From positions 2,028,831-2,092,830 of the forward strand of contig CM082578.2 in assembly GCA_040954595.2 (NCBI GenBank): a DNA stretch of 64,000 nt, written 5' to 3'. Positions within the stretch are counted from its first letter, which is position 1. Each line of letters begins with the position of its first letter. The notes beneath the pieces are model-generated. The model had not been told where the DNA came from, ran no database searches, and saw only the letters and a list, made by a program, of their open reading frames with translations. Positions 1 to 64,000 of the stretch are shown here, one piece after another. The stretch is from Balanoglossus misakiensis (Eukaryota > Animalia > Hemichordata). The translations under genes and the position numbers were made by a program.

Positions 1-64
1 ATGAAGATCCCATAGTTTTATTTGGTGGTCAGTTAAAGACATTGCAAGAATTTTTGTTTTCTAG

Positions 65-187
65 ATGCACATGAATGTCGTCTTGGTCTGGATGACTGTC
101 ACCCAAATGCCACTTGCAGGAATCTTGTACCAGGATATGAATGCACTTGCAAAACTGGTTTCACTGGTGATGGAATAACTTGTACAG
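65..187 (+). CDS. Internal exon of a single-pass EGF-repeat membrane protein: calcium-binding-type EGF domain (DAHECRLGLDDCHPNATCRNLVPGYECTCKTGFTGDGITCT)
   Basis: ttttctag acceptor and G/gtatgt donor; 123 nt, phase 1-1; six-Cys EGF spacing with the C-x-N-x-x-G-Y-x-C-x-C-x-x-G-F-x-G-D-G pattern. Gene start lies upstream of the window. Confidence 0.93.
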
Positions 188-499
188 GTATGTAACTATC
201 TACAACTGAAATGTCAACAGAAATATGTACAGCTAAAACGTAGACACTACTGTTGATTTTATGCTCTTAAAGGGACAAAGTATCTCTCTTGCTGCCCTTT
301 TTCCATTAATTATGTTTGATACAAGACACTGTTTATGTTATTCACCCGGTACATGTGGATATATAGTGAATCAACGTTCGACAGCACACAACTTCCATTC
401 CGTTTGTAAGAAATGAATCTACAAGTGGGTTTAGTTCTTGTCTAATACAAATGGTTCGTCAGGTAGAATAATGTGATGTGATTTTATTCTTGTGTCTAG

Positions 500-628
500 A
501 CAAATGTGAAGGGTTCTGCTCAAACAATGCTGTTTGCATCAAGGACAGTGATGGCAATCCTGTTTGTGAATGTACTGATGAATATCAAGGTGAAACTTGC
601 CGCCAGAGAATACCAATGCAAGTTAAAG
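500..628 (+). CDS. Exon encoding a juxtamembrane EGF-like domain (DKCEGFCSNNAVCIKDSDGNPVCECTDEYQGETCRQRIPMQVK)
   Basis: tgtctag acceptor, AAG/gtgtgt donor; 129 nt, phase 1-1; lies inside ORF 478..669; six Cys in EGF spacing. Confidence 0.9.
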
Positions 629-895
629 GTGTGTATACATTTCTTTGTCTTTTAATAACTCAAGATTAAAAAACAATATTCACTAAAGTTTACACATTTG
701 TTTGATCTACATGATTACAGTTTACGTTGTCTTGAAAATATTTGTGAAAATGGTGAAACTGCAACATCTGCAGTATAACTAGATTTTTGGTCAACTAACC
801 ATTTTACAATAGTTAAGCATCATAATGAATGGTTTTCTTGCTTTTATCATAGCATATCGCCCCCGTGACAAATAGAAATATTTAAACTCTTACAG

Positions 896-992
896 ATTCC
901 TCCGTTGACACAGCTGTCATCATTGGTGGTGTTGCGGGAGGTTTAGCGGCTGTGTTAGTGCTTGGTGTAATAATGTTACTCATGTACCAACG
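896..992 (+). CDS. Transmembrane-helix exon (DSSVDTAVIIGGVAGGLAAVLVLGVIMLLMYQR)
   Basis: cttacag acceptor, CG/gtaagt donor; phase 1-2; ~23-residue hydrophobic run followed by a basic residue. Confidence 0.92.
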
Positions 993-1344
993 GTAAGTTA
1001 TTTAGTATTACCAGAGTAGAATCGAGACAGCTGTAGAAATGTTGCCCATCAGAAAACTGGGAATTTACCTGTATCTTTCCATACATGCATGAGGCAACGT
1101 GAAAAATAATCTCATCTGTATCGTGGAAGCAAATTTATTCAAAGAGTTCATGCATAGACCTATTCGCGTATAGGGTAACTGCAGTGCATCATGGTATAAT
1201 TTGCGTTCAACATGCATGGCGGCTAACAAGGCAAAGTCACGCGACCAGACCGCAAAGTGTCCAACAACCACCTGCGTTATTCTACAGTAGTAACCACATC
1301 ACAACAAATCCCACATTGATGATGTTCAACTATTTGACATTCAG

Positions 1345-1600
1345 GTGTGCTCTTGGAGGAAAGAAACATCCGGGCTGGGAAGAACAAGAGGCAACTATGG
1401 ATATCCATTTGTTTGATGATACAGATGATGTTGATAGCAAGGCAGGGAAAAGTGTGGAAGATGAGGAAGCCTTCAGAGAAATCTATCACTACAATCCCAT
1501 GTATAGTGGCGACAGTGGTAGTGCCAGTGGAAGTGAGGAATGGAGACCAAGGCCTCTTAAGAGTAGAAATGAACTATTTCATGAGAGTCACGGAGACTGA
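1345..1600 (+). CDS. Terminal coding exon: acidic cytoplasmic tail with NPxY motif (...EIYHYNPMYSGDSGS...HGD*)
   Basis: ttcag acceptor; phase 2 matches the previous exon; reads in the frame of ORF 1184..1600 to TGA at 1598-1600. Confidence 0.88.
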
Positions 1601-3256
1601 TACTTTTAATGTGCCATCTCTGTGTGTACATGTATGGTATAATTCAAATGATAACTAGAATGGTTTTCATTTTGTGAGTTGACACAGTACTGTGATAAGC
1701 TTGGTATAATCCCATAAATGATAACAATAATAGTTATGCTTTGTCAGACGACAGTACTGTGATAAGCGCACATTAAATTGGTTGGAGTGAAACAGATCTT
1801 TATTATTACACTCTTAGCAACATCTGAATGAAATGATCATAAATAATCATCTTTAAAGTATGTTGGTTATAAGGCTATATATTTTACATATTTTAAAGAA
1901 TTTTCCTTAAAAATTTGTTATGACTTATTATAAGGTATAGTGTAATGAGAAAGATATGATAATACGAGAATTCCTAAACAACAACATATTTGTGTTGAAT
2001 TTGGAGGACAAATTTAACAGTGTACCAATTAGGCTCTCCCTTTGCATGCTGACTTGCTTCTGTATTCATACAAGGCAGCATTTATCCTTAACTTGACCAG
2101 ATAGAAGGTCTTTTCATCCAAATGCATAGATTATGAATTATTTCTCTCAATATATTCAGTGACTACCTCCCGATGATATATATCCTCCTGAATTAGTGCT
2201 TCAAATTTTGATATTTTTCTTGATATTTTTCTTTAATTTGACTTCAACCGTCACCATTCTCCAAGACTGTAAAAGAAGGGAGATGATGATTAACTATTAT
2301 CAATTTTTTTGCCCCTTGTACTGTCTTTTCAACTGGCCGTATAAATCTGATATTTGTTTGGCATGCGAATTTTGGAATATGGATGTGTATGATCACAATT
2401 ATAAGATCCTCAAAATAAAAGATCCTATCATTTCATTTGGTTAATAACCAGTTCATAGGTGAATGAAAATATAGTTACTCACTTTGAGACCTGACATGTA
2501 TATATAATAATTCAAAGTATTTATTCGCATATTTTTATATTATTCATGGTGTTATAGATCAATGGAAATTTTTCAAATTAAATTCATGTATATAAAATGT
2601 AGCAATGTAATGTCATATGTGAAACCCTTAATCTTGATATTGTAATTCATTGTAGAATATGATTATATTGTGTTATTCACTCAACTTGTGCATGTATGTT
2701 TAAGATTCATGCAAAATTACTTTTTTATACAAACTGTTCCTTTTTGTGTTGTTCGGAGGTGACAACTCATCAACAATGAAATAAGTTTGGGAAATTTTTG
2801 AACAAAGTCATGAAGTGGAAGTACTATAAATAAGTTTAATATCTTCTGTAGTTGTTATAATAAGACATCAAACCAGGTCCAATAATCAATATTACTCAAG
2901 CTAAGCTAATTACCAGGTCCAGGTTCAAAAAAGAAATAAGAGAAAAACTTACAATTTCAACAGGATCATCTTGAACCACTGCTAAGTGGTAGTACTCGCA
3001 CAGGGGGCTGCAAACATGAAAGTTATAAATGGCGGAGTTCCTGCATTTTCCCCCAATAAACATTAATTGATGAACAGTCTTTGTGCTTGTTTATTTTTCT
3101 GTGTTACCTCCACCTGTCTTAGCAGTTGCTAATCCAGAATACAAGCTATTGCATTTCCCATTAAGCACCTGCTAACGACTTAATCTGTGTGCCCCATCCA
3201 CGGATTTAGTGGATTAAGTAAACATCGGTCAGTTCTCACTTGGTAAGAGAATACCC

Positions 3257-4164
3257 ATTATTGCATATGTACCACAGTATTCTAAGCGGGCCGTGCAATA
3301 ATAATTCTGGTATTTTTGCGAGCTCATATGCAAATGAGCATCCCGAAGAATAAGATCCCCCATTTCCCCTTCAATCGATCGTATCTTTCAAAGTTTAACC
3401 CTCGTTCTGTTACACAATTACTTGGAGTTCATATAAACCTCCGGAGGATATAACAAAAGTTTTATTTCAGTCGCAAAAAAGCCGATTGTTGTTTTAGTTG
3501 TGCGCGTGACAAAGTGGTATTTTTCACAACCCATATGCAAATGAGTAAAAACAAGCCGGACTACGTTTTGTTTGTAAACATTGAACGCGGTCGGCAGAGC
3601 TGGAGTATGATCGCCGAAACGTGGGGAATTTTCAACATTCGGAGACGTCATTGTCTTATCCTTCCCAAATTTTGTCAGAATAGCAAAACATTATTTGGCA
3701 GTATGTTTGGGAACCTCGGAATATCCCTCGCTATCGCCAGTTTCTCAAATATTGCCGATGCTATCTTGCGACTTGAGCTAAACCACCGATGAAATGAGCC
3801 AACATGATCGCCGAAACATGCGGATTTTTCAACATTCTGGCACGTTGTTTTATTATCCTTCCCAACTATCGTCAGAATAACAGAACATTTAGTTGTCAGT
3901 GTGTTTTGGAACCTCGAAAATTACGGAAATTTCTCGCTATCGCCAGTGTTTCGAAATTTATCGCTGCGTTCTCACGACCTCAGGTAACCCACTGATGGAA
4001 TGACCCCGCATGACCCTTCTTTGCATAACAAAGGTTGCGTCATTTTGGCCAATGAGCGGCCTTCTCTGGGTTGCATAGCCTTTGGCGCATCACTGTAATG
4101 AAAATCAATACGCCACGATCGAAACTTTGATTTTCGTCAAATCTGGGGAAACATATGCAATAAT
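3257..4164. mobile_element. Non-autonomous TIR element specific to duplication copy 1
   Basis: 14-bp perfect inverted ends attattgcatatgt / acatatgcaataat; internal direct repeats (atgatcgccgaaac, ctcgctatcgccagt); absent at the equivalent site of copy 2 (atacccagtactcg, ~13251-13264). Confidence 0.75.
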
Positions 4165-4165
4165 A

Positions 4166-4351
4166 ACAGAACTTCATGACCTCTGCGCGCGATCTGTGCA
4201 ATATGGATTTTATTTTCACTCGTGAGAAGGTGTATTCTTCTGCATTTTTACTCGCTATCGCTCGTAAAAATACTCGGAAGAATACACCTTCTCACTCATG
4301 AAAATAAAATCCATATTGCACAGATCGCGCGCAGAGGTCATGAAGTTCTGT
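4166..4351. mobile_element. 186-bp near-perfect palindrome (hairpin MITE)
   Basis: acagaacttcatgacctctgcgcgcgatctgtgcaatatgg... is mirrored around the centre ttttactcgctatcgctcgtaaaa. Confidence 0.85.
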
Positions 4352-5191
4352 CATAGTACTCGCTGACCGATGTTTACTTTATTAACTTAATCCGTGGATG
4401 GGGCACACAGATTAAGTCGTTAGCAGGTGATTAATGGGAAATGGATAGCTTTTATTCTGGATTAGCAAATGATAAGACAGGTTGGGAAAACGCAGAATGG
4501 AACGTACTTCGCCATTTATAACTTTCATGTTTGCAGCCCCCTGTGGTACTAGGTGTCGGAAATGGGTAAGCACACCCTTCCAGCATGCTACACCCGTCAA
4601 GACTGACCCAAAGAGACAGATTTAAGTTGAATTTGACTTAACTAACAAATTACTGTTGCAAGTCAAATCCATATTTTGACTTTATCTCTGACTGAGCGCA
4701 GTGAGTCTGAGAGACACTCCACGTCTTCCTCTTCACAAGCAGCCCACTTCAAGTTTCAGCAACATCCATAATAATCGTAAAGTTGAGGTGCCAGTTAAAA
4801 TTAGATGGCTCGACACAATTTTTTGGACCAAACTGGAATAGCTGCCGAAGTTTGGTATTTCAAATGATTGTCAGGTCACCTGTTTATTATATGACTGTGA
4901 GGTTTCTAACAAAAGGGAGATGACATACAATCACAAGTGTAAATCCAATATTGAACATTACTTAAAGGGACAAATTGTTCAAATCCTCTTTTGAGCTTAT
5001 TTGGTCAATTTTGTTTGATATGAAATGTGCCTATTATGCTGTTTGACTTCTTTAAACATGCTTAAATACTGGCCAATAAATAACTCCACTATGTTTGAAA
5101 TTAAACCAGATAGTACAATAATACATTCCAAATGTCATCTGTGATAACATCATGCTTTGGACTTTTTTACTTATATATTACATAACATGTT

Positions 5192-5419
5192 ACGGAGGGG
5201 GGAGAGAGGTGAGAAAAGGAATGTGAAAAAGGAGAAGAAAAGCAAGAGGGCGGAAATGAGAATGTCAGGATGGAAAGGGAATGAGGGGAGGACTTTGACA
5301 GAAGGGGAGGGGAGAGACCGAATAAGTGAAGGTGAGAGAGGAAGTGGTTAGACAGGAAGAAAGGGAAATTAAAGCTCAATCACCACCACCACCACAATCA
5401 TCATCATTGCCATCATCAT
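5192..5419. repeat. Purine-rich (G/A) low-complexity tract followed by (CAC)n/(CAT)n microsatellite; paralog at ~14053-14293
   Basis: Visible directly; triplet copy number differs between the two duplication copies. Confidence 0.75.
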
Positions 5420-7160
5420 TCTGGAGGCATCGTGGCCTGTATTGGCCCATGGGCATCATGGGCCAAAAAAACTGATTCAGTGTAAATGTGCATAAACCAC
5501 ACTTTTGTACGAACTCCTGTAACCGGTGACGCAAGTCGTGAGTGAATTTGTGGGCGTGTCGCGACCTTTTCTGTGAACGTGATGCAGAGTGATATATTGA
5601 TGACCCCCAGCCACCCCCACACCCTTTGGTAACACACTTCTTAAACTTTCTTTACATAGAATGGACTTCTCAAACCTTCCTTACCAAAGTTCTGATTAAA
5701 GACATCTATCTTCTAGGGTACTACCAACAGCGTTTCACGTGACTGTAGACAAGAATCAAGTACCTGTACACAGACAAGGGCGTGCGCGCGTCCACAATAA
5801 TTTAAAACGAATGTTTCCACCGCCGTGTGTTTTATGCACATAAACACTGAATCAGCTTTAATATTGTCCCATGATGCCCCGTGAGTTGTCAGGGTACCAA
5901 ACTGACAATGCTGGAGAAAAAATGAAGTGTTGACATGCATGTTGTTAAGGGGTTTCACAATGCATGTTACGGACGCTGGTTTCTCTTAGCAATAGAGTAG
6001 AGGCGTAAGGATGGGTTGATCTTGTGATTAAGAATTTTGGCAAAGAAACATAAATTGTGTCATTTAGTTTTGTATTAAACCCTATTCGCGTATTTTGTGT
6101 TAAAGCACGAAATACTGCAATAATGAGATACGGTAGTATTTAACACATATCATATATGATATAATATAGCTTTATCAATACCAGTGAATTTTGTGACGTC
6201 ATTGCTGTACATTTTTTTATCTTTTATTTAAAACGCACAATGTTACATCAACAAATCAAAAGAAGAAACGAACTGAAAACTCACATCATAGCTTCAAAAT
6301 TTATTACACTTTCTGGATGGTTGCATGATTCCTAAGGCTTGTATACCTTCAACCTCAATGTCACGCGGGAGGATTGGTGTTAATGTAACGGGGAATTAAA
6401 CTCTATAGATGGGGATAACTCGCTTGGCTAATACTGAGAGGTACCTATATGGAATCGTGCTGACGTCCAGATACATCGACACGAACACTGGGTATTTATG
6501 GTAGCAACTGAGAATATAAGAATTTAATGAAATAAACCTACTCGACCACTTGCGTTCTGAGGACAAGAAGGACACAAATAGTCCGCCATTCAAAAAGACC
6601 GTTCCAGCATTTTATTTTTACCCGCCAAAAGACGCGGAGATATATTTTTAGATGAATGATCCATGCATACTCTGATTGCATAGTACTTGTCTTCCTTGTG
6701 TTCCTTAAAACAATGAATGTATTGTATTTTCTTTTCTTTTCATCAGGAATTCGATAACTTTCTTAACACTTCAAAAGTTTCTTTACTCTTCAATCACTTC
6801 TGTCTCAACTTTTAAGTTTAACTTTTACTTCCAAATCTCAGGTCACAAACTCTATAGACTGCTAAACAATTTTCTTCCTAGTGTTGTATGCGCCACTTGT
6901 GAATTTTTGCGAGTGAGATTCACGGGCGTTTGAGCACAATTTATACAAAATATGTTTATCGCCATTAGAAAAACGTTTGCGTAGAATCAATGACGTCATG
7001 GTAAATTTTAGCTGCATGCTCCAATAGGGATGATAGGGAGACTACTTGTTGTAGAGCACCTGAAAATGTACGTATTTCGTCACTTCCTTTTCGCGAAATT
7101 TAATTCTTAACGGCATCTTAGTTTTAAGATTTGTGATTCCTTTTTTCATCAGTTGTACAT

Positions 7161-7377
7161 TTGCATCACGGGATACTTCTTTGTAGACTATCGAACCTTG
7201 GCATCTCAGACACAGTACTAACATGGTTTACATCTTACCTTCAATATAGATATCAAACTGTAATCATCGAAAACACTGCAAGTTCACAGTCACCTCTCGT
7301 ATACGGGGTGCCACTGCCCCTCTGTTGTTCACCATTTATATAGCCCCACTTTATAGTAAACCGATTCGTCCCCACGT
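7161..7377 (+). pseudogene. Old non-LTR retrotransposon RT fragment (L2/CR1 group)
   Basis: HGILLCRLSNLGISDTVLTWFTSYLQYRYQTVIIE...YGVP resembles the RT segment preceding GVPQGS; the paralog at 16037-16305 continues to YADD. Confidence 0.8.
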
Positions 7378-8296
7378 CGTTAAAACTCAATCGTGACACT
7401 TCCCACTTTTCCAATAATCGAACTTCCACGTTCGATCAAAGAAAGAATGAAAACGAAAACCAGGTCTGCGCTATCGGTTTTAAATACACTACGTCAAAAT
7501 CAAACTCAATAATCACCTTTAAAATATCACAGCCTGTTCAAACAAATTAAAGAAAATCGCATAAAACGTTTTCAATGTCAAAATTCAAAACGACTTCACT
7601 GTTCTGACTTCTCGTCAAAGAGTGTCTCTTTTCCAGTGCAAAATTCAACAGTCAATAACCGCGTAAAAAAAATTAAGTCTGATAGTTCTTTCGTACAAAC
7701 ATTCTCTTCACTGCTGTACTAACGGAGCAGGCACATTCCAAAGATGCTCTCGAACACAATAACGGTTCCGGATAATACCGCCAAGTACGGAGCATTTCAG
7801 AGTGGATCATAATGCAATACAAGCTCGTAATAAACAGTAAAAATGAATACACTTCATCATACTGTCACGTTCAAAAATAACCACGAAACGAATTCTTATG
7901 TGAAAGGATGCGTAAGACTACAATAAAATCACGCTTAACTTCAACTACACTCTGGGACTTCTCTCTTGTCCCTCGTATGAACTCACATGTCAACTCAAAG
8001 GGCCATTTTCATACGCCAGACCGTCTCCCTTGCGGTCATTAAAACATCACGACTTCATCACCAGACCGTCTCTCTTGCGGTCATCACAAAAACTTCAACA
8101 ACTCCTCAAAAACCTATTAAACTTCACTACACTTCACGGCATCACTTCAACAAAAGAATACATTTACAATGTCGAAAACAATGCAAAAACTAGGTGGAAA
8201 ACAATATCAAATCAAAAGCGGTTAATAACGGTCAGTCAACTCACGTCTACTAACTCTTCTTATGTGAAAGGATGCGTAAGACTACAATAAAACTCA

Positions 8297-11200
8297 AAGG
8301 ACCACTCTTCAATGTAAGTCATCATACCCTTCCACCCTGTGATTTTGATGAACACCCCCCCCCCCCAGCTTTTTAATTCATTTTGTGTTTCCCATCTAAA
8401 TGTCAGATCATTACACAGAAACGTTGATGCCTTAAAATTACTATATGAAGATATTATCAAGTCCAAATTCGCTATCATTGGAATCTCTGAAGTATGGGAC
8501 CCAAATAACTTAAGTATTTATAATATGCAAGATTACACATTGGAAGTGAAGTCTCGTGAAGTAGGAAGGGGCGGTGGGGTTGGGGCTTACATACATTCAT
8601 CAGTAATCTACAAGCTGCTTCGAGCAAGTGTCAGTCACTCAGAATCACTCTGGATGTAGGTACAGGTTAAAAATACGAAGATAATTTATGGGAATAATCT
8701 ACAGAAAACCTAATACTGATATAACAGAATTTCAAATTAGTCTCATGCAAGTTTTAAACGAGCTCAGATGTGACAAAAATAATTGTATTTTAATGGGCGA
8801 TTTTAATATTGATACTAACATAAGACTGACCAACCCCAATATAGATTCATATCTATCCTCCTTGGAATGTATAGGCTTAAGACAGCTGATATCTACCCCA
8901 ACCAGAGTGACTAGTTCATCTGAAACTTTAATTGACCACATCTACACAAATATTAATCAACGTCCTATTCATGCTGGCACTATAATCACTGATATCTCAG
9001 ACCATTTCCTTGTGTATACTCTTTTAGAAAATATTCCTCTAAAATTGCCACAAAAAGAGAAAATTATTTTCAGAAATTTCAAAAACTATAGTCCCTCTCA
9101 ATTTTACGAAGATCTTGAAAACACAACATGGGATTCTGTGTACCATTGCTCTGATGCTAATGAGGCTTACAACAATTTTTATTCAGTCTTTAATGAAATT
9201 TGTGATAAACATGCACCTATTTCTACCAAATCCTATAGTACCAAAAAAAATAAAAAAAAACTTGGATCACCAAATCACTTAGAAAATCTATTAACACCAA
9301 ACATAGGCTATATAACAAATTATATAAATCAAAATTTAATAATGCTGTTGCTGTTGATAATTATAAAAAAATATCGAAATATTTTATCGGCTTTACTCAG
9401 GAAAGCCAAACAGATGTACTATAGCAATATTTTTATACAAAATGAAAATAACACTACTGCAATATGGAAAACAATTAGAGAGATACTTGGAAGCCAAGGT
9501 AATGCCAGTCAATCTCTGCCAGATAATCTGTGTGTTAAGTCTAATGGTAAGGTACGAACCGTAAATAAGAAAACTGACATTGTCAATGAGCTAAATAACT
9601 ACTTTGTTGGTATTGGTCCAGACCTTGCTAGTAAAATAAAGTCTAACAATTGCAACTTTAATAATTATCTCAAGGCACCCATCTCAAACTCAATCTTTCT
9701 TGCCCCAACAACTCAGTTTGAAATACAAAAAATTATTTGTAGCCTAGATCCTTATAAAGCTTGTGGCCAAGATCAAATTCCTGCTAGACTTCTTATAGAT
9801 GGAGCTGCTGTAATATCTAAACCATTAGAATACATATTCAACCTCTCCTTTCATTCAGGAATATTTCCGAAAGCCCTAAAATCAGCAAAAGTTATACCAA
9901 GTTTCAAGAAAGGAACCACTGATGATCCAGGAAATTACAGACCAATATCAATTTTACCTCTTACAAGCAAAGTCTTAGAAAAAATAGTCAACTCCCGTCT
10001 TACCAACTTTGTAGAACAATTGGATATTCTATATCAGTATGCCTTTCGACAAAAATATAGTACCAAACTCTCTCTGATCAATCTTGTCAATTATCTCATT
10101 AAGCAACTTGATGCTGGCAGAATTACACTTGGCATTTTCCTTGACTTTTCAAAAGCCTTTGATACCATTGATCATACAATATTACTATCTAAACTCTCTC
10201 ACTATGGTATACGTGGACGTCCTCTACAATGGTTTACAGATTATTTAAAAGATAGATGTCAACATGTTTGTGCTGATGGCCATATCTAATCTAGCCATAA
10301 TATTACATGTGGAGTTCCACAGGGATCTGTCCTTGGACCTACTCTATTTTTATTATTTATTAATGATATAGCCCTTTCAACATCCTTCTTCAACTTTCGG
10401 CTGTTTGCTGATGATACAAATCTGTTCCATACCTTCCCTGCAAACAAAAGTGATATCAATCTGAACCATGTTGACAGCCAGTTACAGCTGGTACTAGATT
10501 GGTGCAATGCCAACAAACTCACTATAAATCACTTAAAAACAAATTACATTATTTTCAGAAACCAAAGACGAAACTTTTCCCATGTTGGTTCTCTCCACAT
10601 AAATAATATGGTCATTAATGAGGTAGAAGCTGCATCATTTGTTGGCATTCTCATTGACAGGCATCTTACCTGGTCAAAACATATCCAGATGCTAAACACA
10701 ATCATCAGAAAGAAAGTTGGCATTCTCTTTAAACTCAGACATTTTGTACCTACCCATAATACTTACCTTACTCTACAAATCACTTATCCAACCACATATA
10801 ACATACGGCCTCGAAGTATGGGGGTCAACACATCCTTCATATCTCAACCGTATTAAGTTATTACAAAAAATGGCAGTAAGAGCAATAACCTTCAGTGATT
10901 TCACAGCTCATTCAACTCCTTTATTCCATAAATTGAAAATCCTTGATATTTTCAAATGACATAAGCTCCAGGTATGCTCCTTCATGTATGATCTTGTAAA
11001 CAATAATCTTCCACAAAGGCTGACAACCTACTGTCAATTACCTCTCCATGATTACAGTACACGCCACAAAAACCAAGGTAATCTCCATATTCCAAGTGTA
11101 AATACAACAATGGGCAAATTTGCAATATCTTATAATGGCCCTCTCTTATGGAATTCATTACCAGAACAAATAAAAAACAAAAAATCCCAACAAACTTTCC

Positions 11201-11567
11201 GGTACTCGCTCAAACAGATGTATTTAGAAAATTAACTATAAATATATATATATTTATATATAGTAGTTCAATTTATACATTCAATGTATTTATTTCATTC
11301 AAGTTTAGCTACTGTCTATGTACATAGTTGCCTTTACAGTGTACATGCCTAATATTGCTTCTCTCTAAGAAATACACTGCCCTCAAAATGAAATGTAACT
11401 ATTTTTTATACCGCAATGTACAGAGGAATGGGAACAGACTTGACTAGCACCTGCTATTTTCTGTTCCCAATTACCCTTTCATTCAACCTGTCTCACTCAT
11501 GAGTTATGTAAATACTTTTCAACTTTTCAACAAGGGTAATAAATTGAATTGAAATTGAATTGAATTG
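8297..11567 (+). mobile_element. 5'-truncated, degenerate LINE (CR1/L2 group): APE endonuclease + reverse transcriptase ORF2, 3' UTR and (ATTGA/ATTGAA)n tail
   Basis: EN motifs HLNVRSL, IGISEVW, GRGGGVGAYI, MGDFNID, LIDHIYTN, SDHFLV; RT motifs NYRPISILP, FLDFSKAFDTIDH, GVPQGSVLGP, FADDTNL. In-frame stops (8657, 10287, ~10957) and frameshifts. AATAAA at ~11538 precedes the tandem tail; AACTCA TSD at 8291-8296 and 11568-11573. Confidence 0.95.
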
Positions 11568-12998
11568 AACTCACGTCATCAGAGTAGACAAAGAAAATAC
11601 GATCACGCAATATTTCAATGATCAAATCTCCCAAACTATAGATTAAAAAGGCTGATTATTCAGTTGAATGTCATTCTATCTCAGTTTTTTTTGCGATAGC
11701 AGACGATTCAAGAGTCTTCCCTTCTTCATTCCACGAGACCTCTTTTCTTCGTCGCCAGAACTGCTTCAACTACATGCTTCTGGATACGACGCCCCTCTGA
11801 TCAAACAACAGATCCATCCTGAAATAGTGCTTCAAATCTTGATATTTTTCTTTAATTTGACTCAGATAGAAGGTCTTTTCATCCAAATGCATAGATTATG
11901 AATTATTTCTCTCAATATATTCAGTGACTACCTCCCGATGATATATATCCTCCTGAATTAGTGCTTTTCTTGATATTTTTCTTTAATTTGACTTCAACCG
12001 TCACCATTCTCCAAGACTGTAAAAGAAGGGAGATGATGATTAACTATTATCAATTTTTTTGCCCCTTTTACTGTCTTTACAACTGGCCGTATAAATCTGA
12101 TATTTGTTTGGCATGCGAATTTTGGAATATGGATGTGTATGATCACAATTATAAGATCCTCAAAATGAAAGATCCTATCATTTCATTTGGTTAATTACCA
12201 GTTCATAGGTGAATGAAAATATTGTTACTCACTTTGAAACCTGACATGTATATATAATAATTCAAAGTATTTATTCGCATATTTTTATATTATTCATGGT
12301 GTTATAGATCAATGGAAATTTTTCAAATTAAATTCATGTATATAAAATGTAGCAATGTAATGTCATATGTGAAACCCTTAATCTTGATATTGTAATTCAT
12401 TGTAGAATATGATTATATTGTGTTATTCACTCAACTTGTGCATGTATGTTTAAGATTCATGCAAAATTACTTTTTTATACAAACTGTTCCTTTTTGTGTT
12501 GTTCGGAGGTGACAACTCATCAACAATGAAATAAGTTTGGGAAATTTTTGAACAAAGTCATGAAGTGGAATTACTATAAATAAGTTTAATATCTGTTTGA
12601 GTTGTCCTGCCAGAAGTCAACATTTTTAGCTTATACAAATACTGGTGCAACTACAGAACAGTTGAAGAATTTCATCATTATATTTATGTTTTAATTACAA
12701 GTATATCAATTGTACCTTTTCCTTATATTAAAAGCATATTTTTATTATAATATTTAATTGAATTCTTTGTCTACTTTTTTAAACTGACAATTTGTCATTC
12801 ATTACCATAACCCTGGAGTGTATTTCACTGTGTCCAGAGATTCTTCTGTAGTAGTTATAATAAGACATCAAACCAGGTCCAGTAATCAATATTTCTCAAG
12901 CTAAGCTAATTACCAGGTCCAGGTTCAAAAAAGAAATAAGTGAAAAACTTTCAATTTCAACAGGATCATCTTGAACCACTGCTAAGTGGTAGTACTCG

Positions 12999-13446
12999 CA
13001 CAGGGGGCTGCAAACATGAAAGTTATAAATGGCGGAGTTCCTGCATTTTCCCCCAATAAACATTAATTGATGAACAGTCTTTGTGCTTGTTTATTTTTCT
13101 GTGTTACCTCCACCTGTCTTAGCAGTTGCTAATCCAGAATACAAGCTATTGCATTTCCCATTAAGCACCTGCTAACGACTTAATCTGTGTGCCCCATCCA
13201 CGGATTTAGTGGATTAAGTAAACATCGGTCAGTTCTCACTTGGTAAGAGAATACCCAGTACTCGCTGACCGATGTTTACTTTATTAACTTAATCCGTGGT
13301 TTGGGCACACAGATTAAGTCGTTAGCAGGTGATTAATGGGAAATGGATAGCTTTTATTCTGGATTAGCAAATGATAAGACAGGTTGGGAAAACGCAGAAT
13401 GGAACGTACTTCGCCATTTATAACTTTCAAGTTTGCAGCCCCCTGT
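12999..13446. mobile_element. Intact fold-back MITE (uninterrupted version of 2999-4545)
   Basis: cacagggggctgcaaac...gtttgcagccccctgtg termini with long imperfect arms. Confidence 0.8.
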
Positions 13447-16036
13447 GGTACTAGGTGTCGGAAATGGGTAAGCACACCCTTCCAGCATGCTACACCCGTT
13501 AAGACTGACCCAAAGAGACAGATTTAAGTTGAATTTGACTTAACTAACAAATTACTGTGGCAAGTCAAATCCATATTTTGACTTTATCTCCGACTGAGCG
13601 CAGCGAGTCTGAGAGACACTCCACGTCTTCCTCTTCACAAGCAGCCCACTGTTTACATAAGTTTCAGTAGCATCCATAATGGTTCTAAAGTTGGTTGCTC
13701 GAGACAATATTTCGGGCAAAACTGGACAGCTGCCGAAGTTTGGTATTTGGAATGATTGTCAGGTCACCTGTTATTATATGAACGTGAGGTTCACAAGTGT
13801 AAATCCAATATTTAACATTACTTAAAGGGACAAATTACTCAAATTCTCTTTTGAGCTTATTTGATCAATTGTGTTTGATATGAAATGTGCCTATTATGCT
13901 GTTTGACTTCTTTAAACATGCTTAAATACTGGCCAATAAATAACTCCACTATGTTTGAAATTAAACCAGATAGTACAATAATACATTCCAAATGTCATAT
14001 GTGATAACATCATGCTTTGGACTTTTTTACTTTATATATTACATAACATGTTACGGAGGGGGAGAGAGGTGAGAGAAGGAATGTGAGAAAGGAGAGAAGA
14101 AAAGCAAGAGGGCGGAAATGAGAATGTCAGGATGGAAAGGGGATGAGGGGAGGACTTTGACAGAAGGGGAGGGGAGAGACCGAATAAGTGAAGGTGAGAG
14201 AGGAAGTGGTTAGACAGGAAGAAAGGGAAATTAAAGCTCAATCACCACCACCACCACCACAATCATCATCATCACCATCATTGCCATCATCATTCTGGAG
14301 GCATCGTGGCCTGTATTGGCCCATGGGCATCATGGGCCAAAAAAACTGATTCAGTGTAAATGTGCATAAACCACACTTTTGTACGAACTCCTGTAACCGG
14401 TGACGCAAGTCGTGAGTGAATTTGTGGGCGTGTCGCGACCTTTTCTGTGAACGTGATGCAGAGTGATATATTGATGACCCCCAGCCACCCCCACACCCTT
14501 TGGTAACACACTTCTTAAACTTTCTTTACATAGAATGGACTTCTCAAACCTTCCTTACCAAAGTTCTGATTAAAGACATCTATCTTCTAGGGTACTACCA
14601 ACAGCGTTTCACGTGACTGTAGACAAGCAGCAAGTACCTGTTCACAGACAAGGGCGTGCGCGCGTCCACAATAATTAACGAATGTTTTTACCGCCGTGTG
14701 TTTTATGCACATAAACACTGAATCAGCTTTAATATTGTCCCATGATGCCCCGTGAGTTGTCAGGGTACCAAACTGACAATGCTCGAGAAAAAATGAAGTG
14801 TTGACATGCATGTTGATAAGGGGTATCACGTGCACAATGCATGTTGCAGACGCTGGTTTCTCTTAGCAATAGAGTAGAGGCGTAAGGATGGGTTGATCTT
14901 GTGATTAAGAATTTTGGCAAAGAAACAGAAATTGTGCCATTTAGTTTTGTATTAAACCCTATTCGCGTATTTTATGTTAAAGCACGAAATACTGCAATAA
15001 TGAGATACGGTAGTATTTAACACATATCATATATGATATAATATAGCTTTATCAATACCAGTGAATTTTGTGACGTCATTTCTGTACATTTTTTTTTCTT
15101 TTATTTAAAACGCACAATGTTACATCAACAAATCAAAAGAAGAAACGAACTGAAAAGTCACATCATAGCTTCAAAATTTATTACACTTTCTGGATGGTTG
15201 CATGATTCCTAAGGCTTGTATACCTTCAACCTCAATGTCACGCGGGAGGATTGGTGTTAATGTAACGGGGAATTAAACTGTATAGATGGGGATAACTCGC
15301 TTGGCTAATACTGAGAGGTACCTATATGGAATCGTGCTGACGTCCAGATACATCGACACGAACACTGGGTATTTATGGTAGCAACTGAAAATATAAGAAT
15401 TTAATGAAATAAACCTACTCGACCACTTGCGTTCTGAGGACAAGAAGGACACAAATAGTCCGCCATCCAAAAGACCGTTCCAGCATTTTATTTTTACCCG
15501 TCAAAAGACGCGGAGATATATTTTTAGATGAAAGATCCATGCATACTCAGATTGCATAGTACTTGTCTTCCTTGTGTTCCTTAAAATAATGAATGTATTG
15601 TATTTTCTTTTCTTTTCATCAGGAATGTGATAACTTTCTTAACACTTCAAAAGTTTCTTTACTCTTCAATCACTTCTGTCTCAACTGTAAAGTTTAACTT
15701 TTACTTCCAAATCTCAGGTCACAAACTTTATAGACTGCTAAACAATTTTCTTCCTAGTGTTGTATGCGCCACTTGTGAATTTTTGCGAGTGAGATTCACG
15801 GGCGTTTGAGCACAATTTATACAAAAGATGTTTATCGCCATTAGAAAAACGTTCGCGTAGAATCAATGACGTCATGGTAAATTTTAGCTGCATGCTCCAA
15901 TAGGGATGATAGGGAGACTACTTGTTGTAGAGCACCTGAAAATGTACGTATTTCGTCACTTCCTTTTCGCGAAATTTAATTCTTAACGGCATCTTAGTTT
16001 TAAGATTTGTGATTTCTTTTTTCTTCAGTTGTACAT

Positions 16037-16305
16037 TTGCATCACAGGATACTTCTTTGTAGACTATCGAACCTTGGCATCTCAGACACAGTACAAGCAT
16101 GGTTTACATCTTACCTTCAATATAGATATCAAACTGTAATCATCGAAAACACTGCAAGTTCACAGTCACCTCTCGTATACGGGGTGCCACTGGCCCTCTC
16201 TTGTTCACCATTTATATAGCCCCACTTTATAGTAAACTGATTCGTCCCCACATCGTACAATTTCATCAGTACGCCGATGATAACCAGCGATACCTCGCCT
16301 TTTCC
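16037..16305 (+). pseudogene. L2/CR1-group RT fragment including the catalytic motif (FHQYADDNQRYLAF)
   Basis: tttcatcagtacgccgatgataaccag at 16261 encodes FHQYADDNQ; frameshifted relative to the upstream part. Confidence 0.82.
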
Positions 16306-16372
16306 CATCAAGATTCAACCTCTGACGTTCCTGTCTTCTAAGGATTGTTGAACTTTAATTCATGCAGTTTGT

Positions 16373-16874
16373 TGTTACGGCCGGTCGTCCTCCGGACGTT
16401 TACCTCATCGGCTTCTGTGGGGAATCAGCCACGTCCGAAGGCTGACGGCGTACATTCTCTCCATCTCCTTCTCCACCCAACATATTCATAAAGTCCGAGA
16501 GAGGTACCCGGCAGATCGTAAACCTTTCGTAGACAGAGACTTGCAACAAATTTTCCGAGTAACACAAAGTTCTGGTTTATTACTGGTCACACGTAAGAAT
16601 TGCACGACTCGATCCATGCTCGTTGACTCCTATCACGGATCTCCGGTGATAAACGTGTGATCTCAAATTTCACCACACCTTATTAATACGTCAGTCAAGT
16701 ATTAAGTCATAAAAGGAACACGTCATCTTAATATATCTTAAACATGAACTTAGCGCGTGATATCTCTATCTCGTTCTGACATGTATCAATTACACAATCT
16801 TGTTTACTCTTGGTAAAGTACCTATGTCAACACTGGACTAAAACCATACAAGTGAATGACTTCTTACGTAATCA
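16373..16874 (-). mobile_element. Possible solo LTR
   Basis: ~500 bp bounded by tgttacg...cgtaatca (near-inverted TG..CA ends); minus-strand AATAAA at ~16576-16581; absent from copy 1; no TSD recognised. Confidence 0.4.
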
Positions 16875-17360
16875 TAGAAAAGATCTATGAGCGTTAAACT
16901 CAGTCGTGACACTTTCCCACATTTCCAATAATCGAACTTCCACGTTCGATCAAAGAAAGAATGAAAACGAAAACCAAGTCTGCGCTATCGGTTTTAAATA
17001 CACTACGCCAAAATCAAACTCAATAATCACTTTTAAAATATCACAGCCTGTTCAAAGAAATTAAAGAAAATCGCATAAAACGTTTTCAATGTCAAAATTC
17101 AAAGCGACTTCACTGTTCTGACTTCTCGTCAAAGAGTGTCTCTTTTCCAGTGAAAAATTCAACAGTCAATAACCGCGTAAAAAATCAAGTCTGATAGTTC
17201 TTTCGTACAAACAGTCTCTTCACTGCTGTACTAACGGAGCAGGCACATTCCAAAGATGCTCTCGAACACAATAACGGTTCCGGATAATACCGCCAAGTAC
17301 GGAGCATTTCAGAGTGGATCATAATGCAATACAAGCTCGTAATAAACAGTAAAAATGAAT

Positions 17361-17767
17361 TTAATCAATGTTAAAAGATCTTAATTTAATACCACTATCT
17401 GATCGCAGGAGAGAACAGCGGCTTCATCTTATGTACAAAATCGTAAATAACCAAATCGCAACTCCAGCCGAAAGTCATATTAAATTCAACCCACGTACAT
17501 CCAGTAATTCACACTCAAGACCCCTGTTCATACCAATGTGCAAAACAGATACTTACAAAGTTAACACTCCTTCATTCCGCGAACCATTATTGACTGGAAC
17601 CACTTACCTGATAACATTGTAACTAGCACAAACCTAGAGCATTTTAAAGCTGGTCTTTCAGGAATAACTAGTCATCACGACTAAATTCACCTTGCGCACC
17701 TGCAGGATTACTGCTCAATTTCTGAGTTACTCTGCAGTATTATACAGATACAGATATAGATACAGAT
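17361..17767 (+). mobile_element. 5'-truncated LINE 3' end with (TACAGA)n tail, inserted only in copy 2
   Basis: MLKDLNLIPLSDRRREQRLHLMYKIVN...SFIPRTIIDWNHLP is a CR1/L2-type ORF2 C-terminus; empty site gaat/acactt is present in copy 1 (~7845-7855). Confidence 0.88.
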
Positions 17768-18129
17768 ACACTTAATCATACTGTCAGGTTCAAAAATAAC
17801 CACGACACGAATTCTTATGTGAAAGGATGCGTAAGACTACAATAAAATCACGCTCAACTTCAACTACACTCTGGGACTTCTCTCTTGTCCCTCGTATGAA
17901 CTCACATGCCAACTCAAAGGGCCATTTTCATACGCCAGACCGTCTCCCTTGCGGTCATTAAAACATCACGACTTCATCACCAGACCGTCTCTCTTGCGGT
18001 CATCACAAAAACTTCAACAACTCCTCGAAAACCTATTAAACTTCACTACACTGCACGGCATCACTTCAACAAAAGAATACACATTTACAATGTCGAAAAC
18101 AATGCAAAAACTTGGTGGAAAACAATATC

Positions 18130-21100
18130 TAGCTAGTGGCCAGTGTCGTGCCCATCAATTTTGAGTGTTTGGTGGGGTCGACCTTTGCGTCAACATTGAT
18201 TAGCCAGGCCAGAGCTAATGGCCAGTGTCGTGCCCATCAATTTTGAGTGTTTGGTGGGGTCAACCCTTGCGTCAACATTGATTAGCCAGGCCAGAGCTAG
18301 TGGCCAGTGTCGTGCCCATCAATTTTGAGTGTTTGGTGGGGTCAACCTTTGCGTCAACATTGATTAACCAGGCCATGCAGAGCTAGTGGCCAGTGTCGTG
18401 CCCATTAATTTTGAGTGTTTGGTGGGGTCAACCTTTGCGTCAACATTGATTAGCCAGGCCAGAGCTAGTGGCCAGTGTCGTGCCCATCAATTTTGAGTGT
18501 TTGGTGGGATCAACCTTTGCGTCAACATTGATTAACCAGGCCATGCAGAGCTAGTGGCCAGTGTCGTGCCCATTAATTTTGAGTGTTTGGTGGGGTCAAC
18601 CTTTGCGTCAACATTGATTAACCAGGCCATGCAGAGCTAGTGGCCAGTGTCGTGCCCATTAATTTTGAGTGTTTGGTGGGGTCAACCTTTGCGTCAACAT
18701 TGATTAGCCAGGCCAGAGCTAGTGGCCAGTGTCGTGCCCATCAATTTTGAGTGTTTGGTGGGGTCAACCTTTGCGTCAACATTGATTAGCCAGGCCAGAG
18801 CAAGTGGCCAGTGTCGTGCCCATCAATTTTGAGTGTTTGGTGGGGTCAACCTTTGCGTAAACATTGATTAGCCAGGCCAGAGCTAGTGGCCAGTGTCGTG
18901 CCCATCAATTTTGAGTGTTTGGTGGGGTCAACCTTTGCGTCAACATTGATTAGCCAGGCCAGAGCTAATGGCCAGTGTCGTGCCCATCAATTTTGAGTGT
19001 TTGGTGGGGTCAACCCTTGCGTCAACACTGATTAACCAGGCCATGCAGAGCTATTGGCCAGTGTCGTGCCCATTAATTTTGAGTGTTTGGTGGGGTCAAC
19101 CTTTGTGTCAACATTGATTAGCCAGGCCAGAGCTAGTGGCCAGTGTCGTGCCCATCAATTTTGAGTGTTTGGTTGGGTCAACCCTTGCGTCAACATTGAT
19201 TAGCCAGGCCAGAGCTAGTGGCCAGTGTCGTGCCCATCAATTTTGAGTGTTTGGTGGGGTCAACCTTTGCGTCAACATTGATTAACCAGGCCATGCAGAG
19301 CTAGTGGCCAGTGTCGTGCCCATCAATTTTGAGTGTTTGGTGGGGTCAACCTTTGCGTCAACATTGATTAACCAGGCCATGCAGAGCTAGTGGCCAGTGT
19401 CGTGCCCATTAATTTTGAGTGTTTGGTGGGGTCGACCTTTGCGTCAACATTGATTAACCAGGCCATGCAGAGCTAGTGGCCAGTGTCGTGCCCATTAATT
19501 TTGAGTGTTTGGTGGGGTCGACCTTTGCTTCAACATTGATTAGCCAGGCCAGAGCTAGTGGCCAGTGTCGAGCCCATCAATTTTGAGTGTTTGGTGGGGT
19601 CCACCCTTGCGTCAACATTGATTAGCCGGGCCAGAGCTAGTGGCCAGTGTCGTGCCCATCAATTTTGAGTGTTTGGTGGGGTCCACCCTTGCGTCAACAT
19701 TGATTAGCCAGGCCTGAGCTAGTGGCCAGCGTCGTGCCCATCAATTTTGAGTGTTTGGTGGGGTCAACCCTTGCGTCAACATTGATTAGCCAGGCCAGAG
19801 CTAGTGGCCAGTGTCGTGTCCATCAATTTTGAGTGTTTGGTGGGGTCAACCCTTGCGTCAACATTGATTAGCCAGGCCAGAGCTAGTGGCCAGTGTCGTG
19901 CCCATCAATTTTGAGTGTTTGGTGGGGTCAACCCTTGCGTCAACATTGATTAACCAGGCCATGCAGAGCTAGTGGCCAGTGTCGTGCCCATTAATTTTGA
20001 GTGTTTGGTGGGGTCGACCTTTGCGTCAACATTGATTAGCCAGGCCAGAGCTAGTGGCCAGTGTCGTGCCCATAAATTTTGAGTGTTTGGTGGGGTCAAC
20101 CCTTGCGTCAACATTGATTAGCCAGGCCATGCAGAGCTAGTGGCCAGTGTCGTGCCCATCAATTGTGAGTGTTTGGTGGGGTCAACCCTTGCGTCAACAT
20201 TGATTAGCCAGGCCAGAGCTAGTGGCCAGTGTCGTGCCCATCAATTTTGAGTGTTTGGTGGGGTCAATCCTTGCGTCAACATTGATTAGCCAGGCCAGAG
20301 CTAGTGGCCAGTGTCGTGCCTATCAATTTTGAGTGTTTGGTGGGGTCAACCTTTGCGTCAACATTGATTAACAAGGCCATGCAGAGCTACCGGTAGTGGC
20401 CAGTGTCGTGCCCATTAATTTTGAGTGTTTGGTGGGGTCAACCTTTGCGTCAACATTGATTAACCAGGCCAGAGCTAGTGGCCAGTGTCGTGCCCATTAA
20501 TTTTGAGTGTTTGGTGGGGTCAACCTTTGCGTCAACATTGATTAACCAGGCCATGCAGAGCTAGTGGCCAGTGTCGTGCCCATTAATTTTGAGTGTTTGG
20601 TGGGGTCAACCTTTGCGTCAACATTGATTAACCAGGCCATGCAGAGCTAGTGGCCAGTGTCGTGCCCATTAATTTTGAGTGTTTGGTGGGGTCAACCTTT
20701 GCGTCAACATTGATTAGCCAGGCCAGAGCTAGTGGCCAGTGTCGTGCCCATCAATTTTGAGTGTTTGGTGGGGTCAACCCTTGCGTCAACATTGATTAAC
20801 CAGGCCATGCAGAGCTAGTGGCCAGTGTCGTGCCCATTAATTTTGAGTGTTTGGTGGGGTCGACCTTTGCGTCAACATTGATTAGCCAGGCCAGAGCTAG
20901 TGGCCAGTGTCGTGCCCATCAATTTTGAGTGTTTGGTGGGGTCTACCCTTGCGTCAACATAGATTAGCCAGGCCAGAGCTAGTGGCCAGTGTCGTGCCCA
21001 TCAATTGTGAGTGTTTGGTGGGGTCAACCCTTGCGTCAACATTGATTAGCCAGGCCAGAGCTAGTGGCCACTGTCGTGCCCATCAATTTTGAGTGTTTGG

Positions 21101-24100
21101 TGGGATCAACCCTTGCGTCAACATTGATTAGCCAGGCCAGAGCTAGTGGCCAGTGTCGTGCCCATCAATTTTGAGTGTTTGGTGGGGTCAACCTTTGCGT
21201 CAACATTGATTAACCAGGCCATGCAGAGCTACCGGTAGTGGCCAGTGTCGTGCCCATTAATTTTGAGTGTTTGGTGGGGTCAACCGTTGCGTCAACATTG
21301 ATTAACCAGGCCAGAGCTAGTGGCCAGTGTCGTGCCCATTAATTTTGAGTGTTTGGTGGGGTCAACCTTTGCGTCAACATTGATTAACCAGGCCATGCAG
21401 AGCTAGTGGCCAGTGTCGTGCCCATTAATTTTGAGTGTTTGGTGGGGTCAACCTTTGCGTCAACATTGATTAACCAGGCCATGCAGAGCTAGTGGCCAGT
21501 GTCGTGCCCATTAAATTTGAGTGTTTGGTGGGGTCAACCTTTGCGTCAACATTGATTAACCAGGCCATGTAGAGCTAGTGGCCAGTGTCGTGCCCATTAA
21601 TTTTGAGTGTTTGGTGGGGTCAACCTTTGCGTCAACATTGATTAACCAGGCCATGCAGAGCTAGTGGCCAGTGTCGTGCCCATCAATTTTGAGTGTTTGG
21701 TGGGGTCAACCCTTGCGTCAACATTGATTAACCAGGCCATGCAGAGCTAGTGGCCAGTGTCGTGCACATTAATTTTGAGTGTTTGGTGGGGTCAACCTTT
21801 GCGTCAACATTGATTAGCCAGGCCAGAGCTAGTGGCCAGTGCCGTGCCCATCAATTTTGAGTGTTTGGTGGGGTCAACCCTTGCGTCAACATTGATTAGC
21901 CAGGCCAGAGTTAGTGGCCAGTGTCGTGCCCATCAATTTTGAGTGTTTGGTGGGGTCAACCCTTGCGTCAACATTGATTAGCCAGGCCAGAGCTAGTGGC
22001 CAGTGTCGTGCCCATCAATTTTGAGTGTTTGGTGGGGTCAACCCTTGCGTCAACATTGATTAGCCAGTCCAGAGCTAGTGGCCAGTGTCGTGCCCATCAA
22101 TTTTGAGTGTTTGGTGGGGTCAACCTTTGCGTCAACATTGATTAACCAGGCCATGCAGAGCTACCGGTAGTGGCCAGTGTCGTGCCCATTAATTTTGAGT
22201 GTTTGGTGGGGTCAACCGTTGCGTCAACATTGATTAACCAGGCCAGAGCTAGTGGCCAGTGTCGTGCCCATTAATTTTGAGTGTTTGGTGGGGTCAACCT
22301 TTGCGTCAACATTGATTAACCAGGCCATGCAGAGCTAGTGGCCAGTGTCGTGCCCATTAATTTTGAGTGTTTGGTGGGGTCAACCTTTGCGTCAACATTG
22401 ATTAACCAGGCCATGCAGAGCTAGTGGCCAGTGTCGTGCCCATTAATTTTGAGTGTTTGGTGGGGTCAACCTTTGCGTCAACATTGATTAACCAGGCCAT
22501 GCAGAGCTAGTGGCCAGTGTCGTGCCCATTAATTTTGAGTGTTTGGTGGGGTCAACCTTTGCGTCAACATTGATTAACCAGGCCATGCAGAGCTAGTGGC
22601 CAGTGTCGTGCCCATCAATTTTGAGTGTTTGGTGGGGTCAACCCTTGCGTCAACATTGATTAACCAGGCCATGCAGAGCTAGTGGCCAGTGTCGTGCCCA
22701 TTAATTTTGAGTGTTTGGTGGGGTCAACCTTTGCGTCAACATTGATTAGCCAGGCCAGAGCTAGTGGCCAGTGCCGTGCCCATCAATTTTGAGTGTTTGG
22801 TGGGGTCAACCCTTGCGTCAACATTGATTAGCCAGGCCAGAGTTAGTGGCCAGTGTCGTGCCCATCAATTTTGAGTGTTTGGTGGGGTCAACCCTTGCGT
22901 CAACATTGATTAGCCAGGCCAGAGCTAGTGGCCAGTGTCGTGCCCATCAATTTTGAGTGTTTGGTGGGGTCAACCCTTGCGTCAACATTGATTAGCCAGT
23001 CCAGAGCTAGTGGCCAGTGTCGTGCCCATCAATTTTGAGTGTTTGGTGGGGTCAACCTTTGCGTCAACATTGATTAACCAGGCCATGCAGAGCTACCGGT
23101 AGTGGCCAGTGTCGTGCCCATTAATTTTGAGTGTTTGGTGGGGTCAACCTTTGCGTCAACATTGATTAACCAAGCCAGAGCTAGTGGCCAGTGTCGTGCC
23201 CATTAATTTTGAGTGTTTGGTGGGGTCAACCTTTGCGTCAACATTGATTAACCAGGCCATGCAGAGCTAGTGGCCAGTGTCGTGCCCATTAATTTTGAGT
23301 GTTTGGTGGGGTCAACCTTTGCGTCAACATTGATTAACTAGGCCATGCAGAGCTAGTGGTCAGTGTCGTGCCCATTAATTTTGAGTGTTTGGTGGGGTCA
23401 ACCTTTGCGTCAACATTGATTAACCAGGCCATGCAGAGCTAGTGGCCAGTGTCGTGCCCATTAATTTTGAGTGTTTGGTGGGGTCAACCTTTGCGTCAAC
23501 ATTGATTAGCCAGGCCAGAGCTAGTGGCCAGTGTCGTGCCCATTAATTTTGAGTGTTTGGTGGGGTCAACCCTTGCGTCAACATTGACTAGCCAGGCCAG
23601 AGCTAGTGGCCAGTGTCGTGCCCATCAATTTTGAGTGTTTGGTGGGGTCAACCCTTGCGTCAACATTGATTAGCCAGGCCAGAGCTAGTGGCCAGTGTCG
23701 TGCCCATCAATTTTGAGTGTTTGGTGGGGTCAACCCTTGCATCAGCATTGATTAGCCAGGCCAGAGCTAGTGGCCAGTGTCGTGCCCATCAATTTTGAGT
23801 GTTTGGTGGGGTCAACCTTTGCGTCAGCATTGATTAGCCAGGCCAGAGCTAGTGGCCAGTGTCGTGCCCATCAATTTTGAGTGTTTGGTGGGGTCAACCC
23901 TTGCGTCAGCATTGATTAGCCAGGCCAGAGCTAGTGGCCAGTGTCGTGCCCATCAATTTTGAGTGTTTGGTGGGGTCAACCTTTGCGTCAGCATTGATTA
24001 GCCAGGCCAGAGCTAGTGGCCAGTGTCGTGCCCATCAATTTTGAGTGTTTGGTGGGGTCAACCCTTGCGTCAGCATTGATTAGCCAGGCCTGAGCTAGTG

Positions 24101-27100
24101 GCCAGTGTCGTGCCCATCAATTTTGAGTGTTTGGTGGGGTCAACCTTTGCGTCAACATTGATTAGCCAGGCCAGAGCTAGTGGCCAGTGTCGTGCCCATC
24201 AATTTTGAGTGTTTGGTGGGGTCAACCTTTGCGTCAACCTTGATTAACCAGGCCATGCAGAGCTAGTGGCCAGTGTCGTGCCCATCAATTTTGAGTGTTT
24301 GGTGGGGTCAACCTTTGCGTCAACATTGATTAACCAGGCCATGCAGAGCTAGTGGCCAGTGTCGTGCCCATCAATTTTGAGTGTTTGGTGGGGTCAACCT
24401 TTGCGTCAACATTGATTAACCAGGCCATGCAGAGCTAGTGGCCAGTGTCGTGCCCATCAATTTTGAGTGTTTGGTGGGGTCAACCTTTGCGTCAACATTG
24501 ATTAACCAGGCCATGCAGAGCTAGTGGCCTGTAGTGCCCATCAATTTTGAGTGTTTGCAGGTGTGGTAAACCTTTGCGTCAACATTGATTAACCAGGCCA
24601 TGCAGAGCTAGTGGCCAGTGTAGTGCCCATCAATTTTGAGTGTTTGAAGGTGTGATCAACCTTTGCGTCAACATTGATTAACCAGGCCATGCAGAGCTAG
24701 TGGCCAGTGTAGTGCCCATCAATTTTGAGTGTTTGCAGGTGTGGTCAACCTTTGCGTCAACATTGATTAACAAGGCCATGCAGAGCTAGTGGCCAGTGTA
24801 GTGCCCATCAATTTTGAGTGTTTGCAGGTGTGGTCAACCTTTGCGTCAACATTGATTAACCAGGCCATGCAGAGCTAGTGGCCAGTGTCGTGCCCATCAA
24901 TTTTGAGTGTTTGGTGGGGTCAACCTTTGCGTCAACATTGATTAACCAGGCCATGCAGAGCTAGTGGCCAGTGTCGTGCCCATCAATTTTGAGTGTTTGG
25001 TGGGGTCAACCTTTGCGTCAACATTGATTAACCAGGCCATGCAGAGCTAGTGGCCAGTGTCGTGCCCATCAATTTTGAGTGTTTGGTGGGGTCAACCTTT
25101 GCGTCAACATTGATTAACCAGGCCATGCAGAGCTAGTGGCCAGTGTCGTGCCCATCAATTTTGAGTGTTTGGTGGGGTCAACCTTTGCGTCAACATTGAT
25201 TAACCAGGCCATGCAGAGCTAGTGGCCAGTGTCGTGCCCATCAATTTTGAGTGTTTGGTGGGGTCAACCTTTGCGTCAACATTGATTAACCAGGCCATGC
25301 AGAGCTAGTGGCCAGTGTCGTGCCCATCAATTTTGAGTGTTTGGTGGGGTCAACCTTTGCGTCAACATTGATTAACCAGGCCATGCAGAGCTAGTGGCCA
25401 GTGTCGTGCCCATCAATTTTGAGTGTTTGGTGGGGTCAACCTTTGCGTCAACATTGATTAACCAGGCCATGCAGAGCTTGTGGCCAGTGTCGTGCCCATC
25501 AATTTTGAGTGTTTGGTGGGGTCAACCTTTGCGTCAACATTGATTAACCAGGCCATGCAGAGCTTGTGGCCAGTGTCGTGCCCATCAATTTTGAGTGTTT
25601 GGTGGGGTCAACCTTTGCGTCAACATTGATTAACCAGGCCATGCAGAGCTAGTGGCCAGTGTCGTGCCCATCAATTTTGAGTGTTTGGTGGGGTCAACCT
25701 TTGCGTCAACATTGATTAACCAGGCCATGCAGAGCTAGTGGCCAGTGTCGTGCCCATCAATTTTGAGTGTTTGGTGGGGTCAACCTTTGCGTCAACATTG
25801 ATTAACCAGGCCATGCAGAGCTAGTGGCCAGTGTCGTGCCCATCAATTTTGAGTGTTTGGTGGGGTCAACCTTTGCGTCAACATTGATTAACCAGGCCAT
25901 GCAGAGCTAGTGGCCAGTGTCGTGCCCATCAATTTTGAGTGTTTGGTGGGGTCAACCTTTGCGTCAACATTGATTAACCAGGCCATGCAGAGCTAGTGGC
26001 CAGTGTCGTGCCCATCAATTTTGAGTGTTTGGTGGGGTCAACCTTTTCGTCAACATTGATTAACCAGGCCATGCAGAGCTAGTGGCCAGTGTCGTGCCCA
26101 TTAATTTTGAGTGTTTGGTGGGGTCAACCGTTGCGTCAACATTGATTAACCAGGCCAGAGCTAGTGGCCAGTGCCGTGCCCATCAATTTTGAGTGTTTGG
26201 TGGGGTCAACCCTTGCGTCAACATTGATTAGCCAGGCCAGAGCTAGTGGCCAGTGTCGTGCCCATCAATTTTGAGTGTTTGGTGGGGTCAACCCTTGCGT
26301 CAACATTGATTAGCCAGGCCAGAGCTAGTGGCCAGTGTCGTGCCCATCAATTTTGAGTGTTTGGTGGGGTCAACCCTTGCGTCAACATTGATTAGCCAGT
26401 CCAGAGCTAGTGGCCAGTGTCGTGCCCATCAATTTTGAGTGTTTGGTGGGGTCAACCTTTGCGTCAACATTGATTAACCAGGCCATGCAGAGCTACCGGT
26501 AGTGGCCAGTGTCGTGCCCATTAATTTTGAGTGTTTGGTGGGGTCAACCGTTGCGTCAACATTGATTAACCAGGCCAGAACTAGTGGCCAGTGTCGTGCC
26601 CATTAATTTTGAGTGTTTGGTGGGGTCAACCTTTGCGTCAACATTGATTAACCAGGCCATGCAGAGCTAGTGGCCAGTGTCGTGCCCATTAATTTTGAGT
26701 GTTTGGTGGGGTCAACCTTTGCGTCAACATTGATTAACCAGGCCATGCAGAGCTAGTGGCCAGTGTCGTGCCCATTAATTTTGAGTGTTTGGTGGGGTCA
26801 ACCTTTGCGTCAACATTGATTAACCAGGCCATGCAGAGCTAGTGGCCAGTGTCGTGCCCATTAATTTTGAGTGTTTGGTGGGGTCAACCTTTGCGTCAAC
26901 ATTGATTAACCAGGCCATGCAGAGCTAGCGGCCAGTGTCGTGCCCATCAATTTTGAGTGTTTGGTGGGGTCAACCCTTGCGTCAACATTGATTAACCAGG
27001 CCATGCAGAGCTACCGGTAGTGGCCAGTGTCGTGCCCATTAATTTTGAGTGTTTGGTGGGGTCAACCTTTGCGTCAACATTGATTAGCCAGGCCAGAGCT

Positions 27101-30100
27101 AGTGGCCAGTGCCGTGCCCATCAATTTTGAGTGTTTGGTGGGGTCAACCCTTGCATCAACATTGATTAGCCAGGCCAGAGTTAGTGGCCAGTGTCGTGCC
27201 CATCAATTTTGAGTGTTTGGTGGGGTCAACCTTTGCGTCAACATTGATTAGCCAGGCCATGCAGAGCTAGTGGCCAGTGTCGTGCCCATCAATTTTGAGT
27301 GTTTGGTGGGGTCAACCCTTGCGTCAACATTGATTAGCCAGGCCAGAGCTAGTGGCCAGTGTCGTGCCCATCAATTTTGAGTGTTTGGTGGGGTCAACCC
27401 TTGCGTCAACATTGATTAGCCAGTCCAGAGCTAGTGGCCAGTGTCGTGCCCATCAATTTTGAGTGTTTGGTGGGGTCAACCTTTGCGTCAACATTGATTA
27501 ACCAGGCCATGCAGAGCTACCGGTAGTGGCCAGTGTCGTGCCCATTAATTTTGAGTGTTTGGTGGGGTCAACCTTTGCGTCAACATTGATTAACCAAGCC
27601 AGAGCTAGTGGCCAGTGTCGTGCCCATTAATTTTGAGTGTTTGGTGGGGTCAACCTTTGCGTCAACATTGATTAACCAGGCCATGCAGAGCTAGTGGCCA
27701 GTGTCGTGCCCATTAATTTTGAGTGTTTGGTGGGGTCAACCTTTGCGTCAACATTGATTAACTAGGCCATGCAGAGCTAGTGGTCAGTGTCGTGCCCATT
27801 AATTTTGAGTGTTTGGTGGGGTCAACCTTTGCGTCAACATTGATTAACCAGGCCATGCAGAGCTAGTGGCCAGTGTCGTGCCCATTAATTTTGAGTGTTT
27901 GGTGGGGTCAACCTTTGCGTCAACATTGATTAGCCAGGCCAGAGCTAGTGGCCAGTGTCGTGCCCATTAATTTTGAGTGTTTGGTGGGGTCAACCTTTGC
28001 GTCAACATTGACTAGCCAGGCCAGAGCTAGTGGCCAGTGTCGTGCCCATCAATTTTGAGTGTTTGGTGGGGTCAACCCTTGCGTCAACATTGATTAGCCA
28101 GGCCAGAGCTAGTGGCCAGTGTCGTGCCCATCAATTTTGAGTGTTTGGTGGGGTCAACCCTTGCGTCAACATTGATTAGCCAGGCCAGAGCTAGTGGCCA
28201 GTGTCGTGCCCATCAATTTTGAGTGTTTGGTGGGGTCAACCCTTGCATCAGCATTGATTAGCCAGGCCAGAGCTAGTGGCCAGAGTCGTGCCCATCAATT
28301 TTGAGTGTTTGGTGGGGTCAACCTTTGCGTCAGCATTGATTAGCCAGGCCAGAGCTAGTGACCAGTGTCGTGCCCATCAATTTTGAGTGTTTGGTGGGGT
28401 CAACCCTTGCGTCAGCATTGATTAACCAGGCCAGAGCTAGTGGCCAGTGTCGTGCCCATCAATTTTGAGTGTTTGGTGGGGTCAACCTTTGCGTCAGCAT
28501 TGATTAGCCAGGCCAGAGCTAGTGGCCAGTGTCGTGCCCATCAATTTTGAGTGTTTGGTGGGGTCAACCCTTGCGTCAGCATTGATTAGCCAGGCCTGAG
28601 CTAGTGGCCAGTGTCGTGCCCATCAATTTTGAGTGTTTGGTGGGGTCAACCTTTGCGTCAACATTGATTAGCCAGGCCAGAGCTAGTGGCCAGTGTCGTG
28701 CCCATCAATTTTGAGTGTTTGGTGGGGTCAACCTTTGCGTCAGCATTGATTAGCCAGGCCAGAGCTAGTGGCCAGTGTCGTGCCCATCAATTTTGAGTGT
28801 TTGGTGGGGTCAACCCTTGCGTCAGCATTGATTAGCCAGGCCTGAGCTAGTGGCCAGTGTCGTGCCCATCAATTTTGAGTGTTTGGTGGGGTCAACCTTT
28901 GCGTCAACATTGATTAGCCAGGCCAGAGCTAGTGGCCAGTGTCGTGCCCATCAATTTTGAGTGTTTGGTGGGGTCAACCTTTGCGTCAACCTTGATTAAC
29001 CAGGCCATGCAGATCTAGTGGCCAGTGTCGTGCCCATCAATTTTGAGTGTTTGGTGGGGTCAACCTTTGCGTCAACATTGATTAACCAGGCCATGCAGAG
29101 CTAGTGGCCAGTGTCGTGCCCATCAATTTTGAGTGTTTGGTGGGGTCAACCTTTGCGTCAACATTGATTAACCAGGCCATGCAGAGCTAGTGGCCAGTGT
29201 CGTGCCCATCAATTTTGAGTGTTTGGTGGGGTCAACCTTTGCGTCAACATTGATTAACCAGGCCATGCAGAGCTAGTGGCCAGTGTAGTGCCCATCAATT
29301 TTGAGTGTTTGCAGGTGTGGTCAACCTTTGCGTCAACATTGATTAACCAGGCCATGCAGAGCTAGTGGCCAGTGTAGTGCCCATCAATTTTGAGTGTTTG
29401 AAGGTGTGATCAACCTTTGCGTCAACATTGATTAACCAGGCCATGCAGAGCTAGTGGCCAGTGTAGTGCCCATCAATTTTGAGTGTTTGCAGGTGTGGTC
29501 AACCTTTGCGTCAACATTGATTAACCAGGCCATGCAGAGCTAGTGGCCAGTGTAGTGCCCATCAATTTTGAGTGTTTGCAGGTGTGGTCAACCTTTGCGT
29601 CAACATTGATTAACCAGGCCATGCAGAGCTAGTGGCCAGTGTCGTGCCCATCAATTTTGAGTGTTTGGTGGGGTCAACCTTTGCGTCAACATTGATTAAC
29701 CAGGCCATGCAGAGCTAGTGGCCAGTGTCGTGCCCATCAATTTTGAGTGTTTGGTGGGGTCAACCTTTGCGTCAACATTGATTAACCAGGCCATGCAGAG
29801 CTAGTGGCCAGTGTCGTGCCCATCAATTTTGAGTGTTTGGTGGGGTCAACCTTTGCGTCAACATTGATTAACCAGGCCATGCAGAGCTAGTGGCCAGTGT
29901 CGTGCCCATCAATTTTGAGTGTTTGGTGGGGTCAACCTTTGCGTCAACATTGATTAACCAGGCCATGCAGAGCTAGTGGCCAGTGTCGTGCCCATCAATT
30001 TTGAGTGTTTGGTGGGGTCAACCTTTGCGTCAACATTGATTAACCAGGCCATGCAGAGCTAGTGGCCAGTGTCGTGCCCATCAATTTTGAGTGTTTGGTG

Positions 30101-33100
30101 GGGTCAACCTTTGCGTCAACATTGATTAACCAGGCCATGCAGAGCTAGTGGCCAGTGTCGTGCCCATCAATTTTGAGTGTTTGGTGGGGTCAACCTTTGC
30201 GTCAACATTGATTAACCAGGCCATGCAGAGCTTGTGGCCAGTGTCGTGCCCATCAATTTTGAGTGTTTGGTGGGGTCAACCTTTGCGTCAACATTGATTA
30301 ACCAGGCCATGCAGAGCTAGTGGCCAGTGTCGTGCCCATCAATTTTGAGTGTTTGGTGGGGTCAACCTTTGCGTCAACCTTGATTAACCAGGCCATGCAG
30401 ATCTAGTGGCCAGTGTCGTGCCCATCAATTTTGAGTGTTTGGTGGGGTCAACCTTTGCGTCAACATTGATTAACCAGGCCATGCAGAGCTAGTGGCCAGT
30501 GTCGTGCCCATCAATTTTGAGTGTTTGGTGGGGTCAACCTTTGCGTCAACATTGATTAACCAGGCCATGCAGAGCTAGTGGCCAGTGTCGTGCCCATCAA
30601 TTTTGAGTGTTTGGTGGGGTCAACCTTTGCGTCAACATTGATTAACCAGGCCATGCAGAGCTAGTGGCCAGTGTAGTGCCCATCAATTTTGAGTGTTTGC
30701 AGGTGTGGTCAACCTTTGCGTCAACATTGATTAACCAGGCCATGCAGAGCTAGTGGCCAGTGTAGTGCCCATCAATTTTGAGTGTTTGAAGGTGTGATCA
30801 ACCTTTGCGTCAACATTGATTAACCAGGCCATGCAGAGCTAGTGGCCAGTGTAGTGCCCATCAATTTTGAGTGTTTGCAGGTGTGGTCAACCTTTGCGTC
30901 AACATTGATTAACCAGGCCATGCAGAGCTAGTGGCCAGTGTAGTGCCCATCAATTTTGAGTGTTTGCAGGTGTGGTCAACCTTTGCGTCAACATTGATTA
31001 ACCAGGCCATGCAGAGCTAGTGGCCAGTGTCGTGCCCATCAATTTTGAGTGTTTGGTGGGGTCAACCTTTGCGTCAACATTGATTAACCAGGCCATGCAG
31101 AGCTAGTGGCCAGTGTCGTGCCCATCAATTTTGAGTGTTTGGTGGGGTCAACCTTTGCGTCAACATTGATTAACCAGGCCATGCAGAGCTAGTGGCCAGT
31201 GTCGTGCCCATCAATTTTGAGTGTTTGGTGGGGTCAACCTTTGCGTCAACATTGATTAACCAGGCCATGCAGAGCTAGTGGCCAGTGTCGTGCCCATCAA
31301 TTTTGAGTGTTTGGTGGGGTCAACCTTTGCGTCAACATTGATTAACCAGGCCATGCAGAGCTAGTGGCCAGTGTCGTGCCCATCAATTTTGAGTGTTTGG
31401 TGGGGTCAACCTTTGCGTCAACATTGATTAACCAGGCCATGCAGAGCTAGTGGCCAGTGTCGTGCCCATCAATTTTGAGTGTTTGGTGGGGTCAACCTTT
31501 GCGTCAACATTGATTAACCAGGCCATGCAGAGCTAGTGGCCAGTGTCGTGCCCATCAATTTTGAGTGTTTGGTGGGGTCAACCTTTGCGTCAACATTGAT
31601 TAACCAGGCCATGCAGAGCTAGTGGCCAGTGTCGTGCCCATCAATTTTGAGTGTTTGGTGGGGTCAACCTTTGCGTCAACATTGATTAACCAGGCCATGC
31701 AGAGCTTGTGGCCAGTGTCGTGCCCATCAATTTTGAGTGTTTGGTGGGGTCAACCTTTGCGTCAACATTGATTAACCAGGCCATGCAGAGCTAGTGGCCA
31801 GTGTCGTGCCCATCAATTTTGAGTGTTTGGTGGGGTCAACCTTTGCGTCAACATTGATTAAGCAGGCCATGCAGAGCTAGTGGCCAGTGTCGTTCCCATC
31901 AATTTTGAGTGTTTGGTGGGGTCAACCTTTGCGTCAACATTGATTAACCAGGCCATGCAGAGCTAGTGGCCAGTGTCGTGCCCATCAATTTTGAGTGTTT
32001 GGTGGGGTCAACCTTTGCGTCAACATTGATTAACCAGGCCATGCAGAGCTAGTGGCCAGTGTCGTGCCCATCAATTTTGAGTGTTTGGTGGGGTCAACCT
32101 TTGCGTCAACATTGATTAACCAGGCCATGCAGAGCTAGTGGCCAGTGTCGTGCCCATCAATTTTGAGTGTTTGGTGGGGTCAACCTTTGCGTCAACATTG
32201 ATTAACCAGGCCATGCAGAGCTAGTGGCCAGTGTCGTGCCCATCAATTTTGAGTGTTTAGTGGGGTCAACCTTTTCGTCAACATTGATTAACCAGGCCAT
32301 GCAGAGCTAGTGGCCAGTGTCGTGCCCATTAATTTTGAGTGTTTGGTGGGGTCAACCTTTGCGTCAACATTGATTAACCAGGCCATGCAGAGCTAGTGGC
32401 CAGTGTCGTGCCCATCAATTTTGAGTGTTTGGTGGGGTCAACCTTTGCGTCAACATTGATTAACCAGGCCATGCAGAGCTAGTGGCCAGTGTCGTGCCCA
32501 TCAATTTTGAGTGTTTGGTGGGGTCAACCTTTGCGTCAACATTGATTAACCAGGCCATGCAGATCTAGTGGCCAGTGTAGTGCCCATCAATTTTGAGTGT
32601 TTGCAGGTGTGGTCAACCTTTGCGTCAACATTGATTAACCAGGCCATGCAGAGCTAGTGGCCAGTGTAGTGCCCATCAATTTTGAGTGTTTGCAGGTGTG
32701 GTCAACCTTTGCGTCAACATTGATTAACCAGGCCATGCAGAGCTAGTGGCCAGTGTAGTGCCCATCAATTTTGAGTGTTTGCAGGTGTGGTCAACCTTTG
32801 CGTCAACATTGATTAACCAGGCCATGCAGAGCTAGTGGCCAGTGTAGTGCCCATCAATTTTGAGTGTTTGCAGGTGTGGTCAACCTTTGCGTCAACATTG
32901 ATTAACCAGGCCATGCAGAGCTAGTGGCCAGTGTAGTGCCCATCAATTTTGAGTGTTTGCAGGTGTGGTCAACCTTTGCGTCAACATTGATTAACCAGGC
33001 CATGCAGACCTAGTGGCCAGTGTCGTGCCCATCAATTTTGAGTGTTTGGTGGGGTCAACCTTTGCGTCAACATTGATTAACCAGGCCATGCAGAGCTAGT

Positions 33101-34905
33101 GGCCAGTGTCGTGCCCATCAATTTTGAGTGTTTGGTGGGGTCAACCTTTGCGTCAACATTGATTAACCAGGCCATGCAGAGCTAGTGGCCAGTGTCGTGC
33201 CCATCAATTTTGAGTGTTTGGTGGGGTCAACCTTTGCGTCAACATTGATTAACCAGGCCATGCAGAGCTAGTGGCCAGTGTCGTGCCCATCAATTTTGAG
33301 TGTTTGGTGGGGTCAACCTTTGCGTCAACATTGATTAACCAGGCCATGCAGAGCTTGTGGCCAGTGTCGTGCCCATCAATTTTGAGTGTTTGGTGGGGTC
33401 AACCTTTGCGTCAACATTGATTAACCAGGCCATGCAGAGCTTGTGGCCAGTGTCGTGCCCATCAATTTTGAGTGTTTGGTGGGGTCAACCTTTGCGTCAA
33501 CATTGATTAACCAGGCCATGCAGAGCTTGTGGCCAGTGTCGTGCCCATCAATTTTGAGTGTTTGGTGGGGTCAACCTTTGCGTCAACATTGATTAACCAG
33601 GCCATGCAGAGCTAGTGGCCAGTGTCGTGCCCATCAATTTTGAGTGTTTGGTGGGGTCAACCTTTGCGTCAACATTGATTAACCAGGCCATGCAGAGCTA
33701 GTGGCCAGTGTCGTGCCCATCAATTTTGAGTGTTTGGTGGGGTCAACCTTTGCGTCAACATTGATTAACCAGGCCATGCAGAGCTAGTGGCCAGTGTCGT
33801 GCCCATCAATTTTGAGTGTTTGGTGGGGTCAACCTTTGCGTCAACATTGATTAACCAGGCCATGCAGAGCTAGTGGCCAGTGTCGTGCCCATCAATTTTG
33901 AGTGTTTGGTGGGGTCAACCTTTGCGTCAACATTGATTAACCAGGCCATGCAGAGCTAGTGGCCAGTGTCGTGCCCATCAATTTTGAGTGTTTGGTGGGG
34001 TCAACCTTTTCGTCAACATTGATTAACCAGGCCATGCAGAGCTAGTGGCCAGTGTCGTGCCCATTAATTTTGAGTGTTTGGTGGGGTCAACCTTTGCGTC
34101 AACATTGATTAACCAGGCCAGAGCTAGTGGCCAGTGTCGTGCCCATTAATTTTGAGTGTTTGGTGGGGTCAACCTATGCGTGAACATTGATTAACCAGGC
34201 CATGCAGAGCTAGTGGCCAGTGTCGTGCCCATTAATTTTGAGTGTTTGGTGGGGTCAACCTTTACGTCAGCATTGATTAACCAGGCCAGAGCTAGTGGCC
34301 AGTGTCGTGCCCATTAATTTTGAGTGTTTGGTGGGGTCAACCTTTGCGTCAGCATTGATTAACCAGGCCAGAGCTAGTGGCCAGTGTCGTGCCCATTAAT
34401 TTTGAGTGTTTGGTGGGGTCAACCTTTGCGTCAGCATTGATTAACCAGGCCAGAGCTAGTGGCCAGTGTCGTGCCCATTAATTTTGAGTGTTTGGTGGGG
34501 TCAACCTTTGCGTCAGCATTGATTAACCAGGCCAGAGCTAGTGGCCAGTGCCGTGCCCATTAATTTTGAGTGTTTGGTGGGGTCAACCTTTGCGTCAGCA
34601 TTGATTAACCAGGCCAGAGCTAGTGGCCAGTGTCGTGCCCATTAATTTTGAGTGTTTGGTGGGGTCAACCTTTGCGTCAGCATTGATTAACCAGGCCAGA
34701 GCTAGTGGCCAGTGTCGTGCCCATTAATTTTGAGTGTTTGGTGGGGTCAACCTTTGCGTCAGCATTGATTAAGCAGGCCAGAGTGGCCAGTGTCGTGCCC
34801 ATTAATTTTGGGTGTTTGGTGTGGTCAACCTTTGCGTCAACATTAACCTGGCCAGACAGTAACCAGGCCAGAGTGGACAGTATCCTGCCTATTAATGTTG
34901 AGTGA
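18130..34905. repeat. Satellite array, ~16.8 kb, roughly 200 monomers of 82 bp (…tagccaggccagagct…) or 86 bp (…taaccaggccATGCagagct…), with slightly longer variants
   Basis: Consensus agagctagtggccagtgtcgtgcccatcaattttgagtgtttggtggggtcaacctttgcgtcaacattgattagccaggcc; first period 18131 to 18213 = 82 bp; degenerates at the right edge only. Confidence 0.99.
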
Positions 34906-35329
34906 TTTGTGGGTCAATTTGATCAAATACTGCCTACTGCTGGCGCTGCATATTTGAAGAAATGTGAAAAGATGGCAAGACAGGTTTGGTAAGTGTGGGC
35001 CCCCTAACTGAAGCAAAAGCACTAACTGAAAACAAAGATATGAATTTGGAATAGTTTTATTTATTACATATGAAAAATAATGAAGACTTATGCTTCAAAG
35101 TAAGTATCGACGGAGTCGAACCGCCAATGCTGCAATGGCATTATACCCATAATACTTTTTTGCTTTTTGCATGAATTTCATTATTTTTCATATGCTGTGC
35201 AGCTAAAGTGTGGCTAGATGGCTAACTGCTGATGTAAAATATCTTGCATACCAATTTGGAACAATTACCCCAAGTATAGTGGTCAAACAGAAACAATGCT
35301 TGCATTCAATTTGAAACAAGGTGACAAAA

Positions 35330-35430
35330 GTGGTCGAAATGAAACAATGAGCAAAAACAGTGTTTATCAAACTGAAATAATGTGGTCGAAATGAAACAAT
35401 GAGCAAAAACAGTGTTTATCAAACTGAAAA
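35330..35430. repeat. Two-copy ~52-bp tandem repeat
   Basis: gtggtcgaaatgaaacaatgagcaaaaacagtgtttatcaaactgaaa occurs twice. Confidence 0.85.
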
Positions 35431-35863
35431 AATGTGCCAAAATAGCTCCTGTTGATATTGCACAAAATTAACTGTTGCATTCTACCCTTGAGTTAATTTT
35501 TATTTCCAGGCAATTATGTGCTTAATACTAAATATTATCTATGGGTAAAAACCATCAGTTTCTTAAGTGCAAATCGCAAGAAGCTCCCCCATACAATTTT
35601 AGTGTTTTTTTAAATCAAGCAAGATAATTACATTCTGTGTGATAAACTAACTAACTTTACGCGCCTGGGGATAGTTAAAAACCTCGAGCCAAATATAAAA
35701 TGAGGAAAAACTGCCCCCTCCCCTGTTGTGAATTTTAAAAGGTTGGGGCTCAAACTAACCAGAATTGTCTTGCCGACTCCTATTTTTCTGTGTACATTTT
35801 GATGTATTGTTGTTGCGTGAGATTGAGGATTTGTGTTGATGCGGGAATTACGATGACGAAAGC

Positions 35864-36060
35864 AAAAAATCCATCGGCGAATCAAACGGGCACACAGCGA
35901 AATTCCATTACACGACGAGCGAACTGCGATGAAGAACGCGAACGCGGGTAACGTTGTAAAAAATCCATCGGCGAATCAAACGGGCACACGGCGAAATTCC
36001 ATTACACGACGAGCGACCTGCAATGAAGAACGCGAACGCGGGTAACACTGCAAAAAATCC
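35864..36060. repeat. Two-copy ~94-bp CpG-rich tandem repeat
   Basis: aaaaaatccatcggcgaatcaaacgggcacac...gaagaacgcgaacgcgggtaac occurs twice. Confidence 0.85.
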
Positions 36061-36481
36061 GCAGACAATTATTACACGAATGCATAGCAACAATTATTTT
36101 ACCCAACCTGACCCTAATAAATTACCCAATGATTTTAAGTTTCTTATTATTACACCCCCAACTAATCATCATACCTTTGTAATATTAACACCATTTATAC
36201 ACATCCCATAATGTTTATACCATCAAGTTAATACCATTTTATTATTATTATACCACCAAAACCTTGTGTTACCCATTTTTTATTATTACACCATTGATGT
36301 TTACACCCTTATATATTATACCGGTATTTACCCTCTGTACATGTACAGTTTTTATTTACCACGTGGCATTACTCATGTTTTTATAGTATTTTAATTACTT
36401 ATCATACCCTTGAAACCATAACATTATACCCTTGCAGACAGTTTTGTTATAGTACCCTTGTGCACACTGTTTTATTAGTCA

Positions 36482-36660
36482 TCATACACCAACCCTTCAC
36501 CATTCCATTAGATTATACCATTTTTATTAGCCTAACCTATTCATACACCAACCCTTCACCATTCCGTTAGATTATACCATTTTTTATTACCCTAACATAT
36601 TCATACACCAACCCTTTACCATTCCCTCAGATTAAACCATTTTTATTAGCCTAACCTATT
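36482..36660. repeat. Three-copy ~59-60-bp tandem repeat
   Basis: tcatacaccaacccttcaccattcc...attagcctaacctat three times. Confidence 0.88.
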
Positions 36661-36842
36661 GACAGCATCCCTCTGGTTTTGAAATTGTTATCTGGTGCGG
36701 CGTTGTTGTAGATATTGATTAGACTCCCTCCGGCGATGATAATACCAATGAACCTATTGAAAAAAAAGAATGAATATTATTAATTAGATCAGATCAACAA
36801 ATCATGGCGTCGTTCATCCCTCTGGTCACAGAAGCATCATCT

Positions 36843-37272
36843 GGCGTCGTTACAAGTATTAAGTTCATCCCTCCAGTACAGTATTAGGTGGCGGCGTCGT
36901 TACAAGTTTAAGTTGATCCCAGTACAGTATTAGGTGGCGGCGTCGTTACAAGTATTAAGTTCATCCCTCCAGTACAGTATTAGGTGGCGGCGTCGTTACA
37001 AGTTTAAGTTCCTCCCTCCAGTACAGTATTAGGTGGCGGCGTCGTTACAAGTATTAAGTTCATCCCTCCAGTACAGTATTAGGTGGCGGCGTCGTTACAA
37101 GTTTAAGTTCCTCCCTCCAGTACAGTATTAGGTGGCGGCGTCGTCGTTACAAGTATTAAGTTCCTCCCTCCAGTACAGTATTAGGTGGCGGCGGCGTTAC
37201 AAGTATTAACTTCATCTATCCAGTACAGTATTAGGTGGCGGCGTCGTTACAAATATTACACTCCCTCCAGCA
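36843..37272. repeat. Minisatellite, ~49-50-bp unit, about 8-9 copies
   Basis: cagtacagtattaggtggcggcgtcgttacaagt(a)ttaagttc(a/c)tccctc repeated, with partly alternating long/short units. Confidence 0.93.
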
Positions 37273-38039
37273 GCAGTGTTACCAAAGAACCTAATGTAAA
37301 AAAAGAATGAAATTATTTTTATTATCTGATTAGATCAAGTCATCATCATTGATAAAGAAAACGATAAGAAGAAATCATTTAAAAATTAACGCTGCCAGCA
37401 CTATTGGTGGGGCCCAAACGGTTCCCATGGTTACCAGGGTATGCCAAGGCTGTATTCTGCTGTGAATACCAAGATATATGAAAGCTGGTCAAAGGTTACC
37501 CCGGGGTCATTGAAAATCGCAAAAAATAGCGTCAAGGACACTGTGGTCTCATTTAGTGATTACACTAGAAAATGTCTACACAGGAGTACAGACAGACAGA
37601 CACACACATAGAGAGGCAATAAAATATGATGCCCCCCAGGCCCGAAAACATCTTGATCTTATGTATGCTGGCCTGGTACAATAGACAAACCAGCTAATTA
37701 ATGAAAATGTTGTACAAATACAGAGCTCAAAGTTGCATTTTAGTGAGCCCAAAAGCAAATTAACTCAATGTTACGACAAATTTTACTTTTGCCACTGAAA
37801 GTTTGCATCGGTGGGGTGGGATGGCAAGTACTCTGCCCTGATACAATAGACAAACCAGCCAATAAATGAAATGAGGTGAAGAATGAAGGTGAAGAATGAA
37901 TAACTTTATTTGATTCCATTATCTAAACAAACACATCCAATTAACTTCCTACTCAAATTTCAAAGTAATCAGTCATAGGTTTTGTAAATCATCATGAGAA
38001 AACACCCTGAAACCTTCAAATCAAAAATCATATAAGCCT

Positions 38040-38283
38040 AGTCGGGCTCTGCGCTCCAGCTCAATGAACCAGTTGTGTGTACCAAAGTACAGACTCAAAA
38101 CAATTCTCTGCCATCTGACATTCAACAGGCTTCTAGTCTCAACATTTTCAAACAAAAACTCAAGACATTTCTATTTGTCAAAGCCTACGAACACTGATGT
38201 TATACTTTCAGCGCCTTTGGAAATAACATTGTTATTGATTCTGGCGCTTTATAAATGTTTGTTTTGATTTGATTTGATTTGAT
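38040..38283 (+). mobile_element. L2-type LINE/SINE 3' terminus with stem-loop and (TTTGA)n tail
   Basis: cagcgcctttgg...ggcgctttataaat followed by tttgatttgatttgatttgat; upstream LCVPKYRLKT resembles an ORF2 C-terminus. Confidence 0.7.
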
Positions 38284-41200
38284 CCCTCAAAAATATACTA
38301 TTCAATTCATCAAGTTGATTTGAAAAACATACATGCAAATCTTACTTGAGCTACCCCTAACATGACTAACAAATTTTAAAGCAATGGAACAAGCGGTTTT
38401 AGAGAAAAAAAATTAATTAAACAAGGCTGAAATTGCTCCAAAATTATCAATATGCAAATTTTGCAACATTTCAACAAAAGTCTTGTAACTCATATCACCT
38501 ATATGAAGCTTCATACTAAAATTTCAAAGAAGTTGACTCATCAATTATAGATAAGTAGATTTTTTACCACAAATGAGGAAAAAGGCAAAAATGCATAAAA
38601 TAGAACATTCAAACTATTAGTTCAAAAAATACAGGATTGTATGTGGTTGACATAGGGTACTTGCATACCAATTGTCAAATCAATCTGTAAATTATCATGA
38701 GAACAAACCCTGAAACCTTTAAATCAAATTTTAAAGCAGTGGGGGTAGAGGGGGAACAGTACGATATTTTACCCACAATTCTCCATGATTTGTATCATCG
38801 AGATTGTCCATTTAATTACTTTCTGTTTTAGATACTAAGAATGATATGAAGTACATATAACTGTATTAGGATTTATCTAGAAAAATTATGTTGAGGAATT
38901 AGAGTGAAAATTTCAAAATCAAAATTTAAAAGCCATAGAAATCAAAGTATTCATTCATGTACGTCAAATGTCACACTTAAGAGGAAAGAAGCAATGACTA
39001 ACTGAGGTGGCCAGTCTCTGTTGAAAGTTAACATGTAAATTTCCATTGTTCTGTCAATAGAAAAAAAATCAATATCTTTTTGTTTGATTAAACAAGTGTT
39101 TCAAGTGTCCCTGTTTTACTTCAATCTTTTTTGTATCGGCTGGCTATGCAATTGCTTATTTTATAAAATTTGTATCTCCTCTTTCAATAATGCATGATTT
39201 TGTTTGTCATTTGAAATGGTAATTGACAATAAGATTCGCCTTTAAAGCATGCTCTCAAAATTTGTATTAGTGGTCTACAATTTTCTCTACACATGTGAAC
39301 TTTGCCTGGTTTGACCGAGTAATCTCTGGTTGTACAAATCAGAATGATTCATGGGATATTTCACGTACTGTGGGGGGTTCTGAGAAGAGTTTTGACCAAA
39401 AATGGCAAAAATCATCCCAAAAATATACTATTCAATTCATCAAGTTGATTTGAAAAACATACATGCAAATCTTACTTGGGCTACCCCTAATATGACTAAC
39501 AAATTTCAAAGCAATGTAACAAGCGGTTTTAGAAAAAAAAATTCAAAAAGGGCCGAAATTGCTCCAAAATTATGAATATGCAAATTTCCTACATTTTAAC
39601 AAAAGTATGGTAACTCATATCACCTATATGAAGCTTCATACTAAATTTCAAAGAAGTCGTCTCATCAATTCTAGAAAAGTAGATTTTTTACCAAAAATGA
39701 AGAAAAAGGCAAAAAATGCTTAAAATAGAACATTCAAACTATTCAAAATACAGGACTGTATGTGGTTGACATAAGGTACTTGCATACCAATTGTCAAATC
39801 AATCTGACCAGTGGTTGTCGAGTTTCTGAGTTTTGACCAATTTCAAATTTTCCCAGCTAATTTGCATTAATTTAAAAATTTCAATTGAATATGGCTGCCA
39901 GGTCAAATGACTGATTTGAATTTCAAGGTGCACACTCATTGGCAAGGACAACTGTGACAAATTCAAGAAGCATAGGTGTGGCAGGTTTTCAGAGCAAGGT
40001 GTACAAAATATCCAGGGAATGGGGCCCAAGCTCCGAAAAACCCAGCACAATACCAATAGGGACTCATATTACTAACAAAGTGTAAGCCTGTAAGAAGTCA
40101 AAAGCTGCACATCTTTTTACCACCTCGTGTCAGTACTAAGCAATAAGACTTTTTATAGAGTTGTTTAATTGTCTCTGCAGATGCCAGAGATTGAAAAAGA
40201 ATCCTACAAGTTAAGATTTTAAGAAACAATGATAGCTATTTCTATTACTGTTTGTAAACAAAAATGTGATGTTCACCACCTTGTTTTCAGAAAAGTATTT
40301 ACATAAATGTTTTTCCATAGAGTTAACACAGACACTGGCAGCCATCTTGAATTTCAAAAACTGCAACAATATCTCCAATGCAACAAATCTGCAAATTGTA
40401 CTATTTGACACCTGACTTAGGTCAAGGGGTTTCAGAGAAGATGACTACTATTCAGACTCGGACAAAATAATAATGCAATATTCAGCAGAATTTCAAAAGC
40501 ATTGACTATGATCACCAAGGGACAATTCATACCAATCATCAAATCAATTAGACGTACCTATTTTAAAGATCATTATGAAAACTTTACAGATTCGGTTATA
40601 ATGTAAATAAAATTAGATCACCCCTGTGGACATGGCAATCAGACATGCATATTCTGACAAGATTTTTTGTTTGTATAAAAAGGCAACTGTCTCCAAAATA
40701 CAAAATTACAGATTATGTCACATACCTCAGGGAGATCCATACTAAATTTCAGAGAAAATTTCCCCCCAAATATGCAAATTTCACCATATTTTGAAGAAAC
40801 AACTTGTGTCATACCTAGAAACCTGCAAAGTCAAAGTAATCTACGAGCTTAGCTTTTTTCTTCCAAAAACAGCAAAAAACTTGTTCCAAACTACAAATAT
40901 GCAGAATTCAACACAATTTGAACACGCAGTACTTCGCTACCCCAAGAAACCTGCACACCAAATTTGAAAGCACTTGCACCAGTGATTTCAGAAAAGAAAA
41001 GTGTTGACAGACATAGGATGACTGAACATCTATCTACCTGTCTGATAACTTTTGCAGTGCTGAGAGCAGAGCTAGAGATTGGTGTTGTCTTTTTACATTT
41101 TAAATCATCACACTTTGCTACTCAAAGCTACTATTCTGCTATGCTTGAGAACTGACTTGGGACAATTTTTGGCAAACAATAGTCACTAATCTTCCTCAGT

Positions 41201-41900
41201 TTATAGTACAGTGTACCTACACTGTTTTAGTAATGTACTGATAATGTTCAGACTATTTCTTGTGTCTGCTAAATATTTGTTCAAAAGTGGCAAAAACACA
41301 TACATGTAAATATCACCAAAATTGTTCAAAATCTTAACTTCAATCACCACAAGGAACATGCCTGCCAAAATGCGAAACAATCAAAGCAATCTGACAAGCG
41401 GTCTCAGAGGGAAAAAATGACAAAAAAATTATTATCAAAATTATAAATATGCAATTTTTGCAACAATCTGAACAAAACCATGGTTACTCAGACAACCTAT
41501 AAGAAGCTTCATACTAAATTTCAAAGAAGTAGGCCGATCACTTTCAGAAATGAAGATTTTTTACCAATAATGTTGAAAAATACAAACAAATGCATCAAAA
41601 ATAGAAAATCAATATTAGCTCAAAACATACAGGACTGTATGAGGTAGACATAAGGTACTTGCATACCAATTTCCAAATCAATCTGACCAGCAGTTGTTGA
41701 CTTTTGCGAGTTTTGACCAATTTCACATTTTTCCAGCTAATTTGCATATTTTTGGTAATGACAACTTCATGTTAACAAACTCCAATCTACAGCCCAGCCT
41801 GCATCTGCACACCAAATATCGAGGTGATACGCACAACGGTTTTCAAGTTTTTGATGTGGACGGACATACAGACATACATCCATACAAACAGACAGACATA

Positions 41901-42097
41901 CTGTAAAACACTTTATTTTCGCGAGCAATTAATTTTCGCCAAATACGCGAGAGCCAAAATAACGTTAAAATACAAAGTCGCGTAAATGTTTTTGAAGATA
42001 ACGATGCAGTGAATTAAATAAGAGAACGCGAAAATTAATACTCGCGAAACAGTGGCCTCTCTCGATATCGCGAAAAATTTAACTCGTGAAAATACAG
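41901..42097. mobile_element. Small TA-target MITE (Tc1/mariner-pogo type) inserted in the microsatellite of a HINE-like unit
   Basis: ta/ctgta...tacag/ta ends; internal inverted ttttcgcg / cgcgaaaa motifs; flanks rejoin as (cata)n. Confidence 0.72.
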
Positions 42098-45000
42098 TAC
42101 ATCCATACATAAATACAGACGCAACTGATTCCATAAGGCCCATGGTACATACCAAATGGGACCTAAAAACTGCAGAAGCTACACAAAACATTAATACTGA
42201 AAACATGGCAAACAGTTGTTGCTAACAGGGTTTTAAATCTCCCTCATAGATATTTTTGAACTCCCAATTTATGATTATTGACTGTTTGATTGATTAGTTG
42301 TTGCACAAATGATAGTATTATCAAAGTAAATAATATCTGTGAGAAATTTCTTTTCATATTTATTTGAATATGGATAGGGTAAGATGGGGGTTAAACAAAA
42401 CTACATTTGTTCAAAAGTAGCAAAAACACAAATATGCTAAAATCACTATAATTGTACACCATCTTACTTCAATCACTACAAGGAACATTCCTGCCAAAGT
42501 TCAAAGCAATCTGACAAGCGCTTCCAGACACAGCGAATTTGATAAACATCTACAAATATATTTTTATTTTTTAAACAAATCTTTTACAACACCTTACTTG
42601 GGTTACCCCCCTAGGAATCTGCATTCTGAGCAAAAATTACAAAATTGCTCAAAATTATAAATATACCAATTTCACAACAATTTGCAATTTGAACAAAAGC
42701 TATCGCTTTCAGAAATGAAGATTTTTTTTACCAATAATGCAGTAAAAGACAAAACAATAAAAATAGAAAATTCATAATATTAGCTCAAAACAAAACATAC
42801 AGGACTGTATGGCGTTTATTGACATGTATAAGAATATGGACAGGGTATGATAGGGGGGGGGAGTTATAAATTCCAAGGGGGTCATCAATTTTTTGTCATA
42901 ACTTTTTGGGGCCATAGAAAAAATAACCTAAAAAGTAGGAAACCCTACGTCCCCCCAAGCTTTCATTCTGGCCAACAACTTTTTATGAAGGCTTCTGCAA
43001 TTGTTAAAAACAGATTGCCTGCTATGTTAGACTATCAATCTATAGAGGGGATGAAAAATCTCCTTTTGTCAAGTGTCTGGATTTTGATAACTTCAACGGG
43101 TAAAAATATATTTGTAGATGTTTATCAAATTTACTATGTCTGAAACAGTATGCTTGCAAATGTATTAATATAGTCAGATAACATGAATAGTGAAGATAGC
43201 AAAACAAACAGGTTTATGCTTATAGCCATAACTTCTATTAGTGATGTACATGTTGTACGTAGCAAATAATTGTTATGATCAACTTGGTTTTTATTGCACA
43301 AGATCTTTTTATTGCATCCATGTTTCGTTTCATTCTGGATAATAGTCTGTCTAAATAAGTTAACAGGCTTGATGAGGGTTATTTTAAACAGTGTTCTCAA
43401 AAAACCTGCAATGTCATGCCCTATATTTATGAAGTTGAGGAGAGGTTGTATTCCTAGCAGGATGTTGAAATCATTGGAGGACAAACCTTGCCAGTACCAA
43501 AAGTTGCTGGGTGTTATAAATGTTTGAGTAACCCCCCCCCCCCTTCCCCAATAACACAATATATAATATCACATTTTTACAACATCTTACTCAGTTTACC
43601 CTTAGGAATATGCCTACCAAATCAATCTGACATGCAGGTTTAAAGAAAAAAAATGACCAAAAATGGCAAAAATTGCTCAAAATTTAAATATGCAAATGTT
43701 TCAACAATTTGAACAAAACTTTGGTTACTCAGACAACCATTAGAAGCTTCATACTAAAATTCAAAGAATGAGGCCTATAACTTTTAGAAATGATGATTTC
43801 TTTACCAATAATGTGGAAAAATACAAAAAATGCATAAAAGATTTTTGGCATAAAAAATTAAAAATCGATAATATTAGCTCAAAACATACAGGACTGTTTG
43901 AGGTAGACATAAGGTACATGCATACTGATTTTCAAATCAATGTGACCAGTGGTTGTTGAGTTTGAGTTTTGACCAATTTCACATTTTCCTAGCTAATTTG
44001 CATATTTTTGGCAATGACAGCTTCATTTGAACAAACTCCAATCTTCAGCCTGGCCTGCATCTACACACCAAATATCGAGGTCATATGCTTAGCGGTTTTC
44101 AAGTTTGTGATGTAGACGGACATACAGACATACATACATACATCCACCGATATCATAAGGTCCCATGGTAAAGCAAATGGGTCCTTACAAAACTATGGTA
44201 ACTCAGATCACCTATGAAGCTTCATACTAAATTTCAAATAAGTCAGCTGATCAATTCCAGAAAAGCAGATTTTCTACCGATAATGTGGAAAGAGACAAAA
44301 AATACAAATGGAAAATTCACATTATTAGCTCACAACATATAGAACTGTGTGAGGTTAACATAACTTACAGGAATACCAATTTTCAATTTTGAAAGCAATT
44401 TGCTCAGTAGTTGTTGAGTTCCCGAGTTTTGACGAATTTGACACTTTCCCAGCTAATTTGCATATTTTGGCAATGAAAACTTCATTTTGACAACTCCCAC
44501 CTACTGCCCTGCCTGCATCTCCACACTAAATATCAAGGTCACATGCCAGTGGTTTCCAAGTGTTTGATATTGATAGACATACAGACAAACATCCGTACAG
44601 ACATCCATATATACAGGTGCAACTGATCCCATAAGGTCCCATGGTATAAATACATATACCTGCACCAAATGGGACCTAATAATTCCGATAAAATGCCTAC
44701 ATAGTAAGTGTAAAAACCACTTGTACCGTCAACGTCCTTGGACAACAATGGCTAATATTACTTGCCAAGGGCGACTAGAATTTTGGGGGCCTGATGCAAT
44801 TCTGATACATGTACTTCATGATTTAGAGATATGGTGAAAATCCTGTCAACCGAATTACTGGGAAATCAGATTTTCCATGTAAAATCATATCACCCCAAAA
44901 TGTCAAGTGTCGAAAATAATTTTGAAACAAAAAGTCTACTCAAAATCATACCAAAATTTAAATTTTAAAGCAGTACGTTAGGCAAGCAATTTGAGAATGA

Positions 45001-45376
45001 AGAAACTTACAAAAAATTTATAAATTGAAAATAATTTACAAATGCCGCACACAAACTTACAATCACTACCATATTACTGTACAAGTTAAAAGGACATTGT
45101 ACCAGCAGAGACATTGCGATCGAGCAATCCCCAAGATATACATGACATGGTCTAATTACAAATATTGAATATGTAAAATAAGTACACAACACTTCCAGTC
45201 TTTCAGTACAGTCAGCTGCTTGTTAACAATAGGCATGTAGCTATTTCATCAAATTTACAGCCCAAGTCATGCCTATACAATTCTCCCTTAAGCTACCCTA
45301 AGTGAGTGATGAAAATCTCATATGGTCGACAATTGATGGCCGATTTTTGCCATGTTAAAGAAATGGGAGTTCATAA

Positions 45377-46153
45377 GGCTGCATTCACAAACACCTCTGG
45401 AGGGGGGGGGGGGGCAGGAGAATTGCGGGGGGGATTTGAAAAAATTGAGGGTATGTAAGGGGGGATTTGAAATAATTTAGGGACTGAAAGGGGGGACTTG
45501 AAAACTTTGACGACTAAATATTTATTTTGAGTCCACAAAAATGCAGTTTCGCGCCCTTTATTTAACACCCCCTCCCACACCCACCCCCTCCATTCATCAA
45601 CACCTTTCAATCATTGACTGGTTCAAACATTGTCTAGTGTCCCAGGTCAGGGGACTTGCCCCCACCCCATGATAACTTTGAGCGGCGACGGTTAAATTTG
45701 TCCTCCCCAACATACCGGTATTTGAGTTAATTTGCTTTTGCCGGGTTCATTAAAATGCAACTTTGAGCTCTGTAATTTATAAAATTTTCTTACGTGGGAG
45801 GGGGACACCCCTTCCCACACCCACCCCCTTCAATTCTCGGTTTACAATGTCTCCCAACACAGAATACAAATACTTAAAAAGTAAAAACAATGTTCAGTTT
45901 TAATACCCACTGATGAGGGGAAACATCAGTTTCAAAGTCTTTTCATGGGAGCGATATTTTTCTTTTTTACAAGATAGATAGGTGATGTGTTTTGCTCTGT
46001 GAAAGAAAATGGGGGGGGGGTTTCAAAATTTTGGCAGTTCAGAAGGGGGGATTTGAAAATATTTCGGGTTGTGTACGGGGGGCATGTGAAAATTAGCGGT
46101 AAAAAAAATGGAATTCTCCCCCCCCCCCTCCAGAGGTGTTTGTGAATGGAGCC
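45377..46153. mobile_element. PIF/Harbinger-type MITE
   Basis: TIR ggctgcattcacaaacacctctggagggggg / ccctccagaggtgtttgtgaatggagcc; TAA TSD (45374-45376, 46154-46156). Confidence 0.9.
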
Positions 46154-46590
46154 TAAGCTAAAGTGATAATGGGTCATTCTTGAACTTTTTAACAGACAAA
46201 ATAACAAAATGTGAAAAAAGTTTAATGAATTTAATATGCTAACTACAGAGACAGACATGTTTGACCAAAGCATGAAATACAAAAAAATGTATCATTTCTT
46301 CTATCTCTTACTACAGTTGGTTGTGGACTTTTCGCCCAGAATGCAATGTGATTTGACCCCCTAGCGCAAAGTGAAAACCTATTTAAGGCAGCCAGAATTT
46401 TCTGCATAATATGACGGAAACATTTGTAAAGTCATGGCTAGCGTGGGCTGGTAAGTATATGCGACTCTCCATGATAACCAGTTGTGACTTGCCACCACCA
46501 TAATTTTGAAAGGGCGACTTCACAATTTGATGGGAAAAGGTAGCCTTTACAAACAAGCTATGGAGCATGTATACAGCAAGTTGTGCTTAC

Positions 46591-46663
46591 CGGAAAGCGG
46601 TCTTGGATCAGGCCTAGGTATTCTCTTCCTCCTCCGGCATACGTTGAAATGCTGTGTTTAAGA
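46591..46663 (-). other. Candidate 73-nt exon of an unidentified minus-strand transcript (paralog 52195-52267)
   Basis: Minus strand ttgattcacag/TCTTAAAC...TTTCCG/gtaagc; canonical splice sites; identical in both duplication copies. Confidence 0.5.
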
Positions 46664-47845
46664 CTGTGAATCAAATATATGCATATTAATTAGTAACCAA
46701 TCAACCTTGCTTTAGAATTATCTGGGCCATACTAATTGGTGAAAATATGCAAAACATGGTATAATGTAGGGTCAGACTGTGCTGCGATAATGTACAACAG
46801 TGGAATACGAATCAGAGAAATCTGTAACAGCGATCTTGAAACTCCATTTACATCAGTACTGCAGTAAAGTGGTCCACATGGGTATACCACAAACATGGCA
46901 GTTAGGTGACAAGTGAAACTGACATCATATCTGTAAACGACAGGTGTACACACACTTTGACATCTACGTAACACTGTACAGGGATTTCTTTATGTTTGTT
47001 GTGAAAATGAAACTTACATTTGATCCACCTCACTTTTCATACAACTGATTAGCATAAGAATGTACATTGTTGGCAATTATAAAACATTTATTTTAGTATA
47101 GAAAAGTAAGCCTTAAAATTTAAACTTTGAATATCAGTATACTAAAATGTTTCAAACGTAGCTGTCAGTATATCTCATGGCATGGTGGCAGAAGTAGATG
47201 TTGCTACCAGGGAAGCCGATTGAACATAGACAAGCCCAATAGTCGCTTGGTGATTTTTTATCTTTATAAAGATTCTCAAAACTTTTTGTGCATTTGGTAG
47301 CTTTGGGCAAGTTTCTGGTCCTGATCAGAGTTTTCGAATTCAGAACTGCGCTTCTCTGGCTTTGGTAACCATGGGCCAATCTGCACACATTTTTGAAAAA
47401 GAATCCAGCCTGTTTGTGTCATGATTTATATTATTCTTTCTGGCCTAAAGTATTGTTTTATGTCACTCTAAACAACATTACTTTCCTTCATGTGTCTAAT
47501 ATAATAACAGATCTCTTAGCCAGTTTGATTAAGCATAGTGTTGGACTAGCACAATTTCAGCCAAAATTACGGTCTCTCCTCGTGTATTGGTATGGGAGTA
47601 ATTTCTAGCTATATGGTTAAGGAAATGCATCCAAATTTAATTTATGCATGCTTCACATGAAGATTTGAACTTGACCATTTAATTCATGTCATCACGATCA
47701 TATCACAGGCAATCGAGGCCAGAATTCGAAGGGGAAAAAAGTATTGATAACTGGAATGTGTAAATTAGTTCGTAGACATACATTGCTTCCTATTGTCTCG
47801 GTTGCAACGCCCGATAAAAGCAAATATATAGCAAGTCATGCTTAC

Positions 47846-47919
47846 CATTGAGCGGTCTTAAACTCGCCCCGGACGAGAAAGAGAATCCAGAGTTGAAATG
47901 AGACAATCTCAGGCAGCAT
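47846..47919 (-). other. Candidate 74-nt exon of the same minus-strand transcript (paralog 52831-52905, 75 nt)
   Basis: Minus strand ttgattcatag/ATGCTGCC...CAATG/gtaagc; shares motifs with the 73-nt unit. Confidence 0.45.
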
Positions 47920-50167
47920 CTATGAATCAAATAGACATAGAAGTTAGTAACCAGTCATAGTAGCTCTAAGTTGGGTGTACCAACTCTCCTTGTTAACAGT
48001 AACTTTCAAAGAAACTGAACAATTGGTTAAGAAGAGTTTCTATCCAAAACAGAGATAGAAAAATGTATTTTTGACCAAACATTGTCTGTACAAACACATA
48101 TGACAAGCAACTTATTTCAGTCAGCCCTGCTCACTGACCCACCACTGTTAATTCAAAATAGAATAACTGGTAGTCTCTGTAACAGCTGGCATATTAAAGT
48201 TATGTAAACATGTCTAAGTTGGGTGTACCAACTCTCCTTGTTAACAGCAACTTTCAAAGAAACTGAACGATTGGTTAAGAAGATTTGCAATCCAAAAACA
48301 AAGAAATTTACAACAAACTATTTTGACAACCAGAATTTAATCAAAGTTGCACGTACATATACATGTGTTATGAAATTGTTAACTAACTTCCAAAGCAATC
48401 ATAACAAAATTGGTTACCCCTAGGAATATTCCTACCATATTTCAAAGCCATCAAAAAAGTTCAAAGCAATCTGACAACGGCTTGAACGGTTTAAGAGAAA
48501 ACAGTTTTTGGCAGAGATTGCCAAAAATATGCTCAATGACACAAGCACGCAGTTTTAACAATTTTTACGACATCTTACTTGGGTTACCCCTGGGAATCTG
48601 CCTACCAAATTGCAAAGCATTCTGACCAAAATTGGCAAAAATGCTCAAAATTATAAATATGCCTATTTTACAACAAATTGAACAAAAACTATGGAAACTC
48701 GGACCACCTATATGAAGCTTCATACTAAATTTTGAAGGAGTCGGACTATCGCTTTCAGAAGTGAAGATTTTTTTTACCAATAATGTGGAAAAAGACAAAC
48801 AAATTAATAAACATTAGAAAATTCATAATATTAGCTCAAAACATACAGGACTGTGTGGGGTTCATTGACATACCGGTTTTCAGATCAATCTGACCAGTGG
48901 TTGTTGAGTTTCTGACTTTTGACCAATTTCACATTTTCACAGGTAATACTTTTGGCAATGACAACTTCATTTGAACAAAATCCCACCTACAGCCCCGACT
49001 GCATCTACACACTAAATATGGAAGTGATACGTGCAGCAGTTTTCATCCGTTCATTCATACATACATATGCATGTCATTCCTTAAGGTCCCAATCGTATAT
49101 ATATATATACACACAAACCAAATGCCATAGGACCTAAAAATTGCTCCAAAATTAAAATACACAAATTTTGCAACACTTTAATCAAAACTATGGTAACTCA
49201 GATCACCTGTGAAGCTTCATACTAAATTTCAAACAAGTCAGCTGATCACTTCCAGAAAAGTATTTTTTTTACCGATAATGTGCAGACAAAAAATGCATAA
49301 AAATTGGAAATTCACATAAGCTGACAACATATAGGGCTGTGTGGGGTTACCATAAGTTACATGCATATCAATTTTGAATTTGAAAGCAATTTACCCAGTA
49401 GTTTTTGAGTTCCTGAGTTTTGACAAATTTGACACTTTCCCAGCTCATTTGCATATTTTGGCAATGACAACTTCATTTAGACAAACTCCCACCTACTGCC
49501 CTGTGTAAAAACCACTTGTACCTTCAACGTGCTTGGACAACACATTTTTGTAACTTTCCGACATCAATGGCTAATATTACATGGCAAGGGTGACTAGAAT
49601 TTTGTTTGGGGGTGCCGATGCAATTCTGATACATGTACTTCATGATTTAGAGGTATGGTGAAAATCCTGTCAACCGAATTACATCATTTTACCAAAAAAT
49701 TTCAAAAGTGTAGAAAATAATTTTGAAACAGAAAGCCTACTCAAAATCATACCAAAATTTAAAGTTTAATGCAGTTGGGCAAGCAATTTGAGAATGAAGA
49801 AACTTACAAATAATTTATAAATTGTAAATAATTTACAAATGCCGCACACACTTACAATTACTACCATATTACATGATAAAAGGACATTGTACCAGCAGAG
49901 ACATTGCGATCGAGCAATCCCCAAGATATACATCACATGGTCTAATTACAAATATTGAATATGTAAAATAAGTACACATAACTTCCAGTCCTTCAGTACA
50001 GTCAGCTGCTTGTGAACAATAGGCATGTAGCAATTAAATCAAATTTATAGCCCAAGTCATGCCTATACAATTCTCCCTACTTTAAATACGTTTTAAGCTA
50101 CCCTAAATGAGTGATGAAAAACTCATACGGTCGACAATTTCAAGATGGCCGATTTTTGCCATGTTAA

Positions 50168-50874
50168 GGCTGCATTCACAAACACCTCTGGAGGGGGGGA
50201 CGGGAGAATTCAATTTTTTTTACCGTTAATTTTCACATGCCCCCCTCAACAACCTGAAATATTTTCAAATCCCCCCTTCCGAACTGCTAAAATTTTCAAA
50301 TCCCCCCCCCACCCATTTTCTTTCACAGAGCAAAACACATCACCTATCTATCTTGTAAAAAAGAAAAACAGCGCTCCCATGAAAAGAATTTGAAACTGAT
50401 GTACCCCCTCACTGAACATTGTTTTTATTTTTAAGTATTTGTATTCTGTGTTGGGAGACATTGTAAACCGAGAATTGAAGGGGGTGGGAGGGGGTGAGCA
50501 AATTAACTCAACTACCGGTATGTTGGGGAGGACAAATTTAACCGTCGCCGCTCAAAGTTATCATGGGGTGGGGGCAAATCCCCTGACCTGGAACACTAGA
50601 CAAACCAGTCAATGATTGAAAGGTGCTGATGAAAGGAGGGGGTGGGTGTGGGAGGGGGTGTCCCCTCCCACATTAGAAAATTTTGTAAAATAAAGGGCGC
50701 GAAACTGCATTTTTGTGGACTCAAAATAAATATTTAGTCGTCAAAGTTTTCAAGTCCCCCCCTTTCAGTCCCTAAATTATTTCAAATCCCCCCTTACATA
50801 CCCTCAATTTTTTCAAATCCCCCCCTCAATTCTCCTGCCCCCCCCCCCCTCCAGAGGTGTTTGTGAATGCAGCC
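50168..50874. mobile_element. PIF/Harbinger-type MITE, same family as 45377-46153, opposite orientation
   Basis: Same TIR (ggctgcattcacaaacacctctggaggg); TAA TSD (50165-50167, 50875-50877); internal sequence is the reverse complement of the copy-A element. Confidence 0.9.
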
Positions 50875-51009
50875 TAAAGAAATGGGAGTTCATAAGCTAA
50901 AATGATGATGGGTCATTCTTGAACTTTTTAACAGAAAAAATAACTACAGAGACAGAAATGTTTGACCAAAGGAAGTCATGAAATACAGTAAACATATGAA
51001 ATACAAAAT

Positions 51010-51673
51010 ATGAGAGTTCAAAGAATTCCTTCGGTTAAACTTAATGACATCACTTTGAAGTTTGTACCTGTACACACCTATCTGGGCCATGTAATATCTT
51101 GTGATGGTTGTGATAATGAAGATATTGAACGACAGAGAAGAGCATTTTGCGTTAGAGCAAACATGCTATTGAGACATTTTCAACATTGTAGTCAAGATGT
51201 GAAGAAAGTTTTATTTTTGGCATATTGTAGTAATATTTACTGCTGCAGTTTGTGGGCATCCTTTAAAGTTAAACCGATGAAAAAATTTAAAACTATGTAC
51301 AATAATGTTTGGAGAAGACTTCTCGGTCTTCCGCCATTTTGCAGTGCATCGGTTATGTTTGCTACAAACCATGTATTGTCACTTGGTGAAGTTTTTAGAC
51401 GCAATATGTACAGTTTTAAGCGTAGACTCGAAAATTCTTCTAATGTTTTACTTGATGCGATCTGTTCATCAGATAGAGCGACTGACAGCATATTTTTCAA
51501 ACATTGGCGAAAGCAATTGTATATCATGTAATTTTGCAGAGTTTTTTTTTTGTGTGTGTGTGTCTCAGTTTCAGATTTTCCAGAGTATTTTCATTAGTGT
51601 TTTTTTTTCTTTTTTTCTTCTCTCTTTTGGGTATATGGTCTTTTTTTTAAAGTCTGAAATAAAGTATTATTAT
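51010..51673 (+). mobile_element. 5'-truncated non-LTR retrotransposon 3' end (post-RT region; clade uncertain, possibly RTE-X-like), only in copy B
   Basis: Uninterrupted 173-aa ORF with YLGHVI..DNEDIERQRRAF..RANMLLRHF..CS..VK..LF.AYC..IY...LW; T-rich 3' UTR; AATAAA then (TAT)n; empty site in copy A at ~46280-46295. Confidence 0.88.
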
Positions 51674-53114
51674 ATCATTTCTTCAATCTCTTACTACAGT
51701 TGGTTGTGGACTTTCCGCCCAGAATGCAATGAGATTTGACCCCCTACCACAAAGTGGAAACCTATTTAAGGCAGCCAGAATTTTCTGCATAGTATGACGG
51801 AAACATTTGTAAAGTCATGGCTAGCATGGGTTGGCAGGTTTATGGGACCTGCTCAGGTTCCCTCGAATAACACATAATGCATGATTGGTGACTGATTATT
51901 CTTTATTTGTTGATTTTGTCACATTTTCAGATAAATCCCTATCAATCAGTCATTGTTTGGCCTTGCTATACAGCGCAATATGAATCTTGTTGACTGAAAT
52001 TGTTGAGGATAGTGGTACATAAAGGTTACCAAGTGGAAAATATTCAAATGATTATTAGTGGTGTCCAACTCACCATGATAACCAGTTGTGGCTTGCCACC
52101 ACCATAATTTTAAAAGGGTGACTTCACTATTTGATGGGAAAAGGTAGCATTTACAAACAAGCTATGGAGCATGTATACAGCAAGTTGTGCTTACCGGAAA
52201 GCGGTCTTGGATCAGGCCTAGGTATTCTCTTCCTCCTCCGGCATACGTTGAAATGCTGTGTTTAAGACTGTGAATCGAATATATGCATATTAATTAATAA
52301 CCAATCAACCTTGCTTTAGAATTATGTGGGCCATACTAATTAGTGAAAATATGCAAAACATGGTGTAATGTAGGGTCAGAAAAAATATCCAGCCTGTTTG
52401 TGTCATGATTTACATTTTTCTTTCTGGCCTAAAGTATTGTTTTATTTCACTCTAAACAACATTACTTTCCTTAATGTGTCTAATATAATAACAGATCTCT
52501 TAGCCAGTTTGATTAAGCATAGTGTTGGACTAGCACACCTTCAGCCAAAATTACGGTCTCTCCTCGTGTATTGGTATGGGAGTAATTTCTAGCTATATGG
52601 TTAAGGAAATGCATCCAAATTTAATTTATGCATGCTTCACATGAAGATTTGAACTTGACCATTTAATTCATGTCATCACGATCATATCACAGGCAATCGA
52701 GGCCAGAATTCGAAGGGAAAAAAAAGTATTGATAACTGGAATGTGTAAATTAGTTCGTAGACATACATTGCTTCCTATTGTTTCGGTTGCAACGCCCGAT
52801 AAAAGCAAATATACAGCAAGTCATGCTTACCATTGAGCGGTCTTAAACTCGCCCCGGACGAGGAAGAGAATCCCGAGTTGAAATGCAGACAATTTCAGGC
52901 AGCATCTGTGAATCAAAAAGACATAGAAGTTAATAACCAGTCATAGAAGCTCTGCGTGGCAGGGCTGCGTGTTAATGGCTATGTCATAGCTCACACTGGT
53001 AGCTTATAACAGTCTCAATGGTGCCAAAAATCTCCCCAACAACAAAACTAATTCTGGTCAGTTTATTCGCTATCGCTTTGCCTTAAAAGTTAGGGCCTAT
53101 ACTGTAGTGTGTTA

Positions 53115-53563
53115 CCACAGGGGGCTCTCCCTCCGCGATTTTATTGTTTGTTTGTTTGTTTGTTGTTGTTGATTGGCATAATAAACAAATACATATTTCT
53201 TTATTAATAAATATGGTTTGTTGACATGTAAGTGTTAGGGTATATTCGACAGGTTAAGGTATATTCAACGGTTAGGATTAGTGTTGGCATTTTTTTCGAT
53301 TCTTGGCCCCGGGCATCACTAAGCCACAAAGAGAGGGTGATACCGACCGTGGATAGAAAAAATGCCAACATTAATCCTAACCGTTGAATATACCATAACC
53401 TGTCGAATATACCCTAATAACCTAACCCTTACATGTCAACAAACCATATTTATTAATAAAGAAATATTTATTTGTTTATTATGCCAATCAACAACAACAA
53501 CAACAACAGACAAACAAACAAACAAACAAACAATAAAATCGTGGAGGGAGAGCCCCTTGTGGT
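53115..53563. mobile_element. Fold-back MITE with ~185-bp arms containing (TTTG/TTG)n
   Basis: accacagggggctctccctcc...gttggcattttt mirrored by aaaaatgccaac...ggagggagagccccttgtggt. Confidence 0.85.
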
Positions 53564-55500
53564 GCAACGGTACCACCTGCCCCACAACAACAAAGCTGAC
53601 TCGAGGCCACAAACCACGTACAATTTACTCGCACGGTGTCAAACAACGCATAAATTCCATGCGACAGTGAGTTTACTGTTCGACGCTGTAACGCTTCCCA
53701 AAGTCAGAATTTCGATGTTGGGAGGACACTCTCGCCCTACCACGACCAGTTTTTGCTAGAAGGAGTGTACATGTACTTGTAAAACAACATTAAATGCCAT
53801 GCTTACCAGAGAAACGACATCATCAAGCATGGAGGCGACCGGGACCTCCATGCTTGATGAACGTCAAAGCTGCAATGATTTTTCAAATGCAACGGTCAGC
53901 GGTACGAAAACGAGGCACCACCTGTGCGTCAATTATGCAAATTAGTTACTACTCAATCAGAATCCTGCTTCAATATGACATCACACTAATTAGTCAAAGT
54001 ATGCAGTGCAACGTATGTGTGCAGGTGGAGAATGCGCCTCACGTCAATGCAGACACACAAGACACACAAACTGAAATGCAAATTGATGAATTCTGTCACG
54101 GCGTTCTTTTGAAGTGCGAATGAATAAAATATTTCGTTTTCTTCAGTGTTTTTGTACTACAAAAAAATTGCGAAAAAACAAATAGCAAGCGCTTATGCTA
54201 TGAAATACAAATAAATATCAGTTATGGCCATGTGGAAATGGAACGTCAATCCGCATTTGTCAAATATAATAGAAAAGACAAAGGAGCTGAGACGTCCTAA
54301 AATAAAAGGAATGACCTCTCCGTTCTGACCTGTATGAGGAAGCCCTATTGTAATACGCAATATGTCGGATCATGCTACCATCCGCCATTCTGATTGGACG
54401 AGAGCTCAATCCATCGAAAGGAAAGTACTCAATAGAGCACTGCTAAAACTGGCCCCTGAACTAATAGCATGCAACAGGGAAAACGTGACTAAATAAATAA
54501 AAAAATATAGCTGATAAATTTACGGACGGCCGGTTTATTTTTTAACTGCTCTATAGGAACTGTTGTCACTGTCATGCACGATGCATGTCTTGTCACTGCG
54601 CACTCGTGTTAACATTCATCAGAGCGCCTTTCGATAAATTCGTAACGTTTACATTAGACTCGAGTTCATTTTCGTTATGAAAATGACATTGATATACCAC
54701 AAAATCGATTACTGATATAAAATAATAGCAATAACCCTAACCATAGATTAGGCTATAGCATTCCGGTAATTTTTTCAATATCACTCAGGAAGGATTCTAT
54801 AACATTCTGTTTTGTATCGGCATGTATAATTTAATATCCATACTACAAAACAAATATCAGCGGTAACTCAGAATATATTGTTGAAAATTTGCTCACTGTA
54901 GGCCTGACCATGGTAAGATTATGCAATACTGGTAAGTATTTTGGGAGACTAGGTTGCATTGTATTGTCTGGTGTTCAAAAAATCACAAACATCCCGGACG
55001 ACTAAATTCTTTCTTTCAAAACCACTTCTGCAACGACAAGAACTTTCACGAGTACGAGCATTCGGGGCAGGCAAAAACCATGGTATGAAGACGATATGAA
55101 GTCGATGAGTTAATGTTATGTTGAACCCGCTTTTAAATACTAGGTTCGGTATGTTTTTGCGCTTGTCTTTTTCTTTTTGTTTATAAATAGTCGTATATTT
55201 TAAAATAGCTCAAATGAGTCAATGGGACATTTTTCCATCCCACCTCATCCTAACTAAGGTTTTCAGTGGCCGGTCACCTGCACACATTAAATTTACCACG
55301 GACAAATTGAAATACAGCCAATCGAAAAAAGTGCGCCACCACATGGTCATTTGAAGACTTTGACGCGCTCTCCTGGCCGTAAACGCATGTGATCCGGAAT
55401 AAATCGAACCTCGGTCGTGTTTTATTTATTTTCACCACCAGCGAAAATCTACGACGGCCCAACCGCAGATTGATGCTGCTCCGTACAACAACCGGCTTAA

Positions 55501-56298
55501 GGGAGCATTCGTTTTTTACAGGGAGGGGGGGGCCGGTGGAATTTGAGTCGCCGACTAAATGTAAAAGGCAACCCCCCCTGGAAATTACTTTTCTAAAATG
55601 TGACCCCCCCCCCCCCAAAAAAAAAAAAGTTTATCCACCGGATTAACTTATCAAACTTTGTCAGATATTGGTGTATGTTCGACATACCACATATGTGCGC
55701 TTCAACTATTTTCAGTTTGTCTTTTTTCAGCATCTTTTTCTCTGTTGTCAATTTATGTCTGTTCATTTACATGTCTACTGAACATTGTTTTTATATTTTA
55801 AGTATTTGTATTCTGTGTTGGGAGACATTGTAAACCGAGAATTGAAGGGGGTGGGTTTGGGAGGGGGTGTCCCCCTCCCACATAAGAAAATTTTATAAAA
55901 TACAGAGCTCAAAGCTGCATTTTAATGAACCCAGCAAAAGCAAATTAACGTCGCCGCTCAAAGTTATCATGGGGGGGGGGGGGGGCAAGTCCCCTGACCT
56001 GGGACACTAGATAAACCAGTCAATGATTGAAAGGTGTTGATGAATGGAGGGGGTGGGTGTGGGAGGGGGTGTCCCCCTCCCACATTAGAAAATTTTGTAA
56101 AATAAAGGACGCGAAACTGCATTTTTGTGGACTCAAAATAAATATTTAGCCGTCAAAGTTTTCAAGTCCCCCCTTTCAGTCCCTATATAATAATCCCTTG
56201 ATTATAAAATTTGTCCCCCCCTAAAAACTGCTTTGTAAAAGTAAACCCCCCCCTGATTTCCACCGGCCCCCCCCTCCCTGTAAAAAACGAATGCTCCC
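55501..56298. mobile_element. Second PIF/Harbinger-type MITE family
   Basis: TIR gggagcattcgttttttacagggaggggggggccggtggaa / ttccaccggccccccc...tccctgtaaaaaacgaatgctccc; TAA TSD. Confidence 0.9.
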
Positions 56299-56401
56299 TA
56301 AACTGTTCTGTGCATGTGTTTTGTGTTCTGGTGGTGTTTGCGGGTCTGAGACGTCAGTGTATAAGTCCCTTATCGTTTTGTACCAATAACTTTTACCCAC
56401 C

Positions 56402-56559
56402 TAGACTCTCTCGCAGCCCCTCTTGCCGTCCATGCAGGCTTATGGACTGATTGCATGCAGGTTCGCTACACAACACCATATGGGGCTTCTCCTTTTCTAA
56501 ACAGTTGAGGGCGCATCAGTGAAGAGCCGTGTAGCGAACGTGGGCTGTGAGAGAGTCTA
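56402..56559. mobile_element. 158-bp MITE with 9-bp TSD and TAG termini (AcademH-like; Mutator-like not excluded)
   Basis: TIR tagactctctcgcagccc / gggctgtgagagagtcta; TSD ttacccacc at 56393-56401 and 56560-56568. Confidence 0.8.
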
Positions 56560-56777
56560 TTACCCACCATGCTAGAACTTTTTCGTTTTCTTTGACGACG
56601 CTTAACACTTTTAATTTCTTGCTTTGTTGTTGGTAGCTTGTTTGTTCGTTACGTCTGTAACTGGGGTTCTTCACTTGTGGAATATACTGCTTATTTCTTG
56701 TGTATCTGCATTATGTTGATGTTGTCGCTCCTCTGGCAGAGAAGCCAGGGTTCTAGCTGTTGGCTTTAATATTAAAT

Positions 56778-57038
56778 GGACTGTTCAGAATTTACTTCCG
56801 GGGGCGGAGGATTTTGAGGGGGGACCACCAATTTTCTCCAAGAAAAATTAGGGGGGAACAGACATAAAAACCACAATCCTTTAAGGGGGACCATGGAAAA
56901 AAAAACGAGGAAATTTAAGGGGGGACCACAGATTTCCTCCACAATTCACTAGGGGGGGGGGGGGGACCGTGAAAAAAAATCACCAGGAAAATAAAAAATC
57001 CTCCGGCCCCACCCTGGAAGTAAATTCTGAACAGTTCC
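56778..57038. mobile_element. Third Harbinger-like MITE with G-run interior
   Basis: TIR ggactgttcagaatttacttcc / ggaagtaaattctgaacagttcc followed by taa; internal ggggggacca repeats. Confidence 0.75.
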
Positions 57039-57804
57039 TAATGTTTGTTTGCTTGTTTGTTTATTTGTGTGTTTGTTTGTTTGTGTATTCTATGACGCTT
57101 CTGTCACATTTGGCGTTTACTGTTGCATGAACAATGACCAAACCGACTCGACTGTATTTGGACGCACAATGGGTTTAAGAGTTAATCCATCGGTGTTTAC
57201 CAGCCTAAACCATTCGATTTCTATAACTCTGTTGCAACAAGTGAGAACCATAGTCTATGTGAGAACCTAGTAATATATACATGTAAATCAGAAGGCCAGT
57301 AACTGCATGTTTACCAGACTGGCGTGCAGTGACACCTACCACAAAATGGTATCGCCCAAATAATGTTGGGTAGAAGTTATGAGCCCGGTAAAAATAGCGC
57401 GAGCTATACATGGAAAAAAGTTGTTTTCCAAAAATAGAACAAAATGGGAATTCAATTCAGTGAATATGATTGGCACTTACGGAGTTTTAAATCAAAATAG
57501 TGGATTCATACCAATGAATACAAGTCAAGAAGTCACGTAGGGATCATGAAACAGACCTATTGATCATGTCATGATTATGTACAAGTAGCCATACAAAATT
57601 TTGAGTGAACTAGATAGTCCATGGGCCAGGACCCGATTTTTCATGAATTGGTATCAGAAAGATGGACAAAGCCTCATGTGGTTTTTTGGAAAGGCCTATA
57701 TCTCTAGATTATAAATTGGGGTGATAGCCCTGCCTATCGAGTAGCTTTCTGCATTTTTTCCCTCAAAAACTAATGTAAGAACATAAAAATTTCCGACCCA
57801 AATT

Positions 57805-58900
57805 TTGGGGGTAGGGGAACTTTAAATTGCTGTATCTCCAGCAAAACTAAAGCCAGAACAGTCATTTACCACTCAAATTGTGTGTTTTTTAGAACTCTAC
57901 CAATATAATATATTTTGGTGGTAATTCGTTTTGAATTGAGGTCAATAGAGGTCAAAAGGTCATGAAATTTGGGTCATTCTGAAAATTTGTAGTATGACTA
58001 TTTCTTGAACGATAGTTTTGAACTTAAGTCTTTAAATGTCATTTAGAAGATAAAATACTCTCCCAGAATGTATTTCAAACCAATAGAAAATCTTATTATT
58101 CATTTATGACCAGAAAAACACAAATAAGGAGAAACGACAGAAAGACATCCAATTTTCCACTCAGATTTAAGGGTAGGGGAAACTTAAGTTCTTGTTACTC
58201 CGGCAAAAATAAACCCAGAACAGTCATCTACCACTCAAATTGTGTGTTTTTAGAACTCTACCAATATAATATATTTTGGTGGTAATTCGTTTTGAATTAA
58301 GGCCAATAGAGGTCAAAAGGTCATGAAATTTGGGTCATTCTGAACATTTGTAGTATGACTATTTCTTGAACGATTTTTTTGAACTTAAGTCTTTAAATGT
58401 CATTTAGAAGATAAAATACTCTCCCAGAATCTATTTCAAACCAATAAAAAACCCTATTATTCAATTACGATCAGAAAAACACAAATACAGAGATACGGAA
58501 GAATGGCACAAGACTTCAGACCCTGATATTGGGGTAGGGGAAAACTTAAGTAGTTGTAACTCCGGCAAAAATAAAGCCAGAACAGTCATCTACCTATCAA
58601 ATTGTGTGTTTTTTTAGCACTCTAGCGATTGTATATGTATTTGTTGCAATTTTGTTCTGAATTTAGGTCAAAGAGGTCAAAAGATCACAAGATTTGGGTA
58701 ATTTCGAAAAATTATGGTACGAACATTTCCCGCATTAATTGTTTAAACCCAAGTCTTCAAATGTCATTTATGAGATAAAATACTCTATACCATTTTTTTC
58801 CGGACCAATTGAAGACCTTATTATTCAATTAAAATCAGAAAAAAAATTAGTAGAGAAACGGGATAATAACAAACAATTCCCACAGATTTTGGGGTAGGTT
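57805..58900 (+). repeat. Subterminal tandem repeat of the Academ-like element, ~361-bp unit x3 (mirrored at ~61065-62160)
   Basis: gggtagg anchor at ~57808, 58171, 58532, 58892, each full unit followed by ccagaacagtcat...ggtcaaaag...aaatgtcattta. Confidence 0.9.
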
Positions 58901-59216
58901 TGGCCATCTAACAGCTAAGTATACACCCAACTGATCATGCACATATGGTGTTTAGGAGAACGGATGTGCAGATTTGTGAACCTTTGCATGCTGCTCATGT
59001 GCACTGTACTTGTATGATGATTCCTAATAATACTACGAGAAGGGGCCATTATAGCATTGTAGCTCTGATTGTGTATTATTGTTGGATACCATCCTACAGT
59101 GTACAGGCACAGCAGATGACAAGCCAAGCAAAGGTTCAAAAATCTGCTTATTTTTTTTCCTCAACACAATATGAGCATGATCTATTTATATTCAGGTCCA
59201 CTATAATAAATAAAAA

Positions 59217-59797
59217 ATGGAAGCCCATCTTCTATTCCACACAAGAGGGCTCGACGGGATTGTTTTCTCGACTGTCATGAATCCGACCATAAAGCAAGCC
59301 TCGTTACTCTACAAGATCACGCCTCCTGGATAACTTTGCTGAATACAGCTAACATACAAAAATACAAACCAATTCAGGACCTCGCCATTGGTTTGGGCGA
59401 AGGTGAAATTCCTCAGGTGCAGTACCATCGGAAATGCCGAAGTCTCTTTACGATGAAAAAGGCTCTTGAATCTATCCTTTCTAAAGAGCAGTCGTCATCA
59501 ACTGAGGGAACCAATACACTGGAACGTGAAAAGAGGTCGAGCATACAAGGGTCTCGGGTGTACGATCATATTTGCCTATTTTGCTCCACCACCAAGTACA
59601 TGAAGGGAAGTAGGACAAGAGCTCATTTAGTTCGTTGTCAGCAATTGCGTGCGGACAACACATTAAGGGAGGCAGCAACAAGAAAAAACGACAGTAAAAT
59701 TCGTGCACTTCTCAGTCGTGAGTTGGTTGCTGCTGAGGGTCACTATCTTAGAAAGTGTTATAGGGACTATACAAGGCCTGATATTCAAGCAGCGTAA
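59217..59797 (+). pseudogene. Truncated Academ-type transposase N-terminus, left arm
   Basis: YHRKCRSLFT...CLFC...ELVAAEGHYLRKCYRDYTRP; 1-nt shorter just after the ATG than the right arm (frameshift); stop at the central junction. Confidence 0.75.
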
Positions 59798-60748
59798 GCA
59801 GGATTAGAGCAGATGTGGTGATGATACTTTCATGTGATTGTTTTTCTGCTGCAAGAAGTTCTTTTCTTACAGCATTGTACTTCAGGTCAACAGTACCTAT
59901 ATCTAGTGATGACGGATATACAAGCACCCTACCATTTACATCATCCAAAAATATCAATGTCCCTTTGAATTCCGTATTTAGCGTATGCTGCAAGTTTTGT
60001 TGGTGGAATTGTTAACCTGTTTAACACCAAGTTGGAGCATTTTGGTAACTAACTTGTTTGATAGATCAGTCAGGGGAACTACCTCAGGGTTTGTGAACAA
60101 ATCATTTCTGATAAAAGAAAATAACTCTTCTTGAGCAATTTGCAGGACATCCTCATAACTAGTATCTTGATCATGTTGACTTTCATCAACCTCCATATGA
60201 CTTGAACCTGCTCTATGATAGTGACCCTCAGCAGCAACCAACTCACGACTGAGAAGTGCACGAATTTTACTGTCATTTTTTCTTGTTGCTGCCTCCCTTA
60301 ATGTGTTGTCCGCACGCAATTGCTGACAACGAACTAAATGAGCTCTTGTCCTACTTCCCTTCATGTACTTGGTGGTGGAGCAAAATAGGCAAATATGATC
60401 GTACACCCGAGACCCTTGTATGCTCGACCTCTTTTCACGTTCCAGTGTATTGGTTCCCTCAGTTGATGACGACTGCTCTTTAGAAAGGATAGATTCAAGA
60501 GCCTTTTTCATCGTAAAGAGACTTCGGCATTTCCGATGGCACTGCACCTGAGGAATTTCACCTTCGCCCAAACCAATGGCGAGGTCCTGAATTGGTTTGT
60601 ATTTTTGTATGTTAGCTGTATTCAGCAAAGTTATCCAGAAGGCGTGATCTTGTAGAGTGACGAGGCTTGCTTTATGGTCGGATTCATGACAGTCGAGAAA
60701 ACAATCCCGTCGAGCCCTCTTGTGTGGAATAGAAGATGGGTTTGCCAT
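59794..60748 (-). pseudogene. Truncated Academ-type transposase N-terminus, right arm (ORFs 59978..60748 and 59748..59993 joined by a frameshift)
   Basis: MANPSSIPHKRARRDCFLDC...CLFC...ELVAAEGHYHR...LFSFIRNDLF...RVLVYPSSL...TSALIL; no catalytic core present. Confidence 0.78.
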
Positions 60749-62714
60749 TTTTTATTTATTATAGTGGACCTGAATATAAATAGATCATGCTCATATTGTG
60801 TTGAGGAAAAAAAAATAAGCAGATTTTTGAACCTTTGCTTGGCTTGTCATCTGCTGTGCCTGTACACTGTAGGATGGTATCCAACAATAATACACAATCA
60901 GAGCTACAATGCTATAATGGCCCCTTCTCGTAGTATTGTTAGGAATCATCATACAAGTACAGTGCACATGAGCAGCATGCAAAGGTTCACAAATCTGCAC
61001 CTCCGTTCTCCTAAACACCATATGTGCATGATCAGTTGGGTGTATACTTAGCTGTTAGATGGCCAAACCTACCCCAAAATCCGTGGGAATTGTTTGTTAT
61101 TATCCCGTTTCTCTACTAATTTTTTTCTGATTTTAATTGAATAATAAGGTCTTCAATTGGTCTGAAAAAAATCGTGTAGAGTATTTTATCTCATAAATGA
61201 CATTTGAAGACTTGGGTTTAAAAAATTAATGCGGGAAATGTTCGTACCATAATTTTTCGAAATTACCCAAATCTTGTGATCTTTTGACCTCTTTGACCTA
61301 AATTCAAAATAAAATTGCAACAAATACACATTACAATCGGTAGAGTGCTAAAAACACACAATTTGAGAGGTAGATGACTGTTCTGGCTTTATTTTTGCCG
61401 GAGTTACAACTACTTAAGTTTCCCCTACCCCAATATCAGGGTCTGAAGTCTTGTGCCATTCTTCCGTATCTCTGTATTTGTGTTTTTCTGATCGTAATTG
61501 AATAATAGGGTTTTTTATTGGTTTGAAATAGATTCTGGGAGAGTATTTTATCTTCTAAATGACATTTAAAGACTTAAGTTCAAAAAAATCGTTCAAGAAA
61601 TAGTCATACTACAAATGTTCAGAATGACCCAAATTTCATGACCTTTTGACCTCTACTGACCTCAATTCAAAACGAATTACCACCAAAATATATTATATTG
61701 GCAGAGTTCTAAAAAACACACAATTTGAGTGGTAGATGACTGTTCTGGGTTTATTTTTGCCGGAGTTACAAGAACTTAAGTTTCCCCTACCCTTAAATCT
61801 GAGTGGAAAATTGGATGTCTTTCTGTCGTTTCTCCTTATTTGTGTTTTTCTGGTCATAAATGAATAATAAGGTTTTCTATTGGTTTGAAATAGATTCTGG
61901 GAGAGTATTTTATCTTGTAAATGACATTTAAAGACTTAAGTTCAAAAAAATCGTTCAAGAAATAGTCATACTACAAATTTTCAGAATGACCCAAATTTCA
62001 TGACCTTTTGACCTCTACTGACCTCAATTCAAAACGAATTACCACCAAAATATATTATATTGGTAGAGTTCTAAAAAACACACAATTTGAGTGGTAAATG
62101 ACTGTTCTGGCTTTAGTTTTGCTGGAGTTACAGCAATTTAAAGTTCCCCTACCCCCAAAATTTGGGTCGGAAATTTTTATGTTCTTATATTAGTTTTTGA
62201 GGGAAAAAATGCAGAAAGCTACTCGATAGGCAGGGCTATCACCCCAATTCATAATCTAGAGATATAGGCCTTTCCAAAAAACCACATGAGGCTTTGTCCA
62301 TCTTTCTGATACCAAATTCCTGTCTGGCCCATGGACTAAGAGAGAAGTATACTAGTTATCGCTTGAATTTCATGTTTCGTTTTATTCAGATGTAGTCAAC
62401 ATTCATTTCAACAAGTCTATAACATGATTTTGAAATGATTTTCAAAAGTACACAATTCCATATGAAAATGTTACTTTTAGATTTGTAAATTTTTCTGTGT
62501 GTTTGAGTTCAAGTGCATAGGCTGACTCAAACATTCTTTGCATCAACATTTACCGTCCTTTCAAAAATCCTGCCTGTAGTCCAGGTTTTACATTTGCACT
62601 TAATAGCATTATAACACCATCATGTCATCCACATGTTACCCTCATAGCCAGTCACAGTGTGTATATTGTGATTCATGAAGTACATGCTGTTCTACAGATT
62701 TTTTTGTGGAGATG

Positions 62715-62814
<100 letters not shown>

Positions 62815-62846
62815 CAACCGATAGACAAACAGACTGCTTGATAATA

Positions 62847-63826
62847 CAGTGAAACCTGTCTATTAAGGAAACCTCTAGCTCTGGGACTGGAAAATGTGTC
62901 CTTAATAGGGAGGTATCCTTAATAGACAGGTTGTATTCTATTCAAACTGTGACTTTTGTCATGAAAAAAATGTCCTTAAGATGGGTCCCTAGGATCTTTT
63001 TGCTCGTTGCTATGGGCCTTTATAGGACACTACACTCAATTTTGATCGAAACCGTTATGAACGTCTGACAAGGGGCTTGTAACTAGTTAAAAATATACAC
63101 GATTGTGTGCACACCCCCTGTCTGAGATGTTTACGGCAGCTACCGCCCGGCCATAGGCCGCCACGCTAATACGGCAAAGCAGCGGTCAGCGATAGCGTGC
63201 GCGTCCTGTAACCACAGTAACTGGATCGAACGCTAAAAATCCAATGTTTTGTACACAGAGATTTTGTACCGTTCACGAAAATCCCTAAGGCTTTTTTCAC
63301 AGGCGACGTAGGCCAGTCAAATTTGACCTGCTTGTTGAGAACGCACTTCCGCATAGTGTGACGGATCGTTTTTTCGGTTTTCGTCGTGCTAAGAAGCGAT
63401 ACCAGTGGAAGAGTGCGTCCAAAAACACCCAAAATCGATGACTTTTTCAGGTGTGGTACGGGTATGCTGAAATCGTAGGATACAACGATAATATTCGAAA
63501 ACAAAATCCGTCACGATCTTCCCTGGTTCAAGCAACTAATGAATACGTATCAAGTTCGTTTTTGAGGTCACGGAATAAAAAGCCTTAGGCTTTTGAAATT
63601 CGACCTAACTAATTTGCATATCAATGGCGTCAGGGGGCGCGCGCTCACAATCGTGCGTATTTTTAACTAGTTACCAGCCCCTTGTTAGACTCTAAAAACG
63701 GCTTAGTCCAAATCGGGGTGTAATGTCCTATAAAGGCCCATAGCAACGGGCAAAAAGATCCTAGTGACCCATCTTAATAGAGAGGTGTCCTGATTAGAGA
63801 GGTGTCTGTAATGACAGGTTTCACTG
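62847..63826. mobile_element. Tc1/mariner (pogo/Tigger-type) MITE, interrupted by a nested element
   Basis: ta/cagtgaaacctgtc ... gacaggtttcactg/ta; internal gtccttaatag repeats. Confidence 0.88.
62980..63773. mobile_element. Non-autonomous TTAA-target element with purine-purine terminus (Kolobok-like), nested in the pogo-type MITE
   Basis: ttaa/gatgggtccctaggatctttttgctcgttgctatgggcctttataggacac ... tgtcctataaaggcccatagcaacgggcaaaaagatcctagtgacccatc/ttaa; inner inverted motif acaaggggct..taactagttaaaaatatac. Confidence 0.85.
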
Positions 63827-64000
63827 TATGCTCTGACTGATCGCAAAAGCTGAAACTTTTATGTGTTTGTAGATACAACACAAAGGAACTAAAAATAAGG
63901 CATTCACATAGGGACCATTGAAAGGTTTCTGAAACATCTCAACTCAAATATTGACATAAAATATGTGAACAGTTTAAGTCTTCCTGGAACGTTTCAGCTT

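What the first reader, a model, noticed from the sequence alone, without database searches (positions are those of the whole stretch)
57615..62338. Mu-killer-like palindromic Academ element: candidate natural hairpin-RNA transposon silencer
Seen: a 4724-bp unit with ~2.13-kb inverted arms (57615-59752 / 60212-62338) and a 459-bp spacer. Each arm carries a terminus, subterminal repeats and the first ~180 codons of a transposase pointing inward, and the whole is flanked by one AGA TSD. Known: TAG termini with 3-4-bp TSDs and an xLVAAEAxYHxxCY-type motif fit Academ transposons; maize Mu killer is an inverted duplication of the MuDR 5' end whose hairpin RNA silences the family in trans. Inference: read-through from either arm's promoter would fold into at least 0.5 kb of transposase dsRNA, and with two intact ends the unit may itself be mobilisable. 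I know of no described Academ killer element but cannot search the literature.
Basis: partly seen in the sequence, partly recalled or inferred. Interest (0 to 1): 0.8.

Follow-up and report, generated by a model that had tools for sequence, protein, structure and literature searches.

The report
Mirror-image non-autonomous Academ transposon
This is a real 4.7-kb defective jumping gene built from two head-to-head front halves of an Academ-type transposon, likely one of tens of similar copies; its family's RNA appears to be double-stranded and edited, but nothing shows that it silences its parent, and such mirror copies are already known from other transposon families.

Summary
The palindrome is real: arms 57615-59752 / 60212-62338 are 97.5% alike, and two runs of the same sample hold the empty site with a single AGA, which confirms the target-site duplication. 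The 'spacer' is also transposase: the left arm runs to codon ~193, the right arm to ~329. A 5-bp remnant matches the parent's expected next codons, suggesting fold-back followed by one-sided deletion. Full-length relatives (~1550 aa) fold as DDE transposase plus XPG/EXO1 nuclease, so the parent is AcademX-like; this copy lacks both catalytic domains. Contig depths and at least four other flanks suggest tens of copies, many probably two-armed (inferred). A third run, probably RNA, holds two low-depth A>G hyper-edited contigs antisense to the transposase. This points to double-stranded RNA in the family, but the informative contig comes from a sister copy. Silencing is untested, and in C. elegans such editing prevents siRNA production. 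Two-5'-end derivatives are described for mariner, Galileo and Mu killer, and this scan found Tc1 equivalents in other genomes. Verdict: new member of a known kind; 'killer' role possible but unsupported.

The parts
57612..57614 (.). Left copy of the 3-bp target-site duplication AGA
   Evidence: empty site with one AGA in X1 and X2 (table 7); X1 record 5 leaves the window at 57614
57615..59752 (+). Left arm: transposon 5' end, subterminal repeats and start of the transposase gene
57615..57629 (+). 15-bp terminal sequence beginning TAG, identical at both ends; the next ~19 bp differ between the ends
57809..58843 (+). 361-bp subterminal tandem repeat x2.9 (mirror copy 61122-62173)
58933..59182 (.). 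250-bp imperfect (~69%) local palindrome upstream of the ATG (mirror copy 60783-61033); possibly a nested MITE; can fold on its own
   Evidence: no shuffle control run
59217..59792 (+). Left transposase remnant, codons 1 to ~193, frameshifted just after the ATG
59793..59797 (+). 5-bp junction remnant CGTAA, read as the next codons (Arg, start of Lys) expected after codon 329 of the parent
   Evidence: Arg in 14 of 14 rows of A1 and 70 of 73 non-gap rows of A2, L-R-K in the two closest relatives
59798..60211 (-). Single-copy continuation of the right arm's transposase, codons ~192-329, with a frameshift near 60000
   Evidence: tblastn with P0001, 69-73% identity
59978..60748 (-). Open 256-aa truncated transposase frame of the right arm, with a 12-codon in-frame deletion at ~60213 and a Tyr-to-Cys change at 60540
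60212..62338 (-). Right arm: second transposon 5' end, pointing inward
62339..62341 (.). Right copy of the TSD AGA

Best explanation
This is a non-autonomous palindromic derivative of an AcademX-like DNA transposon: two 5' ends face each other across a truncated transposase gene, it sits at a site with a confirmed 3-bp duplication, and it is likely moved in trans by an intact parent as one of tens of similar copies. Formation (inferred): a copy folded back near codon 330 and re-synthesised the 5' half, giving a near-perfect palindrome; a one-sided deletion of ~410 bp from the left arm and a 36-bp deletion in the right arm then opened a 459-bp centre. Expression (inferred): transcription that runs through such copies gives antisense and fold-back RNA of at least 0.54 kb of transposase sequence, which ADAR-type enzymes hyper-edit. 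That RNA is most likely a by-product; editing would tend to divert it from siRNA production, so any silencing of the parent is probably weak or incidental. Shown: anatomy, TSD, loss of catalytic domains, other insertion flanks in the family, edited antisense contigs. Inferred: copy number, the share of two-armed copies, mobility as a palindrome, that X3 is RNA, the formation path.
For: Anatomy. Empty site: table 7, record 5. Parent type: 14 relatives of 464-1575 aa, best 73% identical; the AlphaFold model of relative P0021 (pLDDT 86) matches EXO1 (Z 14.0, rmsd 3.8, 263 aligned), XPG (Z 11.5, rmsd 3.6, 229 aligned) and P-element transposase (Z 10.8, rmsd 4.2, 272 aligned) (Foldseek one search agrees on the nuclease). 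Multi-copy: three other flanks at the terminus among the 14 loose ends shown, 14 not shown, and a fourth in an X2 joint. Depths: ORF arm 8837-10668 vs centre 2604-4644 in X2, and 2420-2931 vs 924-1296 in X1, about 2-3:1. The left-arm-type contig in X2 (4474) is half the ORF depth. Alleles specific to this copy's left arm (59748 T, depth 578) and right arm (60540 C, depth 595) exceed the locus-flank contig (336) in X1. Deletions cluster at the junction: a sister variant's deletion ends within 2 bp of the 36-bp one (table 5), as for Rpmar17. Editing: (T>C at 23 places when laid on the left arm and flank).
Against: The read tool warns that contig depth is not a copy number. Some arm contigs are shallower (X1 1465-1809; X2 5000-7000), which lowers the ratio to 1.1-2.7. 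A mix of ordinary and 5'-only deleted copies could give a similar ratio. The flank is itself multi-copy (about 11 times the lowest contig depths), and a GATC-type chimeric joint to another flank has depth 173, so part of the copy number may come from amplification of surrounding DNA and not transposition. No listed contig bridges the junction. A pure fold-back would give identical termini, yet positions 16-34 differ between the ends. X3 is on record only as 'DNA?', and the two edited contigs have depth 4.5 and 3.9, perhaps a few molecules.
Confidence: 0.68

Rival explanations
1. Functional killer: the palindrome (this copy or its sisters) makes hairpin RNA that is diced into siRNA or feeds piRNA and represses the autonomous AcademX parent in trans, as Mu killer and Ac killer do in maize.
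For: Anatomy equals Muk (two 5' TIRs plus inverted partial transposase; PMC3440606 passages). A read-through of 59212-60752 is predicted to pair 536 of 541 arm bases. No AATAAA lies on the + strand between 59206 and 61307. Antisense family RNA appears hyper-edited, hence duplexed. An X3 contig crosses a terminus into another flank (record 22).
Against: No small-RNA or parent-expression data. The ORF-region edited contig carries another copy's alleles (60436 T and small deletions). Editing of palindromic repeats is common across animals (PMC5625713) and blocks siRNA production in C. elegans (PMC7084138). An inferred spread to tens of copies argues the parent stayed active while palindromes were present. 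Even for Muk the long-hairpin model is disputed.
Confidence: 0.17
2. One-off in-situ rearrangement: an ordinary long-TIR Academ copy inserted here (making the TSD) and its 3' interior was later overwritten by an inverted copy of 5' sequence, as in Galileo extended-TIR copies; the palindrome never moved as such, and high depth reflects ordinary copies and amplified flanks.
For: A TSD fits this as well. The two termini differ at positions 16-34, as a natural left and right end might. The flank is multi-copy. TIR extension by recruiting internal sequence is described for Galileo (PMC3573991 passages).
Against: Arm-specific alleles of this copy are deeper (578, 595) than the locus flank (336) in X1, and ORF:centre depth is about 2-3:1 in both DNA runs.
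Confidence: 0.2
3. Protein repressor: the right arm's 256-aa N-terminal fragment binds transposon ends or poisons the transposase, like truncated P-element repressors (KP; recalled, no call).
For: Open 256-aa frame from the native ATG.
Against: The 12-aa deletion and the Tyr-to-Cys change hit the two conserved HxxC motifs; the mRNA would fold back on itself; the left arm is frameshifted.
Confidence: 0.05
4. Assembly or library fold-back artefact.
For: No listed contig bridges the junction or spans the unit.
Against: Arms differ by 34 substitutions and 10 indels, with alleles of both arms present in X1 and X2. The centre is asymmetric and biologically interpretable. Contigs of a run with Hi-C-type GATC joints (X2) break exactly at both junction edges. 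The TSD is confirmed by an empty site.
Confidence: 0.03

Closest known systems
Rearranged mariner lineages with one half replaced by the other: Dromar7/11/28/36 MITEs (PMC4161770, passages) and Rpmar17/Rpmar49 of Rhodnius (PMC4678618, passages)
   Same: Non-autonomous, two like ends, very long inverted arms containing transposase sequence, amplified in trans; in Rpmar17 later deletions cluster round the breakpoint, as here.
   Different: Different superfamily; 0.5-1 kb versus 4.7 kb here; no RNA evidence in the passages read.
Maize Mu killer (PMC3440606, passages) and Ac killer composite insertions (bioRxiv 10.1101/2020.01.07.897926, abstract and outline only)
   Same: Two 5' ends plus inverted partial transposase gene; fold-back RNA predicted.
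   Different: Those are single loci defined genetically by heritable trans-silencing and siRNA in a plant. Here neither is shown, the host is likely an invertebrate animal (inferred from relatives and editing), and the RNA appears A-to-I edited.
Galileo extended/recombinant-TIR copies (PMC3573991, passages)
   Same: Long, internally repetitive TIRs lengthened by inverted recruitment of internal sequence; non-autonomous.
   Different: P superfamily; recruited sequence was mostly the non-coding region next to the TIR, whereas here ~180 codons are duplicated.
AcademX DNA transposons (3-4-bp TSD and nuclease: PMC10045372 passage; ~1500-aa transposase-XPG-Cys8 protein and TAG termini: recalled from Kapitonov & Jurka 2010 and Kojima 2020, neither held)
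   Same: 3-bp TSD, TAG termini, relatives of ~1550 aa with DDE, XPG-like and Cys-rich tail domains.
   Different: This copy keeps only codons 1-329 and has no 3' half; no direct comparison with a named Repbase/Dfam Academ was possible.
Palindromic Harbinger repeats of Xenopus and palindromic non-autonomous transposons of C. elegans as ADAR substrates (PMC5625713; PMC7084138; passages)
   Same: Self-folding transposon RNA that is hyper-edited.
   Different: Those are short non-coding elements; here the duplex includes transposase coding sequence.

Membership tests
AcademX (parent family) | 3- or 4-bp target-site duplication | tested here: met
   AGA both sides, empty site with one AGA; criterion from PMC10045372
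AcademX (parent family) | Encodes a nuclease (XPG-like) besides the transposase | tested here: met
   On relatives, not on this copy: model of P0021 matches EXO1 Z 14.0 (rmsd 3.8, 263 aligned) and XPG Z 11.5 (rmsd 3.6, 229 aligned). The window piece matches the N-terminus of 92 of 130 fetched proteins. 'XPG' as the family's nuclease is recalled.
AcademX (parent family) | DDE-type transposase domain | tested here: met
   On relatives: P-element transposase Z 10.8 (rmsd 4.2, 272 aligned), then integrases, Tn5 and Hermes at Z 6.8-8.1. Absent from this copy, which stops at codon ~329.
AcademX (parent family) | TAG...CTA termini and C-terminal Cys-rich finger (both recalled) | tested here: met
   Termini seen directly; Cys-tail pattern in 70 of 74 full-length relatives. 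The criterion itself comes from no call.
AcademX (parent family) | Sequence similarity to a named Repbase/Dfam Academ entry | not testable with these tools
   No such library; Pfam gave no significant family; defining papers not held
Two-like-end non-autonomous derivatives (Dromar11/Rpmar17 type) | One half replaced by an inverted copy of the other, giving very long TIRs with transposase homology | tested here: met
Two-like-end non-autonomous derivatives (Dromar11/Rpmar17 type) | Same rearrangement at two or more independent insertion sites | tested here: inconclusive
   At least four other flanks and ~2-3:1 arm:centre depth, but flanks cannot be phased with the junction and no genome is held
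Mu killer / Ac killer type silencer | Inverted duplication of the transposon 5' end including transposase sequence | tested here: met
Mu killer / Ac killer type silencer | Transcribed into antisense or fold-back RNA from this locus | tested here: inconclusive
   Hyper-edited antisense contigs exist for the family, but X3 is only inferred to be RNA and the ORF contig has another copy's alleles
Mu killer / Ac killer type silencer | Produces transposon-homologous small RNAs | not testable with these tools
   No small-RNA run offered
Mu killer / Ac killer type silencer | Represses the autonomous element in trans, heritably | not testable with these tools
   Needs crosses or carrier comparison

The most novel reading that the evidence does not exclude
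A self-spreading killer: a palindromic AcademX derivative that is mobilised by its parent, has come to make up most of the family's 5' ends in this animal genome, and whose hairpin RNA (partly escaping ADAR editing) supplies small RNAs that shut the parent down, a mobile negative-feedback silencer in an animal.
Probability: 0.15. Interest if true: 0.72.

Novelty: new member of a known kind. Interest (0 to 1): 0.38.

Why it matters
How a host first recognises a new DNA transposon is still open; inverted duplications that make double-stranded RNA are the demonstrated trigger in maize. This element extends the two-5'-end architecture to the little-studied Academ superfamily and comes with a sign of in vivo duplex RNA, so it is a usable test case of whether such hairpins silence their parent in animals or are neutralised by ADAR editing. 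It also suggests that AcademX transposase can use two left ends. Without small-RNA or carrier data it remains an instance of a recurring repair product.

Tried and rejected
No whole genome is held, so the junction could not be searched genome-wide. The look-up of sequencing runs: no RNA holder listed; three runs, one sample, one study, the best of which may be the assembly's source. X3 has no cover over 59650-60363, including the centre; a hole in contigs proves nothing. No contig bridging the junction was among the 24 of 578 pieces shown or the 24 of 7000 shown. Pfam gave no significant family for the window pieces or four full-length relatives; sequence searches of the PDB gave nothing. The metagenome scan gave two weak 37-51-residue hits that showed no Academ element. 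RAG1/Transib were not among the 50 structural rows shown; this excludes nothing. Kojima 2020 and Yuan & Wessler 2011 are not held; PMC4455052, PMC10294476, PMC7805219 and PMC10799480 (passages) gave no structural definition of Academ. Searches listed no paper on a palindromic or silencing Academ element; Repbase Reports and most subscription journals are outside the library, and no supplements were read. Look-ups of earlier findings near the locus and by sequence were blank. Rejected: spacer as foreign filler; X3 as bisulfite or simple low-coverage DNA (the change is A>G on one strand only, and the deep ORF region appears only as edited contigs; inference); 5 of the 7 joints as real rearrangements (X2 only, all at GATC sites, read as proximity-ligation chimeras).
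Full report
Observation. The inverted structure is present as described. Self-BLAST gives 57615-59752 against 62338-60212 at 97.5% over 2142 columns, with 34 substitutions and 10 gap runs. Each arm reads inward: a TAG terminus whose first 15 bp are identical at both ends and whose next ~19 bp differ, a 361-bp repeat x2.9, a 250-bp imperfect local palindrome, then the transposase start. AGA flanks both ends.

The centre. tblastn with the closest relative, P0001 (73% identical), shows that the 459-bp centre is transposase. The left arm continues to codon ~193 (59792). After 5 bp (59793-59797) the rest is the right arm's own continuation, codons ~192-329 on the minus strand, with a frameshift near 60000. 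The right arm lacks 12 codons just after 'YHR'; the left arm is frameshifted right after its ATG. The 5 bp read CGTAA, which is what the parent should carry next: that residue is Arg in 14 of 14 rows of alignment A1 and 70 of 73 non-gap rows of A2, and the two closest relatives read L-R-K. The simplest reading (inferred) is a fold-back near codon 330 with a 4-nt loop, then a ~410-bp deletion on the left side. Against a pure fold-back, the two termini differ at positions 16-34, so synthesis may have returned to an original 3' end, as in TIR extension.

Family. The fragment matches the N-terminus of ~1550-aa animal proteins (named sources include lancelets, corals, a fish, a crab and a sea spider). 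Pfam and PDB sequence searches gave nothing significant. An AlphaFold model of relative P0021 built on 89 sequences (pLDDT 86.2) matches EXO1 (Z 14.0, rmsd 3.8, 263 aligned), XPG (Z 11.5, rmsd 3.6, 229) and FEN1-family nucleases over residues ~647-1012, and P-element transposase (Z 10.8, rmsd 4.2, 272), integrases, Tn5 and Hermes over residues 1-454. A Cys-rich tail is present in 70 of 74 full-length relatives. Nuclease plus 3-4-bp TSD is AcademX according to a passage of PMC10045372; the XPG, Cys8 and TAG details are recalled, since the defining papers are not held. This copy holds neither catalytic domain and cannot move by itself.

Is it real, and did it insert as a unit? Three runs of one sample hold the stretch; X1 may be the assembly's source. 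X2 shows five joints that all fall on GATC sites, so it is likely a proximity-ligation library and independent of long-read chimeras. In X1 and X2, contigs join the 30 bases before the left AGA directly to the right flank (table 7): the empty site has one AGA, so the TSD is real. The flank is itself repeated, so the empty site may be a paralogue, not the other allele. No listed contig bridges the central junction, but X1 record 1 and X2 record 10 end exactly at 59798, and X2 record 9 exactly at 59792, where a loose end shows the undeleted parent continuation. A branch at both edges is what the junction predicts.

How many copies? The tool warns that depth is not copy number, so this is inference. 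The lowest contig depths shown are 110, 114 and 114 in X2 and 51-94 in X1. Against that, the centre is 2604-4644 in X2 and 924-1296 in X1, the ORF part of the arms 8837-10668 and 2420-2931, and the left-arm-type contig in X2 4474, i.e. roughly 20-40 units of centre and twice as many arms. Alleles specific to this copy's left and right arm have depth 578 and 595 in X1, above the 336 of the locus flank. At least four other flanks abut the terminus (three of the 14 loose ends shown, one joint). A sister variant has a larger deletion ending within 2 bp of the 36-bp one (table 5). Against: some arm contigs are shallower (X1 1465-1809), 5'-only deleted copies could mimic the ratio, and one other flank appears multi-copy, so flank amplification contributes.

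RNA. X3 is recorded only as 'DNA?', but it assembles to 28 million letters against 339 and 314 million, and 24 of its 41 difference places on the right arm and flank are A>G, against 0 of 24 in X1 and 0 of 21 in X2. Nine such rows are shown, each with zero support in X1 and X2; 19 rows were not shown. They come from two contigs (60413-60550, 15 other letters, depth 4.5; 60719-60869, 22 other letters, depth 3.9). By my comparison the 30-letter loose end of the first holds 8 more A>G. G precedes 2 of 16 edited As in 60380-60550 against 12 of 27 not seen edited (p = 0.045, approximate because rows were hidden), in line with the ADAR preference (PMC5625713). A>G on this strand means RNA antisense to the transposase was in a duplex. 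Limits: depths under 5 may be a few molecules; the second contig overlaps the local 250-bp hairpin; the first carries 60436 T and two small deletions that the DNA runs show at about half depth or more but that neither arm of this copy has, so it comes from a sister copy or other haplotype. Another X3 contig crosses a terminus into a different flank (record 22).

How it most likely works. It is a parasite of its parent: two left ends let an intact AcademX transposase move it (inferred). Transcription through such copies folds back (536 of 541 arm bases paired in the prediction) and is edited. Whether this silences the parent is untested. In C. elegans, editing of palindromic non-autonomous transposon RNA prevents siRNA production (PMC7084138, passages), palindromic repeats are routine ADAR substrates, and an inferred spread to tens of copies implies the parent was active alongside them. 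I put a real killer function at about 0.17.

Comparison. Mu killer has the same anatomy but is defined by heritable trans-silencing (PMC3440606, passages), as are the Ac killers (bioRxiv 10.1101/2020.01.07.897926, abstract; PMC13635294, search listing only). Mobile lineages in which one half replaces the other are described for mariner: seven Drosophila sublineages with the 3' part replaced by 5' sequence (PMC4161770), and Rpmar17/49, where later deletions cluster round the breakpoint (PMC4678618). Galileo extends its TIRs similarly (PMC3573991). Searches listed no palindromic or silencing Academ element, within a library that lacks Repbase Reports. Earlier notes of this scan describe Tc1 equivalents with ~145-150 copies in other genomes, one with edited RNA (unchecked).

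Verdict. Observation confirmed and refined; interpretation partly supported. New member of a known kind, apparently unreported for Academ, with suggestive in vivo dsRNA evidence at family level and no evidence of silencing. Interest 0.38.

Noticed in passing
window 60213-60377 and 60667-60747 (sister copies in X1/X2): Two further deletion variants of the family: one ends within 2 bp of this copy's 36-bp deletion (depth 423 / 550), the other removes ~26 codons right after the ATG (depth 801 / 584).
   Followed up: partly
window ~57588-57614 / 62339-62351: An X1 contig of the flank repeat lacks about 30 bp around the insertion site (loose end before 62351); could be an imprecise-excision scar or an older deletion.
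   Followed up: no
window 18131-34844: 86-bp satellite, about 197 copies, 96% matches, ~50% GC.
   Followed up: no
window 2080-8179 and 11844-18100: Direct duplication of about 6 kb at 95-98% identity, with ORFs at 8318-10853 between the copies that read like the endonuclease and reverse transcriptase of a non-LTR retrotransposon (identity judged by eye, not tested).
   Followed up: no
window 55497-56302: MITE-like element with 45-bp inverted ends; an X2 joint 55499-56308 shows its empty site.
   Followed up: partly
window ~62847-63829: Short TA-flanked inverted-repeat element containing a nested TTAA-flanked element 62976-63777 with 143-bp inverted ends at 84%.
   Followed up: no
window 53114-53563: 450-bp palindromic repeat, 80% self-complementary.
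   Followed up: no
window 38288-49503: Seven or more dispersed direct copies of a 300-500-bp repeat at 72-91% identity.
   Followed up: no
window 53900-57614: Every 200-bp bin left of the element is deep in both DNA runs (1734 or more in X1), so the neighbourhood is made almost wholly of repeats.
   Followed up: partly
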